DNA of 64,000 nucleotides. Source: Candidatus Collierbacteria bacterium GW2011_GWA2_42_17 (GTDB lineage Bacteria; Patescibacteriota; Microgenomatia; UBA1400; MFAQ01). The position numbers and the translations under genes are program-made. Under the pieces are notes generated by a model, which was not told the origin of the DNA, made no database searches, and was given only the letters and a program-made list of their open reading frames with translations. The stretch is taken from contig LCDA01000002.1 of the NCBI GenBank assembly GCA_000998275.1, positions 46,708 to 110,707 on the forward strand, read 5' to 3'. Within the stretch, counting starts at the first letter, position 1, and the number at the start of each line of letters is the position of its first letter. This document shows, one piece after another, positions 1 to 64,000 of this stretch.

Positions 1-191
1 ACAAACGGTCTCAAGCTGTTGGCTCTGGCATGCGCGCCGAAAAGGTCAAAACTTACAACTTTCCCCAGAACCGGCTTACTGACCATCGTCTCGGCAAATC
101 TTGGCACAACCTCAAAGAAATCATGGAGGGTGATCTGGGAAACGTCTTTGAGTTCACCATCGCTGAGTTCGCCACGCTTGAATAATTGCAA
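1..191 (-). CDS. Partial CDS of unknown function. Its start lies near 191 (possible TTG) and it runs off the left edge of the window.
   Basis: A stop-free minus-strand frame runs from about 191 to 1 with protein-like composition (..[56 protein letters not shown]). It lies downstream of ctp on the same strand. No recognisable family. Confidence 0.25.
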
Positions 192-207
192 CGGGACTTG
201 TGACGAT

Positions 208-1419
208 TTACCTCTTGGCAATAATGACACCCTTCAATACCTCCAACGCTTTATCCATCTGGTTATCTGCCGTTGGATTCTTTTCGTCATAAACATACTT
301 AACCACTACATCCGGCTCGAGACCGTCACCATGAATATTCTTTCCCGATGGTAAAAGCCACTCGGCCACGGTTACATGTAAACCAGAACCATCGGGTAGT
401 TCTTGAGCTTCTTGCACCGTTCCTTTACCAAAGCTCTTTTCACCTACCAACTTAACCCCCAGACTTTCTCTGAGAGCCCCGGCCAAAATCTCCGACGCCG
501 ATGCCGATCCTTTATTAATAAGTACCACCAAAGGCATCCCAACCAGTTTTCCGTTACGATTAACACTCATTACTTCCGTTTTTAGTTTGTCTCTTTGCTT
601 CACAATGACACCGCTGGAAATAAACTCACTTCCCAAATCAACAGCTCTTTGTAAATATCCACCCGGGTTATTTCGAAGATCCAAAATCACTCCGGTTGCG
701 TTTTTACTTCTTACCTCTGTCACAATTTTGTTCCATTCCGTTAATGTTTGTTCACCAAATTTACTCACGGTAATTACCGCTACTCTCCCATTATCGATCC
801 AAGTAATCTCGGAAGAAGGAACTTTGATTGTATCGCGTACTAAAATTACTTCTTTAGATGTTTTATCCCCTTCTCTGAATGTGGTCAAAATTACCTCGGT
901 TCCCTTTTCTCCTCTAATTAGATTTACGGCATCCGTTACTGTAATGCCGGAAGTATCCTTATCAACATTATTTTTTTTGTCGGTAATATTCAAAATCAAA
1001 TCCCCCGCTCTGACCCCCGCCTTCATCGCCGGGCTATCTTTTAACGGAGCAATCACTGCCAAAGTTTTGTCAACGAATCCCAGTTCAATTCCCACTCCTC
1101 CAAACTCTCCTGAAAGATCTTCTTTGGATCTACTGTTGTCTATCGGTGGAAAAAAGTTTGTATAGGGGTCACCCAAAGATCTCGTCATTCCCTCGGTAGC
1201 TCCATACATTAGTTTTGTCGCATCAATATCCTCGGTTTTAAGATAACTTTCTTTCAATCTTCCTAAAACATCATTCATCGATGTCGTATCAATCGCCGTC
1301 AAAGACCTAATCTTTTGTCCCGCCTTCCACTCGCCCAGCCTAAACCCTCCATACACTAAACCCCCGGAAATAATGATAACCAGAAGCAACTGCCTAATTT
1401 TTTTTAGGTTCATGGACAA
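208..1419 (-). CDS. ctp: Carboxyl-terminal processing protease (S41 family, PDZ domain)
   Basis: N-terminal TM anchor, a PDZ-like segment, and S41 motifs (GYLQ, SASASE, K in EKSFGKGTVQ). 403 aa, typical for CtpA/Prc-like proteases. Confidence 0.85.
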   Translation of the reverse strand: MSMNLKKIRQLLLVIIISGGLVYGGFRLGEWKAGQKIRSLTAIDTTSMNDVLGRLKESYLKTEDIDATKLMYGATEGMTRSLGDPYTNFFPPIDNSRSKEDLSGEFGGVGIELGFVDKTLAVIAPLKDSPAMKAGVRAGDLILNITDKKNNVDKDTSGITVTDAVNLIRGEKGTEVILTTFREGDKTSKEVILVRDTIKVPSSEITWIDNGRVAVITVSKFGEQTLTEWNKIVTEVRSKNATGVILDLRNNPGGYLQRAVDLGSEFISSGVIVKQRDKLKTEVMSVNRNGKLVGMPLVVLINKGSASASEILAGALRESLGVKLVGEKSFGKGTVQEAQELPDGSGLHVTVAEWLLPSGKNIHGDGLEPDVVVKYVYDEKNPTADNQMDKALEVLKGVIIAKR

Positions 1420-1441
1420 AAACAGGTATTAAATTTGCTAA

Positions 1442-1672
1442 TTAAACTTTATCTGTCACTGGAAGAAGAGCCAAATGTCTGGCACGTTTGATGGAACGAG
1501 CTAGTCGGAGCTGATGTTTTTCACAAACACCAGTGGTCCAACGAGACACAATTCTCTTCTTAGGCGACACACCAATTGCTAGAGACTCGAGATCGGAATA
1601 CACCGGCTCGGTTTTCTTTACGCAAAATGGACATGGTTTACTTGACTTTCTGATTTTCTTTTTGATGATCAT
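1442..1672 (-). CDS. rpsR: 30S ribosomal protein S18
   Basis: 76 aa with the CPFC motif and the KRARHLALLP S18 signature. Last gene of the rpsF-ssb-rpsR arrangement. Confidence 0.9.
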   Translation of the reverse strand: MIIKKKIRKSSKPCPFCVKKTEPVYSDLESLAIGVSPKKRIVSRWTTGVCEKHQLRLARSIKRARHLALLPVTDKV

Positions 1673-1694
1673 TTTATTTTTATATATCTAATAT

Positions 1695-2210
1695 TTAGAA
1701 AGGAATCTCATCAGACTCCTCAACTACTTCTTCTTTCTTCGACTTTTTTTCAGTTTTGTCTTCTTCCTTCTCGGGATTAAACACTTCCTCTGCAGCAGTC
1801 ACATCAGCTATCGGAGAAACTGCTTCATCGGAACTATAATGTGTTTCATAGCCACCCTCAGGACGATCGCCCTTAGGAGAGTCTAAAAGAATCATTTCGT
1901 CGATTACCACTTCGGTTACTTGCCTGTCGGCACCATCTTGGCTTTTCCAAGCTCTGGTTTGTAAACGACCTTCCACATAAACCTTGCGGCCTTTGGACAT
2001 TAATTGGGAACAAATCTCACCTAACTTTCCCCAAGCAACAATGCGGTGAAACTCTGCCCCTTCTTGTTTCTGGCCACTTGAGTCGGTCCACTCACGATTT
2101 GTTGCCAAACCAAAAGTACAGACTCCGGTTCCCGAAGGAGTGTATTTCAACTCAGGGTCGCGGGTCAGGTTACCAATTAACTGAACTTTATTTAAACTTC
2201 TTGTACTCAT
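1695..2210 (-). CDS. ssb: Single-stranded DNA-binding protein
   Basis: OB-fold N-terminus (KVQLIGNLTRDPELKYT), an acidic C-terminal tail ending DEIPF, and a position between rpsF and rpsR. Confidence 0.9.
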   Translation of the reverse strand: MSTRSLNKVQLIGNLTRDPELKYTPSGTGVCTFGLATNREWTDSSGQKQEGAEFHRIVAWGKLGEICSQLMSKGRKVYVEGRLQTRAWKSQDGADRQVTEVVIDEMILLDSPKGDRPEGGYETHYSSDEAVSPIADVTAAEEVFNPEKEEDKTEKKSKKEEVVEESDEIPF

Positions 2211-2225
2211 TTTTCCTCCTCTTTT

Positions 2226-2567
2226 TTAAATCCTAATCAATAAATATCTTAACAGTTTGTCATCCATCTGCAAATCTCTCTCGAGTTCCTTAGCTGCGCT
2301 AGGAGCACCTTCGATGGTTAGTTTGAGGTAATATCCTCTGCTCTGTTTTTTAATCTCGTAAGCCATGGTTTTCGTTCCCCACTTATCAACTTCCGCTACT
2401 TTCAGAGCGCGTTTCTTGCACTTCTCGGTAATGGCTTTTTCTGCGCCGATTTCATTCTCGGAAACAGGATAAATGACAACGAGCTCGTACTTGTTTAGAG
2501 TCGAACCCATGGACGGTTTGGTTTCGGTTGTCTTTGTTTTTTTCACCTTTTTTGTTTTTAATAACAA
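2226..2567 (-). CDS. rpsF: 30S ribosomal protein S6; the true start is probably the internal Met at 2510.
   Basis: S6-like sequence (YELVVIYPVSENE...TKTMAYEIKK..GYY) and an rpsF-ssb-rpsR context. The first 19 codons of the ORF are a Lys-rich stretch and are likely not translated. Confidence 0.8.
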   Translation of the reverse strand: MLLKTKKVKKTKTTETKPSMGSTLNKYELVVIYPVSENEIGAEKAITEKCKKRALKVAEVDKWGTKTMAYEIKKQSRGYYLKLTIEGAPSAAKELERDLQMDDKLLRYLLIRI

Positions 2568-2635
2568 GATATTCTACCATAGATAGCCACAAAAAACCCT
2601 CTAAGAATTATTTCTTAGAGGGAATAACTTTCCTG

Positions 2636-2863
2636 TCATCCATTAAGAAGTGACAGGATAAATATAATAAACATCGCTCCGGCCAACACGACAAAGGCCA
2701 AAAACAATATCTTTGCCGCTTTTGGGCTAACTGGTAGCCCATTGTCAAAGCCCTGAATTCTCAGGACACAAGCCGCGGCCAAAACGAAAAAAACCAACGA
2801 GGAACCACAAAACAAAGTTGGCATCTCTACCTCCATGTCAATGTATAGCCTGTAATATAACAC
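2636..2863 (-). CDS. Small hypothetical membrane protein (75 aa, 2 predicted TM helices)
   Basis: Hydrophobic ORF in an intergenic slot between rpsF and ychF. No known family. Confidence 0.35.
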   Translation of the reverse strand: MLYYRLYIDMEVEMPTLFCGSSLVFFVLAAACVLRIQGFDNGLPVSPKAAKILFLAFVVLAGAMFIIFILSLLNG

Positions 2864-2885
2864 AGTTGTGCCTAAAAGTCAAATC

Positions 2886-3932
2886 TCACCCTCCAATCAT
2901 AAACTCCACCACATCCCCATCCTTCATCTCATACTCCTTTCCCTCAAACCTCACCCTACCTTTGTCTGCTGCCTCTTTCCAGCCGCCCGCCTCCACGAAC
3001 TTGTCATAATCGCACACCTTAGCTTTGATAAACTTCTTTTCAAAGTCGGTGTGAATTACGCCTGCCGCCTGAGGAGCTTTCGTCCCTCTGGCAATAGTCC
3101 AGGCTCTACTCTCCATCTCTCCGGTCGTCAAAAAGGAAATCAGTCCCAAACTGCTGTAGGCCTTTTTAATTAAAAGGTCCAAGCCACTCTCTTTGATCCC
3201 CAACTCGGCCATATACGCCTTGGCATCTGCCTCGTCCAAACTCGACAGTTCCGACTCTACTTTGGCGCTTATATACAGTGCATCCCCCATTGGCCCACGC
3301 AAACGAGGATCAGTCTCCGCCACGTTATAAACTCGAATTTCCTTCTTGGCCGTCAGTAAAAATAGGTCACGTGCCAACTCAAGGTCAACCTCATCTTTCA
3401 GAATTTCTCGAGCCGGCTTACCTTCATTTAGTCCGGCAAAAAGCTTATCCACTACTGCCTTCTTTTTTTCCGAACCCTTGGCTTTGATATCTTTACTGTC
3501 AATTGCCTTATTTACCGTCTCCAAATCCTTCAAAATTAGTTCCGTCTCCACGACACCATAATCAGTTTCCGGGTCAACCGAACCCTCCTTTACAATTTCC
3601 GAGTCCTCAAAATCCCTCATTACCTGCAAAATCACGTCTACTTCTCGAATATGAGTCAAAAACTTGTTGCCTAAACCTGCTCCAGTAGCCGCTCCGGCCA
3701 CCAAACCAGCAATATCTACAAACTCCACCGTGGCTGGGACAATCCTGCCCGAGTGAGAGATATCCGAAAGCACTTTAAGACGCTCATCGGGCACTTCTAC
3801 CACTCCTACGTTGGGTTCTATCGTTGCGAACGGGTAATTTGCCACCAAAGCTTGCTGACGCTTCAAAAGCGCGTTAAAAAGCGTGGATTTCCCCACGTTT
3901 GGTAAACCAACTATTCCTACTCTAAGTGACAT
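2886..3932 (-). CDS. ychF: Ribosome-binding ATPase YchF (Obg-family GTPase)
   Basis: G1 motif GIVGLPNVGKST, a TGS-like C-terminus (VIHTDFEKKFIKAKV), and 348 aa. Confidence 0.9.
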   Translation of the reverse strand: MSLRVGIVGLPNVGKSTLFNALLKRQQALVANYPFATIEPNVGVVEVPDERLKVLSDISHSGRIVPATVEFVDIAGLVAGAATGAGLGNKFLTHIREVDVILQVMRDFEDSEIVKEGSVDPETDYGVVETELILKDLETVNKAIDSKDIKAKGSEKKKAVVDKLFAGLNEGKPAREILKDEVDLELARDLFLLTAKKEIRVYNVAETDPRLRGPMGDALYISAKVESELSSLDEADAKAYMAELGIKESGLDLLIKKAYSSLGLISFLTTGEMESRAWTIARGTKAPQAAGVIHTDFEKKFIKAKVCDYDKFVEAGGWKEAADKGRVRFEGKEYEMKDGDVVEFMIGG

Positions 3933-3944
3933 CGCCTAATTTTA

Positions 3945-5069
3945 TCATCTGAGCTGCTCGAGATGCTTCAGAAAACTTGCTGTGACCAAATCACCGTTAT
4001 GCCTATACTTTCTCAACCAGCTATAGGTATCCTTTACAAAATACTCTATTTCTTCTTTAGGTACCGACCTAAATCTTGGATCGTGATAAAAAAGCCTTCC
4101 CATGGTCATTCTCCGACACTTAAGACAACTTCCACACCAGTGTCCAGAGCTGTTTTTGGCAATTTCAGGAGTTTCCCGTACCCATTTCTGTCTGGAATTA
4201 GGTAGTTGGTAAGTAGCACTAAAACAGTTCTGTACCAAAGGAATAATATCTATTCCCAAACTCTTTTCCAATCTAATTACTTCACCTACCGTCTCAATAT
4301 CACCCACATCTATTCCTTCAACCTCCATTTTCAAATTAGCCTCGGCTATAAGATTGTTAAACATTTTCCAAGCCCCTGCATTCTCACTAAAATGGCTTTT
4401 GGCTGGATCTTCAACCATGTCCCCTTCTACAAACATTTTGTTTACTCCATAAGGATAGGCTGTAACGGCCGAAACAACCGCCAGTAAAAAGTCGCGCGTT
4501 CTCATAGTATCAAAGCCATCATTTTTTGAATTATTTCTTAAACGCACTAGCTCATATGGTATTTTCCACTCATCACACTGTTTTTTGCTCGCCACAAACT
4601 CCTCATGATTCCCTTTTCTGTTCAAATTCCTCAAGTGAACCGCCACCACTGGCTTCTTTTTTTCCTGCATTAGCGCCAGTCGATAAGCCGAGTCCAGACC
4701 ACCAGAGTGCGCGCTGGCATACTCAATTTTTTGGAGCACCTCTTCTCCCTTATTCTGCTTTTCAAATTTAATCTCATCGGACATTTTAAAAATAGGTGGT
4801 CGATATCCGTAGTATTTATATAGCTCATCGATAAACACCTTCTCGGTAACCCCAAAATTTGTCTCCACTATTTTTGGAAAAAATGGTGCGATAAGATGTG
4901 CCACCATCACGGTTCTCATCAATCCCATTCCCTCTTCCGGTACCCCACCATAATCTCTGTGTTCCACCAAACCCAATCCTCTTTTTTCTCCGGTCAATAC
5001 ATTCATATCCAGAAAATCTTTTCCGGACACATTTATATGGATTCGCTCGCACTGTTCAATACCTGACAT
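3945..5069 (-). CDS. PP-loop superfamily ATP pyrophosphatase of unknown specificity (QueC-like core with an N-terminal extension)
   Basis: SGGLDS PP-loop at about residue 120 and a C-terminal Cys cluster (HWCGSCLKC) like the QueC zinc site. An extra N-terminal domain of about 110 aa has no family assignment. Confidence 0.5.
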   Translation of the reverse strand: MSGIEQCERIHINVSGKDFLDMNVLTGEKRGLGLVEHRDYGGVPEEGMGLMRTVMVAHLIAPFFPKIVETNFGVTEKVFIDELYKYYGYRPPIFKMSDEIKFEKQNKGEEVLQKIEYASAHSGGLDSAYRLALMQEKKKPVVAVHLRNLNRKGNHEEFVASKKQCDEWKIPYELVRLRNNSKNDGFDTMRTRDFLLAVVSAVTAYPYGVNKMFVEGDMVEDPAKSHFSENAGAWKMFNNLIAEANLKMEVEGIDVGDIETVGEVIRLEKSLGIDIIPLVQNCFSATYQLPNSRQKWVRETPEIAKNSSGHWCGSCLKCRRMTMGRLFYHDPRFRSVPKEEIEYFVKDTYSWLRKYRHNGDLVTASFLKHLEQLR

Positions 5070-5180
5070 GGGGATAATATATCACGAGTGCGTAAATCGA
5101 GAAAATGGCCCAACGACCTCCTCCCATTGTCGTCTGGAAAGAAACCCAATTCTCCAAAAGTTAGGTGCTAAAATATCACA

Positions 5181-5567
5181 ATGAGATTAACTCAATCTGA
5201 AAGGAAAGCTATTTTTGATCAAGCTCTCGGCGCCAACAAATCTTTTGGGGTTGACTGGAACTTCGACGCTGAAGATGTCGCCTTCAATATCAAACAGGTT
5301 GTTCCCCATCTCGATATAAATGGCGTCAGACCAAAACAAATAAACGGGGACTGGATTGAAATTGTAACGATTGAAGGAAAAGACTATCAATTTAATCTGG
5401 ACTCGGAAATCAAACCTTTGGAAATTGTCGGTAAGGCCAACTTACATCTCAAGTCAACCGGACAAACATTCGTTCTTTTTGACTCCAAAGATGACGAATA
5501 CTGCTTTATCCTCATTAGTCTCTCCGAACTTCCCGAATACCTTGAGAAAGGCTTTATTGAGATTTAA
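5181..5567 (+). CDS. Hypothetical protein (128 aa)
   Basis: Intergenic ORF with protein-like composition and no family match. Confidence 0.4.
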   Translation: MRLTQSERKAIFDQALGANKSFGVDWNFDAEDVAFNIKQVVPHLDINGVRPKQINGDWIEIVTIEGKDYQFNLDSEIKPLEIVGKANLHLKSTGQTFVLFDSKDDEYCFILISLSELPEYLEKGFIEI

Positions 5568-5605
5568 CCAATAAAAACCCCACCTAAAAGATGGGGTTAA
5601 CCTAC

Positions 5606-5920
5606 TCAGACAAAACATTCCACCAGCTTCAATGCTTTGATTAAATCACACCGGAAAACGGTGGCTTTGTCATCATCTTGCTCGGAGAACTTAACCGTAA
5701 TAATTACCATTAGCGCTCCGTTGGTGTCCCGATACATAGGTTCAATCAAAAACTTCCCTGTTTCCCATTCATCCTTCGACCGAGATTCCAAAACCTCCAA
5801 TAACTTATTTGTGTCAATCCGAAAGGTATGCTCAACACCCACGGAAAATCGAACACATAACTCGTTCTTGCCGACATAAACAACCCCACCCAAGTCATTA
5901 TTCATAAACACTGGTAGCAT
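5606..5920 (-). CDS. Hypothetical protein (104 aa)
   Basis: ORF convergent with 5181..5567. No family match. Confidence 0.35.
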   Translation of the reverse strand: MLPVFMNNDLGGVVYVGKNELCVRFSVGVEHTFRIDTNKLLEVLESRSKDEWETGKFLIEPMYRDTNGALMVIITVKFSEQDDDKATVFRCDLIKALKLVECFV

Positions 5921-5971
5921 TTTCCACCTCCCAATTTCAATGTGATTTTATACCCAGAATTCTACCACTTT

Positions 5972-6223
5972 TTATCTTAAAATCCCCATCAACCTCATTT
6001 TTTTACCCCTGCTCATCTTTTTAATCTCCACTTCTCTCCTTGTAGCCTCACCTCTTCCCTGCACTTTTTCGCTGTAACGCAACAAAACAGGACCTCTCCC
6101 TTTGGTATACCTTGCCCCCTTACCCTCATTGTGCACCACCAAACGGCTTTGAATATCATCGGTTATCCCTGTATAAAATGTTCCGTCACGACACTCCAGA
6201 ATGTACACCAACCAGTCTTTCAT
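5972..6223 (-). CDS. GIY-YIG nuclease-domain protein (UPF0213/YhbQ-like)
   Basis: The sequence WLVYILECRDGTFYTGITDDIQSRLVVHNEGKGARYTKGRGPV is a GIY-YIG core (YIL...YTG). 83 aa. Confidence 0.6.
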   Translation of the reverse strand: MKDWLVYILECRDGTFYTGITDDIQSRLVVHNEGKGARYTKGRGPVLLRYSEKVQGRGEATRREVEIKKMSRGKKMRLMGILR

Positions 6224-6774
6224 CTTGTCACAATCTTCAACCTGGGTGCTGACAAGGTTATTACTCCATTGGTTGTTTTCCCTTCAATATAATACTGATT
6301 CTGCCCTCTCCAAATAGACATCGCTTTGGAATAAAAACTCTTTTTCCCGTCACTACTCGAAACATACTCGCTAAAGTCTACCGCTCGGTGATTGGTCGAG
6401 TCATAAAGCCGAACTGCTCCTGTTCCCTGTAACCACCCTTGCCAGGAAACCTCTACCGTCTTCCCGTACAAAGAAATGTCCAGAGTAAAGTCTGTCCCGG
6501 AAATTTTCGCCCAATCAAAGCTGTTTGTGTCTCCGCCCAACAAGGAGACAAAAGACTCTTTTGCTTTACTAGTACTCTTAGAAGAAATCAAACCAGCATT
6601 TTTTTCCAGATAATAAACCCTGTTTTCTAAAGAAGTTACTCTTTCTTCCATTGTCCTTGTGGTTGTCAAGGCCAAAACATTTTCGTTCCCCCTTGTTACT
6701 ACATCCCAAACCTTCCATCCGGCCAAACCGAACACCACCAACAATATCACTGCATAGGGTCTTTTTAGAGCCAT
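6220..6774 (-). CDS. Hypothetical membrane-anchored protein (184 aa, N-terminal TM)
   Basis: N-terminal hydrophobic helix. Overlaps the downstream GIY-YIG gene by 4 nt, so the two are probably co-transcribed. Confidence 0.45.
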   Translation of the reverse strand: MALKRPYAVILLVVFGLAGWKVWDVVTRGNENVLALTTTRTMEERVTSLENRVYYLEKNAGLISSKSTSKAKESFVSLLGGDTNSFDWAKISGTDFTLDISLYGKTVEVSWQGWLQGTGAVRLYDSTNHRAVDFSEYVSSSDGKKSFYSKAMSIWRGQNQYYIEGKTTNGVITLSAPRLKIVTR

Positions 6775-6791
6775 AAATCAGTCTAACACAA

Positions 6792-8207
6792 TCAAATCTT
6801 CTCCACTTTGGCACCCTCCGCGTAGTCTTCGACTCTGTATCCCCTGTCCTCAATTTCTTTACGCAAAGCATCAGACTGTTCCCAGTTTTTTGCTTTTCGA
6901 AACTCTTCTCTCCTGGTCAAAATTTCTTTTATATCCTCAGGAACTCCCATATTTTTTTCTTCTTCGGTTCCCAGGTTTAAACCCAAAACAGAGTCCATAA
7001 CGACGATTAGATTTTTCTTTGCTTCGTCTGATATCTCACTCTTCATCATTTCCCAAACAATGGAGAGCGCCGATGATGTATTCAAATCATCCTCCATCGC
7101 TTCCACAAACTTTTTATAATACTCGCCCCCCTCCGCAGACCATCCGTCGGCGGTTACCGGAATATCGGTCAAATCGACCACCATTTTATTTAATTTTGTC
7201 AAAGCTGTTTTTGCCCCGTTTAAACCTTCCCAGGTAAAGTTCATTTGTTTGCGATAGTGTGTCGTCAAAAAATAGTAACGCAGCGCCAATGGTGAAAAAC
7301 CCTTTTCCGCCAAGTCCGTCAATTTATACAAATTTCCCAAACTCTTGCTCATCTTTTTGCCATCAACCATCAAAAAAGCAGTGTGCATCCAGTACTTTAC
7401 AAATGGTTTTTTACCCGTTGCTGCCTCACTTTGGGCAATCTCATTTGGATGATGAATTGAAAGATGATCTTCCCCGCCGGTATGAATATCAAACTGCTCT
7501 CCCAAATACTTCATACTCATCGCCGAACACTCGATATGCCACCCTGGAAACCCATCTCCCCAAGGACTCTCCCAATGCATCACATGATTGGCAAATCTTC
7601 CCACTCTTTTAAACCATAATACAAAGTCCGCCGGATGTTTCTTGTGCTCCCCTGTCTCTACCTCTTCTCGAGCACCTACGGTTCTCTCATCAAAAGACTG
7701 ATTAAACATTTTGCCGTAATCAGCAAACTTTGTTACATCAAAATAAACCGCCTCGGGTGTGTCATATCCATACCCATTTGCCAAGATTCTCTCGATCAAG
7801 GCAATCTGTTCCGGTATATGTTCCGTCGCCTTACACACCACTGTCGGTGGCAACACATTCAACTGTTCCATCACTTTATTGAAATACTCGGTAAACTCCT
7901 CTGCCACTTCCCAAACGGTCTTGCCCATCTTTGCCGCCCCCTTCTCCATCTTGTCTTCACCACTGTCGGCGTCGGATGTTAAGTGTCCCACATCCGTCAC
8001 ATTCTGTACATGAGTTACTTTCAACTCCTCCAGAACCTCCAACACTCGTCGTAAGACATCATCATGAACGTACTTAATACCATGTCCAATATGAGTAAAG
8101 CCATACACCGTCGGGCCACACGCATACATCCCCACCTCTCCTTTATGGATTGGTTCAAAATCCTCCACCTTTTTTGTCAGACTATTATAGAGATGCAACA
8201 TATCCAA
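6792..8207 (-). CDS. cysS: Cysteinyl-tRNA synthetase
   Basis: Class I motifs HIGH (THIGHG) and KMSKS (KMSKSLGN), CysRS-specific residues (CGPTVYG, WHIECS), and 471 aa. Confidence 0.92.
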   Translation of the reverse strand: MDMLHLYNSLTKKVEDFEPIHKGEVGMYACGPTVYGFTHIGHGIKYVHDDVLRRVLEVLEELKVTHVQNVTDVGHLTSDADSGEDKMEKGAAKMGKTVWEVAEEFTEYFNKVMEQLNVLPPTVVCKATEHIPEQIALIERILANGYGYDTPEAVYFDVTKFADYGKMFNQSFDERTVGAREEVETGEHKKHPADFVLWFKRVGRFANHVMHWESPWGDGFPGWHIECSAMSMKYLGEQFDIHTGGEDHLSIHHPNEIAQSEAATGKKPFVKYWMHTAFLMVDGKKMSKSLGNLYKLTDLAEKGFSPLALRYYFLTTHYRKQMNFTWEGLNGAKTALTKLNKMVVDLTDIPVTADGWSAEGGEYYKKFVEAMEDDLNTSSALSIVWEMMKSEISDEAKKNLIVVMDSVLGLNLGTEEEKNMGVPEDIKEILTRREEFRKAKNWEQSDALRKEIEDRGYRVEDYAEGAKVEKI

Positions 8208-8234
8208 ATTGTACCGTAATAAGGCTTCAAATGC

Positions 8235-8678
8235 CTACTCCGCTATTCTTCCTTTTTCGGTTGTGGTCTGTGATCTATTTATTATTCTTTTTATCCAGGA
8301 CTCTTGCTCCATTTTTTTTCGATCGCTCTTTTCGATCTCCTGTCGTTTCTCCATCATTTTTTCTTCCGCAATCTTTTGATCCAGTACCCGTTTCCTTTGA
8401 ATATACCTAGACAGCTCATCTTTTACCTGTTCAAATCGTCTCTTTTCCGTCTCCTTCATTTCTCCACCAACCCTATTTCTTTCAGCTCCTTTATTTTGTT
8501 CCTTGTCTTCTGTTGCCTGCACCGCTTGACCACGAGACGATGAAATCTGCTCTATCGACTCGTGAGCTATATCTGCCACCGCCCCTGCCGTTCCTTTTAC
8601 GGCACTCTGACCAATCTCGAATAAATTGTCGGCCACGTTTTGACCAACTTGACCTAATACACCGGGCATTACCTTCAT
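8235..8678 (-). CDS. Hypothetical charged/coiled-coil protein (147 aa)
   Basis: ORF rich in K, E and R with heptad-like stretches. No family match. Confidence 0.4.
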   Translation of the reverse strand: MKVMPGVLGQVGQNVADNLFEIGQSAVKGTAGAVADIAHESIEQISSSRGQAVQATEDKEQNKGAERNRVGGEMKETEKRRFEQVKDELSRYIQRKRVLDQKIAEEKMMEKRQEIEKSDRKKMEQESWIKRIINRSQTTTEKGRIAE

Positions 8679-8721
8679 TTAATCACAAAAAGCCCCCTCT
8701 TCGGGGGCAATATCCAGTCTC

Positions 8722-8940
8722 TCAGTCTGCTTCTAGATAAAACGCAGGTCCCATACCGTCCTGAAGACCCTTGAAATATCCCTGCAAGTAATCAAAATTC
8801 ATGTCCGGTGTTACCTCAAACAACTTTTCACCGACAAAACAGGTAATCGTCACTCTTTCTCGAGAAACTTTTTCAAAAACCCTTTTACAGTAGGCTTCAA
8901 CTCGCTCACCATCAATCCTCTGTACTACAACCATTCCCAT
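8722..8940 (-). CDS. Small hypothetical protein (72 aa), in the slot just downstream of recR
   Basis: A short ORF directly after recR, in the position where Firmicutes carry yaaL. No motif confirmed. Confidence 0.35.
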   Translation of the reverse strand: MGMVVVQRIDGERVEAYCKRVFEKVSRERVTITCFVGEKLFEVTPDMNFDYLQGYFKGLQDGMGPAFYLEAD

Positions 8941-8977
8941 TTTTCCTCCTTCAAGGTGCTGTTATTGCCGTATTTTA

Positions 8978-9586
8978 CTACATCTCACTTCTACCCTCCA
9001 AAGCTCTCAGAAGTGTCTGTCCATCAGCGTACTCTACATCTGCCCCCGTCGGCAAACCTCTTCCGATTCTCGTAATCTTCATCCCCTTCCCAAGCTCCAT
9101 ATCCTTTATTTTGGACGTGATATACATCGCTGTTGCTTCTCCCTCCATATTTGGATTAGTGGCAATTACCATTTCCTTTATCTCTCCCGTCTTCACTCTG
9201 GCCAGTAGCTGTGGAATCCGCAAATCGTTTGGTCCGATGTTTGCCAAAGGATTAATTACTCCTCCCAGTACGTGGTATACCCCTTTATAACCATCCGCTC
9301 TTTCAAAAGCCAAAAGATCAAGGGCATTTTCCACTACACACACCTGGGATCTATCTCTATTCTCGTCCTGGCATACCGGACAAAACTCCTCTTCACCTAC
9401 GTTAAAACACAAGGCACAAAGCTTGGTGTTCTTTTTAAGATTTTCCAAAGCTTCACTAAACTTTGTTAGTTTTTCTTGTGGCACATTTAAAAGATAGTAA
9501 GCTAACCTCGCCGCCGACTTCGGCCCCACCCCAGGTAAAGACTCAAACGCATCAATCACTTTCTGAACCGGACGGATACTTCTCAT
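8978..9586 (-). CDS. recR: Recombination protein RecR
   Basis: HhH (LPGVGPKSAARLAYYLL), a C4 zinc finger (CALCFNV...CPVC), a Toprim-like domain, and a dnaX-ybaB-recR context. Confidence 0.92.
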   Translation of the reverse strand: MRSIRPVQKVIDAFESLPGVGPKSAARLAYYLLNVPQEKLTKFSEALENLKKNTKLCALCFNVGEEEFCPVCQDENRDRSQVCVVENALDLLAFERADGYKGVYHVLGGVINPLANIGPNDLRIPQLLARVKTGEIKEMVIATNPNMEGEATAMYITSKIKDMELGKGMKITRIGRGLPTGADVEYADGQTLLRALEGRSEM

Positions 9587-9593
9587 ATATCGA

Positions 9594-9887
9594 TTACATT
9601 CCCTTCGGCATATTAGCGAGTACTTTGGAAAGATCTCCCATCGAGTCTTTCATTTCTTCAGCTGAGTACTTCTGAGCCTTGGTAATGGCCTCATTAATCA
9701 CCTTGACCGCCTTATTCATATTCTCATCATCAATGAATAATTCTTTCAACTTTCCGTCACCCGTAACTATCGCTTTCACACCATCTTCCTCCACCTCGGT
9801 TTTGTGAGACTGAATCTTCTTTTGTAGTATTGCCAATTTTGCAATGGCGGCACCTTGTGAACCAAACTGTTTTATTCCGTTGAACAT
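9594..9887 (-). CDS. ybaB: Nucleoid-associated protein YbaB/EbfC
   Basis: 97 aa with YbaB-like sequence (TGDGKLKELFIDDE... core), located between dnaX and recR. Confidence 0.8.
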   Translation of the reverse strand: MFNGIKQFGSQGAAIAKLAILQKKIQSHKTEVEEDGVKAIVTGDGKLKELFIDDENMNKAVKVINEAITKAQKYSAEEMKDSMGDLSKVLANMPKGM

Positions 9888-9931
9888 TTTTGAAAAATAT
9901 ATTAATAACTTTTCTCAAAACCTATTGTATA

Positions 9932-11473
9932 TCATCCTCCGAAAATCTTTTCCGCTGCCCCAATTATTCCCTTATCCTCAACCGTGTCGTTATTTACCGG
10001 CTCTACATTTACATCCTGCAGTTCAGGTTCTGTCCTGGATGGTCCTTTTTCTCCGAGAACACACCTGAAAGTCATCGGCCCCCAGATCTTGGTCATCTGT
10101 TCTTCAATCAGTTTCTTTTTGACATCCCGCTCCAACATATCTTGCTGAAATCGTGAGGTAACCGACAGTGTTAAAGATTTTCCCTTAACATCTACTGGTG
10201 ACACTAGTCGTAACATTCCGGCCAATGATCCATAACTGGCAGACATCACGTTTATAAAGTCCATCCATTCCATTTTAATTTTTTCAATATTGGCCAACGG
10301 ACCATCATAATTCTGCACAACTAGATTGTCCTTATTTTCCGGATCTTCCCCGCGTATGGCACTTTCTGCACTTACAGATTTTATTTCATCCTTCTTTTCT
10401 TCTTGCCGGGCAGGCGCCTCAACTTTTGGGATACTCACCCCTCCACCGCTGTCATCAATTGCTAAAGTTAGCAAGGCAATTTCCAAAGGCAACAGCGGTA
10501 ATGGCGATACTTTTATTTTGTCGGTAGCCTCAATTAACTCGTCGACCAGCTTCAGCTCGGCCTCAATTGCCGTACCTCTTTCCAAATTATCTTCCAGCAT
10601 AAGTTTTACTTCCGTCAGTAGCGACGTTGCCAACACTTGAGCCTTTATTCCCGCCTTCTCCATCTCCCCAAATATCCTCACAACCTTAGAGGACTCCCTA
10701 TTTTTGGCAGCTTCCAGTAGTTTCTTTATCGACTGCCGCCCAACAATTCCCAAGACCTGTAAAACCAAAACCGAGTCGATCGTCTTTCCATATGCCGCCA
10801 CCTGTTCCAAAAATTTATGCCCTTCGCGGAAACTGCCATCCGTTGCTTCAGCAATCTCCTGCAGTGCTTCTTCGTCGATGTCAAGAGCCTCTCCCTTGAC
10901 TGCTTTCATGAGCGATCCCACGATTTCTTTGTTGGTAGCCTTCGTAAAACTCACTCTGGCGCAGCGACTTATGATCGTCTCCGGCACTTTCTGAGCTTCT
11001 GTCGTACAAAGAATAAAGATTGCGTGCTTGGGAGGCTCCTCAAGAGTCTTTAAAAGAGCATTAAATCCCGCCGTTGACACCATGTGCACTTCATCGATAA
11101 TGTAAACCTTTTTAGGCAGCTGCACGGGGGCCAAACGCACCTTTTCGCGTAGGTCTCGGATATCATCCACCAAACCACTGGAGGCGGCGTCGATTTCAAT
11201 TACATCCACACTGTTACCGGCGATCAAACTTTCACAAGCTTGACACTTACCGCATGGCTCTTCAAGGCCGTCTTTCTTACCCTGATTTTTCTCACAATTT
11301 ACTACTTGAGCAAGGATCCTAGCCGCACTGGTTTTTCCCGACCCCCGAGGACCCACAAACAAGTATGCGTGGGATATCTTGCCGCTCTTTAAACTCGACT
11401 CCAAAGACTCCCTCACAGACACCAGGTCCAACTCACCGATTTTCTTTGGTCGATATTTTTGATAAAAACTCAC
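9932..11473 (-). CDS. dnaX: DNA polymerase III subunit gamma/tau
   Basis: Walker A (GPRGSGKTS), a zinc module (CGKCQAC), and an AAA+ clamp-loader fold. 513 aa. Confidence 0.92.
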   Translation of the reverse strand: MSFYQKYRPKKIGELDLVSVRESLESSLKSGKISHAYLFVGPRGSGKTSAARILAQVVNCEKNQGKKDGLEEPCGKCQACESLIAGNSVDVIEIDAASSGLVDDIRDLREKVRLAPVQLPKKVYIIDEVHMVSTAGFNALLKTLEEPPKHAIFILCTTEAQKVPETIISRCARVSFTKATNKEIVGSLMKAVKGEALDIDEEALQEIAEATDGSFREGHKFLEQVAAYGKTIDSVLVLQVLGIVGRQSIKKLLEAAKNRESSKVVRIFGEMEKAGIKAQVLATSLLTEVKLMLEDNLERGTAIEAELKLVDELIEATDKIKVSPLPLLPLEIALLTLAIDDSGGGVSIPKVEAPARQEEKKDEIKSVSAESAIRGEDPENKDNLVVQNYDGPLANIEKIKMEWMDFINVMSASYGSLAGMLRLVSPVDVKGKSLTLSVTSRFQQDMLERDVKKKLIEEQMTKIWGPMTFRCVLGEKGPSRTEPELQDVNVEPVNNDTVEDKGIIGAAEKIFGG

Positions 11474-11660
11474 ATTAACACCTTATGTTGTCCCCCTCAC
11501 TCGTGTCAACTACTAATAACCCTATCACAACCACTCAGTTTTTCCTTACACTATATCAATTTCCTTTTTCAGACACTCTCTTGAAAATCGTTAAAACTTA
11601 CTCAATATGAAAAATTAGTTCACTCTCATCGCCTCAAACCTCATTTTTTACAAAAAATAC

Positions 11661-11680
11661 CCGGGTAATCCCGGGTAATC
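11661..11680. repeat. Perfect tandem direct repeat cccgggtaat x2 in the dnaX upstream intergenic region
   Basis: Seen directly as cccgggtaatcccgggtaatc. Each unit contains the palindrome cccggg. Confidence 0.9.
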
Positions 11681-11684
11681 TTCA

Positions 11685-12059
11685 TTATTTTCCACTGTGA
11701 ATGTTTATCAAATACCAGTCACCTTCGTAATTAGTGATAAGGATTTCTTTGTCATCCTTAATCTCGATATCCAAAATTCCCTTCCAATCCGATACGGATA
11801 CCAGTAAGTCATCCGTACCCTCAACAACAAAAACCAGATACTCTTTTCGATGGTCCTTCTCACCCCTTATCTCCAGACGAACTGGACTCAGAAGACTTTG
11901 GTTGAGTTTTTGATCGAATACTGTACTTAAACCACCGTCTTTCGCCAGTTTATATTTAAAATCAAACAGGCGACCGGAGAGTAACTCGGTTAACTTTTTA
12001 ATCGGCGTTGACATCTCGTTCAAACGCAAGATAACCATCTTGTATCTATTAATCGCCAT
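11685..12059 (-). CDS. Hypothetical protein (124 aa)
   Basis: ORF with protein-like composition. No family match. Confidence 0.4.
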   Translation of the reverse strand: MAINRYKMVILRLNEMSTPIKKLTELLSGRLFDFKYKLAKDGGLSTVFDQKLNQSLLSPVRLEIRGEKDHRKEYLVFVVEGTDDLLVSVSDWKGILDIEIKDDKEILITNYEGDWYLINIHSGK

Positions 12060-12080
12060 TCTTTTCCTCCCGATTCCGTC

Positions 12081-12422
12081 TCAGTTAATCAAAATGACTT
12101 TAACCAGTGTGTCTTTCGCCGACAATTTACGCGAGATGACTATCTGTCGGTCAGACTCAAAAACAACCACCGGACTTTCTTTAATGTCAAAGCAAAGGCT
12201 CCGATACGGATACATAGGGATCTTCACCAGGCTACCGATAACGACCACCGGCCCACAACGAACTCTCACCTTTTCCAAAACAGTTACGTTTCTGTTAAAC
12301 ACCGAATGACAGTTAACAACATCGAAGGCTTTTCCTCTTAGCATTTCAACGATGCGGTCTGCCACCCTCTTTCCGTCTTCAACACTCGATATCGTGATTT
12401 TCTCAGACATCTCCACCTCCAT
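12081..12422 (-). CDS. Hypothetical protein (113 aa) with weak resemblance to the SepF C-terminal domain
   Basis: The pattern ITISSVEDGKRVADRIVEMLRGKAFDVVN loosely resembles the SepF core. Not verifiable without a profile search. Confidence 0.3.
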   Translation of the reverse strand: MEVEMSEKITISSVEDGKRVADRIVEMLRGKAFDVVNCHSVFNRNVTVLEKVRVRCGPVVVIGSLVKIPMYPYRSLCFDIKESPVVVFESDRQIVISRKLSAKDTLVKVILIN

Positions 12423-12482
12423 GGAAAATAATATATTAAGGATCTGAATCGCCCATAGTATATCACAATCCTGAACCTAACT

Positions 12483-12872
12483 CTAATCGTGGTGAATACC
12501 CAAAAGGTGGAGAAGGCCGTGGCAAGCCAAAAACTCGATTTCTTCATCGACAACTCTGTTCCACTGAATGGCCTGTCTTTTCGCCTGAGGATAACAAATA
12601 ACAATGTCGCCCAAATTTAGACCATCAAAGTCATCAGGCATCTCCACTCCCTCTTCCAAAGGGAAAGACAGTACATCGGTCACTTTGTCTTCATGAAAGT
12701 ACTTCTTCTCCAACTCCCTTATTTTCCTCTCCCCTACTACAGACAAAGAAATCTTCACCGCCCCCTTGGTAATCTCCTGCTCCTCCAATGTCTTAAGCAG
12801 GGCATTTTTTATCCTCTTCCTATCAAATGGATATCTACTGTCGGCTGCAATGTCTAAATCAAGTTTTACCAT
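12483..12872 (-). CDS. ybeY: Endoribonuclease YbeY (rRNA maturation factor)
   Basis: His-triad metal site HGLLHLLGIHHD (consensus HxxxHxxGxxH). 129 aa. Confidence 0.88.
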   Translation of the reverse strand: MVKLDLDIAADSRYPFDRKRIKNALLKTLEEQEITKGAVKISLSVVGERKIRELEKKYFHEDKVTDVLSFPLEEGVEMPDDFDGLNLGDIVICYPQAKRQAIQWNRVVDEEIEFLACHGLLHLLGIHHD

Positions 12873-12951
12873 ATCCTTATATTCTATATCAAGCTCAACT
12901 CAAACCACAAAAAACCGGTGTCGCTTAAACACCGGTAACAAGCTTCCTCGC

Positions 12952-13176
12952 CTATCTTAACTTAAAATACTCGAATAGCGCCTGGGCTCTGTCTGCCTCA
13001 TACAAAGCCGATTGTTTATTGCACACCGGGCAGGCAAAATATGGAACCTTATCCGGCAGTATGTCTTTAATGATCAGGTCTGCCGGTCTTTCTATTCGCA
13101 GAACTGAGCCGCAATAAAGACAGGTAACGTCCAAGGGGAATATGGAGTCCCCTCTCCTCAACACAATTATGGCCAT
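12952..13176 (-). CDS. Small zinc-ribbon protein (74 aa)
   Basis: Two Cys pairs (CLYCGS ... CPVCNK) suggest a Zn ribbon. No family match. Confidence 0.4.
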   Translation of the reverse strand: MAIIVLRRGDSIFPLDVTCLYCGSVLRIERPADLIIKDILPDKVPYFACPVCNKQSALYEADRAQALFEYFKLR

Positions 13177-13216
13177 ACAACCTCCTTTTGAAACGAACTA
13201 AGATACCGGAATTCTA

Positions 13217-13648
13217 CTACGAAAACTTGAGACTAACAATCTTGTTAATGACTGCCCCGTCCGCCTTTCCTTTGAGTTTTCCCATAACGGCTCCCATCAA
13301 ACGACCTCCGGTAAGCCCGGTTTCTGCTGCAATTTTGGCTACCTCAACTTCTACTTCAGCCTCCCCCATCATGGTTGGTAAATATTTCTCAATCAGCGCT
13401 AGCTCATATTTCTCTTGATCCGCGCGAACAGTTTCACCCACTTTTTCGTATATCTCGATTGAATCTTTGCGCTTCTTGGCTTCTTTATTCAAAACACGCA
13501 CTACCTCCTCGTCCGGAAGTTCTCCCTCTTTATAATCAGCCTGGGCATAGCCCAGTTCAGATAAAAGCAATCGCAAAACTCCCAACAAACGAGCATCCCC
13601 CGCCTTTTGGGCAGTTATCGACTCAGACTTTAGCTGTGAGTAAAGCAT
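13217..13648 (-). CDS. GatB/YqeY domain protein
   Basis: 143 aa with the YqeY-type pattern (LKSESITAQKAGD..LLSEL...EKYLP) and a position next to rpsU, as in many bacteria. Confidence 0.7.
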   Translation of the reverse strand: MLYSQLKSESITAQKAGDARLLGVLRLLLSELGYAQADYKEGELPDEEVVRVLNKEAKKRKDSIEIYEKVGETVRADQEKYELALIEKYLPTMMGEAEVEVEVAKIAAETGLTGGRLMGAVMGKLKGKADGAVINKIVSLKFS

Positions 13649-13656
13649 TGTATAAA

Positions 13657-13893
13657 TTATTTTGTTAACCCGGCTGCGCGTTTGTTTCGACGACGAATTC
13701 TGGCTGAAGCCTTACGAAGTTCGATCATCTTAATGTTACGCACAGTTGAAGGTTTTTGGAAACCGGTCATTCCCACAGACTTTACTCTTTCGAGTCCAGA
13801 GTCCTCATATGTCAATTTTTTAAATTCACTAATGAGTTGTTGTGTAGTTTGTCCTTGTTTTTTTCTTGCAACGAGTGCCATAAATAAATGCAC
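13657..13893 (-). CDS. rpsU: 30S ribosomal protein S21; the start is probably the internal Met (MALVARKK)
   Basis: Basic S21-like sequence ending ASARIRRRNKRAAG, next to the yqeY-like gene. Confidence 0.75.
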   Translation of the reverse strand: MHLFMALVARKKQGQTTQQLISEFKKLTYEDSGLERVKSVGMTGFQKPSTVRNIKMIELRKASARIRRRNKRAAGLTK

Positions 13894-13932
13894 CTCTCTT
13901 TCTGTTTTTTTGTTTTACGTTTTTATTGTCGC

Positions 13933-14313
13933 CTATGTCTCTCCACCAGGTTCGGTTTTTGTCCCGCCCATGACATGGATATGCTCATGCTCAAAATGGT
14001 TGTACCCGGCTCCGTTATTTACCAGTTTATATCCGGTTTTATCTAAGCCAAGCAAAGCAACCACCTCAAAAACGACTGGCATTATTTTACCCCAGAACAT
14101 ACCACTTTGGCTAGTGGCAACATCAGCCTTTTTTACGTGGTCCTTCGGCATTATCAAGACATGCACGGGCGCGATCGGATACTTATTTTTAATGGCAATA
14201 AACTCCCCACTTTCCCAGACAACTTCTGCCGGAGCCTCTTTCGCCCCTATTTGACAAAATAAACAGTCTTTATCTTTCATAATTTCATCATAAACTATAT
14301 TCCAAAACTTCAA
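13933..14313 (-). CDS. HIT-family (histidine triad) nucleotide hydrolase
   Basis: HIT motif HEHIHVMGG and an N-terminal CLFCQI pattern. Confidence 0.8.
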   Translation of the reverse strand: MKFWNIVYDEIMKDKDCLFCQIGAKEAPAEVVWESGEFIAIKNKYPIAPVHVLIMPKDHVKKADVATSQSGMFWGKIMPVVFEVVALLGLDKTGYKLVNNGAGYNHFEHEHIHVMGGTKTEPGGET

Positions 14314-14350
14314 AACCTAAAGAGAAAAGGGGTGTCTTTTTTTAAACAGA

Positions 14351-15433
14351 TTATTTTACAAACAGCTTGATTACATCCTTCACGGTAATCAAAACCATCA
14401 ATCCCAAAAGAAAAATCATTCCTCCTGTATTCACATACCCCTCAATCATATTTTTTTTCTTTTTACCGATTATCTTTTCTACTCCCAAGAAAGCCACCCT
14501 GCCTCCGTCTAAGGCCGGAAAAGGCATTACATTCAGAATAGCAAGGTTGATGGAAAGTATTCCCATAAACTGTAACACAGCTACCCAACCCACTCTATAA
14601 ACTTCTTTACTCACCTGATAAATTCCTACGGGACCGGAAACATCCTTGGGTAGTCCTTTGCCGGTAATCAAATTAACTACAATCATTTTCAGGTTACCGG
14701 CAATTTCTTTCCCCCACCCCCACGCTTCTGAAAGCCCTACCACCACTCCTCTAAAAGGCATCTGCCAAAGCGGATACTTTTTCATCTCCACACTCGACAA
14801 AGCCACTCCCAGAGCTCCCTGTCCTTCCGGAGGACTCACTCGAGGAGTTATCTTCACGGTTTTTTCTACTCCACTTTTATCCTCCAAAACAATTTCCACT
14901 TCTTTTCCCTTCAAACTATCGATTTGTTTTACAAATTCATCAATCCCCACAAACGACACCTCCTTTTTTCCAGAAACAATTTTCTTCACCAGACTGTCTA
15001 CCTCAACTCCAGCAATCGCGGCCGGAGAGTCTTTAGCCACCTCCACAATGATAACCTTGTCGGTTTTTGTGGGAATTCCTAAATATGAATAGACAATACC
15101 AAAAACAACAACTCCTAAAATAAAATTCATCATCACTCCGGACAACAACACAGCCGCCCTTTGCCACATCGGTTTGTTAAAAAACGCCTCCGGAGAAGTA
15201 GCTTGTTCTGGATTTTCCATATCCTCGCCATAAAGTTTCACAAAACCTCCCAAAGGCAACCAGTTCAGACTAAACAATATCCCTCTATGTTTAAACAAAC
15301 TTTTGGCCCTTGGAGGCAATCCTATACCAAACTCCTCTACTCTCATCTTAAAAAGACGTGCCATCAAAAAGTGACCCATCTCATGAATCAAGATTAAAAC
15401 CGACAACATTAATATAAAAACGATAAGTTGCAT
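14351..15433 (-). CDS. rseP: RIP zinc metalloprotease RseP (site-2 protease, M50 family, with PDZ)
   Basis: HEMGHFLMAR zinc motif at the N-terminus, several TM helices, a central PDZ domain and a C-terminal LDGG motif. 360 aa. Confidence 0.88.
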   Translation of the reverse strand: MQLIVFILMLSVLILIHEMGHFLMARLFKMRVEEFGIGLPPRAKSLFKHRGILFSLNWLPLGGFVKLYGEDMENPEQATSPEAFFNKPMWQRAAVLLSGVMMNFILGVVVFGIVYSYLGIPTKTDKVIIVEVAKDSPAAIAGVEVDSLVKKIVSGKKEVSFVGIDEFVKQIDSLKGKEVEIVLEDKSGVEKTVKITPRVSPPEGQGALGVALSSVEMKKYPLWQMPFRGVVVGLSEAWGWGKEIAGNLKMIVVNLITGKGLPKDVSGPVGIYQVSKEVYRVGWVAVLQFMGILSINLAILNVMPFPALDGGRVAFLGVEKIIGKKKKNMIEGYVNTGGMIFLLGLMVLITVKDVIKLFVK

Positions 15434-15442
15434 TAGTCCATT

Positions 15443-16006
15443 CTACACCGCCATTACCTCCTCTTCCTTCACCCTACTCATCTCCTCTACCTTTTCGTTT
15501 AACTCTCCCGTTATCTTATCCAACTGTTCGAGAAGCATATAAATGTCGTCTTCCGATACTTCCTTTTTCTCCTTAAGCGCGTCAATTTTTTCTTTAACAT
15601 CCTGTCTGGCCTGCCTTAACATTACTTTTCCAGACTCGGTTTTTTGTTTGAGAAGTTTCACAAAATCCAGCCTGCGTTCCTGTGTCAGTGATGGAATCAC
15701 GATGCGAATAATGTCTCCGGCCACCGCAGGCGAAAGTTTCATTTCGCTTTCGGCAATCGCCTTTTCGATATCTCTCATCAGACTTTTATCAAAAGGACTA
15801 ACAATAAGCATGTTGGGGTCTGGTGCCGATATCGTAGCTACCTCCACTAAACGCATTCTTCCTCCGTAAGCCATCACTCCGAGGTTCTCAATTAGACTGG
15901 GTTTGGCTCTACCCACACGAATGGTGTCGAAATCTTCTTCAACATTCTCGATAACCTTGGCAAACTTCTGACGCAAAAGAGCAATTAACTCGTGTTCTAT
16001 AACCAT
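15443..16006 (-). CDS. frr: Ribosome recycling factor
   Basis: 187 aa with the canonical RRF sequence (IRVGRAKPSLIENL...RDIEKAI). Confidence 0.92.
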   Translation of the reverse strand: MVIEHELIALLRQKFAKVIENVEEDFDTIRVGRAKPSLIENLGVMAYGGRMRLVEVATISAPDPNMLIVSPFDKSLMRDIEKAIAESEMKLSPAVAGDIIRIVIPSLTQERRLDFVKLLKQKTESGKVMLRQARQDVKEKIDALKEKKEVSEDDIYMLLEQLDKITGELNEKVEEMSRVKEEEVMAV

Positions 16007-16032
16007 ATCTCAATCTTACCAGAAATATTTAT

Positions 16033-16533
16033 TTACTCCGGAATCCGAACTCTTCCTAAGCTCATCTTAAAATACTCCGCCATAAAGGCACTCGGCAAGC
16101 CGATAGCTCTGGCTTTAAAACTTTGTTCGCAGAAAGCTCTTCCATCCTCCGTTGTTTGACTCGGAATATTGATCCAGATGTGCTTTAAATATTTGTCATA
16201 ATACCTTTGGGGTAAATCGCTAGGTCTTTTTTCTGTTTTGACGGTAAACTCTTCACCCGTATACTCATCACGGTGACCCATCTCTGATTTCACACTTACA
16301 CTAAAATTTTTTCCAACCTTAGAAACTAATAAATCCACATCACAGTTGGCGTCCCAACTAACCTCCGGCAGCTCCACCTCAAAACCTGCTGTTGAAAATA
16401 ACAGAGCCGCAGATATCATTCCTCTCAAACCGGCAAATAAACAGTAGTCATCTCCGTTCATCACCTCTTTATGCTTCAGAGACGCAAACACTTCACTCAT
16501 CGCCAAAAAATACTCCGGTGCCTTATCATCCAA
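16033..16533 (-). CDS. Hypothetical protein (166 aa), in the slot normally occupied by pyrH
   Basis: ORF between tsf and frr. No UMP-kinase motifs and no family match. Confidence 0.45.
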   Translation of the reverse strand: MDDKAPEYFLAMSEVFASLKHKEVMNGDDYCLFAGLRGMISAALLFSTAGFEVELPEVSWDANCDVDLLVSKVGKNFSVSVKSEMGHRDEYTGEEFTVKTEKRPSDLPQRYYDKYLKHIWINIPSQTTEDGRAFCEQSFKARAIGLPSAFMAEYFKMSLGRVRIPE

Positions 16534-16873
16534 AAAACTTCCCGTCTCTAAAACGAGACATTACCTCTTTCAACGCCGCCTGTTGGATCATTACCGACTG
16601 TTTCTTGTACTCTTGCCCACTTTTTCTACTTTTATCTTTAAAAAGCTCCATCATGCTCGAACAAACTCCCATCAGTTTTTTATCACTCCCACTTATCTCC
16701 ATTTTCCCCTCAAGTTCAGAAGATTTTTTCCATACATCATAAGGAGAACAAATACTTTCTTTGGTTAACTCTGATCGCCATTTTTTAAGCTCAACTAAAA
16801 AAGCATCTTCTTTAGGTGCCGCCTCGGTTTTCTTAACCAAATTAATATCTTTGAGTTCAATCGAATCAACCAT
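16526..16873 (-). CDS. Hypothetical protein (115 aa), overlapping the next gene by 8 nt
   Basis: Translationally coupled with 16033..16533. No family match. Confidence 0.4.
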   Translation of the reverse strand: MVDSIELKDINLVKKTEAAPKEDAFLVELKKWRSELTKESICSPYDVWKKSSELEGKMEISGSDKKLMGVCSSMMELFKDKSRKSGQEYKKQSVMIQQAALKEVMSRFRDGKFFG

Positions 16874-16962
16874 ATTAAAACTCTAACACACAAACACTCA
16901 CGTTCCAACAACGAGAATTTGGTGAACAAATCAAATTATCCTCTTTCAGCAAGCACCCTCTC

Positions 16963-17415
16963 TTACTCCATGCCAAGCTTGAATCTGGCGAAGCGCACTA
17001 CCCGAATGTTTTCTCCCGTTTTACCAATAAGTTCTTTTACCATTTGGTCTACGGTCTTTGATCCGTCACGGATGTAAGGCTGAGACAATAGTTCTTCGAC
17101 ATCTTTAGGATTCATTGAAACCACCTGTAAAGTAATCTCTTTACATAGATGTTCAAACTCTGAAGTACTGGAAACAAAATCGGTCTCGCAAGCTATCTCC
17201 ACCATTGCTCCAACAAGTCCACCGGCATGAGTATAGGTGTAAACTTTTCCGCTATTTACCTCACGTTCAGACTTCTGTTCCGCTTTAGCTAAACCTTTGG
17301 CGCGAATAATCTCCACAGCCTTCTCCACATCTCCCTTGGCCTCTTCAATGGCTTTTTTAGCGTCCATTACTCCGGCTCCGGTTTTTTCTCTTAGCTCTTT
17401 AATTTGATCCATCAT
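16963..17415 (-). CDS. tsf: Elongation factor Ts (short form, 150 aa)
   Basis: UBA-like N-terminus (IKELREKTGAGVMDAKKAIEEA), a dimerisation core (HAGGLVGAMVEIACETDFV), and a position immediately downstream of rpsB. Confidence 0.88.
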   Translation of the reverse strand: MMDQIKELREKTGAGVMDAKKAIEEAKGDVEKAVEIIRAKGLAKAEQKSEREVNSGKVYTYTHAGGLVGAMVEIACETDFVSSTSEFEHLCKEITLQVVSMNPKDVEELLSQPYIRDGSKTVDQMVKELIGKTGENIRVVRFARFKLGME

Positions 17416-18289
17416 TTGCTTTAGGTGCGGCTGCTAAATCTTTACGTTCCTTGAGACCTACTTCCAAAGCCTTTCCGAAAGCGGCAATGACAATCTCCAA
17501 AGCTTTAGCAGAGTCGTCGTTCATAGGCACAACGTAGTCGACCATGTCGGGGTTAGCATTGGAATCGACCAAGCCGATAACCAAAGCACCACGATTGTTG
17601 GCTTCTTTAACGGCGAGTTTCTCTTTGTGTGTATCGATGGCCACAATTACTTCAGGAGCATCTTTGAGGGTAGCAATACCCCCCACAACTCTTTCCAGTC
17701 GGGCAATCTCTTTGTCAAACAAAACCTGTTCTCTCTTGGTGAATTTCTTGAGCTGACCCTGATCTCGTCTGAGTTTGAGGGAGTTCAGTCTTTCCAGTGT
17801 CAACTTGACTTGTTTCCAGTTGGTGATCAAACCACCCATCCAGCGTTGGGTAATAAATGGCACTTCAATCCTCTTGGCTTCTGTCTCGAGCATCTGTTTG
17901 GCCTGTCTTTTGGTACCAACCAAAACAATTCTTTTTCCTTCCAAGGCCGCTTTTGTCAGAGCCTTGCAAGCGTCCTCAAGTCCGGAAACTGTTTTTTCAA
18001 GATCAAAAATATGAATTCCGTTCTTTGCACCCCAAAGATATTTCTTCATTTTGGGATTCCACTTTTTGACCACATGACCAAAATGGGCACCTGCTTCAAA
18101 AAGTTCTTCGATTGTCGATGACGCAACCTTCTTAGGTTCCTTAACCTCAACCTTTTCCACTACCTTCTTAGCAACAGCCTTCTTGGTAGCAGTTTCCTTC
18201 TCTACAATGACTTCCTTCTTAACAACCTTCTTGACTTCTTTTTTGGGTGTAGCCTTCACCACTTTTGTTTCAGCTTTTTTAGTAGCCAT
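17399..18289 (-). CDS. rpsB: 30S ribosomal protein S2 with a Lys-rich N-terminal extension of about 55 aa
   Basis: S2 core (ELFEAGAHFGH..KWNPKM...IVLVGTKRQA) preceded by a K/V/E-rich low-complexity extension. Confidence 0.9.
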   Translation of the reverse strand: MATKKAETKVVKATPKKEVKKVVKKEVIVEKETATKKAVAKKVVEKVEVKEPKKVASSTIEELFEAGAHFGHVVKKWNPKMKKYLWGAKNGIHIFDLEKTVSGLEDACKALTKAALEGKRIVLVGTKRQAKQMLETEAKRIEVPFITQRWMGGLITNWKQVKLTLERLNSLKLRRDQGQLKKFTKREQVLFDKEIARLERVVGGIATLKDAPEVIVAIDTHKEKLAVKEANNRGALVIGLVDSNANPDMVDYVVPMNDDSAKALEIVIAAFGKALEVGLKERKDLAAAPKANDGSN

Positions 18290-18444
18290 ATTTTTTTATC
18301 TCTTTTATATTCCGAAACTGGTTAGAGATTCGTCATCGGAACAAATTTATAATTAACCTGCCTATTTTACCACAACCACACTCAAAATATCCTTTTATGG
18401 TATTATATGTCTCAAAGTTCGTTTAAATTCAAAAGGAGGCACCT

Positions 18445-18948
18445 ATGTTTTGGCTTGTTTGGCTACCGCTCGGTATCGTCGCTTTTCTCCTCATTGGACC
18501 CAAATTAAACAAAGAGTTAGGGTTTTGGATCGCAGACCAGGGAGGAACATTGCTTTGGGTTTTTGTTGTAGTGGCTGTGGTGTTCATTGGTTCAATAATT
18601 AACTCTTCTTTTGTCCCGCTTGCAAAAACAGTCTATCCGGATCTTAAAAACCCCATATATCTAACCCCAATACCCGGAAATCAAGATAATAAGTACCTCA
18701 TCTCTACCGAAGACTTAATACATGGCGAAAAATACACCCTCTACTTCTTAAACAGTGAAACCGGCATTCCGGAACAAATAACTTTCGACCATTCCCGGGT
18801 TCGAATTGTCTACGATAATCCTCCCCGACCCTTTTCTGCCAAAATTTTGTACACCTGCAAAGCCAAGCGTTTCTGGCTGTTGAACTGTACAAACCCTTCT
18901 CCGTACCTCTACGAGTTGCACCTTCCAACCGACCCAATCTTAAAATGA
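18445..18948 (+). CDS. Hypothetical membrane protein (167 aa, 2 N-terminal TM helices)
   Basis: A strong RBS (aaaaggagg) 8 nt upstream, hydrophobic N-terminus, and a terminator downstream. Confidence 0.5.
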   Translation: MFWLVWLPLGIVAFLLIGPKLNKELGFWIADQGGTLLWVFVVVAVVFIGSIINSSFVPLAKTVYPDLKNPIYLTPIPGNQDNKYLISTEDLIHGEKYTLYFLNSETGIPEQITFDHSRVRIVYDNPPRPFSAKILYTCKAKRFWLLNCTNPSPYLYELHLPTDPILK

Positions 18949-18956
18949 ACTCTCAC

Positions 18957-18994
18957 CCGCCTAACCACGGCGGGTTTTTATTGGTCAAATACTA
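18957..18994 (+). terminator. Rho-independent terminator (cccgcc-taaccac-ggcggg + T5); copy 1 of a 36-nt repeat
   Basis: GC hairpin plus a T-tract seen directly after the 18445..18948 gene. Identical to the copy at 19529..19565 except for one A. Confidence 0.8.
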
Positions 18995-19098
18995 AAACAG
19001 CACTACGGTTGTTGGCTTCTTCCTGCTTTAATTGACATCTCGTTACTATCGGATATAATCCTCCATATAAAGTTCTTTAACTCTTAAAGGAGGAACCC

Positions 19099-19521
19099 TT
19101 GGAAAACCGTGTCTTCGTCTCCAATCGTTATAAGTTCTTTCCCGATCTGCACACAAAGCTAAAACAGCAGCGATGTGATCTCGCCAACAAAGACGATATC
19201 CGCCTGGAATATAACCAGTATCACAACCTCTACCCCGAAAAGTACGCCCTTCTCGGACCGCCCATTGTCATCCAACACAAAAACATCTTCGGCAAAACTG
19301 TCACCTCTCATCCCAAATCGAGAGTCCTCTGTGGAGTAGAAACAAAATTCAAAAACGACTACAGCGACCTCATCGTTCATGTCAAGCTTTCGGTTTACGG
19401 TCAAAAAAATCTCGAGGCTGTCACTCTGATCGCCCAGGAGATTTATGCTCCTTTGTTGCCATCAACTGCCATCCACGTCATCGTCGACCTCGACTACGAA
19501 ATCTGGGAGTATCTTCTCTAG
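19099..19521 (+). CDS. Hypothetical protein (140 aa)
   Basis: RBS aaaggagga upstream. The gene is flanked by two copies of the same terminator. No family match. Confidence 0.5.
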   Translation: MENRVFVSNRYKFFPDLHTKLKQQRCDLANKDDIRLEYNQYHNLYPEKYALLGPPIVIQHKNIFGKTVTSHPKSRVLCGVETKFKNDYSDLIVHVKLSVYGQKNLEAVTLIAQEIYAPLLPSTAIHVIVDLDYEIWEYLL

Positions 19522-19528
19522 TTTGCCC

Positions 19529-19565
19529 CCCCGCCTAACCACGGCGGGTTTTTATTGGTCAATAC
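19529..19565. terminator. Rho-independent terminator; copy 2 of the 36-nt repeat. Bidirectional, since it overlaps the 3' end of folD.
   Basis: Same hairpin plus T-tract as 18957..18994. On the minus strand the hairpin is followed by a T-rich tract only partly (revcomp of aaccac...). Confidence 0.75.
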
Positions 19566-20352
19566 TCGACAGACTCTCAAAAAGGGACACAATGGTTAGA
19601 GGGCCAACCCCACCCGGAACTGGGGTGATCATCAAAGCCTTTTCAAAAGCGTCGTGAGAAAAATCACCGTTCGTATATCCCAAGTCGATTCCTATAAAAC
19701 CATCATCAACCATTTCTCCTTTTATAAGCCCCGCGACTCCCGTCGCCGCAATCACCACGTCATATTTTTTCAAACTCATCAGGTCATCTCCTTTATCCAA
19801 TCCCGTTACTTGATACCCTAATTTTTGTAATCGGAGTGTCAGTCTTTTTCCCACTTCGCCCATTGCCCCAACAACAACAATTGTCTGTTCCTCATCCACA
19901 TTAAATATTTCCAAAACTCTCTCCACTGCCCCGACAACCGCCGGAATGAACCTAGATTTCGGGTTTAGTCCGTCTATATCCTTTTCCGGATTAATCGTAT
20001 ACAAAATTTGTTCAGTTTCCTCTTTACTAGCCCCTGTTATCGGCAACTGTACCAATATACCGTCTACTGTTTCGTCGGTATTGGCATCCGCCAACATCTC
20101 CCTCAACTCCTCCTTGTTTTTTGCAAATGACACCGTTACCAAAACCCCAAGTCTCTCCCCCATCTCCCGTTTCAGACGTACATAAATACTTTCTTCTGCA
20201 TGTCCGTCACACTGCAAAATCAAAAGGCTCTTTCCTAAAAGCTTTTCCGACTCCTCCAAAAATTTAGCTACTTTTTCCGCTTCTTTCTTTCCGTCTAATA
20301 CTAGTTTGGGCATGGGTATTTTTTGCAAATTACTAATAACGCCGTTTACCAC
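19552..20352 (-). CDS. folD: Bifunctional methylenetetrahydrofolate dehydrogenase/cyclohydrolase
   Basis: Conserved PVPGGVGP motif, a Rossmann-type segment (VVVGAMGEVGKRL), and 266 aa. Confidence 0.88.
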   Translation of the reverse strand: MVNGVISNLQKIPMPKLVLDGKKEAEKVAKFLEESEKLLGKSLLILQCDGHAEESIYVRLKREMGERLGVLVTVSFAKNKEELREMLADANTDETVDGILVQLPITGASKEETEQILYTINPEKDIDGLNPKSRFIPAVVGAVERVLEIFNVDEEQTIVVVGAMGEVGKRLTLRLQKLGYQVTGLDKGDDLMSLKKYDVVIAATGVAGLIKGEMVDDGFIGIDLGYTNGDFSHDAFEKALMITPVPGGVGPLTIVSLFESLSSIDQ

Positions 20353-20378
20353 CTTATTTGCGTAGATCTAATTGTATC

Positions 20379-21005
20379 TCAAATCAAACCAAACTCCTTC
20401 AGGGTAACCAGAGAATCATCCAGTACCTTAGGAATACTTTGCGACACATCAATCACTCTCCAAAAATCAGGATACTTTACCGACAACTCCAGATATGCAT
20501 CCCGTACCCGGGAATGAAACGCGAGCTCCTTCATGTCATATCTGTCTTTGTCATCACAGTTCATTTTGCGCACCATCGCCAGTTCCGGCGCCAAATCATA
20601 ATGGAGTACCAGGTCCGGCATTAATCCCTTCGTCGCAATCTTAGAAACCGCAACGATAATCGCCTTATCTACCTTCTCCGAACTTTGATACGCATAGCTA
20701 CTAAACCAGTATCTATCCAGAAGCACTCCCTTACCCTCCCTTAATCCCTCCAAAATCGGAATCACTCTCGTGTTGATGAGATTAGCTCTCGATGCGCTAT
20801 ATGTTAGAAAGGCTGCCATTGGATCAATCTCAATACCGTGAGTTTCCTGAACCGCAGTACGCAGTAACTCACCGTAATCCGTACCTCCTGGTTCTCTAAA
20901 AAATTTCCAATCCTGAAGATACTCTCTGATTCCTTTAATGGCCGTTGTTTTGCCGCTTCCCGATCCTCCCTCAATCACCAGCAAAGGTTTTTTATTCTCG
21001 GTCAT
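20379..21005 (-). CDS. tmk: Thymidylate (dTMP) kinase
   Basis: P-loop LLVIEGGSGSGKTT and the Tmk signature REPGGT. 208 aa. Confidence 0.85.
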   Translation of the reverse strand: MTENKKPLLVIEGGSGSGKTTAIKGIREYLQDWKFFREPGGTDYGELLRTAVQETHGIEIDPMAAFLTYSASRANLINTRVIPILEGLREGKGVLLDRYWFSSYAYQSSEKVDKAIIVAVSKIATKGLMPDLVLHYDLAPELAMVRKMNCDDKDRYDMKELAFHSRVRDAYLELSVKYPDFWRVIDVSQSIPKVLDDSLVTLKEFGLI

Positions 21006-21333
21006 TTTCTGTCCTTTGAATTGCTAAAAATGTCTCTCTTATTTCTTGCGGTAACTCTGCCTTTGTATCTCTCACATATCTACGGTACTCTTCCAGCACT
21101 TCCTCTTCCGTCGTTCTCCTCACCCTTAAACTATCCTTGTCATCCGAAGTCGATATTGTTTTTTCCAGTATCTCACCCTCTCCACCAACATACTTTTTAT
21201 GAAACGCGCTTTCAAATATTCTTTCTGTCATGAAATAACTTAAACCAATTTCTCTCTTTTGTCTACCATCTATACACATATCCATATATACGCACATAGG
21301 CATCTTCTCTTTTTTTCTTTCCACAAAAATCAT
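20992..21333 (-). CDS. Hypothetical protein (113 aa)
   Basis: ORF overlapping the tmk start by 14 nt. No family match. Confidence 0.35.
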   Translation of the reverse strand: MIFVERKKEKMPMCVYMDMCIDGRQKREIGLSYFMTERIFESAFHKKYVGGEGEILEKTISTSDDKDSLRVRRTTEEEVLEEYRRYVRDTKAELPQEIRETFLAIQRTENDRE

Positions 21334-21370
21334 TTGACAACCAACTCGCTCTCTGCACTACAATACCTCC

Positions 21371-22972
21371 ATGGACCGAAAAGAAGCATATCCCTCAGTT
21401 GAGCTGTCCCGATTTAAATCCAGGGTCTCTTTAATTCTTCACTCGACAGCCCCAATTAATACCAGCTCTTTTACTCCGGAACAAATTTCCCTCCTCAACT
21501 CGGCCACCACCATCGTCAGTGCCGCGGCCCGAACTTGTTACTCTTCAGAAATCCAAACTCCTCTTGATTACCTCCAAAAATCAGATAAATATCGTCAGAT
21601 CTCCGATAGTGTCGTCATTAGCACCAAAGAAGCCGGTCACAACACCACACGTCAGCACGCAAGCTACACTTTTGCTCTGGAAAACATCTCTCGATTGGCA
21701 ATAAATTTTCTCCACTCACAACCTTTCTACAACTCCGAAGAAATGTCCCAACGTTACGTCAACATGGCCGACACCAGGTCTCTCACTCCCGACACCGGCA
21801 ACGAAGACCACAACCGCGCCCTCTCTGAAGCAGCCACCTCGCTCAGCACCGCCTACAATCATCTTCAAGAACTCCTCACCCCTACCACCAGGAAATTTAT
21901 TCTTGAACGCTTTCCCGGGCGTGACACCGAGGCTTGGAGAAACAAGATTAACAATGAAGCCGGCAAAAAATCCCAAGAAATTGCCCGCTATCTTCTTCCA
22001 CTTGGTATGCCTACCAATCTTCATTTCACCATCAACGAACTAACTCTCAAACGTCTCTATCATCTCTCGCAAAACCTCCCCATTACCAACGAACTATCCG
22101 CCATTATTCAGGGCATGGTAGACGTAGCCATATCTACCGACCCCTCACTCCAACAGGAGTTAGACAAACCTCTTCCTATTCTGGCTCGTCCAAGATATAA
22201 CCCCAAAAACACTGACCATCACTCTGAAAATATCGCTATTATCGACAACCTATCTCCCATCTCTCCCAACATCACTCGAGCTGTCCGTCACATCCTTGGA
22301 GTCACTTCAGAGGAAATCTCTGATGATGATGCCCTCAAACTTGTTTTCGATCCCAACATTAATCCCTTAATGACCCAAGTTGATGGCGACGGTGTCATTG
22401 ATCATCTTTCCCAAAGTCTTAATCAGGTGAATCTTTCAGTCGAGCTCTCCCTAAGCCATACCGCCAACTACCAACTCCATCGTCATCGCTCTCTTAACCA
22501 CACCACCCCCTTAATCATTCCTCTTCCTCAATCCGAAAGCGACTATGTTATCCCCACCATTCTCGACTCTAATCCTGAAGCTTATGAATTCTTTTTGGAA
22601 ACTCTCGCCCTTCATAGCCAAAAACTCCAAAACCTTTTTGACCAAGGCATTTCCCTCGAACATCTCCAATATCTACTCCCCAACGCCGTTCGTATCCATA
22701 AATCCGTTTCTGGACCTTTTGGAGCCTGGTATCACTTTCTCAAAACCAGAAATTGTTTTAATGCCCAAGAAGAAATCAATGCCATCGCCACCTCAATCAC
22801 CAAACAAATAATCGACATTGACCCGGCTCTCGCTCCCCATCTAGATCATCTCGTCCCTTGCGGTCTTCGCAAAGAATCAAACGTCAAACCATACTGTCCC
22901 GAAGGTGCTCGCTTTTGTGGCGTACGTATCTGGAACCTTTCCGTCAAAGACTATCCCCGGCGTAATATCTAA
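21371..22972 (+). CDS. thyX: Tandem two-domain flavin-dependent thymidylate synthase (ThyX)-like protein
   Basis: Both halves align to the ThyX fold. Half 1: GHNTT..FTF...AI......SQRYV then LPLGMPTNLHFTINELTLKRL. Half 2: LHRHRS.. then LLPNAVRIHKS...FLKTRN...AQEEI. The gene lies next to tmk. 533 aa, against about 220 aa for a single-domain ThyX. Confidence 0.55.
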   Translation: MDRKEAYPSVELSRFKSRVSLILHSTAPINTSSFTPEQISLLNSATTIVSAAARTCYSSEIQTPLDYLQKSDKYRQISDSVVISTKEAGHNTTRQHASYTFALENISRLAINFLHSQPFYNSEEMSQRYVNMADTRSLTPDTGNEDHNRALSEAATSLSTAYNHLQELLTPTTRKFILERFPGRDTEAWRNKINNEAGKKSQEIARYLLPLGMPTNLHFTINELTLKRLYHLSQNLPITNELSAIIQGMVDVAISTDPSLQQELDKPLPILARPRYNPKNTDHHSENIAIIDNLSPISPNITRAVRHILGVTSEEISDDDALKLVFDPNINPLMTQVDGDGVIDHLSQSLNQVNLSVELSLSHTANYQLHRHRSLNHTTPLIIPLPQSESDYVIPTILDSNPEAYEFFLETLALHSQKLQNLFDQGISLEHLQYLLPNAVRIHKSVSGPFGAWYHFLKTRNCFNAQEEINAIATSITKQIIDIDPALAPHLDHLVPCGLRKESNVKPYCPEGARFCGVRIWNLSVKDYPRRNI

Positions 22973-22983
22973 AAATTTCTCTC

Positions 22984-24834
22984 TTAATCGGAAGGTTTTT
23001 CTTGTTCTTGTTCTTGTTCTTCTTTCTTTGCCCCCGGCTTGTGCCAGCTGGCCCAAGTACAGTTTGGATAGTCTTCGCAACCATAAAAATCTCTCCCCGT
23101 TCGTGTCTTTTTAAGTACTACTCTCTTGCCACACTTTTCGCACTTTACCCCTGGAACATACTCAATAAAAGGAGCCGTATACTTACACTCGGGATATCTC
23201 GAACAAGATAAAAACTTCCCAAACTTACCGTCGCGAACTACCACTTCGCCTTCATGACAAAGCGGGCATTTCTTTCCTGTACCTACCGTCGGCACACCCA
23301 CCCTTGCACTATCTTTGTCTACTCTTAGAATATTGTCTCGGAACAAACCCCAAAAATTACTTAACATCTTTTTCCATTTAAGCTTTCCCTCGGCTATATC
23401 ATCTAGCTCACTTTCCATTTTGGCGGTAAACTCATAATCCATCTCCTTCGGAAAGTTTGTTACCAAAAAATCTACCACGGCCACCCCTATCGATGTCGGG
23501 AAAAACTTTCTTTCTCTCTGCTCCACGTAACGTCTGTCTATGATTGTCGAGATAATCGCCGCGTAGGTACTTGGCCTTCCAATACCTCTTTTTTCCAACT
23601 CTTTAATCAATGAGGCGTCATTAAATCTTGCCGGTGGTTGAGTGAACTTTTGCTCCCCAACTACCTTATTCTTTTTCAGTTTTTCGTTTACCTCCAACAT
23701 CGGTAAAATCTGTTCTTCGTCTTTGTCTTTATCTTTCAGAAACAACTTCTTCCACCCGGCAAACTTTATCACCGCTCCGGTTGCCGTCAGCTCGTTTTCC
23801 CCCGCCCTTACGATTACCTTGGTATCGTCGAAAATGGCATCGCTCATCTGGCAACCTACCGTTCTTCTCCATATTAATGAATAAAGCTTTTCTTGATCAT
23901 GGGCCATCTCCTGTCCGGTAAATTTATCCGGTGAAATCTCTATATGTGTCGGACGAACCGCTTCGTGGGCTTCCTGGGCAACCACTTTTCCGGCCGTTTT
24001 ATACACTCTGGGTGTACCCGGCAAAAACTCGGCCCCATATTTTTCACCAATGAATTTGCGAATCTCTTCAATCACCGTCGGCACCAAGTTAAATGAATCG
24101 GTACGGTGATAAGTGATATCACCTTGCTCGTAGAGTTTTTGAGCCACATTCATTGTTTTCTTCGCCGACCAACCCAAAACATTAGCTGCCGCCTGTTGTA
24201 AGGTGGAAGTTTTGAATGGTGAATGGGGAGCAGTTCTTCTCTCGGACTTTTTAACACTATCAACCAAGTACTCAGCACTTTCCAGCTCTGCCAAAACTAC
24301 TTTTGCCTTTTCCCCTTCATGAATATCGGCCACCTTTCCTTTAATCCGTGCCAACTCGACTTCAAACTTCTCTCCTTTCTTCGTTTCCACCTCCACTTTT
24401 ATCTGCCAGTACTCTTCCGGCTTAAACTTCTCAATCTCTCTTTCCTTCTCCACAATCAAACGCACCGCCACGCTTTGTACTCTTCCGGCCGAAAGACCAC
24501 GACGAACCTTCTTCCACAAAATTGGTGACAGTTTGTAACCTACCAAACGATCCAGAAAACGTCTGGCCTGCTGGGCATCAACCAAGTTAATATCAATTGC
24601 TCTCGGGTGTTCTAGAGCCTCCATAATGGCTTCCTTAGTGATGGAATGGAAAGCAATTCTCTTAAACACCAGTTTCTCTTTCTTGGCCAACTTCCTTGAG
24701 TTCTTGAGTATGTGTTCCACATGCCAGGCAATTGCTTCTCCTTCACGGTCAGGGTCGGCCGCCAGTATCACTTCATCAACCTTAGCTGCCGCATCTTCCA
24801 GCTTCTTTACTGGAAGCCAAAATTTGGTAATCAC
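22984..24834 (-). CDS. topA: DNA topoisomerase I; main ORF with a GTG start. The canonical N-terminus is encoded in another frame (see 24782..24898).
   Basis: Toprim DxDxEGE (ADPDREGEAIAWH), type IA core motifs, and C-terminal Zn ribbons (CPLCHEGEVV, CEKCGKRVVLK). The first Toprim strand with the catalytic Glu is absent from this frame. Confidence 0.85.
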   Translation of the reverse strand: MITKFWLPVKKLEDAAAKVDEVILAADPDREGEAIAWHVEHILKNSRKLAKKEKLVFKRIAFHSITKEAIMEALEHPRAIDINLVDAQQARRFLDRLVGYKLSPILWKKVRRGLSAGRVQSVAVRLIVEKEREIEKFKPEEYWQIKVEVETKKGEKFEVELARIKGKVADIHEGEKAKVVLAELESAEYLVDSVKKSERRTAPHSPFKTSTLQQAAANVLGWSAKKTMNVAQKLYEQGDITYHRTDSFNLVPTVIEEIRKFIGEKYGAEFLPGTPRVYKTAGKVVAQEAHEAVRPTHIEISPDKFTGQEMAHDQEKLYSLIWRRTVGCQMSDAIFDDTKVIVRAGENELTATGAVIKFAGWKKLFLKDKDKDEEQILPMLEVNEKLKKNKVVGEQKFTQPPARFNDASLIKELEKRGIGRPSTYAAIISTIIDRRYVEQRERKFFPTSIGVAVVDFLVTNFPKEMDYEFTAKMESELDDIAEGKLKWKKMLSNFWGLFRDNILRVDKDSARVGVPTVGTGKKCPLCHEGEVVVRDGKFGKFLSCSRYPECKYTAPFIEYVPGVKCEKCGKRVVLKKTRTGRDFYGCEDYPNCTWASWHKPGAKKEEQEQEQEKPSD

Positions 24835-24898
24835 TCCCTAAATACTTCCCTAAGCTTTTTGTTTTGGTAGGAGACTCAACAATAATTAGTTTATTCAT
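24782..24898 (-). pseudogene. topA: Out-of-frame 5' fragment of topA encoding the canonical N-terminus (MNKLIIVESPTKTKSLGKYLGSDYQILASS...)
   Basis: An ATG at 24898 opens a frame whose product matches the TopA N-terminus (IVESPxKxK.L.KYLGSDY). It hits a stop after 38 codons. The main ORF sits in the +1 frame downstream of an a4t3 homopolymer at about 24819-24826. Confidence 0.6.
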
Positions 24899-24994
24899 TA
24901 CTTATAAAAATATACATTAAAACCGAACCAGTATTCTACAACATTAAAAAAATAGCAAAAATGCCCTCCATTTCTGGAGGGCAACGTAATCAAA

Positions 24995-26092
24995 TTATTG
25001 AGGTTCCGCGGGAATATTCATTATTGGTAGAGTTGAACTACCTAACCAATACCTGGGGTAAGCCCCATCCCAACCCAACGCTAGCAAGTATTCTATATAC
25101 TCCGGGGTTAGGTTTTTCTGAATCGCAGCCACGGCCTCAGACTGGGCTTCCGCTTCAGCCGTAATTCGATAGGCTTCGGCATCAGCCGCCAACTTCACCG
25201 AATCAGCATTACCTTGAGCCTGAGTTACGTTCATAATCGCATCTGCCTCAGACTTCCGCTTGGTCACCAGGTAATTCGTCTCAGCGGCAATTACGTCCGC
25301 CTTCTGTTGTTGGGTGTTGATCTCGGTCTGCTGCAGGGCCTGTTGTTTCTGAAACTGCATCTGCGAGACGCTGTCCAGATAGGCATTGACCTTGTCGTCG
25401 TAATCAAAATCGACGATTGCTAGCTGACTAACGTATACCAAGGGTGTTTCGCCATCGGATGACATCAGTTGAGCCTGCAACTCACCTTCAACCGAAGACT
25501 CCATTACCTGACGCTGGCTGGCCACAAAATCGTAAGTGTTTTTACCCTGAACTTGTTTCAGAGTTGATACCCAGATCTTCTCCACCCAACTTTCCAAGTA
25601 AGTCTTTCCGTACTTTCGATGTAGCTCAAGAATTGTTTCTTTGTTTACTTGAGCCCAGCCGCGAGCCGAAAAGAAAACCACCGGTTGTCCAGGAGAACTA
25701 GAGCTGGCTGACACCCCACCATCTTTAGCCGGTGTCGAACCAATCTCAATACTCCGCAACTGGGTGTTATACACAAACACCTTCGTAATCAGCGGTGTGA
25801 CGCTTTTGGTAAATGGCCAGACATGGGTTCCAGGGTTTAAGATATAGAGTTCACCCGTCCAGGTGTTCTCAACCACACCGACCTGAGTTGGCGAGATCTG
25901 CACTGCCGCTGAAAAAACAATCGACAGCAACAGACCAGCCACTACCAAGGAAATCGGCAACCGATATACTTTACTCGGTTTTTTTTCTTCTGACCCATAC
26001 CCTTCTTCCCGGTCGTTTAAAAACGCGTACGCAAACAAACCAATCCCGGCGACAACTATCAACCAAAACAAGATCTTCAACAAAACTAGCAT
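24995..26092 (-). CDS. SPFH/band-7 (stomatin/prohibitin/HflC-like) membrane protein
   Basis: N-terminal TM, a band-7 core, and a C-terminal coiled-coil rich in A, E and Q. 365 aa. Confidence 0.7.
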   Translation of the reverse strand: MLVLLKILFWLIVVAGIGLFAYAFLNDREEGYGSEEKKPSKVYRLPISLVVAGLLLSIVFSAAVQISPTQVGVVENTWTGELYILNPGTHVWPFTKSVTPLITKVFVYNTQLRSIEIGSTPAKDGGVSASSSSPGQPVVFFSARGWAQVNKETILELHRKYGKTYLESWVEKIWVSTLKQVQGKNTYDFVASQRQVMESSVEGELQAQLMSSDGETPLVYVSQLAIVDFDYDDKVNAYLDSVSQMQFQKQQALQQTEINTQQQKADVIAAETNYLVTKRKSEADAIMNVTQAQGNADSVKLAADAEAYRITAEAEAQSEAVAAIQKNLTPEYIEYLLALGWDGAYPRYWLGSSTLPIMNIPAEPQ

Positions 26093-26176
26093 TTTTGCCT
26101 CCTCGCAAACCTAAATGTGAATTTAAAGAACTCGAAAATTATACAAAATAAAACCCAAATAGTCAAATATATAAGC

Positions 26177-27691
26177 CTATTTTAAGAACAAAGGAACCAT
26201 CTCTTTGGCAATTGGTGCCGCCACGGCACTTCCTTCTCCACCCTCTTCGACTAAAACCGTCACTACCACCCAATCCTTTACATTGTTTCCGACGGGAATC
26301 ACCATCGTCAGCCAAGCATTTGGCATTGTATCCTCCCCACCTTTTTGCGCTGTTCCGGTTTTGCAATATATTTTTCCACCATAACTATACAAGGGAAAGG
26401 CAGTACCCCCGGTACTACACACCGCCTGCATTCCCTCCAGCACAGTCTTTCTGTTAGTCTCATTAATCTTCAAGTCGACACAGGTACTTGCCCCAACCAA
26501 CCTGGGCGAGCATTTTATCCCGGATACTACCGCCGCCGTCATCATATTTATCTGCAAAGGAGTGGCCATTAAATCTCCCTGGCCAATAGCCAAGTGATAG
26601 GTATTTCCCAAAAACCACTTCTCGCCAAAAGTTTTCTCTCTCCAGTAAGGCGATGGCATAAAGCCGCTAGACTCTCCCGGTAGATCAATTCCTGTCTTTT
26701 CCCCCAATCCCAATTTTTCACTCCATTTAACCAGATTATCTATTCCCAAAGCCTCCCCCGCTTTATAAAAGAAAATATCATTACTGCGAGCAATCGCTTT
26801 CACTACGTTTATCTGTCCCTCTGTCTGACCATATTTATCTAGTAGCCAGTTCCCAAAACGATAAGCCCCAATTACAATTTCTCCGCTATCGGCAATCAAA
26901 GTATCTTTGGTTATTTTTTTCTCTTCCAAAGCCGCCAAAGCCGGCACCAACTTAAATACCGAACCTGGTGCAAAATCCCCAGACAACGCTCTGTTAAACA
27001 AAGGCTTCTTTTCCGTGTTTGAAAGCAGACTCTCCACATCTTTAAACTCTCCCCCAAAGTCACTTCTTTTTCCGTCTGCAATAAACAGATTCGTGTCATA
27101 AGACGGCACGGAAACCAAAGCCAAAACTTTTCCGTCAACTGTCGTTACCAACACCACTCCACTCTTCCCTGTTTTTTCTAAAGCATTTTTCAGTGCCAAA
27201 AAAGCCGTTTGTTGTACCGACAAATCCAGATTCGTCACCAAATTTTCACCGGGAACCGGACTCTTTCTCACCATTTCCGTCCGTCTTGTTCCTTGGGCAG
27301 TTTCTTCAACCACAGTTTCACCAGGAGTTCCAGCCAGTCTCTTTTGATACTGGCTTTCCAGTCCGGATATACCGACCAGAATGTCTCCGTTAACCCCCGA
27401 ATCAGTTGGTTTTCCGATATAGCCAACAACTCCGGCCGTCACTTCTCCAAAAGGATAAAAGCGCACCACTTTCCCATCGTTCTCAATGTTCATTGCTATA
27501 TTTTTCCCGTTTTTATCGGTTATCACCCCTCTCTTGGCTTCGATAAACTCTACTCGAACCATATTTCCCTTAGCTAAATCAGTGAAATGTCCACCCATAA
27601 ATACCGTCAAAAAAAACACTCTTGAAAATCCCACGGCAAATAAAAGGATGAGAATCATACTGGTCAGTCCAAATGACTTGTTCTCGGACAT
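26177..27691 (-). CDS. mrdA: Peptidoglycan D,D-transpeptidase (penicillin-binding protein 2)
   Basis: N-terminal TM and transpeptidase motifs (SVFK = SxxK, plus a KTG-like KTGT). Lies directly downstream of mreD. Confidence 0.85.
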   Translation of the reverse strand: MSENKSFGLTSMILILLFAVGFSRVFFLTVFMGGHFTDLAKGNMVRVEFIEAKRGVITDKNGKNIAMNIENDGKVVRFYPFGEVTAGVVGYIGKPTDSGVNGDILVGISGLESQYQKRLAGTPGETVVEETAQGTRRTEMVRKSPVPGENLVTNLDLSVQQTAFLALKNALEKTGKSGVVLVTTVDGKVLALVSVPSYDTNLFIADGKRSDFGGEFKDVESLLSNTEKKPLFNRALSGDFAPGSVFKLVPALAALEEKKITKDTLIADSGEIVIGAYRFGNWLLDKYGQTEGQINVVKAIARSNDIFFYKAGEALGIDNLVKWSEKLGLGEKTGIDLPGESSGFMPSPYWREKTFGEKWFLGNTYHLAIGQGDLMATPLQINMMTAAVVSGIKCSPRLVGASTCVDLKINETNRKTVLEGMQAVCSTGGTAFPLYSYGGKIYCKTGTAQKGGEDTMPNAWLTMVIPVGNNVKDWVVVTVLVEEGGEGSAVAAPIAKEMVPLFLK

Positions 27692-27692
27692 T

Positions 27693-28112
27693 CTAATAGT
27701 TTATTCTAATCGTTTCTGTTCTCTCAAACCAGGACAGCGCCAAAAGCCCCGACAGCAATACTACCAGCGTCTCCCACAAACTCCAACTCAGTCCAAAAGC
27801 CATATCAAAAACAACACTGCATACCACTCCCAAAAGCACCATTACCCAACCCATCTCTTTTCTAGTGCTCATAATAATAGAAAGTCCGCCGATTACAACC
27901 AGTATAAACAAGCTCGGTAAACCAATCGACAAACCTCGTAAAACCGAAATCAAAATACCCACCCCAAATGCCAGCCAATAAACTCCATTCCAATTTAATA
28001 GGGTCAAAAGAAATGGCCAAAAAAGACCCCACCCCAGTACCCCCTCACCCAAAAGTACCATTATCAAAAGAGTTAAAACTGTTTTTGTGGTATTCTTGGA
28101 TTGCTTATCCAT
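27693..28112 (-). CDS. mreD: Rod shape-determining protein MreD-like (polytopic membrane protein, 139 aa)
   Basis: Four to five hydrophobic helices and a position immediately upstream of PBP2. ATG start at 28112. Confidence 0.55.
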   Translation of the reverse strand: MDKQSKNTTKTVLTLLIMVLLGEGVLGWGLFWPFLLTLLNWNGVYWLAFGVGILISVLRGLSIGLPSLFILVVIGGLSIIMSTRKEMGWVMVLLGVVCSVVFDMAFGLSWSLWETLVVLLSGLLALSWFERTETIRINY

Positions 28113-28883
28113 AATTTTATGACGTCAACTAAGATTAATTTACTACTCTTACCTCTGTTGGTCTCCATCCTACTATCAACTGCCGGCAAACTCAAGATAG
28201 GTAAAACACTAGACAACGTCTTCTATACCATTTTAACCCCTATTCATATGCCGGTAGGCTACCTCCGCCAAGTAGCCGACACCCAAATATCTTTCATCAG
28301 CAGTCTCCCTAAACTTAAACAGCAAAACAAAGACCTAATATTCCAAAACTCGCGTCTACTTTCTGAAAACGAACAGCTCAAACAATCCATCGTTGATTCG
28401 AAAACAGCTATCCTTACCCAAAACTTCAAGTCCGTTCTTCCTGTACGACTTACCGGCTCCATTGGCAACAACTCCGTCTCCTCATCCCTACCTCTGGACA
28501 AAGTCAAAAAAGGCCAACCTCTAATTTTTGGCAAAATTCTTCTCGGCACTGTTGCCGATGTCAAAGGTTCGGTTATCAATATCACCCCCCTGGATAGTGA
28601 TCATATCGAGGTTTTTCCCGTACATACTTCCTCTGGTCAAAAAGGGCAGTATAAATTTATTTCTAACACTCCCCAAATTACCGACATTCCCAGTCTCTCA
28701 CCGATCACCTTTGGTGACTACGTTTTTACCGAACCAGGAGAACTCATTCCGGGAAATCTTATTATCGGTAAGATAACCAAGATAATCTCCGCTCAACAGG
28801 AACCTCTCCAAAAAGCCCAGATAAAACTGGAAACAACTTTAAGAAACACAACTGACGGTCTGGTAATCATTCTTGAACCATAA
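28101..28883 (+). CDS. mreC: Rod shape-determining protein MreC; the probable start is the ATG at 28119
   Basis: N-terminal TM, a coiled-coil (LKQQNKDLIFQNSRLLSENEQLKQ), and C-terminal beta domains matching MreC (GDYVFT.EPGELIPGNLIIGKITKI...GLVIIL). Encoded on the strand opposite to mreB, mreD and mrdA. Confidence 0.75.
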   Translation: MLIHNFMTSTKINLLLLPLLVSILLSTAGKLKIGKTLDNVFYTILTPIHMPVGYLRQVADTQISFISSLPKLKQQNKDLIFQNSRLLSENEQLKQSIVDSKTAILTQNFKSVLPVRLTGSIGNNSVSSSLPLDKVKKGQPLIFGKILLGTVADVKGSVINITPLDSDHIEVFPVHTSSGQKGQYKFISNTPQITDIPSLSPITFGDYVFTEPGELIPGNLIIGKITKIISAQQEPLQKAQIKLETTLRNTTDGLVIILEP

Positions 28884-28917
28884 AAAAGCCCCCGTCCAAA
28901 ACGAGGGCATTCCCAAT

Positions 28918-29295
28918 TTATCCACCACCAAGGACTAAGTACAGAACAGCGTTGACAAGAAATGATCCTTGATTGACAATTCCCATCACCGGATCAAAAT
29001 TAGCCAACACTCCCTTCGCCAAAGACAAGGTAATCCACTCAAACAGCGGTAATGTAACCAACCAGCCAAGCAACATTACCGCAAAACATCCGCCTTGAAC
29101 GAAGTCTCCGAAGGCTCTTATTGCGACCATGATGATCACACCCACCAAGGCTATTCCAAAAATGAACCACGAAAGTCCAAGAAAGAACTGTTCGACACCC
29201 ACCACGTGAGTGAAGAAATCAAACCACCAAGCATTCCCAACCAGCGCTGAATTTCTTACCTGAAAAAGAGCAATCAACAAAGATAGCCAAGACAT
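28918..29295 (-). CDS. Hypothetical polytopic membrane protein (125 aa)
   Basis: Four hydrophobic helices. Lies between mreB and the inverted mreC. Confidence 0.45.
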   Translation of the reverse strand: MSWLSLLIALFQVRNSALVGNAWWFDFFTHVVGVEQFFLGLSWFIFGIALVGVIIMVAIRAFGDFVQGGCFAVMLLGWLVTLPLFEWITLSLAKGVLANFDPVMGIVNQGSFLVNAVLYLVLGGG

Positions 29296-29385
29296 ATTCC
29301 AACCTCCTATATGTGAGAATTTTAAACTACGCGCACATAATAGCTTAATATAGGGTATTTGTCAATCCTATTTAGATAAAAAACT

Positions 29386-30450
29386 TTACCTCAAGCCTCC
29401 AACAACTCTAACTTTACTCAATAATCTGTCGTTCTCCAATACTCTCGCACACCCCCTTACCACCGCCTCCATTGGTGTCTCCGTCACCCAGACCGGCATA
29501 CCCGTCTGTTCGGCAATTAGCTTATCAATTCCCCGAATAAGCGACCCTCCTCCCGCCATGACCATCCCCTTTTCCAAAATATCGGCTACCAAATCCGGAG
29601 GAGTCTCTTCAATAATCAGGGTGATCTCGGAAAGAATTTGATTAACGACAGGCATCATTGCCTCTCGAATCTCAATACTGTTCAACTTCATCGACTTCGG
29701 TAACCCGTTCTCCAAGCTTCTACCGCGAACTACGATCTCCAAAGGTTTTCCTTCCTTCTCACACTTCAATGGAAACGCCGACCCTACTTTAATTTTGACT
29801 TCTTCGGCAGTACTCTCGCCCAAAAGTAAACTATATTTCAGTCTTACAAAATTAGAAATTGCTTCCGTAAGCTCATCACCTGCCACCCGTAACGATCGAT
29901 TCAAAACCAAACCACCAAGAGAAATAATTCCGATTTCGCTTGTTCCTCCACCAATATCACAAACCATCTGACCTTCGGCTTTTTCAATGGGAAGCCCTGA
30001 ACCAATCGCTGCCGCCATCGGTTCTTCGACTAAAAACGCTGCTCGCGCACCGGCCGACAACGCCGCTTCTTGCACCGCTCTTCGCTCTACCTCAGTAACA
30101 CCAGATGGAATACCGATTGCTACGCGGGGACGGGCAATTTTAAATCCGAGACCTTTATAGAACTCATGGACCTCTACTATATAGTGTTTAAGCATCGCTT
30201 CCGCTGCGTCAAAATCCGCAATCACTCCATCACGCAACGGTCGAACCACCTCGATACTGGCAGGATTCTTTCCCAACATCTTTTTCGCTTCTTCTCCTAT
30301 AGCCAAAATTTCTTTGGTCTTCATATGGCGAGCAACTACTGATGGTTGTCTAATCACCACCCCCTTACCGGCAACGTGAACCACAGTATTAGCCGTACCC
30401 AAATCGATACCAACATCAAGAGTGGCTAATCTCCACAAAGACTCGAACAT
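29386..30450 (-). CDS. mreB: Rod shape-determining actin homolog MreB
   Basis: Actin-fold phosphate motifs (VGIDLGTANT, DIGGGTSEIG) and 354 aa. Confidence 0.92.
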   Translation of the reverse strand: MFESLWRLATLDVGIDLGTANTVVHVAGKGVVIRQPSVVARHMKTKEILAIGEEAKKMLGKNPASIEVVRPLRDGVIADFDAAEAMLKHYIVEVHEFYKGLGFKIARPRVAIGIPSGVTEVERRAVQEAALSAGARAAFLVEEPMAAAIGSGLPIEKAEGQMVCDIGGGTSEIGIISLGGLVLNRSLRVAGDELTEAISNFVRLKYSLLLGESTAEEVKIKVGSAFPLKCEKEGKPLEIVVRGRSLENGLPKSMKLNSIEIREAMMPVVNQILSEITLIIEETPPDLVADILEKGMVMAGGGSLIRGIDKLIAEQTGMPVWVTETPMEAVVRGCARVLENDRLLSKVRVVGGLR

Positions 30451-30537
30451 AATATGGCTAATAATAACAGATTACCTCATTTTTTGAGAGGCAAAAACAC
30501 TACCAAAAACATAAATCACAAAATGTTAAACTAATCC

Positions 30538-32466
30538 ATGTCTTTCTCCTCGCAAACTTTGACCAAATTAATCCGCCAACTCTTCTACACCCTTTTTTTC
30601 CTCACCCCTCTTCTTCTTTGGCCCTACACTTCTGAGGTTTTTGAATTCAACAAAATGATGTTCGTCTATTTGCTGACCGTTCTCATTGCCTCCGTTTGGG
30701 CCATTAGGTCCTTCTTAAATAAAAAATTTGAAATCGTCAGAACTCCCCTCGATATTCCCATCCTGCTTTTTCTCGCTTCCCAGATCATCTCCACTATTAT
30801 TTCCATCAATTCTCATACTAGTCTCTGGGGATATTACTCACGTTTCCACGGTGGTTTAATGTCCACTGTCTCCTACATCACTCTTTACTACGCTCTTGTC
30901 ACCCATTTTCATGGCGAAAATAAAGCCATCAAAAATCTCTTAATCGCCATTCTTTCTTCAGCCGCCATTATCTCCCTCTACGCCGTCCTCGAACATTTTG
31001 GTATCGACAAAGACATCTGGGTCCAAGATGTCCAAAATCGCGTCTTTTCCACTCTTGGTCAACCCAACTGGCTCTCCGCTTTTCTCGTTGCCCTTCTTCC
31101 CCTCTCTCTTTTTCAAATAGTAAGCTCCGCAAAAAATAATCACCGTTTTCTTTACGCCTGCCTTTCTCTTCTTTATCTCATCGCCATCATCTTTACCAAG
31201 TCTCAGTCCGGCATTGCCGCTACCGCTGTTGTTCTAGTTCTCTTCCTTATCATCACCGCCATCCAAAAGAAAAAATCTCTTCTTCTCCTAGCCTTTATTC
31301 CCCTTCTTACTCTCGTCCTTGTTTTCAAAGGAGACTCTGTTCTCCGTACTCTTTCTTCCCTCAACAAAATCAACCCTTTTTACTCCGACACCATCACCAT
31401 CATTACCGAAGAAAACAAAACCCGGATTGGCGGTTCCGACTCTATGGCTATTCGTCGTGTTGTCTGGGAAGGCGCCCTCAAACTCGGACTTAAATATCCT
31501 CTTTTTGGCACCGGTGTTGAGACTTTTGGTTACTCTTATTACGCTGTTCGACCCGTCGCTCACAACCTCACCTCGGAGTCCGATTTTCTCTATAACAAAG
31601 CCCACAACGAGTATTTAAACTTTTTGGCCACCACCGGCTTTGTTGGTCTTTTTACCTATCTTTTCCTCATTGGTTCAATTCTTTATCTTTTTCTCAATAA
31701 AAAAACAGACCATCACGATCTGCGTTTTCCTCTTCTTCTTGGTTTTGTCTCAATTCTAATTACCAACTACATTGGCTTCTCTGTCGTCAACATTGCCCTT
31801 TTCTTCTTCCTCTACCCCGCCATTTATATCTCATTAATAAATAAAAACACTCTTCTATCACGCAAACTAAATCTCGACTCCACCATCGGTATTATCATTG
31901 TCTCTATCCTCGCCATCTGGGCTATTATCGGTCTATCCAGAGCCTGGCGAGCCGACATCGCCTACAACAAAGGCAAGGGGAATCTTGACGAAGCAGAAAG
32001 AGCCGTCAAACTTAATCCCCGAGAGCCTATTTACTATGCCCAACTTGGCAATATTAACTCCCTCGTGGCCACACAGTTGATTGTTCCCCAGATCGCCCAA
32101 CTTCCTTCCACCGCTTCCGCCGAAATTAAAGCTCAAGCAAACTCCATTCTCAATAAGTATGTTGACCAAGCCACCGGTAATATCAACAAAGCCCAAAGCC
32201 TCAACCCCTTCAATCTAAACATCCTTAAAACGAAAGCCAAAACCGAACTGGCTCTTGCTACTATTGATCCTAAATATCTTCAAGACGCTCTCAATACTCT
32301 TCTTAGGATTATCGCGCTTTCTCCCAATGAAAGTAACAACTATCTTAATCTCGGCATTCTCTATCAAAGCCTGAATAAAACCGACCTCGCCAAGACAGCT
32401 TTCGAAAAGGCTCTCGAGCTAAACCCAAACTCTGAGACTGCCAAGGGCTATCTTCAAAAACTTTAG
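30538..32466 (+). CDS. O-antigen ligase/polymerase (Wzy_C)-family membrane protein with C-terminal TPR repeats
   Basis: About 12 TM helices, the Wzy_C signature AHNEYLNFLATTGFVGL, and a TPR-like C-terminus (NLGILYQSLNKTDLAKTAFEKALELNPN). Confidence 0.7.
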   Translation: MSFSSQTLTKLIRQLFYTLFFLTPLLLWPYTSEVFEFNKMMFVYLLTVLIASVWAIRSFLNKKFEIVRTPLDIPILLFLASQIISTIISINSHTSLWGYYSRFHGGLMSTVSYITLYYALVTHFHGENKAIKNLLIAILSSAAIISLYAVLEHFGIDKDIWVQDVQNRVFSTLGQPNWLSAFLVALLPLSLFQIVSSAKNNHRFLYACLSLLYLIAIIFTKSQSGIAATAVVLVLFLIITAIQKKKSLLLLAFIPLLTLVLVFKGDSVLRTLSSLNKINPFYSDTITIITEENKTRIGGSDSMAIRRVVWEGALKLGLKYPLFGTGVETFGYSYYAVRPVAHNLTSESDFLYNKAHNEYLNFLATTGFVGLFTYLFLIGSILYLFLNKKTDHHDLRFPLLLGFVSILITNYIGFSVVNIALFFFLYPAIYISLINKNTLLSRKLNLDSTIGIIIVSILAIWAIIGLSRAWRADIAYNKGKGNLDEAERAVKLNPREPIYYAQLGNINSLVATQLIVPQIAQLPSTASAEIKAQANSILNKYVDQATGNINKAQSLNPFNLNILKTKAKTELALATIDPKYLQDALNTLLRIIALSPNESNNYLNLGILYQSLNKTDLAKTAFEKALELNPNSETAKGYLQKL

Positions 32467-32528
32467 GCACGCTCTTTCTCCATCACCGCACATATTACAG
32501 GTCAAATGGTAAAATATACCTGTTATTT

Positions 32529-33062
32529 ATGAAAATCCTGACCACACCCGACCCATTTTTACGACTTACCGCTCTTCCTGTCGAAAAGCTCGACAAGAAA
32601 TTAAAGGAGCAGATTGTCGACATGATTAAAACCCTAAAATCCGCCAAGGATCCCGAGGGTGTTGGTCTGGCAGCCACCCAGGTTGGTATTAACCGTCGCC
32701 TCTTCATCATTATTTTTAATAATATTCCCGAGATTTTTATCAACCCCGAACTTAAAAACTTCTCCAAGGCCACCTTATTTGATGTTCATACTCGTTCCAA
32801 AGATCGTTGGCTTGAGGGCTGTCTTTCCGTTCCCCGTCTCTGGGGTGCTGTCAATCGACCCTACTCTGTGGAAGTCGATTATCTGACGCCATTAGGCGAT
32901 AAACTCGAGAAGCGACACCGTAAATTCGAAGACGCCGACGCTTCCTACATCCAGCACGAAAACGATCACCTTAACGGTATTCTCTTTACCGACCGTATTC
33001 TGGAACAAGGTGGAGAGATTCTAAGGGAAACACCTTCCGGTCTCACCCCCATCGAGATGTAA
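32529..33062 (+). CDS. def: Peptide deformylase
   Basis: Motifs GVGLAATQ, EGCLSVP and HENDHLNG. Confidence 0.92.
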   Translation: MKILTTPDPFLRLTALPVEKLDKKLKEQIVDMIKTLKSAKDPEGVGLAATQVGINRRLFIIIFNNIPEIFINPELKNFSKATLFDVHTRSKDRWLEGCLSVPRLWGAVNRPYSVEVDYLTPLGDKLEKRHRKFEDADASYIQHENDHLNGILFTDRILEQGGEILRETPSGLTPIEM

Positions 33063-33086
33063 AAATGCCCCGCAAAATGCGGGGCT
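33061..33086. terminator. Bidirectional rho-independent terminator (gccccgc-aaaat-gcggggc) between def (+) and the 33119..33424 gene (-)
   Basis: A perfect 7-bp GC stem, flanked by an A-run on the plus strand, which gives a T-run on the minus strand. Confidence 0.7.
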
Positions 33087-33118
33087 ACTATACCACTCTC
33101 TATCTTAAGAAATTAACC

Positions 33119-33424
33119 CTAGGAAAATACTTCGATCATTCCCTTTTTGTTAAACTCATCCATGATCGTCACAGGCAGACTGATTCCTTGTAAGGAATAC
33201 AATTTAGCCCACTTGATTGAAACAACAACGCCACACCTTTGGCAAAGCGTCTCAATCTTTTCCACCTGGTAAGCTACACATCCGTAATGCAGGCTAAACT
33301 CAGGCTTGACAAGCTCGTCATACTTTGCACAATTCACAATCCATCTCGACTGATTTTCTCTCAAATTGTGCCCCACTCTTTTACACTTATTTTCAGGGTG
33401 CAAAAGCTCATCAATGAATCTCAT
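33119..33424 (-). CDS. Hypothetical Cys-containing protein (101 aa)
   Basis: ORF with terminator support. No family match. Confidence 0.4.
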   Translation of the reverse strand: MRFIDELLHPENKCKRVGHNLRENQSRWIVNCAKYDELVKPEFSLHYGCVAYQVEKIETLCQRCGVVVSIKWAKLYSLQGISLPVTIMDEFNKKGMIEVFS

Positions 33425-33529
33425 TTTTCCTCCTTCCTCCTATTTAAAGTTCAATTCGGATTTCCAACCGGAAGTATAACTCTCGTGAATATAATAGTCA
33501 ACCTATAAGACAAATGTTAAAATAGAGTT

Positions 33530-34405
33530 ATGAAACCCAATCTCATCTACTTTGGCTCTCCCGATTTTTCCGCCACCATTCTTGAATCAATCCTTAAAAG
33601 CGACCTTATTAACGTAGTTGGCGTGGTCACCACTCCCGATATGCCCTCGGGAAGAAGCCTCACTCTGACTCCCTCCCCAGTTGCCATTCTGTCAGACAAC
33701 CACAACCTCCCCGTCTTTAAACCAAGCAAGCTCGATGATGCTAACCTTTCCCATCTCAGACTCCTCAAGCCGGACATCTTTCTGGTTGTTTCCTATGGCA
33801 AGATTATTCCCAAAACATATTTGGAAACTCCAAAAATTGGCACTTTCAATATCCATTTCTCTCTTTTACCAAAGTACCGTGGCGCTCTTCCCATAAGTGA
33901 AGCCATTAAAAATCAGGACCAGACTACCGGTGTCACCCTTATGGAAATGGACGTACTCTTAGACCATGGCCCCATCATCTCCCAGGTCGAAATTCCCATC
34001 AATATCCAAGACAATACCGCCACATTGACCACAAAACTTACTCAAGCTGCCATCTCTCTATTGGCCGATAAATTACCCGAAATCTGTGCTCAAAGATACC
34101 CAAAAACTCCCCAAGATGAGTCCTTGGTAGTTTTCACACCAAGCCATAAAACGGTTTCCCGAGAAACCGCCTTCATTCCTTTCGATAAAATCCTTATTGC
34201 TCAAAATGGCATCGACTCCTCTGCCCTTCACGCCCTTATCCGCTCCCTTAACCCGACCCCCGGTGCTTGGACCACTATCGGTGATATTGATGTCAAAATT
34301 ATTGAAACTTCACTAGAAAACAAAAGGCTCGTTCTCAACACCGTTCAACTCCCTGGTAAGTCCCCCATCTCCTGGAAACAGTTCCTCCAAGGTCATCGGA
34401 TTTAG
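33530..34405 (+). CDS. fmt: Methionyl-tRNA formyltransferase
   Basis: Formyl-transferase N-terminus (LIYFGSPDFSA...VVTTPD), a SLLPKYRG motif, and pairing with def. Confidence 0.88.
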   Translation: MKPNLIYFGSPDFSATILESILKSDLINVVGVVTTPDMPSGRSLTLTPSPVAILSDNHNLPVFKPSKLDDANLSHLRLLKPDIFLVVSYGKIIPKTYLETPKIGTFNIHFSLLPKYRGALPISEAIKNQDQTTGVTLMEMDVLLDHGPIISQVEIPINIQDNTATLTTKLTQAAISLLADKLPEICAQRYPKTPQDESLVVFTPSHKTVSRETAFIPFDKILIAQNGIDSSALHALIRSLNPTPGAWTTIGDIDVKIIETSLENKRLVLNTVQLPGKSPISWKQFLQGHRI

Positions 34406-35151
34406 TGACCTACTAAGAAAATTCTTTTTGTCAACCTCTCATATTTATCCGGAGAACTACTTTCCAAAAATATCTTGTAATTACAATCCCTCAGAATATC
34501 GGTCACCAGCATTTTCGTTTCCAAGGTAATACTTTCTTCTTCTCGTAAAGCAAAAATTCCAAAACGAAAAACATCATCAATTACCCTAAAACCCACACAG
34601 ACCTTAAACTCACCATAACTCACCGTCATCAGCGTCGATAAAGTAAAATCTAAACCTTCTCCTGAAGACAAGATAGGACCCTTTCCGGTATTTCTATCAA
34701 TCTGAACCACCGCTACCGTATTATTCTTAAAATCAAAACTAATCGCTAGTTGTTCATTTGCATTTACGACCTTCTCTAGTACCTCCTCAAGTACTTCTCC
34801 TCCCATTTTCTCCATCTCTTCTTCCGAAAAATTATCACAGTACTTGACTAAATCTATTCCGGCATCAGTTAAACGACCATCATTTTTATAATACAAACCT
34901 ATACCCATTTCATCAGCCAAAACACGAAACCCTTTCTCGTTTGCATGAAACTCCACCATACCCAAAGAAGTCTCTCGCAATGTGTCTAGTCTTGTCGTTT
35001 TTCGTTCTCTTTCAGATGCACCATGAAAATCAGTGTCAGAATAGTTTGTCAACGATCCAAACTCAGGAGATACACTCAACAAAGACCAATCTTCAGGCAA
35101 AATTCCCCGTCGCTCAGGAGAACTACTTGACATTTGCTTTGGCCATAGCAA
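34402..35151 (-). CDS. Hypothetical protein (249 aa)
   Basis: ORF downstream of rpmB on the same strand, overlapping it by 29 nt. No family match. Confidence 0.45.
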   Translation of the reverse strand: MLWPKQMSSSSPERRGILPEDWSLLSVSPEFGSLTNYSDTDFHGASERERKTTRLDTLRETSLGMVEFHANEKGFRVLADEMGIGLYYKNDGRLTDAGIDLVKYCDNFSEEEMEKMGGEVLEEVLEKVVNANEQLAISFDFKNNTVAVVQIDRNTGKGPILSSGEGLDFTLSTLMTVSYGEFKVCVGFRVIDDVFRFGIFALREEESITLETKMLVTDILRDCNYKIFLESSSPDKYERLTKRIFLVGH

Positions 35152-35383
35152 CCTGTTCGGCTCTTTGAGCCTCTCTCAGGGATCTCTTACAAGTTGTACA
35201 AACTTTAATTTTTACCTTTGTTCCTTCGATTACCAAGTGGTGAACGTGAAGGTTGGGTTTTCTTACTTGCTTGATTCTGCGTTTGGAAAAACTGACCAAG
35301 TTAGCATGTTGTACACCCTTGCCGCAAATAGCACACTGAAGTTTTCCTTTTTCTGGCTGTTTTACTGTTTGTTTCATGGGCAC
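35123..35383 (-). CDS. rpmB: 50S ribosomal protein L28
   Basis: Basic 86-aa protein with the L28 pattern (C..CGKG...N.VS.S.....R.PNLH). Confidence 0.75.
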   Translation of the reverse strand: MPMKQTVKQPEKGKLQCAICGKGVQHANLVSFSKRRIKQVRKPNLHVHHLVIEGTKVKIKVCTTCKRSLREAQRAEQVAMAKANVK

Positions 35384-35429
35384 AATTTTAACATATTTTT
35401 CTTCCTCAGGTATACTAGAATAAGTTCTT

Positions 35430-36056
35430 ATGCTATTTACCCTATTCGAAATCCTTCTATCTGTCGTTTATCTTATCCTCGCCATCGCCATTCACGAGTT
35501 TTCCCATGCCTTTGCCGCGGACCGTCTGGGCGATCCCACGGCCAGAGCTGCCGGTAGACTAACCCTTAATCCCTTTGCCCACATCGATCTTGTAGGCACC
35601 GTTGTCCTTCCTCTGTCTCTCATGCTCCTCTCCGGAGGCGGTTTTGCTTTTGGCTGGGGCAAACCAACACCTTTTGATCCCTACAATCTCCAAAAACCCC
35701 GCCGCGATGCCGGCATCATCTCCATCGCCGGACCAATAAGTAACCTTCTTTTGGCTTCCGTAGTAGCTTTAATTGTTCATTTTCTCCCCTATACTTTCGG
35801 AATTTTCTTGGTCCCTTTTGTGATCGTAAATATTAGTTTAGCCGTCTTCAACCTTGTCCCCGTCGGACCTCTGGATGGTCAAAAAATCATCTTTGCCTTA
35901 CTTCCAAGAGGCTTGGCCTATGAATACCAAACAATTATGAACCGTTACGGCACGCTCCTTCTCATCTTCCTTATCTTCCCTTTTTTTGGTAGTTCTCCAA
36001 TAATGGCAATTCTGGAACCCATCATCCGGTTTCTAATCCGCCTCTTACTCCCCTAA
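35430..36056 (+). CDS. Peptidase M50 (site-2 protease family) membrane zinc metalloprotease
   Basis: HEFSHAF (HExxH) in TM1, a second motif LNLVPVGPLDG (LDG), and 208 aa. Confidence 0.8.
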   Translation: MLFTLFEILLSVVYLILAIAIHEFSHAFAADRLGDPTARAAGRLTLNPFAHIDLVGTVVLPLSLMLLSGGGFAFGWGKPTPFDPYNLQKPRRDAGIISIAGPISNLLLASVVALIVHFLPYTFGIFLVPFVIVNISLAVFNLVPVGPLDGQKIIFALLPRGLAYEYQTIMNRYGTLLLIFLIFPFFGSSPIMAILEPIIRFLIRLLLP

Positions 36057-36072
36057 TAAATAAAACTAGAAT

Positions 36073-36711
36073 TTAGAGGGCTCGTTTTCTGGAGATAAAG
36101 CTAAAGACCCCTACGATAAGAAGTAGCGCTCCAAATCCAAACAAAGCAATCTTTAAAACTGTCGACAATGCTCCCCCTATTCCCTGACCGACCGTAGCTT
36201 CCGGAGTTATTTTTGCCTCCGCTGACTTTGTGGGAGTTGCCTTTACGGCTTTTTCCGGTGTCGGTGTCGGAGCAATGGTCACACTAGCGTCTTGTTTTAC
36301 TTCACCGGTCACAAAATTAATTGCTTGTACTACACCTGAAAGCAAAACACTGTCTGATGGTTTACTTCCGTAGCCATCGGTCTCTGCCGTCACAAAAAGA
36401 CTGGTAAATTTAGTGTCGGTACCTGTCGCCAACTTTCCGTTGACAATTTCACCGATTCTTCTGGTTTTACCCGTTTCTCCAGTAGACCAAACAACGTAGC
36501 GATTTTGTTCTGGAGATAAAGCGGTTTTTAGATCTCGACAGGTAGCCAAAATTCTGTATGTTCCATCAACAAACACGGAAGCGGCAAAACAAGAGCCACT
36601 GGTTCCCGCGCCTCTCAATAAAACAACCCCTTCGTTGGCCATTGATACTTTGGGAAATGCCAAAATTTCCAGTAAGGCAACCATTAACAAACCTAAATTT
36701 AATTTCCTCAT
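36073..36711 (-). CDS. Exported hypothetical protein with a signal peptide and a C-terminal TM anchor (212 aa)
   Basis: N-terminal signal-like segment (MRKLNLGLLMVALLEILAFPKVSMA) and a C-terminal hydrophobic helix followed by RKRAL. Confidence 0.5.
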   Translation of the reverse strand: MRKLNLGLLMVALLEILAFPKVSMANEGVVLLRGAGTSGSCFAASVFVDGTYRILATCRDLKTALSPEQNRYVVWSTGETGKTRRIGEIVNGKLATGTDTKFTSLFVTAETDGYGSKPSDSVLLSGVVQAINFVTGEVKQDASVTIAPTPTPEKAVKATPTKSAEAKITPEATVGQGIGGALSTVLKIALFGFGALLLIVGVFSFISRKRAL

Positions 36712-36734
36712 ATAAAAATATTGTACCGCAAATC

Positions 36735-38249
36735 CTACAGATTTTTCACCATATAAGTTCCCTCAAGTTCATACCCCAACTTCCGGTAGTACTCCCTCGT
36801 GCCAATAGCTGAAATCACCGCCATTTTCTTGTAGCCCATTTCCCTTGCAATTTCCTCGGCTTTGACCATCAGTCTTTTCCCCAGTCCTCGGTGTTGTGTT
36901 TTGATGCCGTCATTGATATCAATCTGAGCCACCTGACCATAAGTGTGTACTTCCCGAGTAATCGCTGCCCCTTCAAGTTCTTCAAAAAGCATCTTTTCCG
37001 TTTTCTCAGGTAGTCTAAGTCGCAACATCGAAAACAATTTATCTTCATACTCGTAAGACAAAAACAGTTCTTTACCTCCCAAACTTTCCCTTTCGTTAAC
37101 CAGTAACTCCACCTTGGTGTCATAAACTCCTCCACGGACTTCTCGACAACGAATACATCTACACTTCTTCCCTTCTTCCAAAAGTTCTTGCTGAAGAATT
37201 TGCCTTAGATTAGTTCTTGTCGTTCCGGCTGACACCCATTTTTTACTGATATCTCGAATAAGTCTATCTATACGACACCATACGGGTGTCTGAGCTTTGA
37301 TCTCTTTTAATACCTTAATCAGATCAATCTCTTCATAAGGTAGATACTCTCCTTGTTTCCACATCTCATACATCTCCGTCCCCTTAATCGTCATCGCCGG
37401 ATACACCTTTAGGTAGTCCGGACCAAATCGAAGATCATTAAACATCATCTTCGCCATCTCGATGTCCTTTTCGGGATTACTTCCAGGTAAATTCGGCATC
37501 AAGTGATAACAAATCTTCAGACCCGCATTGCGACACATTCTGGTTGCCTCGGCCACTTCGTCAAGGCTATGCCCCCTTTTTATTTTCTTTAAAATCTCTT
37601 CGTCAAAAGCCTGTACTCCCAGCTGAACCTTCGTCACCCCCAACTCTCGCCAGAGTCTAATTTCCTGCTCGCTCACCCAATCAGGTCTTGTCTCTACCGA
37701 AATACCCACGACTCTTTTTTCCGCCGTTTCATTGTATTTTTGGGCTTCAGCCAACGTCTCACTTACTTTGCCATTGACGGCGTCAAACATACTTTTGAAA
37801 AACTCTCGTTTGTACTTCTCGGGATAACTTCCGAAGGTTCCTCCAATGACAATTAAATCGATCTTGTCGGTGATATGTCCTGTCTCCATCATCTGTTTTA
37901 TTCTTCCTTCCACCTGCTTCATTGGATCAAAGTTCAACGTCTTGGCTCTTTGAGCCGCCGGCTCATCGGACAGATATGACTTGGGCATTCCCTCTTCCAA
38001 AGGACAATAGATACACTCTCCCGGACAGTAGAAGGGCTTCATCATCACTGCAAATGGTGCCACACCTGACTCAGTGCGAACCCCGCGAGTTTTCATGGCT
38101 TCAATCAATTCCGGATCGGTCAAACTAGGCCATATTTCCGAGTTCTTGGGCATCCTACGCAGTTCTTTTGACCAAATCCGACGATAGTCCTCGATATTCT
38201 CAAGGGTCAACTTTTCACTGTCTCTTAGGACTAAATCTTCGATTTGCAC
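36735..38249 (-). CDS. Elp3-like tRNA uridine(34) acetyltransferase homolog (radical-SAM domain plus C-terminal GNAT domain)
   Basis: Elp3-type Cys motif FYCPGECIYCP and a C-terminal GNAT acetyl-CoA motif (QHRGLGKRLM). 504 aa, collinear with archaeal and bacterial Elp3. Confidence 0.8.
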   Translation of the reverse strand: MQIEDLVLRDSEKLTLENIEDYRRIWSKELRRMPKNSEIWPSLTDPELIEAMKTRGVRTESGVAPFAVMMKPFYCPGECIYCPLEEGMPKSYLSDEPAAQRAKTLNFDPMKQVEGRIKQMMETGHITDKIDLIVIGGTFGSYPEKYKREFFKSMFDAVNGKVSETLAEAQKYNETAEKRVVGISVETRPDWVSEQEIRLWRELGVTKVQLGVQAFDEEILKKIKRGHSLDEVAEATRMCRNAGLKICYHLMPNLPGSNPEKDIEMAKMMFNDLRFGPDYLKVYPAMTIKGTEMYEMWKQGEYLPYEEIDLIKVLKEIKAQTPVWCRIDRLIRDISKKWVSAGTTRTNLRQILQQELLEEGKKCRCIRCREVRGGVYDTKVELLVNERESLGGKELFLSYEYEDKLFSMLRLRLPEKTEKMLFEELEGAAITREVHTYGQVAQIDINDGIKTQHRGLGKRLMVKAEEIAREMGYKKMAVISAIGTREYYRKLGYELEGTYMVKNL

Positions 38250-38283
38250 TCTCCTATTTTACTCTCCTGCTAAAATATCTCTA

Positions 38284-38919
38284 ATGCCCCAAGAAGAAAA
38301 CATCATCACTTCCGTCAAAAACATCTACGATAATATCGGAAAAGAGTTCTCATCTTCCCGCCAGTACATCTGGCCGGACCTAAAGCCCTACTTAAAAAAC
38401 GTTAAATCTGGCTCTTCTGTTCTTGACGTGGGCTGTGGTAATGGTCGTCTGCTTCTTGGCCTTCCCGAAAAGACCAAGTACACGGGGCTGGATATTAGCA
38501 AAGAACTTCTCAAAGAAGCCGAAAGGGCTCATCCTGAACACAAATTTTACGAAACAGATATTACTAAAGAATCCCTTTGGAAACATCTGCCTCAGTACGA
38601 TTACATTTTTTGTATCGCCGTCTTTCATCATCTCCCCACAAAAAAGGATCAACTTTTTGTTCTCAATCAAATCAAACGTCATCTCAAACCCCGAGGCAAA
38701 ATACTCATCACCGCTTGGAATCTTTGGCAACCAAAATATTTAAAATATCATTTTGACCTAAAAACTAAGCTCCAAAACCCTCATTTTGTCTATATTCCTT
38801 TTCAAGGTAAACCGCGGTTCTGTTTTGCCATGACCACTCCCTATCTAAAAAAACTCCTCGAATCGGTTAATCTGAAACTCAAGGTAAAAAAATCCCCCCA
38901 CAACTATATCCTCAACTAA
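38284..38919 (+). CDS. Class I SAM-dependent methyltransferase
   Basis: Motif I VLDVGCGNGRLL. 211 aa. Substrate unknown. Confidence 0.65.
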   Translation: MPQEENIITSVKNIYDNIGKEFSSSRQYIWPDLKPYLKNVKSGSSVLDVGCGNGRLLLGLPEKTKYTGLDISKELLKEAERAHPEHKFYETDITKESLWKHLPQYDYIFCIAVFHHLPTKKDQLFVLNQIKRHLKPRGKILITAWNLWQPKYLKYHFDLKTKLQNPHFVYIPFQGKPRFCFAMTTPYLKKLLESVNLKLKVKKSPHNYILN

Positions 38920-38992
38920 CATTGATTCTTTTTTAAAGGAAACAACACACCATTGCCTTGACACATCGGTACCTTTTTGCCATACTAAACTA

Positions 38993-40198
38993 ATGCCCAA
39001 CGATGACCTCGGAAGTTTCCCTATGCCTCAACAAACGCCCTCCGCCCCTGTAGAGCCTGTTGTCGCCGACAACGTAGCACCACCACCCATTACCTCACCG
39101 ATACCAAGCGAAGAAGGGTCACCTCAAATCGAACCCATCGTATCCACCACCATGGAAAATACTTCTCCGGCAACTCCACCGATTATCTCCCCGGAGACTC
39201 CCACTTCCGAACCTCAAACTCCTCAATTTCCTACCTTTGAAGAAACTCCAGAAGAAATTCCCTCGCAACAAATGTCTACCATTTTGGTTGATGAGCATGA
39301 AAAACTTGCCGCCGCCAACGAAAGTATGATCGAGAAACAATCCCCTTCGTTAACTTCACAGCCCGCACTCCAACCTGAACCGGTTAAGCCAGCCGAAACT
39401 CCACCCGAAGCTGCTCTTCCACCAAAATCCCGGTCCCTGGCCCCCGTTATTATCGTCATTCTCTTAATAGTTGCCGGTGTCGGCCTCGCCGCCGCCGCAT
39501 ATCTCTCTTCCCAGTCAAATAAACTCAAAACACAGCTTTCCGAAATTACACAGACTCTCGAAAAACAAAAAACAATTCTCACCCCTACCGTCACCCCTAC
39601 CGTTTTTCAAATCCCGACTCCCACAACTGCTACTCAAACTGCCGTCATTGCTACTTCCTCAGCTACCCCTACTACAACAACAATACCCATCAACACCGAG
39701 GAAATCCTCCCGCTAACAAACGCCGCTGCGGTTCTTAAAGTGGCCATCAACCACTCACCCAATGCTCAACTAATTCTCATTAAAGTCGACAACGCTACCG
39801 ACCCCTCAACCGTCGTTACCAAGTACTTTTTCCGTGAAGACTTGACCACCAAAAAGTACTTCTTTGTCTCCATTTCCAGCAATGGTATTCCCGAACTTAT
39901 TGATAAACAAATTTATGTTAATCCTGACAACAATATCCCTTCTCTAAACGACGCTGTTCTGACAAACAAAATGGGAATGGATCTTGGTGAAACCTTAAAA
40001 CTTACCTACACTCAATGCGCCAACCAAACCGCTTGTACCTCTGCCCCCGTTAAGGCGATGTACATCAATACCAGCTCAGGCATCACTTGGCAACTCTCTC
40101 TTTACACCAATGGTCTCTCCGCGACACCTCTTTTGATTCAAATAAACGCCGAGACAAAAGCCATCATTTACAAATCCCCCGAGTTCGCCAACAAATAA
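38993..40198 (+). CDS. Pro/Thr-rich single-pass membrane protein of unknown function (401 aa)
   Basis: Low-complexity P/T/E-rich N-terminal region, a TM helix (LAPVIIVILLIVAGVGLAAAAYL), and a C-terminal globular region. Confidence 0.5.
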   Translation: MPNDDLGSFPMPQQTPSAPVEPVVADNVAPPPITSPIPSEEGSPQIEPIVSTTMENTSPATPPIISPETPTSEPQTPQFPTFEETPEEIPSQQMSTILVDEHEKLAAANESMIEKQSPSLTSQPALQPEPVKPAETPPEAALPPKSRSLAPVIIVILLIVAGVGLAAAAYLSSQSNKLKTQLSEITQTLEKQKTILTPTVTPTVFQIPTPTTATQTAVIATSSATPTTTTIPINTEEILPLTNAAAVLKVAINHSPNAQLILIKVDNATDPSTVVTKYFFREDLTTKKYFFVSISSNGIPELIDKQIYVNPDNNIPSLNDAVLTNKMGMDLGETLKLTYTQCANQTACTSAPVKAMYINTSSGITWQLSLYTNGLSATPLLIQINAETKAIIYKSPEFANK

Positions 40199-40243
40199 TT
40201 TCTAAAACAAAATTTAATACATCACTCTTGTGTATTTTTTCTG

Positions 40244-40326
40244 TGCCAAGGACAAGATTCGAACTTGTGTAGGCTTGCGCCGCGGGTTTTACAGACCCGA
40301 GTATTTGACCACTCTACCACCTTGGC
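40244..40326 (-). tRNA. tRNA-Tyr (anticodon GTA), type II with a long variable arm; CCA not encoded
   Basis: Cloverleaf folded by hand. Acceptor GCCAAGG/CCTTGGC, anticodon loop CTGTAAA, T-loop TTCGAAT. Confidence 0.85.
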
Positions 40327-40343
40327 ATTACCCTTTTACAGGG

Positions 40344-40416
40344 AGCCGTTGTTGAGACTCGAACTCAATACCTTTCCCTTACCAAGGGAATGCTCTGCCA
40401 GGTGAGCTACAACGGC
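40344..40416 (-). tRNA. tRNA-Thr (anticodon GGT)
   Basis: Acceptor GCCGTTG/CAACGGC, D-stem GCTC/GAGC, anticodon loop TTGGTAA, T-loop TTCGAGT. Confidence 0.85.
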
Positions 40417-40441
40417 TAATTAACCAACACCATATTTTACC

Positions 40442-41074
40442 TCATTTCATGCCCAATTTCCCAAGCTCATTCATTATGTATGATTTTAGGTGGGTATTAA
40501 AGAATCCGACGGTCATCACTCCATGTTTACAAATCTTCTTGTAAGTTCCTTTCCCCATCGAGTGTATTGGTTTCGTTGTCTTTATAGTATCTGGATCAAT
40601 ACCAAGCATTCTTCCCCAATACTTCCTTGCCTTAACCAAATCATTATCTTTAAAGGTTTGTAAATAATAACCAAATTTATCTTCCTTTGCACGACAAATT
40701 ATTCTTAAATACAACATAAACTGCTTTATCACCCCAGGATCGGAATTGGTCACTCGAACTGCATAACTAGTAGTTTTATTTCCCTCTCCCCAATACAATC
40801 CCAAAGCTAAATACTTTAGCTTCACTTCATCTCTGGTTAATCTCGTTTTTATACAAAAAGGTTCACCATCAGGATTGTGTTTAATATAATTGGCTTCAGA
40901 ACGCTTTCTCCTTACAATCCCATACTTATCCATCCAATAAATTACTTTGTGTGTTTTAAACCCCAACTTTATCGCTATTTCCGAAAGCGATTGTTTTTTA
41001 TCGATATATAGCTCTTTTAACTCATCCTTGGTCGGGATTCTTGCCATATATCCATTATCCCGAAAAATACCCAA
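40442..41074 (-). CDS. Putative free-standing LAGLIDADG-like homing-endonuclease-family protein with an N-terminal HTH (210 aa)
   Basis: The motif YLALGLYWGEGN resembles LAGLIDADG (with GEG standing for GDG), followed by a hydrophobic stretch of the right spacing. N-terminal HTH-like segment SLSEIAIKLGFKTHKVIYWMDKYGI. Located between tRNA genes. Confidence 0.45.
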   Translation of the reverse strand: MGIFRDNGYMARIPTKDELKELYIDKKQSLSEIAIKLGFKTHKVIYWMDKYGIVRRKRSEANYIKHNPDGEPFCIKTRLTRDEVKLKYLALGLYWGEGNKTTSYAVRVTNSDPGVIKQFMLYLRIICRAKEDKFGYYLQTFKDNDLVKARKYWGRMLGIDPDTIKTTKPIHSMGKGTYKKICKHGVMTVGFFNTHLKSYIMNELGKLGMK

Positions 41075-41133
41075 ATGTCAAATCATTTATGGGTATCAAA
41101 AACAAGATTGTAAGGTAAAATATAGATTGTTGC

Positions 41134-41210
41134 GCCACCTTAGCTCAGTTGGCTAGAGCACCTGTTTTGTAAACAGGGGGTCCTGGGTTCGAATCCCAGA
41201 GGTGGCTCCA
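41134..41210 (+). tRNA. tRNA-Thr (anticodon TGT), CCA encoded
   Basis: Acceptor GCCACCT/AGGTGGC, anticodon loop TTTGTAA, T-loop TTCGAAT, 3' CCA. Confidence 0.85.
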
Positions 41211-41214
41211 ATTA

Positions 41215-41907
41215 TTACTTAAAATTCGACCCTACAATGACCATCAAATCGACTGCCGGCTTATCCTCGGCGGACTGTGTGGCCACTTCTCCTCCAACCA
41301 ACTGAGCCAGTTGTATAGCCTGACTTCCCCATTTTCCGGTTAAGTCAATAACTAATGTTTTCTGATAATCTGTCGTCTTGGCGGTCGCTTTTGCCGTTAC
41401 CGAAATTCCCAAAACCTTTTTATCTTTTATTCTCTGTTCCAATGTATTTGTTAAACCCACCGTCTTCGTCCCGTTTACCAATACCACCTTCAAAGGATTA
41501 TTCACGTCTGTCCCTGTAATAGTCAGGGAACCGTCCCCAATATTCACTGGTACCACATCTACAATTACATTTTTTGTCGGGTTGTAAATGTATGCCTTTT
41601 GCGCAATCGAATATATCAATATTTTATCCCCATTCTCCGCCTTGGCAAAAACAGGCTGATCCTTAAGCTTTTCCTTATCCGTCACTGTCGCCATCACCGG
41701 TTCTTCTCCTTCGGGTAGAATGACCAACTTACCCACCAAAGCGACAACTTTTGCCGTCTCTTCTTTAGCAATCTTATTTGGATCTTCTTTCAGCACCTGT
41801 ATCTCTGTTTTTAATTGCCGATTTTCTTTTGAAAGTTTTATCAATCCCCCTATACCTCCAAAAACGATTAACAACACCGCCGCTAAGATAACTTTTCGTT
41901 TGTCCAT
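41215..41907 (-). CDS. LytR_C (LytR/CpsA/Psr C-terminal) domain-containing membrane-anchored protein
   Basis: N-terminal TM plus coiled-coil, and a C-terminal region with a LytR_C-like pattern (KVVLVNGTKTVGLTNTL...KTLVID.....DLMVIVGSNF). Confidence 0.5.
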   Translation of the reverse strand: MDKRKVILAAVLLIVFGGIGGLIKLSKENRQLKTEIQVLKEDPNKIAKEETAKVVALVGKLVILPEGEEPVMATVTDKEKLKDQPVFAKAENGDKILIYSIAQKAYIYNPTKNVIVDVVPVNIGDGSLTITGTDVNNPLKVVLVNGTKTVGLTNTLEQRIKDKKVLGISVTAKATAKTTDYQKTLVIDLTGKWGSQAIQLAQLVGGEVATQSAEDKPAVDLMVIVGSNFK

Positions 41908-41953
41908 ATGTTTGTAATTAATTTAACTAAAAAACCACAATATTTCAAGTGTT

Positions 41954-44900
41954 TTACAAATTTCCACTTTCACTAGCCGTCTCCGTCGGCGTTATTACTA
42001 CCACTGGCGTTGGCGTAGGCGTCTCTGTTGGACTTGGGGTTGAGCTCAACTCAGTTGTAGGAGTTGGCGTTATGGTAGTTTCCAGTATTGGAGTTGGTTC
42101 AGGTGTTACCGTTTCACTTGGCAGGTCAACAACTCCCCCACTTCCTTCAAACTTGCCTGTTTCATTTACTGCTAGAGCAACCCAGGCAAATCGTAAATCC
42201 ATGCCGACTCCTCTACTCAAACGAATCTTAAAGCCTCTGGTATTTACATCGGCAATAGCATAACCGGGAATGTCGGCAACCGAAGCACCTCCTACAATTT
42301 GCACCGTGGCAGTTACCACTGGTTCGTCTTTATATTCTCTCTCAAACAAAATCTCCACTTGGCTGCCTCCAGTTTTAATCGTGGCAAAACCTGCTGTGTC
42401 TTTATTAAACGTTGGCCTTCCGACAAAGTTTACCTCTCCTCTAAAGATCACTTTGCCCAAAAACTCTACTGTGTTCCTAAACACCTCAGCTATTTTCTTG
42501 GAAATTAGGTCTAATATATCAATCTCACTCGAAGTATCACTTTGTATTTCACCGGCAGCCGTGGCCACTCCTGCTACCCGATCACTCAACAGACTCAGTT
42601 TCCTGGTCAAGATATCCACTCCTTCGATCCTCCCGGCCTTTATCGTATCTGCGTAAAGTATTCCTGAAAAAGTGGCGTCACCCGACACTAGTAGGTCCTG
42701 TGTCACCACTTTTGGAGTTATTATTTCCAGTCCGGCAACCACTCTGTCAGCTATTATGTCGGACATGTTTGCCGAGTCAGTCGCAACTTGATTTTTTTCC
42801 ATAATCAGATTAGTCAGCACCTCATAACCATTAGCTACATCAATTCCCTTCATCACTTCAGTAAGATTACTTCCGGTACTGTTACCATTCTTCACAAAAA
42901 CAATTACGACTCCAACTCCTTCTCCGTCATATCCGGTCATCGCCGTCCCAATTATTGCTCCGGCCTTTGTTGCTCTCATCGCCACCCCAGGAATGGATGA
43001 AGAAGTCAGATAATCTCCGGCCTTGATTTCCCCATTTTCCGCCGACACTTTTACTGGCACCCTTCCCGAAAGAGCTACCAGTACCGGAGTTCCCGATACA
43101 TTTCCGTCACCAAGCACCATTCCCGGTTTTGTCGATACTATTCCCAGTACTGTGGAATCATAAGTCTTTCTGGATTTCTGGACGCCATTCTGAATTGAAC
43201 TGTCAACAGAAACGACGTCTCCTTCAGCTATTGAGCCATCATTCGATGAATACACTTCCGCCAAATCAGCCCCGCCGACCTTGAAAGCTTCCAAGAAGCT
43301 ACCTGCTTTAACCGTCACGTTCGTTCCCACCCCTGCCGTATTTTCGGCAAACTGAAAATTGAAGGTCCCTGCCGTTGCTCCGGTAGTGATAATTCCCTGA
43401 ATCCAGACATCAAAACCTTGACCTGCATCTGAAGCAATATTGTTATTAACCATCTCGGCTGGGGTTGTACAGTCTGTAGTTAATGCTTGTAGAAATACAG
43501 CTCCTACTGACTCAGATCCCGACTGCTGAACACTACAAGTGGTAGCTGCAGGACCAAGAATCGCTGCTTTCCAATCCGGCCCGTTACTGCTTCCGTTAGT
43601 TACAATCAGATGCAGTCTGAACACCCAAGATTCACTGGCCGCCATTGAAAACTGTAAAGCTGTATCATTGGTCAGGGTGGTACTATTGGTCACCGCCTGG
43701 TCAGTAGATTTAGTAATAAACAACTTATCTCCCCCAATACAGTTTGTCCAAGCACCGTTTTGGTAACATCTGAATTTATTAGTACTAGTGTTGTAATAGG
43801 TAGCCCCGTTTGTTCCGATTGGATCGGCCGTTCCGTTATCCAGCACCAACAAATCTGGTGTCGCCGTGGCGCTGTTTCCGATTACTACCCTTCCTGTCGA
43901 CGATGTTGGACCAACCATAAAGTTCACATTTCCAGTTCCGGAATATAAGTTTAAAGCCGTTGCACCAGTTGTATTACCCATCGTTATCGTCTTTGCATTG
44001 GCATTGGTACCAATATTAATTGCTCCGGTTGTTCCCGAGTCGAGTGTCACTGTTCCTGTTGTTCCGGTTGTAAAGGACAGATTTCCGGAAGTACCGGTTA
44101 GTAAAGTAATTCCTCCCGTACCGGAGTTGATGTTGACCGAAGTAGACGTATTAGTATTTCCTAAGGTAATCGCTTTTGCCGAAGCTCCGGTTCCAATATT
44201 TAGAGACATCGCCCCGGTCCCTGTAAATAAATTTGCCGTCCCCGTTTGGGCAGTTCCTCCCATCGTAAAGGTTCCATTCGTCGTCGAAGTTCCGAAAGAA
44301 TACGTTGTTGCCCCTGCTCCATCCAAAATAAAGTTCCCCGTACCCGCATACATATTTAGGGCACCCGTTCCCGTCGCACTACCAATCGTAATTGTTTTTC
44401 CGGTCGCGCTATTACCGATGTTTATCGCCCCGACACCGGAATCGATATTAATCGCCTGAGCCAGTGTCGCGTTTCCAATAGTCACTCCACCAGCCGCCGT
44501 TGTATCAATTATCGGAAATGACCTGGCAAAAATACCCAAAGGTGCCGCCGTCGATGACGGTAATGTCCGAGCATTCAAAATATACTGTGATCCCGCACCA
44601 TTTATTGCCGCCGTCGTCTCCCCAAAAGTAAACGCTGTTTTTACGGCTGTTGTCAAAGCAAAGTTCCAAGCCTGTGCATTGTCGCCATTAGCAATGGTAC
44701 TTCCACCTAAAGCAGCCGAAATTGAATCGAGACTGGTACCACTTGCACTACAAGCCCACGCCGTCCCACTATATTTAAGAATCTCTCCCGATGAACAAGT
44801 TCGAAGTAATGACAAACCGGTACTATTTACTAACCCACCGCCGGTACTTAGTTGAACTGCCGAACCCGATACTTTATTTGCCGTTGTGATTGTTGATAGG

Positions 44901-47275
44901 CTAGTATCAGCAATATTGGAAAGTGTATTCAAACTGGCATCTATTGTTTTATTTGTCAAAGCTATCGCAGTGTCCGTCAAAACGACTTTTGTTCCGGTTC
45001 TGATTCTTGCCACACCACCAGTTTGATCAGTAATCACAAACTCTTCGGACGAAGTTGTCGCCGGTCCGAACTGAAGCGTCGTTACTGCTCCAACCGATGG
45101 AGAACCGTCTGATTCTGCCACGGTCACGGATCCTCCGCCTGTTGAATCCGCACTACATGTCCAACCGGTAGCCGCCGTCCATTTTAGAATTTGATTATCA
45201 CTACAAGTCCTAAGTAGCGACAAACCGGAATCATTCACCAAACCACCATTGGCATTTAATGTCGGTGACCCCGATGTACTATCCGTATTACACACCCAAG
45301 ACGTTCCATTGTATTTAAGGATCTCTCCTGATGCGCAGGTTCTGAGCAAAGACAAGCCAGTACTATCTACTAACCCACCGCCGGTACTTAGTTGAACTGC
45401 TGAACCCGATACTTTATTTGCCGTTGTGATTGTTGCCAAATTGGCATCGGTTATTCCCGCAGTCCCGGATAAATTTGAGTTCGTAAGTCCGGAAATAGTA
45501 TTGGCTCCGGCGGCAATCGTTTTATTTGTTAACGTCCCTGACTCATTCAGAAATACAAAGGTGTCATTCCCCGACAAAGCCGGAATCGTCGCTGTTCTAC
45601 TGGCACTTGGTGCTGTAGAGGAAATCGTTGTCGTATTGGTTGTTCCCAATACCAGCTGATTATTTACCTTGGTCAGTGTAAGTGAATTAAACGTTGGTGT
45701 CGCTGTTGAATCGATATTTTGGATCGTATTCACCGACCCACTAACTACACTAAAGTTTGTTGAGTTATAGTTTGCTACTCCTTTTAATGTTGTTGAGGCG
45801 TCCACTCCGGCAATTGTTACTGTTCCTCCAAGAGATACCGGTGAACCGCTCACCGAAATTCCACTCCCCGGAGAGACAAAGATACTACTGTTGGATAGCT
45901 GGCCATTGGTAATACCCGCAGAGGCCGCTAGATTAGCCGAGGTTAATCCTGAAATAGCTGTGTTCGTTACTCCACTCACTCTCCCGTTTGCGTCGGTCGT
46001 CAACACCGGAATGTCTGTCGCTGTGCCGTAGGTTCCGGCTGTTCCCACGCTGGGTAACACTCCCGCAATATTTATCGTTGTCCCGGACGCAGTTACCGTA
46101 TTTAATCCGCTGCCGGTAATCGTAAGACCCCCGGTTAAACTATTTATACTTGATACTCCCGTCCCCACCCCACTTACCGACTGACACTCCCATGAATCTC
46201 CATCCCAACTCAACACCTGGTCTATCGAACAGCCCGTCAAAAGACTCAAACCCGAGTCATTTGTTAACCCCCCTCCGCCTCTCAACGATACTGCGGCTCC
46301 GGATACTTTATTTGCCTCGGTAATTTGAGCCAGTTTTGCATTAGTTATCTCTCCATCACCAATTTTTCCCGACGTAATTGTCCCATCTGTTATTTTGGCT
46401 CCAGTCACAGCGGAATCAGCCAGTTTGATGGTCGTCACCGCCCCGTCAGCCAACTTCAGAGTTGTTATCGAACCATTTACAATCTGGGCATCACCAACCA
46501 CCCCACTATTGATTATGGCCAATCCGGTCACTGGATCTATCGTAATGGCTCCGGAAACTACCGATGGTGTAGGGGATATTTCTGCCCCTGGAAGAATCAC
46601 CGTCACGGTTTCTTGAGCTTGATCTAACCATTTAAAAACCTCTTTTCCAACAGCTGCAGTAGCTATATCCACCTCCTGCAAAGACGGTGTAATGCTTATA
46701 TTTTCAAAATTACCTCGAGTATCTATCGTACCCAAAATTTGGGAATTATCTTTTAGACTTCGCAGATCCACGTCCCCAACCATCTTACCGCCGTTTATTC
46801 TGCCGTTAATTATTTTTACGGGGAGCGTTGTTCCGTCGGTCAGTGTTATACCAACCACTCCGTGTAACACAATCATGGCGTTCTCTATTACTCGATTATC
46901 GTCATCATAGATATTTACCGTCCCCTTTATTTCCTGGGTCAGTTTTGCCTCACCATTTTGATAAACAAGTTCTGTAAGATCAACGTATTTTTCATTTTGA
47001 ATCTGTGCGTTTTGAACTTTTACAAATGCGTACTCTCCGTTGGTTCGTGCTATTACCAAATATGGCTGATTGCCCAAATTGCTCTCTGACAATACCTCCG
47101 GAGTTACTTCCGAAACAGCCTGAATTGTCACTTGTTTTTCAACAACAGCAGGCTTGATCTTGCCGCCACTAATTGCAAAAACAACCCCTCCCCCAGTAAT
47201 CACAAAAAACAGAATCAAGATAAAACGCACTACCTGATCATATTTATTTCCAGTAATTAGCTGAGAACCTTCCAT
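41954..47275 (-). CDS. Giant (1773 aa) N-terminally anchored repetitive surface protein, tail-fibre/adhesin-like
   Basis: N-terminal TM. Short (I/L)TxxKLADGAVT-type repeats. Four copies of a module ANKVSGSAVQL.TGGGLVxSTGLSLLRTC...ILK(Y/W)...W.C with a conserved Cys pair. Long G/T/S/N-rich beta-like tracts. A C-terminal PT-rich linker. The start codon abuts the stop of the upstream gene. Confidence 0.8.
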   Translation of the reverse strand: MEGSQLITGNKYDQVVRFILILFFVITGGGVVFAISGGKIKPAVVEKQVTIQAVSEVTPEVLSESNLGNQPYLVIARTNGEYAFVKVQNAQIQNEKYVDLTELVYQNGEAKLTQEIKGTVNIYDDDNRVIENAMIVLHGVVGITLTDGTTLPVKIINGRINGGKMVGDVDLRSLKDNSQILGTIDTRGNFENISITPSLQEVDIATAAVGKEVFKWLDQAQETVTVILPGAEISPTPSVVSGAITIDPVTGLAIINSGVVGDAQIVNGSITTLKLADGAVTTIKLADSAVTGAKITDGTITSGKIGDGEITNAKLAQITEANKVSGAAVSLRGGGGLTNDSGLSLLTGCSIDQVLSWDGDSWECQSVSGVGTGVSSINSLTGGLTITGSGLNTVTASGTTINIAGVLPSVGTAGTYGTATDIPVLTTDANGRVSGVTNTAISGLTSANLAASAGITNGQLSNSSIFVSPGSGISVSGSPVSLGGTVTIAGVDASTTLKGVANYNSTNFSVVSGSVNTIQNIDSTATPTFNSLTLTKVNNQLVLGTTNTTTISSTAPSASRTATIPALSGNDTFVFLNESGTLTNKTIAAGANTISGLTNSNLSGTAGITDANLATITTANKVSGSAVQLSTGGGLVDSTGLSLLRTCASGEILKYNGTSWVCNTDSTSGSPTLNANGGLVNDSGLSLLRTCSDNQILKWTAATGWTCSADSTGGGSVTVAESDGSPSVGAVTTLQFGPATTSSEEFVITDQTGGVARIRTGTKVVLTDTAIALTNKTIDASLNTLSNIADTSLSTITTANKVSGSAVQLSTGGGLVNSTGLSLLRTCSSGEILKYSGTAWACSASGTSLDSISAALGGSTIANGDNAQAWNFALTTAVKTAFTFGETTAAINGAGSQYILNARTLPSSTAAPLGIFARSFPIIDTTAAGGVTIGNATLAQAINIDSGVGAINIGNSATGKTITIGSATGTGALNMYAGTGNFILDGAGATTYSFGTSTTNGTFTMGGTAQTGTANLFTGTGAMSLNIGTGASAKAITLGNTNTSTSVNINSGTGGITLLTGTSGNLSFTTGTTGTVTLDSGTTGAINIGTNANAKTITMGNTTGATALNLYSGTGNVNFMVGPTSSTGRVVIGNSATATPDLLVLDNGTADPIGTNGATYYNTSTNKFRCYQNGAWTNCIGGDKLFITKSTDQAVTNSTTLTNDTALQFSMAASESWVFRLHLIVTNGSSNGPDWKAAILGPAATTCSVQQSGSESVGAVFLQALTTDCTTPAEMVNNNIASDAGQGFDVWIQGIITTGATAGTFNFQFAENTAGVGTNVTVKAGSFLEAFKVGGADLAEVYSSNDGSIAEGDVVSVDSSIQNGVQKSRKTYDSTVLGIVSTKPGMVLGDGNVSGTPVLVALSGRVPVKVSAENGEIKAGDYLTSSSIPGVAMRATKAGAIIGTAMTGYDGEGVGVVIVFVKNGNSTGSNLTEVMKGIDVANGYEVLTNLIMEKNQVATDSANMSDIIADRVVAGLEIITPKVVTQDLLVSGDATFSGILYADTIKAGRIEGVDILTRKLSLLSDRVAGVATAAGEIQSDTSSEIDILDLISKKIAEVFRNTVEFLGKVIFRGEVNFVGRPTFNKDTAGFATIKTGGSQVEILFEREYKDEPVVTATVQIVGGASVADIPGYAIADVNTRGFKIRLSRGVGMDLRFAWVALAVNETGKFEGSGGVVDLPSETVTPEPTPILETTITPTPTTELSSTPSPTETPTPTPVVVITPTETASESGNL
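44767..45436. repeat. Two near-identical (2-3 mismatches) intragenic direct repeats of about 130 bp, 540 bp apart, inside the giant gene
   Basis: 44767..44896 against 45307..45436, compared by eye. They correspond to module copies 2 and 4. More diverged copies lie at about 45180-45260 and 46180-46330. Confidence 0.85.
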
Positions 47276-47277
47276 TT

Positions 47278-49263
47278 CTATTTTTCCCCCATCCTTCTCG
47301 TGGTCTTAATAAAAATAATAGAGGTCAGCATCACAATCCCTATGATTAGAAATAATATAAGCAACCAAGTTAACCACGATAGGTTCACATCAAGCACTTT
47401 TTGAACCGGCTCGGAAACAATAACCGTCAATCCATACTTCGAAAGCTTACTTGATCCGAATAAGGAATGTAGTCCTCTCCAGTTATATCCCTCCATATTT
47501 ACCGCGTTTGTTTTCCATAGATCGTAACTACCGTCAGCCTCATTCACCACTACCCCCAGTCTGTCGGCATTAGGGTGTACTACCATTTTTCCTCCCTCCC
47601 CAACCACAACGACTTCCTGTCCCAATGTACTATCACCTACCCTCTGGAGTTCACTTGATAGATTTACTCCTGAAACAGCCACAAATAAAACACCCGATAC
47701 CACATTTTTTGTGTTGACTGTCGGAACGGCAATCAAGAAAACGTCATCAACTCCCTCAATTAAATTTTCTAAGGCCATCGAAACATATGTTTTCCCAGTG
47801 TTTAGTGTTGAGTTAAAAAACTCAGCACCTGCAAAACTAGACGAGTTAAACATTGCCGAGGTTGGATAAGAGGCGATCGGTTCCCCATCTGCCTCAATTA
47901 CACCAGCGATAGCCACATCGGTTCTTCCTAAAGATAAAAACTTCAACTGGTCTGCAAGCTCTTTACTTTGCGAACGAACAAAGGCCTTAATAAACACTTC
48001 ATTCTTTGATAAATCAGTCACTCCTTGTGTCAAACCATCGATGGTTCTTGATAACTCCACCCTGGCAAAATCGGCCTTTTCAGAAAGTCCTCGGTTTGCA
48101 TTACTGATTAAAGTTCCCTGAACCACAGCAATCATCAAAATCACCAATATGAAGCACATGAGAACTGAACCAAAAACTTTAAACACCAAGGTGCGCTCTG
48201 AAACCAACCTGGCCTTAAACGAGTCCCAGGATGGCAAAACCATACCTATTAAACCTGCGATTAGAGTCGCAAAGAACCTTGACCAATAATTCTCTATACC
48301 GTAATAGAGTGCCAAACTACAAAGTATCAATCCATAAGCAAACGAAATACTCTTCAGAAATCTCTTGTTCCAAAAAAATCCATAAAGACCGAAGGCAATC
48401 AGTACCAATATTAACAGGCTTAAAAGCCATCCTAAACCACCAAATACCGACTTTAATCCCAAAGTTACTACTGACAGGTCTGAGCCGTCAGGAAAAAAGT
48501 TTAAAGCAATAAACACACTAATTAGTAATCCAAAAATATATAGCATATACAAAGTTGAAGACTCAACTTCGCTCAAAGCCTCAATCAAAATCACCAAACC
48601 AAACAAGCCGTGAATCAAAAAACCGTCAATGTCTCCTCCTGAAAACAAAACTACCGCTAACCCCAAAAAGGTAGCCCCCAAAAAATATCGGAAAATATTT
48701 GTCAGGTTCACTGTACGTCCAACCTCTTCTTGAATCATCGAAGCTAGAATCAAACCAAACCCTCCAAATATCATTCCCAAACGAACTGGATTTAACCAAA
48801 GAGACAGTCTTCCTAGGGATAAAACATCCTGTTGGTTAGAGTACAAAAACAGAGACATTCCCAAAACAATAGATGTCAGGCTTATTAACCAGTCAAACAG
48901 CGTCGGAAATCCTACTCTTTCCACCAACCACAGTCTCATCGTATGCAAAAAAGACTCTCCACTCAGATCCGACAGACTTTTTCCTGGTCTCGGTGTTGGT
49001 AATAATGCGCTAGGTAATACATCTTGTTGTGATAATATCGCTACTCCTTCTTTTTTACTCGTGGTAGGTTTTTCTTTGGACTCGATTATTTCTCCTTCAC
49101 CCTTGTTGCCTTCAAACTTCTTAATTTCCAGCTCTGGAATTCTAAATTTTCCCTTACCGATTCTGACGGAATTTATCAAACCCTCTTTCAAAAAACCATA
49201 GATGCTATTTGTTGAGTAACCAAGAATCTTGGCGGTCTCTGAAACCGAGTATGTTTTCTTCAT
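47278..49263 (-). CDS. Membrane protein with an N-terminal excisionase/MerR-like HTH, about 10 TM helices, a C-terminal extracytoplasmic Cache-like domain and a final TM (661 aa)
   Basis: N-terminus MKKTYSVSETAKILGYSTNSIYGFLKEGLINSVRIGKGKFRIP (HTH_17-like). A long hydrophobic core. The C-terminal soluble region resembles a Cache/sensor domain, followed by WLTWLLILFLIIGIVMLTSIIFI. Confidence 0.65.
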   Translation of the reverse strand: MKKTYSVSETAKILGYSTNSIYGFLKEGLINSVRIGKGKFRIPELEIKKFEGNKGEGEIIESKEKPTTSKKEGVAILSQQDVLPSALLPTPRPGKSLSDLSGESFLHTMRLWLVERVGFPTLFDWLISLTSIVLGMSLFLYSNQQDVLSLGRLSLWLNPVRLGMIFGGFGLILASMIQEEVGRTVNLTNIFRYFLGATFLGLAVVLFSGGDIDGFLIHGLFGLVILIEALSEVESSTLYMLYIFGLLISVFIALNFFPDGSDLSVVTLGLKSVFGGLGWLLSLLILVLIAFGLYGFFWNKRFLKSISFAYGLILCSLALYYGIENYWSRFFATLIAGLIGMVLPSWDSFKARLVSERTLVFKVFGSVLMCFILVILMIAVVQGTLISNANRGLSEKADFARVELSRTIDGLTQGVTDLSKNEVFIKAFVRSQSKELADQLKFLSLGRTDVAIAGVIEADGEPIASYPTSAMFNSSSFAGAEFFNSTLNTGKTYVSMALENLIEGVDDVFLIAVPTVNTKNVVSGVLFVAVSGVNLSSELQRVGDSTLGQEVVVVGEGGKMVVHPNADRLGVVVNEADGSYDLWKTNAVNMEGYNWRGLHSLFGSSKLSKYGLTVIVSEPVQKVLDVNLSWLTWLLILFLIIGIVMLTSIIFIKTTRRMGEK

Positions 49264-49427
49264 GATTTATATATTTGTAACAATTTTCACAAATCCCTAC
49301 AATCACTCTAAGGTAAAAAACAACATCTGTCAAATCAGAAACCCTCTCCCTCTACGTACGGGTCCCAGCTCTGGAGTATTTTGTGTTAAAATACCAGTTG
49401 CTTCATATCAATACCAAAGACTAAAAC

Positions 49428-49601
49428 ATGGCAAAAAAAGGACCAAGACAAAGTATGGGTTTAAAATGCTCCAAATGCGGGCACTTCAACTATATCTCTG
49501 AACGAAACAAAACCAACACCCCCGAAAAACTTGTCATCAGCAAGTACTGCCGTACCTGTCGTGAGCATACCGACCATAAAGAGGTTTCCAAATTAAAGTA
49601 A
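49428..49601 (+). CDS. rpmG: 50S ribosomal protein L33; absent from the ORF track because it is under 60 aa
   Basis: Hand translation gives MAKKGPRQSMGLKCSKCGHFNYISERNKTNTPEKLVISKYCRTCREHTDHKEVSKLK, i.e. the L33 C4 zinc ribbon and KYC..C..HT.HKE motif. The rpmG-tRNA-Trp-secE-nusG context is classic. Confidence 0.9.
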   Translation: MAKKGPRQSMGLKCSKCGHFNYISERNKTNTPEKLVISKYCRTCREHTDHKEVSKLK

Positions 49602-49727
49602 TCCTTCTTCTCTTGTTTTCAACTCTTCCCTATTTATTAGGTAATTTTTTGCACCACTGCATCAAACTGATATATAATCCATCATCTGAACTAAGTTCTG
49701 TACTTTGAATTTAATGGGGAGGCAGCG

Positions 49728-50285
49728 ATGTCATACTGGATATGCTACGAAAACTTGGACCGAACAAGCGGTCATTCGGGTATTCGAGGTCGGGATAATC
49801 TAGAAAGTAAATCCGTGTCTCGACGAAAAGATAGTGTAAAAGAATACCGAAAAAACCCCAACAAGCGGATCATCGCAGAAGGAATTACTCACGATGAGGC
49901 TCTGAACTTAATGGCCCTCACGCCGGAAATCTGTCGACTAACCACCACCGTCGATGATATCTTCGGTCAGTTCAACAGGATTGATAAAGAAACTAAAAAC
50001 GTTATCTCCTTCCTGTTCGACGCCTACGAACAAATCATCGAAGATCGAAAACTCAAAGAAAAAGCCGGTATTACTCCGACAGGAAACTATCTTGATGTTT
50101 TTGTCGATGTCCACTCGGGCAATACGGGGAAATATCTCATCTTTCGCAAGATGAACACTCTTTTTGATGTCCTTCCGGACGGAACCATCGTCGATCTCAA
50201 AGAAGCCATTTTGGCTTTAGGTAAGGAAATCATGGCTGTCGCCCTTGAAAATCAAATTACCATCTGGAATGAAGAAAATAACTAG
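49728..50285 (+). CDS. Hypothetical protein, paralog A (185 aa)
   Basis: Homologous to 50507..51016 (MSYW/MSYY start; IIAEGITHDEALNLMALTPEICRLTTTVDDI against VIAEGISEGKSYQIIQLTPEICLLTAAIEKI). Followed by a terminator. Confidence 0.55.
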   Translation: MSYWICYENLDRTSGHSGIRGRDNLESKSVSRRKDSVKEYRKNPNKRIIAEGITHDEALNLMALTPEICRLTTTVDDIFGQFNRIDKETKNVISFLFDAYEQIIEDRKLKEKAGITPTGNYLDVFVDVHSGNTGKYLIFRKMNTLFDVLPDGTIVDLKEAILALGKEIMAVALENQITIWNEENN

Positions 50286-50292
50286 CTTACAA

Positions 50293-50315
50293 ACCCCGCC
50301 TCAGCGGGGTTTTTA
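50293..50315 (+). terminator. Rho-independent terminator (ccccgc-ctca-gcgggg + T5)
   Basis: Seen directly downstream of paralog A. Confidence 0.8.
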
Positions 50316-50430
50316 GTGCCAAGGAAACCCCGGACCAATGCGAGGCGAAATCCGAGTCTGTCCGGAAAGGACGTCATTTATACCCACGATCTAGTCGTAA
50401 CGGCCACTGTTCCGAAATAATTCATTCAAA

Positions 50431-50452
50431 TCCGCCAATCGGCGGGTTTTTG
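50431..50452 (+). terminator. Rho-independent terminator (ccgcc-aatc-ggcgg + T5); the same hairpin as at 51024
   Basis: Hairpin plus T-tract inside the paralog A-B intergenic region. Confidence 0.7.
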
Positions 50453-50506
50453 TATCTAAGGTGTATAATCCACACCAAAGAACCTTAAATTTCAAAGGAG
50501 AAAATC

Positions 50507-51016
50507 ATGTCATATTACGTTGTCTTTGAGTACACAACCAAAGCCGGAGGATACGCAGGGATACGAACAGCGATTGATTACCAAAACAAGGAGAATTTTA
50601 CTCTCCTCAACCCTACTTTAAACGGCCTATCTACAGTCATTGCTGAGGGTATATCAGAAGGAAAGTCCTACCAAATAATTCAACTCACCCCAGAAATATG
50701 TCTTCTAACGGCTGCTATCGAAAAAATTGATCTCGCCACCAATGGCAGTTTCAACTTTGATAAAAGTCACGGTTTTCTACGAGAAGCATGGGAAACAATC
50801 TACAACAATCGTTTGAATAACAAGGCTGACGGTCTTGTTGTAAAACCTGACTTTCAAGTGGTTGAACCCACTCAAGAATATTCCAATAAAAACCATCTCA
50901 TGATATTTGTCAAAAACAAATTTACCAACACCGACGGGTCAATTGACGATAATCTTCAAATCGCTATCATGGACATTGAAGGTGAAATATACAAAATGAC
51001 TGAAACAAAGCACTAG
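50507..51016 (+). CDS. Hypothetical protein, paralog B (169 aa)
   Basis: RBS ggagaaaatcATG. Paralogous to 49728..50285. Confidence 0.55.
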   Translation: MSYYVVFEYTTKAGGYAGIRTAIDYQNKENFTLLNPTLNGLSTVIAEGISEGKSYQIIQLTPEICLLTAAIEKIDLATNGSFNFDKSHGFLREAWETIYNNRLNNKADGLVVKPDFQVVEPTQEYSNKNHLMIFVKNKFTNTDGSIDDNLQIAIMDIEGEIYKMTETKH

Positions 51017-51023
51017 ACACAAA

Positions 51024-51045
51024 CCCGCCAATCGGCGGGTTTTTT
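51024..51045 (+). terminator. Rho-independent terminator (cccgcc-aatc-ggcggg + T6)
   Basis: Seen directly downstream of paralog B. Confidence 0.8.
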
Positions 51046-51076
51046 ATGCTCAATCTGCTAAAATACGTATAACCCT

Positions 51077-51147
51077 AGGGGTGTAGTTCAATGGTAGAAT
51101 CCGGGTCTCCAAAACCTGTGATGAAGGTCCGATTCCTTCCACCCCTG
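51077..51147 (+). tRNA. tRNA-Trp (anticodon CCA); 3' CCA not encoded
   Basis: Acceptor AGGGGTG/CACCCCT, D-stem GTTC/GAAT, anticodon loop CTCCAAA, T-arm GAAGG-TCCGATT-CCTTC. 71 nt. Confidence 0.85.
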
Positions 51148-51215
51148 CAAATTATTTAGCCTCAAAAAACTATATCAGACTATCCTAGACCCTGAGGGAA
51201 TACTGAACATTGAAG

Positions 51216-51770
51216 CTATTTCTTACTAAAAATCTTTTCAAATTCTGAGATTCCTTTAAGAGTGGCCAAGTCGATAATCAAAGCTTTAGCATCTTCTATA
51301 CTTTTCCAGCCAGTTGTATAAAACTCCGTATCTAATAAAGCTTGGTCAGGTTTAAAATCCACCTCCGAGAGAGGAATAAAATACCAAATATCAAAATGTT
51401 GCTTACATTTTATTGTCGGGTGTTGAATTGGATTTATTGTCAGCAATTTTGGCTTACCAATACTTTGTAAATCCACCTTTACGACACCCCACTCTTCACC
51501 CATTTCTCTTTCCAGAGCTTCTTCAGGAATCTCCCCTTTATCTATATGACCACCATTAAAAAGCCAAAGACCTGACTTCTTGTGGTGTCCAACAAAAACT
51601 TTTCCTGCTTCGCGGTCAAAACCTGCAAAACAAACACAAAAATGAGAGTGTGGATTTTCGTCTCTGGTTAGTTCACCCTCTTTAGCTCTACTTATATATT
51701 CTGAGGCAACGGGCGAAGCTGGATGTTCCGAAGCGATTTCATTTATCCTTTCGGCAAGTCTTTCGGTCAT
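51216..51770 (-). CDS. NUDIX hydrolase
   Basis: Nudix box GGHIDKGEIPEEALEREMGEEWGV (GX5EX7REUXEEXGU). 184 aa. Confidence 0.8.
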   Translation of the reverse strand: MTERLAERINEIASEHPASPVASEYISRAKEGELTRDENPHSHFCVCFAGFDREAGKVFVGHHKKSGLWLFNGGHIDKGEIPEEALEREMGEEWGVVKVDLQSIGKPKLLTINPIQHPTIKCKQHFDIWYFIPLSEVDFKPDQALLDTEFYTTGWKSIEDAKALIIDLATLKGISEFEKIFSKK

Positions 51771-51939
51771 AACGTAATTTTAACTTTTCAATATATTGAA
51801 AGCAATTACTGGTTGAGGAGCAATAAAGGTTTCCAGAAAGTATATGCCAATGCATGATATGCGAAGAATTTTTTTGTTTATTATGGTTACGAAGGAATCA
51901 AAACTGTAATTAATATTACTTTTCTGCTAGGATTTAGGT

Positions 51940-52860
51940 ATGATCGAGTCCTTATTCTTCACCTCCTCAGACGATTCAAATCTGGCTCAAAACATCATTG
52001 CTACCGTTCCCCTTCTACGCCAAGGGAGGTATCGCTTTGGTCACTTTATTGATGGCGAAGTCATGTTCTATCTCGACGAACCGGTCAAGGGCAAGCGCTG
52101 TTTTGTCCTTGGACATACCGGACCTCCCGCCGACAACCTCCTCTCCATGTTTACCATCGTCAACACCCTCAAGCTCAACGGTGCTAAATCCATAGTTTCG
52201 GTCATCCCCTATCTCGGTTACGCCAGATCCGACCGTGACAAACCCCTACAACCTATAAACTCCAGACTGTTTGCTGGTTTCCTCAAACAGGCTGGTGCTT
52301 CCAAAGTCATCTGCCTTGATCTTCATAGCGAACTAAACAAAAGACACTTTACCATCCCCATCACCCATCTCTCTGCTCTACCTCTCATGGCTGACATCTA
52401 TCAATCATTGAGTATTCCCAACTTGACCATTGCCACTCCGGATCTCGGTGGTTTGAATCGTGCCAAACTTTTTGCCAAAGCTATGGGGATCAAAGACATC
52501 GTTGTCATCGAAAAATATCGTCCCTCCGTCCAAAGCGCTGTCTCTTTAAAAATTACAGGCGACGTTAACAATAAAAATGTCATTCTGGTAGATGACATGA
52601 TTCAAACGGGTGGTACTCTTCTCGCCGCCGCCAATCTTCTACGATCTAGAGGAGCCAAAGATCTCTACGTCGCCGTCACTCACTGCATCTATCAGAGTAA
52701 AGGTATCAATCTACTAACTTCTACATCACTTTTTAAGAAAATCCTCATCACTAACTCTCAAGAACCAATCGAAAAACTTCCCCCTAAAGTCTATATTCTC
52801 GACATCTCTCCGCTCCTCTCCAAAGCTATTGCCCGTATCACCTCTTCGTCCGTTACCTGA
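51940..52860 (+). CDS. prs: Ribose-phosphate pyrophosphokinase (PRPP synthetase)
   Basis: Motifs YLGYARSDRD (consensus YxGYARQDRK) and the PRPP-binding VILVDDMIQTGGTL. Confidence 0.85.
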   Translation: MIESLFFTSSDDSNLAQNIIATVPLLRQGRYRFGHFIDGEVMFYLDEPVKGKRCFVLGHTGPPADNLLSMFTIVNTLKLNGAKSIVSVIPYLGYARSDRDKPLQPINSRLFAGFLKQAGASKVICLDLHSELNKRHFTIPITHLSALPLMADIYQSLSIPNLTIATPDLGGLNRAKLFAKAMGIKDIVVIEKYRPSVQSAVSLKITGDVNNKNVILVDDMIQTGGTLLAAANLLRSRGAKDLYVAVTHCIYQSKGINLLTSTSLFKKILITNSQEPIEKLPPKVYILDISPLLSKAIARITSSSVT

Positions 52861-53435
52861 GGAAAGTTTCTATAATATGCCCCTACTGCTCCTCGATAAT
52901 CCTTATCGATATTCAAACAAACTATCTCCTCCACCACTCCTTTAAGTTTTTCTTCAAACTCCGCTGGCATCATTGGCAAAGCTGCAATGATTTTATGTGG
53001 GTTTTTACTTCGCAGTTCTTCAATGGCCATCAAGTAAGTCAATCCCGTGGCCACTCCATCATCAACCAAAATTACCGTTTTCCCTTTAACACTCAGATCT
53101 TTCCTTCCCCGAAGATACAGCTTCTCTCTCCTTTCAATCTCCTGTTTTTCTCTCTCCACCTCTTTCTTTAACCAATTTTGATCAAGTCGGTTCTTTTCCT
53201 CCTCCGTACACCGTAACCCGCTCTTGGAAACCGCACAGACCGCATACTCCCTGTTATAAGGATGTCCGATCTTCCGCACCAATACAAGCCCCAAGGGAAA
53301 CTTTAACTCACGGGCAATTACCTCCGCCAAAATCACTCCGCCACGAGGGATCGCCACTAAAACACAGTCTTCTTTTTGAAACTTTACCAAGCTCAAGGCC
53401 AATCTTTTACCAGCATCTACCCTGTCGTCAAACAT
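52791..53435 (-). CDS. Type I phosphoribosyltransferase-domain protein
   Basis: PRPP-binding motif VILVDDGVATGLT. 214 aa. Its 3' end overlaps prs by 70 nt; the genes are convergent. Confidence 0.7.
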   Translation of the reverse strand: MFDDRVDAGKRLALSLVKFQKEDCVLVAIPRGGVILAEVIARELKFPLGLVLVRKIGHPYNREYAVCAVSKSGLRCTEEEKNRLDQNWLKKEVEREKQEIERREKLYLRGRKDLSVKGKTVILVDDGVATGLTYLMAIEELRSKNPHKIIAALPMMPAEFEEKLKGVVEEIVCLNIDKDYRGAVGAYYRNFPQVTDEEVIRAIALERSGEMSRI

Positions 53436-53470
53436 ACTACCTCCAGTATATACAAAACTCCACTAATTCA

Positions 53471-54715
53471 TCAAAGCTCCGTCATCCCCAACGCCTCCGG
53501 TATACGCACGTTTTTCGGTACCACCACAAACATTAATCTTTTTTCATAAACATACTTTTTGCTGCCATCTGGCAGCTTATCTACCCTGTCATCCCACCAA
53601 CGATTCAAGAACTGCTGAATCATATAAACTCGATCTTCCGCGTGATAATGACCGTATGGGTCCATCATTCGGATACTATCGTTTGCCCTATCCACATCCG
53701 TAACCACGCAGTAATGTCCGCTGTCACCTTTGCACATTTCCTCTTCATCTTCCATCTCTTCCCCTTCCTCGTCCGGATAGTCCTCATACGAATCACTCCC
53801 AAAAATTCCCTGCCAATCAACACCCACCGGATAGTTGTAAACACGTACCATCTGCTCGATGTCAAACAGGCTGGCATCTCGTTTCGCCCAAAGACGCATC
53901 CCGGGATAAGAATTTTTCACTGCCGTGGCCAAGAGCTCGATCGACATCCCGTTTTTTAAGGCTAATTCTCTTGTCGTTGCCGACTCGACCAGCTTATCCT
54001 GACTGGTCTCAATACCGTAATGCGACAACAAGATTTGCAAAGTAGCTGGACCACAAAAAGCCGGGTTCTCTTGACGAACTCTCGGTAAACTATCGATTGT
54101 CATTTTTTTCTCCAGCACCTCTTCCACTACCACTTCCTTGTCCATTACCAGATCTCTCTCCCACAAACCGTTATTTTCCAAATCAAAACCTCTAATCATC
54201 TTGAATCCTGCCTTCTCGGCCACCTTGATTGAGGGAATATTTCCGCTTTCAATCTCCGCCAACACTTTCAAACCATCCATCATCCACGGTTTCTTCTCCT
54301 GGAGGTATTCAAATACTAGCTTGCAACCAATTTCTATTGCTGGAGTAATCAAACCAGCCGGTGCTCCAGGACGCTTAGCATAGCTCATTTCCAACCTCCC
54401 CTGAACTATCTTTGATGGATAAAAATAAATAAAGCCGTGAACCCGACGATTAGCCACCTCTTCCGGCAAGTCGGCAATGGCAAACAAAAATGTATTTCCC
54501 TCACCTTTTTCGTCCATCCACTTTTGGTAATTCCAAATATTCAGGTTATCGACATTGTCCATCCATCTTTGCACCTCGGAACTCTCCACTATCTGGATCA
54601 GATCCCGCAAGTCACGACTGTCTTCACACTCAAAAAAGCGGACTACATAACCCTTTCCATCCTTCATAAAATACTTTTTGTCGCGATTCTCCATAACCCT
54701 GATTTTACCAAACAA
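53471..54715 (-). CDS. Fusion protein: an N-terminal GNAT-like domain plus a C-terminal papain-like C39_2-type peptidase domain (414 aa)
   Basis: The N-terminal about 200 aa are paralogous to 55911..56591 (GNAT-like). The C-terminus carries NPAFCGPATLQILLSHYG (a C39-like catalytic Cys context) and DSGHYCVV (candidate His), then an acidic linker. Confidence 0.55.
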   Translation of the reverse strand: MFGKIRVMENRDKKYFMKDGKGYVVRFFECEDSRDLRDLIQIVESSEVQRWMDNVDNLNIWNYQKWMDEKGEGNTFLFAIADLPEEVANRRVHGFIYFYPSKIVQGRLEMSYAKRPGAPAGLITPAIEIGCKLVFEYLQEKKPWMMDGLKVLAEIESGNIPSIKVAEKAGFKMIRGFDLENNGLWERDLVMDKEVVVEEVLEKKMTIDSLPRVRQENPAFCGPATLQILLSHYGIETSQDKLVESATTRELALKNGMSIELLATAVKNSYPGMRLWAKRDASLFDIEQMVRVYNYPVGVDWQGIFGSDSYEDYPDEEGEEMEDEEEMCKGDSGHYCVVTDVDRANDSIRMMDPYGHYHAEDRVYMIQQFLNRWWDDRVDKLPDGSKKYVYEKRLMFVVVPKNVRIPEALGMTEL

Positions 54716-54735
54716 TCGTCCCCTACCCGATCTGA

Positions 54736-55878
54736 CTAGATTGTTCTGGCGTATTTCGACAGTAAACTGGCCAAGACCTCATCAAAACTGATTCCATACA
54801 TCGCGAGCACCTCGGTAAATGGCAAGCCCATATCCGGACCAAAGGCTGTGTTCGGATTTGAGTCGGTGAAATATGGAATATTTGTCTCGGAATCCACACG
54901 CACATCAAACTTAGCATAGTCCTTGTGTTGCAAGCCACGGAAGGCACGAATTGCCAGTTGAGAAATTTTACTGGCCAAAGGTTCTTCCACACTTTTGTAG
55001 GTATAGGCTTTGATATCATCGTAAGACTCAAAGCTGGTGAAATAATGCTTTCCGTCCGTCTTTTTCCTAAATACTTTTTGGCCCATAAAAACACTCTTTT
55101 TTGCCCCGTCATCAAATACCACCACTGTTACCTCCGGTCCATCAATAAATTGTTCCACAATAACCGGGATCTTATACGTCGACACCATCTTATTCACCTT
55201 CCTCTGAGCGTCCTTAATCGTTTCCTTGACCGCATGGTTATCGATGCCTACACTTCCGCCACTTTCATTTAACTTGACAATTAAAGGCAGTCCCAAGTCA
55301 TCACGAATTGCCGTGTTTGATCTACGAATGAACTGAAACGCCGGAGTAGGAATGCCGTAGGCCATCAAAAGTCTCTTGGTCAAATTTCGATTATTTCCGA
55401 TCACCATCCCCTCCATACCGGCACCGGTATAGGGCAAGTTGGACAACTCCAAAGCTGCTGGTACCGATGTCTGCAGTCGATCCATCCCTTTTAGGGTGTC
55501 CACCAGGTTCAAAACTAACGAAGGCTTATCCACTAAAAGGTTAGTCAAGAAATATGGATCACCAGGTAGAGTTTTAACCTGGACACCCATTTTCTCAATC
55601 CTCTCGGCGACCTCTTTGGCTCTGTCTTCCACTTCCACCTCGGCATAATAAGCCTCTTCTGTCGGGAACATCTCTCTTTCAACGTGAGAATATGCCACTA
55701 CCACAAGACCAAGATTCTTTAGAGCCTCTTTGTCGACTCGAAGTCTTGGTTTTTTATGTGCTTTAGGTGTGATTGACTCCTGTTTTTCCTCTGACTTTAC
55801 CTCTTGCTCGTGAAGTTCTGCCTCTTTTAGTTGCCGTTCTTTCTTTTTTATTCCCAACAAATCTTTTATTCCAATCAT
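54736..55878 (-). CDS. ddl: D-alanine--D-alanine ligase-family ATP-grasp enzyme
   Basis: ATP-grasp motifs LIVKLNESGGSVG and YFTDSNPNTAFGPDMGLPF (Ddl C-terminal region). 380 aa with an N-terminal charged extension of about 45 aa. Confidence 0.7.
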   Translation of the reverse strand: MIGIKDLLGIKKKERQLKEAELHEQEVKSEEKQESITPKAHKKPRLRVDKEALKNLGLVVVAYSHVEREMFPTEEAYYAEVEVEDRAKEVAERIEKMGVQVKTLPGDPYFLTNLLVDKPSLVLNLVDTLKGMDRLQTSVPAALELSNLPYTGAGMEGMVIGNNRNLTKRLLMAYGIPTPAFQFIRRSNTAIRDDLGLPLIVKLNESGGSVGIDNHAVKETIKDAQRKVNKMVSTYKIPVIVEQFIDGPEVTVVVFDDGAKKSVFMGQKVFRKKTDGKHYFTSFESYDDIKAYTYKSVEEPLASKISQLAIRAFRGLQHKDYAKFDVRVDSETNIPYFTDSNPNTAFGPDMGLPFTEVLAMYGISFDEVLASLLSKYARTI

Positions 55879-55910
55879 GAATTCAGCTTAGCATTTTCCC
55901 CTGACTAAAA

Positions 55911-56591
55911 TCAACCGTTAATTTTCTTCTTTTCGATATCTCTAAGCTTTTTGTAATCCAAAACGTACAAGGCGCTCATCTCTTTTGAATCTTCTTCATA
56001 AAAATGTCGGCCCCTTCTCTCAAAACCACATGCCTCTACTACCCTCATTGAACCAATATTACTCTCGTCAATAAAACAAAAGACAAATACCCCCGTTCCC
56101 CCTTTGATCCTATCAAGTCTTTTTAGCTCTAAACAGGCTTGTCTCACCGCACTGGATATCTGTCCGCCAGGAGCCTTTGGTAGCTTGGCAAAACTAATCT
56201 CAAAAATTTTATTATCATTAACCTCGTTCTTTTTAATTAAACCCGCTCTCACGATCCTGTTAATGATTTTCTTCTCTTCACTGCCTGCATAAAGATATAC
56301 AAACCCCTGAACCTCCCCAATCTCACTGGCTTGATCTTCTCCAAAAATCTTGTCCGTGCCCGACACCGCAAATAGGTAATATCGTCCATAAGCTCCTTTT
56401 TCATCCGCCCATTCATAACGATCTTTTTTAGACATCCCGGCCACACTATCCATCATCTCTTGCACCTCACGGTGATCGACAATCTTCCTCAGTCGCAACA
56501 TATCTTCTTTACGTCCGGAATCAAAAAATCTAATTTCTACCTTCTCACCTGGGTATTTTTTTAGTTTTAGGTCATTTTTATTCATCTCCAC
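55911..56591 (-). CDS. GNAT-family acetyltransferase-like protein; paralog of the N-terminal domain of 53471..54715
   Basis: Collinear similarity: EIRFFDSGRKEDMLRLRKIVDHREVQEMMDSV against VVRFFECEDSRDLRDLIQIVESSEVQRWMDNV, GFVYLYAG against GFIYFYPS, AKLPKAPGG against AKRPGAPAG. Confidence 0.55.
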   Translation of the reverse strand: MEMNKNDLKLKKYPGEKVEIRFFDSGRKEDMLRLRKIVDHREVQEMMDSVAGMSKKDRYEWADEKGAYGRYYLFAVSGTDKIFGEDQASEIGEVQGFVYLYAGSEEKKIINRIVRAGLIKKNEVNDNKIFEISFAKLPKAPGGQISSAVRQACLELKRLDRIKGGTGVFVFCFIDESNIGSMRVVEACGFERRGRHFYEEDSKEMSALYVLDYKKLRDIEKKKING

Positions 56592-56689
56592 ACTAGATTA
56601 TCACATCCGCTAAACATTTTGCGCTTGCTTAATTCGAAAACCAATATACAATTCACCACAAGCACTCTAAAAATCTAAAAGGAGGTAAC

Positions 56690-57412
56690 ATGGCCGTCCA
56701 TTTTCTTGCTTCTTTTCTTGACAAAGCTTCCGGTCTCTTTAGTAAGAAGTCTCTGCCGTCGACAATCGAACTCTACGACCCCATTACTGTTAGTCGACCC
56801 GATGTCGAGTTTCGAGTTCTCTCCTCTCTCGCTAAACAAAATGTCTATTTCATCGACCTGGACACGACAAACTACATCGACGGACTGATCTATCTGCCTT
56901 CTCTCGGTTTGACGCTTACTCCCCCTCCCCCTCAAAAAGCCGCTCGCAGTAATTTGGGTTTCTTAAATCTGGAAACCAAACGGGAAACAAGCTCTCCCTC
57001 CAACCCGAACGTAGCCGAGGTTGATGCTGTTTTGTACTTCGAGTATGAGGGTCGGGAATGCAAAACAGGCTTACTTGATAACGGACTTGCTTACCTGTTC
57101 TTTGTCAAAATCTGGAATGACCTTGACTTCATCATCTGGGAAAAAATCCTCGAAGAAGTTGTCAGGGATCTAACTCTTGATTTTGAAGGGTATCTTCTTC
57201 CCAGGGTAAACTTCACGGTAGCCACCACCTTTATTCCCCACAAACCCTCAGAGCCCAGTAAGTTAATAATCAATCGTCAAGACGACAACTCCGACGCCTC
57301 ATTTGCCGTATCCAACCACACGATTGGCACCCTGGAAAACAGTGACGGGTTTGACGACGATGACGACGATGAAGAATACGAAGAATTAAAAAAACCTAAA
57401 CCCCGACACTAA
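56690..57412 (+). CDS. Hypothetical protein with a poly-Asp/Glu C-terminal tail (240 aa)
   Basis: RBS aaaaggaggtaacATG and the C-terminal DDDDDDEEYEELKK. No family match. Confidence 0.5.
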   Translation: MAVHFLASFLDKASGLFSKKSLPSTIELYDPITVSRPDVEFRVLSSLAKQNVYFIDLDTTNYIDGLIYLPSLGLTLTPPPPQKAARSNLGFLNLETKRETSSPSNPNVAEVDAVLYFEYEGRECKTGLLDNGLAYLFFVKIWNDLDFIIWEKILEEVVRDLTLDFEGYLLPRVNFTVATTFIPHKPSEPSKLIINRQDDNSDASFAVSNHTIGTLENSDGFDDDDDDEEYEELKKPKPRH

Positions 57413-57494
57413 TCGGGGTTTTTCTTTATCTCCGCATTGCGATAATACCAAACCAAGGGTACAATCTCACCAAGCACACTAAAAAGGAGGTCGC

Positions 57495-57716
57495 ATGATC
57501 GTCTTAACTCCACTGTTGTTCTGGATTTCTGTTTCCTTCGGTTTTCTCTGTCTCACTGGTGTCTACTTCTTCGAGAAGTGGTATCTCAAGGTCAACAGAC
57601 CCACCCCCAAACAAGAACTGATTCATAAATATCTTTTCCCCTTCCTGTTCTTGTGTTTTTTGGTCTTCGGCTTTACCCCAATCTTCTTCTGGTTCCTTTT
57701 ATTGCCCTTCCACTAA
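57495..57716 (+). CDS. Small hydrophobic membrane protein (73 aa)
   Basis: RBS aaaaggaggtcgcATG, two TM helices, and a terminator at 57724..57750. Confidence 0.5.
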   Translation: MIVLTPLLFWISVSFGFLCLTGVYFFEKWYLKVNRPTPKQELIHKYLFPFLFLCFLVFGFTPIFFWFLLLPFH

Positions 57717-57723
57717 GTGTTAC

Positions 57724-57750
57724 GCCCCGATTTGCATCGGGGCTTTTTTT
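57724..57750. terminator. Bidirectional rho-independent terminator (gccccgat-ttgc-atcggggc + T7)
   Basis: A perfect 8-bp stem followed by ttttttt. Lies between the convergent genes 57495..57716 and tsaC. Confidence 0.8.
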
Positions 57751-58354
57751 ATACCTCCACCACAATACTCCCTTGCCTCAAAATCTTTATTTCCTTCCCT
57801 GTCGTATCCACAATTGTTGACGGCTGACGCAGAAGTAACTCTCCCGCGTCAATAAATAAATCAATTAATTTTTGTTTTTCTTTAGGTACCGTTTCCAAAA
57901 ACTCTTTCAGACTTTTCGCTGTCATCGCCCCGGAAACATTGGCCGACGTCGAGGTAATTGGTTTTCCAAAAATATCAATTATCTCCAAAATATCCTTACT
58001 GTCCGGATTTCGCAGTCCTAACGTATTAGTTTCTCCCTGCGCTTTTTTTGACACCTTGTTTTTACTTGTGGCTACAATAGCCACCGCACCCGGCCAGTAT
58101 TTCTGCACCACTTTCTTACCCAAATCACTCAAAATTACATACTCTTCCGCCATCGCTACCCCACTCACCGCTACCAACACTGGCTTGTTTCCTCGCTCAC
58201 CCTTAAACTTCCATAACTTCTCCAAAGCCATCTCGGAAGTTGCATCCACTCCCAGTCCGTAAACCGTTTCGGTTGGATAAACTACCAAACCGTTGGCTTT
58301 AAGTACTTTTACTACCTCGTCTGTCTTTAATTGTGAAAGCAAAACAGTTTTCAT
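57749..58354 (-). CDS. tsaC: L-threonylcarbamoyladenylate synthase (TsaC/YrdC/Sua5 family)
   Basis: YrdC motifs (VYPTETVYGLG, TSTSANVSG). 201 aa, so the short YrdC form. Confidence 0.8.
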   Translation of the reverse strand: MKTVLLSQLKTDEVVKVLKANGLVVYPTETVYGLGVDATSEMALEKLWKFKGERGNKPVLVAVSGVAMAEEYVILSDLGKKVVQKYWPGAVAIVATSKNKVSKKAQGETNTLGLRNPDSKDILEIIDIFGKPITSTSANVSGAMTAKSLKEFLETVPKEKQKLIDLFIDAGELLLRQPSTIVDTTGKEIKILRQGSIVVEV

Positions 58355-58429
58355 CTATCGTATTTTAACCCAAGACACTTAAACCACAGATTATTTTTTT
58401 GAAACCAACAATCTGTTAATATCTAATCA

Positions 58430-59434
58430 ATGCAAAAAATTGTTACCTTAGGTGGTGGTACCGGTGCGCCCATTATCACCCAAGCCCTTCTCCTCGCCGG
58501 GTACAAAAATCTTTCTTGTATTGCATCAAGTATGGACTCTGGCGGTAAAACAGGCATTATCCGCTCCGACGAACGCGACCAAGTTATCGCCATCTCCGAT
58601 CTTCTTCGCACCCTCATTTCCCTAATCTCCAGTACCAATCATAAAAAAAATATCCAGGCTTTTACTGATCTCGTCTCCTTCACCGATGGCCGCCAAAGAA
58701 ATCTTGGCTACACTCTCTACTACGCCCTTCTGGAGATGTATCAAAACGACTTCATTAAAGTCCAAGAACATCTCGAAAACCTTCTGGGTATCAAGTTTGA
58801 CGGCACCGTCATTCCGGTAACTACCGACTCCAGCAACATCTGTTTCGAAACAAAAAACGGCACTGTTTTCCGGGGCGAGCACGAGCTGGACAAACAATCC
58901 ATGTCCAAAAACTCCATTACCGATCTTTGGCTGGATCCGGATGTGCCGGCTACTCCTCAAGCTATCGAGGCCATCGAAAACGCCGACTTCATCATTTACT
59001 GTCCCGGTAGTATTTATGGTTCAATCATTAGCACCTTTCTCCCTGTAGGTATCAAGGAAGCTTTAGAACTCTCCAAAGCAAAAAAAATTCTCATTACCAA
59101 CCTTGTCTCAAACAGAAATCAAACCCATCATTTCACTCCGGAAAAATATTTAAAAACCTTCCGTCGCTTCACCGGTCTTTCCCAACCCTTTGACATCATC
59201 ATTACTCCCCACATTTCTCAAAAAGCTTTCGAGAAAAAATACTCGAGGGTGGCCTGGTCGTATGCCCTCGAACACTCCCATTTTCTTGGCTGGTCAAAAA
59301 CCGAACTCAAATCTATTTCCAACAAAGGTATCAAAGTATTAACTTCTGATATTATCTCTATCACCCCTCAACTCAACCGCCTTCGCCATGATCCCCAAAA
59401 ACTCTCCAAACTTCTCAAAACGATCATCAAATAA
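58430..59434 (+). CDS. CofD/YvcK-family protein (UPF0052, gluconeogenesis-factor-like)
   Basis: N-terminal IVTLGGGTGAPI glycine-rich loop and 334 aa, collinear with YvcK/CofD. Confidence 0.7.
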   Translation: MQKIVTLGGGTGAPIITQALLLAGYKNLSCIASSMDSGGKTGIIRSDERDQVIAISDLLRTLISLISSTNHKKNIQAFTDLVSFTDGRQRNLGYTLYYALLEMYQNDFIKVQEHLENLLGIKFDGTVIPVTTDSSNICFETKNGTVFRGEHELDKQSMSKNSITDLWLDPDVPATPQAIEAIENADFIIYCPGSIYGSIISTFLPVGIKEALELSKAKKILITNLVSNRNQTHHFTPEKYLKTFRRFTGLSQPFDIIITPHISQKAFEKKYSRVAWSYALEHSHFLGWSKTELKSISNKGIKVLTSDIISITPQLNRLRHDPQKLSKLLKTIIK

Positions 59435-59468
59435 AAACCCGCCATTTCTGACGGGCGAACTATCTTTC

Positions 59469-59726
59469 CTAATTGGTTTTTACTAAATCAACGACTACCG
59501 AACCAGGAGGTAACATCGAAGCTTCAACCGGAAACAACTTCATCCGATCCTTTACCTCCACTCGGAATAGCTTGCCGTCTGGACGACGAACATAATCTCC
59601 ATTTTGACAGTGATATTCCCTGTCTTTAGTCTGGAATACTCCCTCAATCCCGAAAGAAAAGGTATCCATCACCATTTCTCCTTTCACTGAATGTGCGATA
59701 TTTATGCGATTATACAACAAAAACAT
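59469..59726 (-). CDS. Hypothetical protein (85 aa)
   Basis: Short ORF. No family match. Confidence 0.3.
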   Translation of the reverse strand: MFLLYNRINIAHSVKGEMVMDTFSFGIEGVFQTKDREYHCQNGDYVRRPDGKLFRVEVKDRMKLFPVEASMLPPGSVVVDLVKTN

Positions 59727-59944
59727 ATACTCTCGTGCATCATATTAAAGAAAAATATTCTGCACCTCAGCATCAAAAAAAATAATTTTTGATCAACTCA
59801 CTTTGTATCTTCTACCGCCGGTTCACCCCTACAACGGGTGCATCCTTAAACTACCTTGCTGACCTCAAGGCGTTTCTACAACTCTAAAAGACACTTCATG
59901 CTTCGACCTACCCTACTCAATTACTGTCCGCTTGTTAAGGATTC

Positions 59945-59995
59945 TATCTGTGTTTAAAACGATGGTCACGTAGACACAGATTTTGTTTTTTTGCC
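59945..59995 (+). terminator. Rho-independent terminator-like hairpin (atctgtgt ... acacagat + tttgttttttt) inside the long secE upstream region
   Basis: An 8-bp stem and about 20-nt loop followed by a T-rich tract. Seen directly. Confidence 0.5.
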
Positions 59996-60203
59996 CTGAC
60001 CTTGACACTTGGGATCTTTCCCCAAAACGTAAAGGTGGGTGAACTGTCCCGACACTGGAAATGTCGAGAACTCCGTCCCCCGAAAGATAGCTTGTAGAGG
60101 AAAAACCTCCCAATCTATCAAAGTTCAGAGCAACCTCATTTAATCACGTCATGAAAACTCGTGTCAAGTTTGCACAACTCGAATACCTCAAATCGACCCT
60201 TCC

Positions 60204-60407
60204 ATGTTAAAATACCTTGATATGCCTCGTCCACTTGAATATATACGCTCGATAAGACTAGAAATGAAGCAGGTAAAATGGCCGTCTCACCAGACTGCCT
60301 TAAAGATGACCATCCTCGTCATCATTACTAGTCTAGCTGTAGCGTTTTACTCAGGAGGACTGGACTATCTCTTTACGACCATGCTTGCCAAAGCACTAAA
60401 TCGCTAA
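60204..60407 (+). CDS. secE: Preprotein translocase subunit SecE
   Basis: 67 aa with a single C-terminal TM, immediately upstream of nusG. Confidence 0.85.
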   Translation: MLKYLDMPRPLEYIRSIRLEMKQVKWPSHQTALKMTILVIITSLAVAFYSGGLDYLFTTMLAKALNR

Positions 60408-60408
60408 A

Positions 60409-61026
60409 ATGAAACTAAAAGAAGACAAAGCCAAACAAATTGATGAACTTGTGCCCAAAACACAGGATCCTAATCACGTCGTCATTACCGACAACGCCCC
60501 TCCCTCCGCCAAGTGGTACGTCGTTCACACCCAATCTGGTCACGAAAACCGTGTTTTGATTACACTAAAAACCAGAGTAATCTCCATGGGTCTTGAGAAC
60601 TTCATCTACGAAATCCTCATTCCAACTCAAGAAAAGATCAAAATCAATAAAGGTAAGAAAACCACCATCAAAGAAAAGCTTTTCCCTGGTTATATGCTCG
60701 TTCGTATGATTGTCTCCGATGACTCCTGGCTCGCTGTCCGCACCACCCAAGGTGTTACTGGCTTCGTCGGCACCGCCGATCAACCCACCCCTCTTCCCGA
60801 AAACGAAGTTAAGGCCATCACCGCCTTTGGCCAGCAAGCTGCTCCCAAGTTCCAAGCCGCCTTCACCATGGGTGAGGCCGTCCGCATCATTGAAGGACCT
60901 TTCACCGACCTCCTCGGAACCGTCTCTGCCATCGACGACGCCAAGGGCAAGGTCACAGTCTTGGTCAGTATTTTTGGACGCGAAACTCCCGTCGAGCTCG
61001 ACTTCCTCCAAATCTCCAAGATATAA
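60409..61026 (+). CDS. nusG: Transcription termination/antitermination factor NusG
   Basis: NGN domain (WYVVHTQSGHENRV) and a KOW C-terminus (GEAVRIIEGPFTDLLGTV). 205 aa. Confidence 0.9.
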   Translation: MKLKEDKAKQIDELVPKTQDPNHVVITDNAPPSAKWYVVHTQSGHENRVLITLKTRVISMGLENFIYEILIPTQEKIKINKGKKTTIKEKLFPGYMLVRMIVSDDSWLAVRTTQGVTGFVGTADQPTPLPENEVKAITAFGQQAAPKFQAAFTMGEAVRIIEGPFTDLLGTVSAIDDAKGKVTVLVSIFGRETPVELDFLQISKI

Positions 61027-61090
61027 GGGCTTTCTTGACACTCTTTTCTCTTCCTGTCATATTTAAGGTAGTCCCCCAACGGGATGTGTC

Positions 61091-61426
61091 ATGAAAAACT
61101 TAAATAGTGAAGAAACACTCTGGGTAGTCCTTCCAATTCTTCTTGTAGTTGGTATTCTCATTGCCAGCATCATCATTCTCCCTAAAACCCAAACCGAAAC
61201 TCGCAGCAAAGCCTCTGAACCCACCGTAGTTCCAACGATCGTCGCCACCCCGACCGTAACCCCTCTATCTCCCGAACGTCCCGAAATCATCTGCTCCGCC
61301 CTGTACTCTCCGGTCTGCAGCCAAAATGGCGTTACCTATCCCAGTGAGTGTGAGGCCAACAACGCTGGTGTCACGGCCTTTACCTCAGGCGAGTGTCCCC
61401 CGACCCAAGCCGCACCACCCAAGTAA
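61091..61426 (+). CDS. Membrane-anchored Kazal-like (atypical 4-Cys) protease-inhibitor-domain protein
   Basis: N-terminal TM and a PT-rich linker. C-terminal C-x7-C-x10-C-x14-C with the Kazal hallmarks Y.PVC...G.TY...C, spacings matching Kazal C2-C3 and C3-C4. Confidence 0.6.
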   Translation: MKNLNSEETLWVVLPILLVVGILIASIIILPKTQTETRSKASEPTVVPTIVATPTVTPLSPERPEIICSALYSPVCSQNGVTYPSECEANNAGVTAFTSGECPPTQAAPPK

Positions 61427-61534
61427 TTTCTCCGTCACTCTAATTCTCTCAGCTACCAACTGAGTTTTATTTGACTTATAATCTTTTTTCAGGTATGATG
61501 TCCCTCAATCCCGCACCCTAAAAGGAGTAATCCC

Positions 61535-61870
61535 ATGTTAGATTGGTTCAAATCAAGACTAATTGTTGTTCGAATCATCTTCTTTGTCCCCATCCCCGTC
61601 ATTTTAGCAATCTGGGCCTGGGGAATTCCTGCCGTCGTAATCTCATTCATCCTAACTGTCTTTTTTGCTACCGCCGTTACGGCATTTGAATCCAAAGACA
61701 TCTTTAATATTTGGTGTTTCTGTGCCTCCACTTCCTCCATTGTGGCCTTGTACTACATTGCATCAACAAATCCGGCAGCACTTCCGGGAGCACCATACCT
61801 CGAAGGTTTCTTGTACCCTCTTTTGTATCTGATTACAGCTATTGTTCTCTTTCCAAAAATTAAAGAGTAA
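61535..61870 (+). CDS. Hypothetical polytopic membrane protein (111 aa)
   Basis: RBS aaaaggagtaatcccATG, three to four TM helices, and a terminator at 61882..61906. Confidence 0.5.
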   Translation: MLDWFKSRLIVVRIIFFVPIPVILAIWAWGIPAVVISFILTVFFATAVTAFESKDIFNIWCFCASTSSIVALYYIASTNPAALPGAPYLEGFLYPLLYLITAIVLFPKIKE

Positions 61871-62054
61871 CCTCACGCTATTATCCCGCCTTAAAGGCGG
61901 GATATTTTGCACCTTCTATGATAGAATACTTCTACCTCGGCCAGTCTGAGGGAGCTTACCAAAAGTAAAGCGAAATAGGTATCTCTACTAACTAATGCAT
62001 CAAACCTATTCAACTTTCTTTTTGTGTGGCTAATATTAAATACATAAAATAAAC

Positions 62055-62480
62055 ATGGCAAAAAAAGTCAAAGCCATCCTGAAGTTAAATCTTCCGGCTG
62101 GCTCCGCCAATCCCGCTCCTCCCGTTGGTCCTGCATTAGGTCAGCACGGTGTCAACATCATGGAGTTCATTACCCAGTACAATGCTAAAACCGCCGAAAT
62201 GCGTGGTCAGGTCATTCCTGCACTGGTTACCATTTTCGAAGACAGATCTTTCAAATTCGAGCTCAAAACCCCTCCCGTCACCGCTCTCATCAAACAAGCT
62301 CTTAATATTAAACTTGGTTCCGGCACTCCTAACAAAAACAAGGTTGGTGAAATTACTCTGGAACAAATCAAAACCATTGCCGAAAAAAAACTCGCCGACA
62401 TGAATACCAATGACATCAACTCCGCTATGGAGATGATCAAAGGTACTTGTAAATCAATGGGTATTACTATCAAAGAATAA
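62055..62480 (+). CDS. rplK: 50S ribosomal protein L11
   Basis: L11 N-terminal [21 protein letters not shown] motif. 141 aa. Confidence 0.92.
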
Positions 62481-62485
62481 CTATT

Positions 62486-63361
62486 ATGGCTAAAAAAATA
62501 ATCTGGGACAACCTATACACCGACCTACCTACACACGTCGCCGTCGCTCTTCGTACCGCTCGCTTGAAGCCGGAACAAATCATCCTCAAAGAAGATGGTG
62601 AGCTCATGGCCATCGAAGGCATCAAGGAAGAGGACCTTGACTCCATAAGAGCCATCTACAACGCCGACTCCATAGCTATTCCTACCAAGGAAGAGGTCAA
62701 AGAGGCCGAAGCCAAGGAAGAGGTCATAGAAGAAGCCAAAAAAAATGCTAGGAAGGTTGTTGCCCGCAAACGCAGCAATAAATACAAGACCATGGCTAAA
62801 GCTATTAAAAAGGATGAACTCTACTCGGTTGCCAATGCCGTCGCCATCCTGGCCAAGCTTTCCAAAGCTTCCAAGCTCAAAACCGTCGAGCTTCACCTTA
62901 ACACGCGTGAAACAGGCTTAAGAGGCGAGCTTAAACTTCCTCACTCTACCGGCAAAGATATCAAAATCGCCATTTTCTCTGATGAAGTTGCTGCTAAAAT
63001 TACCGCCAATACCATCGACTTTGACATTCTTCTCTGTACTCCTGCCGACATGCCCAAAATCGCCCGTTTTGCCAAGATTCTAGGTCCCAAGGGCCTTATG
63101 CCTAACCCCAAGTCCGGTACCGTTACCGAACACCCGGAAGAAAGAGCTAAACAACTTGCTGGAGGTGGCACTTTACCTTACAAGACCGAAGCCAAGTTTC
63201 CCATCATTCACCTCAATTTAGGCTCCATCACCCAAAAGAATGACGACTTGGTAGATAACATCAACGAAGCCATAAAAAGCATCAACGTCACGAAAATCAA
63301 ATCCGCTTATCTCTCCTGTACCCACACTCCTTCCGTCAAGCTTGCCATAAGCAATATCTAA
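62486..63361 (+). CDS. rplA: 50S ribosomal protein L1 with a charged N-terminal extension of about 80 aa
   Basis: L1 core from about residue 95 (ELYSVANAVAILAK...GPKGLMPNPKSGTV). 291 aa against a typical 230 aa. Terminator at 63388..63412. Confidence 0.88.
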   Translation: MAKKIIWDNLYTDLPTHVAVALRTARLKPEQIILKEDGELMAIEGIKEEDLDSIRAIYNADSIAIPTKEEVKEAEAKEEVIEEAKKNARKVVARKRSNKYKTMAKAIKKDELYSVANAVAILAKLSKASKLKTVELHLNTRETGLRGELKLPHSTGKDIKIAIFSDEVAAKITANTIDFDILLCTPADMPKIARFAKILGPKGLMPNPKSGTVTEHPEERAKQLAGGGTLPYKTEAKFPIIHLNLGSITQKNDDLVDNINEAIKSINVTKIKSAYLSCTHTPSVKLAISNI

Positions 63362-63387
63362 GTCTCAGAAAGTTACCAAGGTTGCAG

Positions 63388-63412
63388 AAACCCTCCCTCC
63401 GGAGGGTTTCTT
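63388..63412 (+). terminator. Rho-independent terminator (aaaccctccc-tcc-gggagggttt + cttg)
   Basis: A perfect GC-rich hairpin after rplA. The T-tract is weak. Confidence 0.6.
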
Positions 63413-63505
63413 GCAATTTGAACTATTATGAGATACAATTCGGCCATCATCAGCCACGAGCTGAATCACCTTAAAATTTTTGATTAGACCCAAAAGGAGG
63501 TCGTC

Positions 63506-64000
63506 ATGGAAATCGGTAACAGTCGAACTAAATGGTTCATTATTGCTTTGTTTGTCATCGGATTCCTTGTGTTTTTCCACTTTGCCCTCGGAGATGTCGA
63601 TCTGTTTTTTGCCCTAATGGGCGTGATCGTCATCGCCAGTTCGATTATCTTCCTCACTTCGAGGAATTTCTTTAAAACCCTTCTCGGTTTTGTTGTCGTC
63701 CTTGCTCTCTTCGCTTTTGGCATATGGTCATCTGAAAAAATTGACACCGCCTTTGCCGAATCGCAACCCCCTCGCCAGATCGAGGAGATCATCGTCGATG
63801 GCCAGGACACCTCTCTCATCATCCCATCGGAAAGCACCGAAGTCGCATCCGGCGAACCGCTGCCCACCTTCACTTCCGGAAACTGCGTTTCCGCTAACTT
63901 TCCCGAGAGTGTCCGACAGTGGTGTCCTCTTATTGAAACCAGTGCCGCAAAATACAACATTGATTCCAAACTCATCGCCTCGGTCATGCTTCAGGAAAGC
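63506..64000 (+). CDS. Membrane-anchored lytic transglycosylase (SLT domain), 5'-partial view that runs off the right edge
   Basis: RBS aaaaggaggtcgtcATG. TM helices, then WCPLIETSAAKYNIDSKLIASVMLQES, the SLT catalytic-Glu motif. No stop before the window end, which is why the ORF track omits it. Confidence 0.65.
   Translation, partial: MEIGNSRTKWFIIALFVIGFLVFFHFALGDVDLFFALMGVIVIASSIIFLTSRNFFKTLLGFVVVLALFAFGIWSSEKIDTAFAESQPPRQIEEIIVDGQDTSLIIPSESTEVASGEPLPTFTSGNCVSANFPESVRQWCPLIETSAAKYNIDSKLIASVMLQES

Follow-up and report, generated by a model that had tools for sequence, protein, structure and literature searches.

A Ddl-like ATP-grasp ligase and a C39_2 papain-like peptidase form a conserved gene pair in many Microgenomates, with GNAT domains as a lineage-specific addition

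Introduction

Several described systems bring together an ATP-grasp enzyme and a papain-like enzyme. In glutathionylspermidine synthetase/amidase (GspSA), which is cytoplasmic, an amide synthetase of the ATP-grasp type works together with a cysteine amidase of the papain type, whose substrate is the synthetase product; the amidase is a CHAP domain, and the synthetase belongs to a different ATP-grasp lineage from the ligase described here. Microviridin clusters contain the same three enzyme types as our locus (ATP-grasp, C39, and GNAT). In the closthioamide pathway, the ATP-grasp enzyme CtaD acts with the papain-like transacylase CtaG, and a survey of CtaD found a PCP present in 95% of loci (PMC7183216). 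In addition, recurrent fusions have been noted between GNAT domains and the papain-like DUF3335 peptidases, a related family that falls in the same structural cluster (PMC10318531). Our literature searches found no description of the ATP-grasp/C39_2 pair reported below.

Results

The window, i.e., the whole 64-kb stretch that we analyzed from a Candidatus Collierbacteria genome (contig LCDA01000002.1), contains three ORFs that an earlier note had described as two GNAT-like paralogs, one of them fused to a C39_2-type peptidase, flanking a Ddl-family ATP-grasp gene. We confirmed this arrangement: all three ORFs are on the minus strand, in the order 226-aa GNAT-like gene, ATP-grasp gene, and 414-aa GNAT and Peptidase_C39_2 fusion, and are separated by gaps of 32 and 20 bp. 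The features of the locus, in window coordinates, are as follows.

56643..56671, minus strand: promoter-like site upstream of the first gene, weak match (consensus scan, 9 of 12 matches)
55911..56591, minus strand: GNAT-like protein, 226 aa, "type B", diverged paralog of the fusion N-domain (ORF; Acetyltransf_3, 18.5 bits; paralogy E = 7e-19)
54736..55878, minus strand: predicted ATP-grasp ligase, 380 aa, D-Ala-D-Ala-ligase family but in a non-canonical subfamily, the module's conserved core (PF07478, 73.3 bits; residue mapping against E. coli DdlB)
55708..55878, minus strand: N-terminal extension of the ATP-grasp protein, approximately residues 1-57 (family alignments, residue composition)
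53471..54715, minus strand: fusion protein, 414 aa, GNAT domain and Peptidase_C39_2 domain (Pfam, AF2 model)
54152..54676, minus strand: GNAT domain of the fusion, approximately residues 14-188, "type A" (PF13302, 42.1 bits; Foldseek)
53474..54103, minus strand: C39_2 papain-like domain, approximately residues 205-414 (ortholog of free-standing peptidases in other Microgenomates)
54053..54073, minus strand: codons for Gln215 (oxyanion hole) to Cys221 (nucleophile), within RQENPAFCGPA (invariant in the fusion-homolog alignment)
53720..53806, minus strand: acidic, poorly ordered loop, residues 304-332, immediately before the catalytic His (70 family members, pLDDT)
53660..53716, minus strand: codons for His334 (GHY) to Asp352 (DPYG), the remainder of the catalytic triad (conservation in alignments)

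The 226-aa gene was called with a GTG start and the fusion gene with a TTG start, and in both cases an ATG (at 56585 and 54694, respectively) is likelier based on gene calls on identical contigs and on homolog alignments. The promoter-like site is placed as expected for a transcription unit of three genes, but it matches the consensus weakly, and the scan found such sites in the region in numbers not above the shuffled expectation. No signal peptide or membrane segment is present in any of the three proteins, and the best reading of these sequences is that the module is cytoplasmic. We found no transporter, carrier protein, or precursor peptide at the locus. A known anti-phage defence system was rejected, since no PADLOC model was matched by the three proteins or by the divergent 240-aa neighbour.

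Whereas the earlier note had emphasized the GNAT duplication, the conserved link is that between the ATP-grasp and C39_2 genes. Among 77 Microgenomates loci, counted at species level and with sufficient sequence downstream, 63 carry a C39_2 gene on the same strand no more than 200 bp downstream of the ATP-grasp gene, and 3 others carry one within 1 kb. The conserved unit is thus the ATP-grasp gene followed directly by the C39_2 gene, in many Microgenomates, although this adjacency demonstrates linkage and not joint action on one bond. The peptidase is missing in about 11 of the 77 loci, so the ligase can function without it; unrelated proteins are found nearby in such loci, i.e., a C45 NTN hydrolase two genes off or an uncharacterized protein of approximately 430 aa. 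One gene call (P0271, 524 aa) contains both the ligase and the peptidase domains, and this could be a frameshift artefact.

Besides the pair, the Microgenomates loci contain no other conserved neighbour of any size, and the flanking genes vary. The genes near our locus that had been suspected of being plain housekeeping (prs, PRTase, NUDIX, tsaC, and CofD/YvcK-like) indeed include no conserved neighbour, and we rejected a functional role for them since they are absent from homologous loci. A search for precursor-peptide ORFs, as the earlier note had proposed, covered 80 loci and found no conserved small ORF within or near the pair, the recurring ones being only antisense shadows and rpmG; rpmG, encoding L33, adjoins the pair in 13 loci, all of one clade and on the opposite strand. 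A sister ATP-grasp family, with 33-41% identity to the ligase, is present in Aenigmarchaeota and Dojkabacteria, where 4 of 80 loci contain a C39 neighbour (3 of them adjacent to the ligase). Our metagenome scan of this family showed frequent second ATP-grasp genes and no consistent peptidase partner, and its context therefore gives little functional help.

Our analysis of the 380-aa protein upheld its membership of the Ddl family, with a match to Dala_Dala_lig_C (PF07478) of 73.3 bits against a cut-off of 24, and with Ddl as the best solved-structure match (E = 4e-16). Judged by its scores and residues, however, it is not an ordinary Ddl but a separate subfamily. Dala_Dala_lig_N was not detected using Pfam, and the protein scores 103 bits on the NCBIfam Ddl profile PRK01372 (cut-off 243) and 94.5 bits on TIGR01205 (cut-off 245.65), whereas a canonical Ddl of Shapirobacteria scores 345 bits. 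Mapping onto E. coli DdlB, whose numbering we use for Ddl residues, demonstrated that the ATP/Mg core is kept: K144, E180, E187, D257, E270, and N272 correspond to K202, E242, E249, D325, D339, and N341, all invariant in the family, with an Asp (D339) at the E270 position. With these residues retained, the ligase looks active. At the D-Ala site, S150 is changed to G208 and R255 to K323, the K215/Y216 loop motif is absent, and S281/L282 are replaced by a variable residue and G351. The ligase subfamily retains DdlB E15 (E67) and the sister family does not, and the acceptor loop of the ligase contains an invariant D349. The N-terminal extension has a short conserved GIKDLLG motif, then a Lys/Glu-rich spacer of variable length, with 15 K+R and 11 D+E among 57 residues. 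Across Microgenomates, the ligase is 64-94% identical.

A canonical Ddl is encoded on the same contig as the pair, 2-3 kb away, in two Shapirobacteria contigs (L037 and L038), and so the case that the earlier note had named as counting against its reading, with the ATP-grasp gene as the genome's only ordinary ddl, does not apply in these relatives. The 64-kb window contains no other Ddl-like ORF, and a search with the Shapirobacteria Ddl as query, read by cluster names, returned no canonical ddl assignable to Collierbacteria, the named matches being from Shapirobacteria and Woesebacteria. The label of D-alanine-D-alanine ligase that the protein carries in public annotations is probably wrong, which matters for reconstructions of cell-wall synthesis in CPR bacteria.

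In the fusion protein, residues 210-354 match Peptidase_C39_2 (PF13529) with 30.6 bits (cut-off 24), and there is also a match to Peptidase_C39 (PF03412) with 27.3 bits (cut-off 22). The C39-like catalytic context was borne out by conservation. The catalytic Cys221 sits in the motif NPAFCGPATLQILLSHYG and the catalytic His334 in GHY; Gln215, Cys221, and His334 are invariant among 20 fusion homologs, in which Asp352 is Asp or Asn; and in the wider peptidase family (70 domains) the Cys is conserved in 100%, the His in 99%, the Gln in 97%, and the Asp in 96%, the rest being Asn. With its catalytic residues intact, the peptidase looks active. Further invariant charged residues in the 70 sequences are R212, K278, D361, R362, R372, and D375. 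The acidic loop before the catalytic His occurs family-wide, with varying length and sequence (median of 15 aa, about 50% Asp/Glu in 70 members) and a pLDDT below 50 in AF2 models; together with the invariant Asp of the ligase, it gives a hint, drawn from sequence composition, of a basic or amine-rich substrate. We modelled the peptidase domain on its own, since the Foldseek search with the full-length fusion was dominated by GNAT matches, and this model has a C39/PCS/PeiR-like papain fold with C39 leader peptidases among its top structural matches. The domain is the ortholog of free-standing 187-230-aa peptidases encoded after the ATP-grasp gene in other Microgenomates. It gave no significant sequence match to phytochelatin synthase (C83), and we saw no evidence of glutathione metabolism here.

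The fusion matches Acetyltransf_3 (PF13302) at residues 33-172 with 42.1 bits (cut-off 25.4), and the 226-aa protein scores 18.5 bits, i.e., under this cut-off. The earlier note was right in its domain calls. The 226-aa protein and the N-terminal domain of the fusion are clear paralogs (BLASTP E = 7e-19, 32% identity over 176 residues), and the GFIYFY/GFVYLY and AKRPGAPAG/AKLPKAPGG blocks pointed out previously are both present in their alignment. The AF2 model of the fusion (mean pLDDT of 81) contains two domains and a disordered linker at residues 192-203, and Foldseek matched its N-domain to RimJ/RimL-type, PAT, SpeG, and other GNAT proteins (E of 2e-7 to 1e-5, target TM up to 0.79), which confirmed the GNAT fold at the level of the predicted structure. 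The usual acyl-CoA pyrophosphate-binding loop of GNAT proteins is Q/R-x-x-G-x-G/A; at the expected position, both paralogs contain a conserved but atypical AK[RL]PxAPxG loop, with an N..S....EK.GF motif after it.

GNAT genes beside the pair are found only in Collierbacteria-like loci and in one Cerribacteria locus, i.e., in two separate lineages, either fused to the peptidase or adjoining the pair. Orthologs of the type B GNAT are encoded immediately upstream of the ATP-grasp gene in L006 and L014-L018, and between the ATP-grasp and C39 genes in the Cerribacteria locus (L076). The type A domain of the fusion is the ortholog of a free-standing upstream GNAT in L010 and L022-L032, and is 49% identical to L010_GNAT178. 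Homologs of the fusion form 28 clusters in a search of 5.8 billion proteins, and the fusion is confined to one small subclade of Collierbacteria. This distribution indicates that the GNAT domains are a lineage-specific accessory, added to the module later, and their gain, duplication, and fusion in steps make a clear case of operon growth by accretion.

Discussion

We propose, as a tentative reading, that the locus encodes a module in the cytoplasm for one amide bond of a small non-ribosomal peptide-like compound: the bond would be made and afterwards cleaved or transferred, and Collierbacteria would have gained an N-acylation step. The ATP-grasp enzyme would activate a carboxylate as an acyl-phosphate and couple it to an amine other than D-alanine, the product being a small non-ribosomal peptide-like compound. 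The C39_2 enzyme would attack the bond made by the ligase, or that of a precursor, through a thioacyl-enzyme intermediate, which would either be hydrolysed, following the synthetase/amidase logic of GspSA, or hand its acyl group to an acceptor, as in phytochelatin synthase or BtrH/CtaG. In Collierbacteria, the RimJ/RimL-type GNATs, one free-standing and one fused to the peptidase, may add N-acylation that caps the product or an intermediate at its free amine, and cleavage or transfer would thereby be coupled to acylation on one polypeptide. A shared compound for the two enzymes, the direction in which the peptidase works, and the kind of substrate are all inferred; if a ligase and a hydrolase worked on one bond, regulation would be needed to avoid a futile cycle. 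In its general form, the idea of a unit that tailors peptides, centred on an amide-forming ligase, still offers the best reading, and its ribosomal-peptide version is unsupported, since no precursor peptide ORF was found.

A wider reading, possible but doubtful, is that the pair is an undescribed housekeeping pathway across many Microgenomates orders. Such a pathway would build and remodel a small metabolite or tag of a new kind that contains an amide link, such as a conjugate of an amino acid with a polyamine, a basic-peptide conjugate, or a cell-wall precursor of an unusual type; unrelated amidohydrolases would have taken the place of the peptidase on independent occasions, and capping by GNATs would have arisen twice. 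In that case, these ultra-small symbionts would have a new enzyme subfamily beside Ddl as well as a new class of product. Microgenomates are ultra-small CPR bacteria, with genomes of approximately 1 Mb, that cannot be grown alone, and for this reason a pair kept across many of their orders probably meets a need. In this large lineage without cultured members, knowing what the pair makes could bring to light a new small molecule or a new way of modifying proteins or the cell wall, and the pair is open to expression and assay because it is compact, i.e., two predicted soluble proteins, sometimes one polypeptide.

The module may instead belong to peptidoglycan synthesis, as VanA and D-aspartate ligase make alternative stem-peptide ends or cross-bridge links and VanX removes the competing normal precursor; here, the ligase would make such an end or link, and the peptidase would trim a competing precursor or recycle amino acids from scavenged muropeptides. 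Ddl is nearest to the ligase by sequence and among solved structures, the organism encodes a PBP transpeptidase, and cell-wall-related genes do occur near the pair, i.e., an S66 LD-carboxypeptidase downstream of the ligase in L081, VanW and beta-lactamase-like genes in L013, and the canonical ddl in L037 and L038. Each of these neighbours is, however, confined to one locus or a few, mur and dcw genes are not among the conserved neighbours, the D-Ala-site residues are replaced, and the peptidase is cytoplasmic and neither NlpC/P60 nor VanX-type, so that we regard this explanation as unlikely. The chance placement of an ordinary ddl beside unrelated GNAT and peptidase genes would agree with the public annotations, and with the lack of a second Ddl-like ORF in the window and of a located canonical ddl for Collierbacteria. 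It is very improbable given a C39_2 neighbour in 63 of 77 species, and we rejected it on the profile scores, on the lost D-Ala-binding residues, and on the canonical Ddl that coexists with the ligase on one contig in relatives.

RimK adds residues to ribosomal protein S6, and by analogy the ligase could add residues to the tail of a specific protein or peptide, with C39_2 as the eraser and the RimJ/RimL-type GNAT acetylating the same target. The housekeeping-level conservation of the ligase, the place of the GNAT in the RimJ/RimL-like Acetyltransf_3 family with ribosomal-protein acetyltransferases among its structural matches, the acidic loop, which could bind a basic protein, and the 13 loci with rpmG beside the pair would all fit. 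Nevertheless, the ATP-grasp is Ddl-like and not RimK- or TTL-like, the many invariant charged residues of the peptidase suit a small ligand better, no candidate target gene is conserved nearby, and the L33 adjacency is limited to one clade, and we consider such tail modification quite unlikely. A graspetide- or microviridin-like RiPP system, in which the ATP-grasp cross-links a precursor, C39 cuts off a leader of the double-glycine type, and the GNAT acetylates the N-terminus thus exposed, would account for the three enzyme types and for the C39 leader peptidases among the structural matches. It is hardly credible, since the best match of the ATP-grasp is Ddl, the genes in the window are separated by gaps of 20-35 bp, and the pair is widespread in genomes of approximately 1 Mb with varying contexts; we rejected this and any leader-peptidase system for want of a conserved small ORF and of an ABC transporter.

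Our preferred reading, a module acting on an amide bond in a small non-ribosomal compound, resembles several known systems in part. The Ddl/VanA family is nearest to the ligase by sequence and shares its ATP- and Mg-binding residues, but canonical Ddl does not have the N-terminal extension, and the ligase also has an insertion of approximately 11 residues. Compared with the C39 and C39_2 peptidases ComA, PCAT1, and LahT (leader peptidases) and B. anthracis 3erv, the peptidase here is cytoplasmic, stand-alone or fused to a GNAT, and contains a family-specific acidic loop before the His; unlike the leader peptidases, it has no fused or nearby ABC transporter and no double-glycine substrate gene, and we excluded the bacteriocin-leader class on this basis (80 loci). 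The phytochelatin synthase-like Alr0975 of Nostoc gives a marginal sequence match, with no Pfam Phytochelatin match. The DUF3335/PF11814 fusions also combine a GNAT with a papain-like domain, one that belongs to the same structural cluster (PMC10318531), but the peptidase domain here matches PF13529 and not PF11814, and our fusion is linked to a Ddl-like ATP-grasp and does not extend beyond one small subclade of Collierbacteria. Among the closest known systems are CtaD/BtrJ with CtaG/BtrH, of the closthioamide and butirosin pathways; a thiotemplated pathway of this kind was rejected, since no carrier protein (PCP/ACP) gene is conserved near the pair in the loci examined for neighbours and small ORFs. 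None of the three proteins matched the GspSA amidase (CHAP) or synthetase families in profile searches, and the likeness to GspSA is in the combination of an amide synthetase with a papain-like amidase, two activities that the P0271 gene call is also predicted to join. We regard the pair as an undescribed variant of a known theme, in which an ATP-grasp enzyme is combined with a papain-like enzyme.

The GNAT, ATP-grasp and peptidase genes form a compact operon

Our analysis confirmed the presence of three ORFs on the minus strand, separated by intergenic gaps of only 32 and 20 bp:

55911-56591 (-), 226-aa GNAT-like protein
54736-55878 (-), 380-aa Ddl-family ATP-grasp protein
53471-54715 (-), 414-aa fusion of a GNAT domain and a Peptidase_C39_2 domain

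The earlier note had read the 414-aa protein as an acyltransferase-like domain joined to a C39_2-type peptidase, and this domain make-up is supported by Pfam matches above threshold to Acetyltransf_3 (residues 33-172, 42.1 bits), Peptidase_C39_2 (residues 210-354, 30.6 bits) and the Peptidase_C39 model. The proposed paralogy of its N-domain with the 226-aa protein was also borne out (E=7e-19, 32% identity over 176 residues, with the sequence blocks quoted in that note lying inside the alignment), but the GNAT assignment by profile holds for the fusion only, since the 226-aa protein searched alone scores 18.5 bits, under the Pfam threshold. In an AlphaFold model of the fusion (pLDDT 81) a disordered linker separates two folded domains, the first of which resembles many known GNAT structures. 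For the 380-aa protein, Pfam returned Dala_Dala_lig_C (73.3 bits) and no Ddl N-terminal domain. All three proteins lack a signal peptide or membrane segment, and PADLOC defence models gave no match. An identical 414-aa protein is encoded on contigs of GCA_000995475.1, GCA_000994325.1 and several groundwater metagenome assemblies. The window is of Collierbacteria type within the Microgenomates (OP11, CPR), and Candidatus Collierbacteria is among the public names attached to the neighbouring gene.

Divergent from the operon lies a 240-aa ORF (56690-57412, +) whose C-terminus is rich in Asp and Glu and which matched neither Pfam nor PADLOC models. It also adjoins the operon in five homologous loci (L006, L014, L015, L016 and L018; the L006 protein has 202 aa and is 32% identical), and because of this conservation it may share a promoter region with the operon. 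A PRTase gene (52791-53435, -), located 35 bp downstream of the fusion gene and missing in more distant homologous loci, is convergent with prs (51940-52860, +), the 3′ ends overlapping by 70 bp at 52791-52860.

A ligase-peptidase pair is conserved across Microgenomates

In a search of 5.8 billion proteins the fusion protein was rare (28 clusters). The ATP-grasp protein is common, with 1457 matches at E<1e-10, the best 120 of which were all at least 70% identical. In diverged homologs, a free-standing C39_2 gene (187-230 aa) nearly always follows directly after the ATP-grasp gene, and the other surroundings vary. Scanning one genome per species, we found 99 loci and kept 80, with ATP-grasp proteins 64-92% identical to that of the window. 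The named taxa, assigned from about half of the records as the other labels were generic or evidently wrong bins, are all Microgenomates or Patescibacteria (Collier-, Shapiro-, Woese-, Gottesman-, Roizman- and Cerribacteria). In 63 of the 77 loci that extend far enough downstream, a C39_2 gene lies on the same strand and within 200 bp of the ATP-grasp gene, frequently with overlapping ORFs, and 3 further loci contain one within 1 kb. Clustering of all neighbouring ORFs in the scanned loci identified no other widely conserved partner. In one 524-aa gene call (P0271, on a 2.2-kb JGI contig) the ATP-grasp part, 56% identical to that of the window, and the C39_2 domain are in frame, perhaps as a natural fusion, perhaps through a frameshift artefact where the two genes usually overlap. 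This strict, context-independent adjacency, together with occasional fusion, indicates that ligase and peptidase serve the same pathway.

Several loci depart from this arrangement. For example, in about eleven Woesebacteria-type loci a second, different Ddl-like ATP-grasp gene (~340 aa) directly follows the C39_2 gene; its product scores 181 bits against the 243-bit Ddl cut-off and carries the motifs GDARESQIP and ELKWVYED, and a relative of this type (P0319) carries a fused lysine-2,3-aminomutase-like radical SAM domain. The C39_2 gene is missing in about 11 of the 77 loci; four loci without it (L056, L064, L065 and L070) encode a C45 (AAT-family) NTN hydrolase two genes downstream, and in four others the ATP-grasp gene is directly followed by a gene for a ~420-440-aa protein without a Pfam match but with the conserved motifs GCQ[ST]L and HTEED, itself followed in L081 by an S66 LD-carboxypeptidase. 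The C39_2 peptidase may thus have been replaced by other amidohydrolases in such loci.

Second Ddl-like ATP-grasp: L049 7623-8645; also L051, L059, L069, L072, L074, L082, L083, L086, L088 and L092
~420-440-aa protein: L021 1616-2491
~420-440-aa protein: L059 5052-6371
~420-440-aa protein: L062 5586-6836
~420-440-aa protein: L081 4999-6282

A sister ATP-grasp family, 33-41% identical and present in Aenigmarchaeota and Dojkabacteria, seldom has a C39 gene nearby (4 of 80 loci, with the gene adjacent to the ligase in only 3 of these) but often has a second ATP-grasp gene close by.

Probable gain, duplication and fusion of GNAT genes

GNAT genes occur only in Collierbacteria-like loci and in one Cerribacteria locus (L076), where a GNAT of the 226-aa type sits between ligase and peptidase. 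In most of the Collierbacteria-like loci (L010 and L022-L032) the peptidase is free-standing downstream, and a 164-194-aa GNAT, orthologous to the N-domain of the fusion (49% identity), lies upstream, from adjoining to ~2.5 kb away. The fusion is confined to the subclade of the window (L006, L008 and L014-L019), with the 226-aa copy directly upstream in the window, L006 and L014-L018, and a 193-198-aa GNAT 1-3 kb upstream in its place in L008 and L019. Judging by this distribution, the ligase-peptidase pair probably came first, followed by gain of a GNAT and then by its duplication and fusion.

The ligase departs from canonical Ddl and the peptidase keeps its catalytic residues

The placement of the ATP-grasp protein in the Ddl family holds at the level of the Dala_Dala_lig_C match, but not for canonical Ddl: the protein scores 103 bits with the NCBIfam Ddl model, against a cut-off of 243. 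In an alignment to E. coli DdlB (sequence verified against PDB 2dln, numbering used here), the nucleotide- and metal-binding residues K144, E180, E187, D257, E270 (as Asp) and N272 are retained, but S150 is Gly, the K215/Y216 motif is missing, R255 is Lys, S281 is variable and L282 is Gly. Family-specific motifs (AYSHVERE, DGKH[YF]FTSxESYDD and NPNTAFGPD) are present, and the N-terminal tail consists of a short conserved motif and a Lys/Glu-rich spacer of variable length. Two Shapirobacteria contigs also encode a canonical Ddl, 1.3-2.4 kb from the pair:

L037 1074-1979 (-), compact canonical Ddl, 282 aa, every DdlB active-site residue, 345 bits
L038 3838-4701 (-), compact canonical Ddl, ~285 aa, every DdlB active-site residue

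Since pair-bearing contigs encode a canonical Ddl scoring 345 bits, the low score of the ligase is not mere CPR divergence. Canonical Ddl proteins are also recorded under Woesebacteria names; our searches for Collierbacteria Ddl did not show one from Collierbacteria itself. The canonical ddl that the earlier note proposed to look for elsewhere in the genome is present in L037 and L038; the 64-kb window, which encodes a PBP transpeptidase, contains no second Ddl-like ORF. The label “D-alanine-D-alanine ligase” carried across many CPR genomes is a probable mis-annotation.

Conservation of the catalytic Cys and His, on which the peptidase assignment had been made to depend, was evident in 70 members (Cys221 100%, His334 99%, Gln215 97%, and Asp352 96% with Asn in the rest; fusion numbering), where many further charged residues are invariant. 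All members have an acidic disordered loop directly before the catalytic His (median 15 residues, about half Asp/Glu). The peptidase domain, modelled separately for fold comparison (pLDDT 85.8), matches pseudomurein isopeptidase PeiR (15.8), the PCAT1 and ComA leader peptidases (15.5), phytochelatin-synthase-like Alr0975 of Nostoc (13.7) and transacylase CtaG (12.4). Among solved structures, Alr0975 also gives the strongest sequence-profile match, yet only at E 0.009.

Other features of the window

GC skew is strongly negative in every 2-kb bin of the window (1-64000; -0.11 to -0.37), so the two strands differ greatly in G and C irrespective of gene orientation, in agreement with the whole-chromosome disparity published for Collierbacteria and related Microgenomates (PMC7143001). 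Further ORFs include:

49728-50285 and 50507-51016 (+), tandem ORFs (185 and 169 aa) that are paralogs (E=2e-13 and 29% identity in BLASTP) and lack a Pfam family; close to its operon, L006 has a 172-aa homolog (3911-4429)
47278-49263 (-), 661-aa HTH_17 + dCache_1 membrane protein
41954-47275 (-), 1773-aa ORF without a Pfam match, following the 661-aa protein
21371-22972 (+), 533-aa ThyX (Thy1) protein, roughly double the normal ThyX length, in which two stretches match Thy1 and which may be a tandem duplication

Downstream of the operon, L001 contains the full HTH_17 + dCache_1 protein and the giant ORF, and L006 an HTH_17-only protein and the giant ORF; L008 has a version of this tandem on opposite strands, ~2 kb apart.

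Proposed function and known systems

As a tentative reading, one we consider possible but short of probable, the ligase would form an amide bond in a small, non-ribosomal peptide-like compound, with an acceptor other than D-alanine; the cysteine enzyme would cut or transfer this bond, or that of a precursor compound, through a thioacyl intermediate; and in Collierbacteria the GNAT domains would N-acylate an exposed amine. Two features hint, by composition only, at a basic, amine-bearing substrate: the acidic peptidase loop and Asp349, which is invariant in the acceptor loop of the ligase (380-aa protein numbering).

A role in a peptidoglycan variant or in muropeptide salvage appears unlikely, and a RimK-like system that writes and erases protein tails somewhat more so. 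An ordinary ddl with chance neighbours is highly improbable in view of the canonical Ddl in pair-bearing contigs and the adjacency to C39_2. A ribosomal peptide pathway, for which the fold match to leader peptidases might speak, is the least plausible of all, as neither a conserved small ORF nor a transporter was found near the pair when both were sought.

Amide formation by the ligase followed by action of the cysteine enzyme, the reading we prefer, has its nearest precedents in logic in glutathionylspermidine synthetase/amidase, in phytochelatin synthase, whose substrate is made by glutathione synthetase, and in the ATP-grasp and papain-like transacylase pairs of closthioamide and butirosin (PMC7183216). 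Fusion of GNAT to papain-like domains of a related family was noted earlier (PMC10318531), and our literature searches found no description of the ATP-grasp/C39_2 pair. Apparently undescribed so far are the ligase subfamily, its wide spread over Microgenomates orders, and the accretion and fusion of GNAT domains. The pair is a real, well-delimited and testable module of an established pattern, in which ATP-grasp amidoligases are linked to peptidases or transacylases.

Follow-up and report, generated by a model that had tools for sequence, protein, structure and literature searches.

Does a small gene located between nusG and rplK in the genome of a Candidatus Collierbacteria bacterium encode a genuine Kazal domain and, if it does, what could such a protein do for the cell that carries it? 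The gene belongs to a 64-kb stretch of DNA which was analyzed as a whole and which we call the window. An earlier, sequence-only reading had described the gene product as a Kazal-like protease inhibitor with an N-terminal membrane anchor, displayed at the cell surface and expressed constitutively from within a ribosomal operon. We considered in turn the gene and its precursor, the Cys framework, the reactive loop, the distribution of relatives, the genomic setting and both ends of the protein, and then weighed the possible functions.

The gene and its precursor

The open reading frame runs from an ATG start to a TAA stop, at the place and with the translation quoted in the earlier reading. In the 111-residue precursor, MKNLNSEETLWVVLPILLVVGILIASIIILPKTQTETRSKASEPTVVPTIVATPTVTPLSPERPEIICSALYSPVCSQNGVTYPSECEANNAGVTAFTSGECPPTQAAPPK, all three parts described there could be recognized: a hydrophobic segment at the N-terminus, a Pro/Thr-rich linker and a C-terminal block with four Cys residues. 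The gene and the parts of the precursor have the following coordinates:

61091..61426, + strand: Kazal gene, 111-aa precursor, ATG start, TAA stop included (homologs and dN/dS)
61091..61183, + strand: residues 1–31, acidic N-terminus and hydrophobic helix (AlphaFold helix, invariant columns, dN/dS 0.12)
61184..61279, + strand: residues 32–63, Pro/Thr/Val-rich linker (low pLDDT, variable among homologs, dN/dS 0.31)
61280..61399, + strand: residues 64–103, predicted non-classical two-disulfide Kazal domain (Pfam, GmSPI-2 alignment, fold matches)

A spurious ORF was ruled out by the existence of 45 homologs, by dN/dS values of 0.12–0.31 and by conservation of both the start codon and the promoter. 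The gene is real and is under purifying selection; pairwise dN/dS was 0.15 over its full length, 0.12 both in residues 1–31 and in the Kazal domain, and 0.31 in the linker.

In the AlphaFold model, built on 46 sequences, the hydrophobic residues 10–30 are part of a helix spanning residues 6–32 (pLDDT ∼90), and the linker (approximately residues 42–63) is disordered, with pLDDT <50 at residues 46–61. Both length and sequence of the linker vary among homologs, except for the tripeptide S39-K40-A41. The C-terminal domain was modelled with pLDDT 88–89 as a strand (residues 75–77), a helix (86–91) and a second strand (97–99); for residues 61–70, in which the reactive loop begins, the mean pLDDT was only 63. 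The gene product is probably a small extracytoplasmic protein of the cell surface.

A Kazal domain with four cysteines

Both Pfam models of the Kazal family matched the C-terminal block above their gathering scores: Kazal_2 (PF07648) with 28.2 bits versus 22.8 (E-value 2.1e-6) and Kazal_1 (PF00050) with 27.8 bits versus 21 (E-value 2.5e-6). When the protein was compared by phmmer with all PDB sequences, the top matches were exclusively Kazal proteins, with agrin as the best one, accompanied by ovomucoid, CrSPI-1, GmSPI-2, PEC-60, RECK and LDTI. The predicted structure possesses the elements of the Kazal fold, namely a short antiparallel sheet, a central helix and an exposed reactive loop. Comparison with the two profiles and structure prediction had both been suggested in the sequence-only reading as ways to check the Kazal-like domain, and both came out in its favor; judged by profile and predicted fold, the C-terminal block is a genuine Kazal domain. 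No specific NCBIfam model matched the gene product, and Rfam had nothing relevant around the gene.

The Cys block has the form C68-x7-C76-x10-C87-x14-C102; the spacings that had been claimed for C2–C3 (seven residues) and C3–C4 (10 residues), as well as the Kazal motifs, were present exactly. Alignment with OMTKY3 and GmSPI-2 identified C68 as C2, C76 as C3, C87 as C4 and C102 as C6. There is no C1, since no Cys occurs upstream of C2, and the position of C5 is occupied by Asn in 45 of the 46 sequences. Each of the 46 sequences has the same four Cys residues, all of them invariant, and no other Cys; the four-Cys form lacking C1 and C5, described from one sequence, was thus found throughout the family, and its Cys residues proved to be conserved. 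With only four Cys and with Asn at the position of C5, the protein is not a classical Kazal inhibitor, which would have six Cys residues and disulfides 1–5, 2–4 and 3–6. The arrangement observed, C-x7-C-x10-C-x14-C made of C2, C3, C4 and C6, is that of the GmSPI-2 type. As the four Cys residues align to C2, C3, C4 and C6, we infer, from homology and from the predicted fold, the disulfides C68–C87 (C2–C4) and C76–C102 (C3–C6). This two-disulfide Cys pattern is already known; it is not new.

The reactive loop

The predicted reactive loop is C68(P3)-S69(P2)-A70(P1)-L71(P1′)-Y72(P2′)-S73(P3′); the P1 residue, which the sequence-only reading had left to be identified, is by alignment Ala70 in the window copy. 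Among the 46 sequences, P1′ Leu, P2′ Tyr, P3′ Ser and P4′ Pro were invariant (46/46). At P1 we observed Ser in 40 sequences, Ala in four (the window copy among them) and Thr in two; P2 was Ser in 30 and Thr in 16, and P15′ was Asn in 25 and Ser in 21. The sequence features required of a canonical inhibitor have been kept: Cys at P3, Ser or Thr at P2, Tyr at P2′, Asn or Ser at P15′ and a loop of seven residues. The fold matches included complexes of SGPB with OMTKY3 variants having Ala, Ser or Thr at P1 (1sgp, 1ct0, 1ct2); a small P1 residue is therefore compatible with canonical binding.

Distribution of the family

A word-indexed search produced 45 homologs with 60–94% identity; 42 of them had precomputed Pfam Kazal matches, and two carry the NCBI name ‘Kazal-type serine protease inhibitor’. 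When a single genome of each GTDB species was scanned with family-specific patterns, by which distant relatives could be missed, 11 loci were obtained; where the labels of these loci were informative they read Candidatus Collierbacteria or Microgenomates, and a few names of MAGs look mislabelled. The profile search was the widest in scope: in 1.84 billion cluster representatives it detected 6,560 proteins at E ≤ 0.001. Of the best 150 among them, almost all were long multi-Kazal proteins that matched over the domain alone, and only three representatives, P0113, P0124 and P0187 (105–128 aa), matched the profile end to end; one of them, P0124, corresponds to OGD73515.1, which is annotated in Candidatus Collierbacteria as a ‘hypothetical protein’. 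With only three such matches, the helix–linker–Kazal architecture represents a narrow family.

The distribution of homologs had been named in the sequence-only reading as a point to be checked; in the searches run, the relatives were confined to Candidatus Collierbacteria. As far as the searches reach, then, the family appears to be restricted to this lineage (Microgenomates, CPR).

Genomic setting and promoter

The neighborhood of the Kazal gene contains the following features:

60204–60407: secE (Pfam)
60409–61026: nusG (Pfam)
61035..61063, + strand: predicted sigma-70-type promoter, −35 TTGACA, 17-nt spacer, extended −10 TGT-CATATT (promoter scan)
61448..61474, + strand: weak terminator-like hairpin, 5-bp stem CTCAG/CTGAG, then TTTTATTTGA (terminator scan)
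61535–61870: unrelated 111-aa membrane ORF between the Kazal gene and rplK (no Pfam identification)
62055–62480: rplK (Pfam)
62486–63361: rplA (Pfam)

In the window, the Kazal gene starts 64 nt past the nusG stop and lies ∼630 nt before rplK. The order secE–nusG, Kazal gene, rplK–rplA, all on one strand, was seen at every related locus holding both flanks. The distances are variable: among relatives, the spacer between nusG and the Kazal gene ranges from 64 nt to ∼3 kb, and the one between the Kazal gene and rplK from ∼150 nt to ∼4 kb. The nusG–rplK island as a whole measures 0.5–7.3 kb and its contents vary as well (small membrane ORFs, HTH-type ORFs and others); among related loci the Kazal gene is the sole constant element of this spacer.

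The promoter of the window copy (10 of 12 matches plus the TG) begins 9 nt past the nusG stop codon. TTGACn and, after a spacer of 17 nt, TGn-CATA(T/G)T or GATAGT, which make up a near-consensus −35 box and an extended −10 box, were present directly upstream of the Kazal gene at 14 of 14 loci; they were kept even where the upstream neighbor differs and the flanking sequence is unalignable. The start codon follows the −10 box after only 7–17 nt in most loci and after 26–29 nt in the sub-lineage of the window, and the leader of the Kazal mRNA would be short or nearly absent. The hairpin downstream of the gene is a consensus match only and is not conserved at other loci. The terminator scan of the window showed no terminator between nusG and the Kazal gene; read-through from nusG into the Kazal gene is possible in the window. 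In E. coli, secE–nusG and rplKA form separate transcription units.

These observations changed the picture of the locus drawn earlier. The gene had been placed ‘inside the nusG–rplK ribosomal operon’; what we see there is a spacer of variable length, with a separate promoter in front of the Kazal gene at all the 14 loci. Given the variable spacer and the separate promoter, the level of expression is not inferable from the neighbors, and the argument from position to ‘constitutive high expression’ fails. Expression would instead be set by the gene’s own, apparently strong, promoter.

As an observation on the window at large, its GC skew is uniform and strongly negative, which agrees with the published strand asymmetry of Collierbacteria (PMC7143001) and so fits the assignment of the window to this lineage.

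The N-terminus and the C-terminal tail

Residues N5, E7, E8, T9, L10 and W11 are invariant, and the N-terminus together with the helix is conserved as strongly as the domain. Residues 1–31 may be a signal peptide of unusual length or else a signal anchor; a signal peptidase could cleave at S39-K40-A41, which is invariant or nearly so and lies 11 residues past the helix. The N-terminus has a net negative charge, and one to three Lys/Arg residues occur past the helix. Judged from the sequence, an N-in/C-out anchor that obeys the positive-inside rule would have its charges the other way round, and the region is also unlike a typical Sec signal peptide. Other kinds of signals were rejected. For a type IV pilin-like (class III) signal the G-F/M-T-L-x-E motif is missing, and the invariant Glu residues at positions 7 and 8 directly precede the helix; a lipoprotein signal would need an N-terminal Cys and a Tat signal a twin Arg, and the protein has neither.

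Approximately 40 of the 46 homologs have past C6 a Pro/Thr/Lys-rich tail which ends exactly at [LI]Px[ST/A]N. In the window protein the tail reads PPTQAAPPK and is followed by the stop, about eight residues past C6. The DNA of this region retains traces of a longer tail:

61400..61466, + strand: truncated tail and out-of-frame ancestral remnants ‘..QVISPSL’ and ‘..LILSATN’ (stop) (three-frame translation)

In the DNA alignment, TTCTCTCAGCTACCAACTGA of the window is opposite TTCTCCCAGCTACAAACTAA of the related locus L010, which encodes ..LPATN and a stop. Since the remnants are out of frame and align to the ..LPATN (stop) of relatives, the window copy has lost its tail by a frameshift. In the closest relatives of the window copy (L007, L008 and P0001) the tail was lost by a different truncation; the C-terminal tail is evidently dispensable. 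A canonical sortase substrate was rejected as a candidate, as most homologs end at [LI]Px[ST/A]N, where a sorting signal would go on with a hydrophobic stretch and then a basic tail, and the window copy does not have the pentapeptide. No canonical sorting signal was found in any ORF of the window.

Proposed function and alternatives

On balance, we favor the reading that the protein is an extracytoplasmic canonical inhibitor shielding the cell surface against foreign proteases similar to subtilisin or elastase, and consider it rather probable. Its location outside the cell, inhibitory activity, target class and protective role are all parts that we infer; surface display and protection, suggested already in the sequence-only reading, are plausible.

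The mechanism could be as follows. The N-terminal hydrophobic helix would enter the Sec pathway, which would insert the protein into the membrane or send it across, and the flexible Pro/Thr-rich linker would hold the 40-residue Kazal domain away from the membrane, outside the monoderm-type CPR cell. The domain would act as a canonical (Laskowski standard-mechanism) inhibitor, with the loop C68-S-A-L-Y-S-P-V-C76 binding the active site of a serine protease in a substrate-like manner; P1 would be Ala70, a Ser in most homologs, and P1′ would be Leu71. The bound loop would be cleaved extremely slowly. Because P1 is small and the framework is near-identical to that of GmSPI-2, targets would be subtilisin-, proteinase-K- or elastase-like enzymes and not trypsin-like ones. 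The inhibitor may thus protect, in an ecotin-like way, surface structures of a small host- or community-dependent cell from foreign proteases. Its gene would be transcribed from its own conserved promoter, not with the ribosomal-protein operon.

Whose protease could be the target? In the sister lineage Ch65 only four secreted peptidases (C39, Do/DegQ, S41 and M50) and no subtilisin were reported; a Gram-negative envelope was inferred to be absent, and sortase and Sec components are encoded (PMC7143001). We saw no S1 or S8 active-site motif in the 64-kb window, whose 20 largest ORFs comprise S41, M50 and C39-like peptidases and otherwise housekeeping genes. The few secreted peptidases of Ch65, taken with the absence of S1/S8 motifs from the window, make a foreign target likelier than an endogenous one. 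A linked target protease was looked for and not found, either by such motifs in the window or as a protease gene beside the Kazal gene at 17 related loci.

The conservation of the loop could be read differently. A reactive loop that is invariant, not hypervariable (P1′–P4′ identical in 46/46, with Ser, Ala or Thr at P1), fits co-evolution with one conserved, possibly endogenous, partner better than an arms race, and a helix and acidic N-terminus as constrained as the domain (dN/dS 0.12) would suggest a specific intramembrane interaction. One could then think of an endogenous regulator, whose anchored Kazal domain restrains or docks the cell’s own extracytoplasmic S1 protease of the Do/DegQ/HtrA type. 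HtrA enzymes favor small aliphatic P1 residues. Also consistent with such a partner are the secreted Do/DegQ encoded beside an S41 peptidase in the sister lineage (PMC7143001) and the S41-PDZ peptidase at 208–1419 of the window. However, the HtrA-type motif GNSGG does not occur in the 64-kb window, and at none of the 17 related loci is a protease gene linked to the Kazal gene. Moreover, no HtrA-family enzyme is, as far as we know, established as a target of canonical inhibition by a Kazal domain, and human HTRA1 itself has a Kazal-like module that is not known to inhibit. We regard an endogenous regulator as unlikely.

Kazal-like modules that do not inhibit proteases occur among the matches as well (follistatin, agrin, SPARC/BM-40 and OATP transporters), and it is conceivable, albeit improbable in our estimate, that the domain is a disulfide-stabilized knob on a stalk, used for binding or adhesion in contacts with a host cell or matrix. 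Agrin was the top phmmer match, and matches to RECK, follistatin, IGFBP7, complement factor I and BM-40 were significant too; a knob carried on a stalk, together with the conserved motif in the C-terminal tail, recalls surface adhesins, and CPR cells rely on contact with other cells (PMC7143001). Against this explanation, true inhibitors (GmSPI-2, LDTI, infestin, rhodniin and CrSPI-1) are the closest matches in structure and sequence along the full length of the domain, the canonical seven residues separate C2 from C3, the consensus residues (P3 Cys, P2 Thr/Ser, P2′ Tyr, Pro74, Tyr83 and P15′ Asn/Ser) are kept, and the follistatin-type N-terminal subdomain is missing.

Finally, an inverted topology, with the acidic N-tail outside, the C-terminal 80 residues in the cytoplasm, the Cys residues reduced or metal-binding and the resemblance to Kazal domains functionally meaningless, seems very improbable: one Lys and two invariant Glu before the helix, with up to three Lys/Arg within 15 residues after it, would suit it, and YidC with the membrane potential can translocate short acidic N-tails (e.g. 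Pf3 coat protein), but the four invariant Cys are exactly at the Kazal C2–C4/C3–C6 positions and the predicted fold needs those bridges, a 40-residue domain is unlikely to fold without disulfides, Pro/Thr-rich linkers typify extracytoplasmic stalks, and past the helix the basic residues vary among homologs (K/R/Q/M/L/N at position 32; R/N/T/S/G at position 38).

Significance

What would an extracytoplasmic canonical inhibitor of foreign proteases, the reading we prefer, mean for the biology of these bacteria? The small size of CPR genomes, the strong purifying selection and the presence of the gene at one chromosomal site phylum-wide suggest that the gene is probably important for the lifestyle. 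Concrete molecular clues to the way in which CPR cells withstand the environment of hosts or biofilms are few, and a protease inhibitor at the surface would be one of them. Our literature search returned no paper on any bacterial Kazal protein, nor on Kazal proteins in CPR bacteria.

The domain family, the mechanism and the exact two-disulfide variant were known before, and automated annotation recognizes the gene. Added here are a lineage-restricted family (within the reach of the searches), strong purifying selection, a fixed place of the gene in the variable nusG–rplK island, its own extended −10 promoter, the unusually conserved acidic N-terminus and helix, and the C-terminal LPx[ST]N end, lost in the window copy. 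The gain is incremental unless the target or the sorting signals prove unusual.

A bolder interpretation, which we find doubtful, would see here the founding functional bacterial Kazal inhibitor, a lineage-wide membrane-tethered shield in which the acidic N-terminus with the helix and LPx[ST]N-COOH are new sorting or attachment signals. If this interpretation were true, an ultra-small host-attached CPR cell could survive proteases of its host or community by such means, and LPx[ST]N-COOH could serve, for instance, as a minimal signal of the sortase type in a protein already anchored at its N-terminus. A 40-residue domain with two predicted disulfides is easy to synthesize.

Comparison with known inhibitors

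The closest known counterpart is GmSPI-2 (PDB 4hgu, 2m5x), a protein of 36 residues with only two disulfides, C5–C24 and C13–C39; its P1 residue is Thr, the second residue past the first Cys, and it strongly inhibits subtilisin and proteinase K (PMC4169406). Domain 1 of CrSPI-1 likewise has two bridges only (PMC4169406). The window domain, IICSALYSPVCSQNGVTYPSECEANNAGVTAFTSGEC, was aligned by phmmer to GmSPI-2 (2m5x/4hgu) over 37 residues, with ∼40% identity and the four Cys in register. The two share the same Cys framework without C1–C5, the predicted fold superposes on GmSPI-2 at 1.5 Å, and P1 is small and polar in GmSPI-2 (Thr), with Ser, Ala or Thr there in the Collierbacteria family. They differ in several respects. 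GmSPI-2 is a free secreted silk protein of an insect (Galleria mellonella), whereas the window protein is bacterial (CPR); the N-terminal helix, the 30-residue Pro/Thr linker and the Pro/Thr/Lys tail, mostly ending in LPx[ST]N, distinguish the Collierbacteria family; P1′–P3′ are L-Y-S in this family and E-W-D in GmSPI-2. Inhibition of subtilisin and proteinase K was measured for GmSPI-2, whereas the window protein is a predicted inhibitor.

With the classical Kazal inhibitors (OMTKY3, SPINK1; MEROPS I1) the window protein has in common the C2–C3 and C3–C4 spacings of 7 and 10 residues, the motifs Y-x-P-[VL]-C and G-x-T-Y-x-[NS]-x-C and the strand–helix–strand core, and it would share their canonical mechanism. 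In contrast to them, it is devoid of C1, of C5 and of the N-terminal segment that bears C1, and has two predicted disulfides versus three.

Ecotin (MEROPS I11) provides a functional parallel: it spares the E. coli cell’s own proteases and protects against exogenous ones (PMC9904509). Like ecotin, the Collierbacteria protein is proposed to be a bacterial serine protease inhibitor located at the cell envelope and having a protective role; ecotin, however, has an unrelated fold, is found in the periplasm of a diderm and forms a dimer that offers two binding sites, and the resemblance would be one of function only.

Four-Cys Kazal domains of another kind, named ‘atypical’ and lacking C3 and C6, are known from Phytophthora EPI1a, centipede ShSPI and LEKTI domains; such two-disulfide domains are stable and potent against subtilisin A or elastase, and EPI1 is a secreted microbial inhibitor aimed at the subtilase of another organism (PMC1236909, PMC6950245). 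As EPI1a, ShSPI and the LEKTI domains are potent with two bridges, one Kazal disulfide is dispensable. These domains keep C1–C5, whereas the Collierbacteria family would keep C3–C6 and is without C1–C5; with the opposite bridge kept, the EPI1a type and the Collierbacteria type represent different subtypes of the Kazal domain.

A variable island with one constant gene

In Collierbacteria the spacer between nusG and rplK forms a variable island whose length ranges from 0.5 to 7.3 kb (61027-62054 in the window; also seen in loci L002, L004 and L008-L016, related genomic loci carrying homologs of the Kazal gene). Each genome has a different set of ORFs there, among them small membrane ORFs and HTH/XRE-like ones; the Kazal gene is the sole element that stays constant in the window and in these loci.

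In the window the island also holds the following ORF, which looks like a strain-specific insertion separating the Kazal gene from the rplK leader:

61535-61870, plus strand: 111-aa ORF with several hydrophobic segments

No match to this ORF was found in Pfam and NCBIfam searches, and none of the 17 related loci was matched by tblastn (0/17). A promoter scan placed a promoter-like site at 61471-61499, and a hairpin with a T-run follows the stop codon; a weak P9-like Rfam match lies at 61838-61905.

A conserved segment, CTACCTCGGCCAGTCTGAGGGAGCTTACCAAAAGTAAAGCGAAATAGGTAT, is present within the rplK leader (about 61920-62054), and in L007, L008 and L009 it recurs immediately 3′ of the Kazal gene. 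The segment could be an L1-binding autoregulatory leader, a candidate for which the Rfam search of this region gave no match. Ribosomal protein L1 itself is encoded close by:

62486-63361, plus strand: ribosomal protein L1, 291 aa (Pfam L1)

The Pfam match is preceded by an N-terminal extension of ∼100 residues, partly Glu/Lys-rich, which is kept in all related loci.

C-terminal tail of the Kazal proteins

About 40 of the 46 family members (the window protein and 45 homologs) carry a Pro/Thr/Lys tail followed by [LI]P-x-[S/T/A]-N as the exact C-terminus of the protein. This end is similar to a sortase pentapeptide, but neither a hydrophobic nor a basic segment comes after it. The window protein has lost the tail by a frameshift, with the remnant in the region 61400-61466; in L007 and L008 the loss is a truncation.

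Other genes of the window

Two adjoining ORFs were noted outside the island:

41954-47275, minus strand: 1773-aa ORF
47278-49263: adjoining ORF with dCache and HTH domains

The 1773-aa ORF had no Pfam match at E <= 1e-5; it has a hydrophobic segment at the N-terminus and a C-terminus rich in Pro and Thr, and the motif ‘..GLSLLRTC..’ occurs in it repeatedly. Its product is probably a giant surface protein.

Peptidases are encoded at three locations:

208-1419, minus strand: S41 peptidase with PDZ domain
14351-15433, minus strand: M50 peptidase (S2P type)
53471-54715, minus strand: GNAT domain fused to a C39-like peptidase domain

A motif search of the whole 64-kb window for S1 and S8 active sites found none.

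Comparison with related lineages

Four families of secreted peptidases have been reported for the sister lineage Ch65 (PMC7143001), and the S41, M50 and C39-like peptidases of the window represent three of them. As to strand composition, C strongly exceeds G on the plus strand across the window (1-64000): each 4-kb bin has a GC skew between -0.16 and -0.36, and the excess is uniform over these bins and independent of gene orientation. For Ca. Collierbacteria and their relatives a one-strand asymmetry has been published that agrees with this pattern and was ascribed to largely unidirectional replication (PMC7143001).
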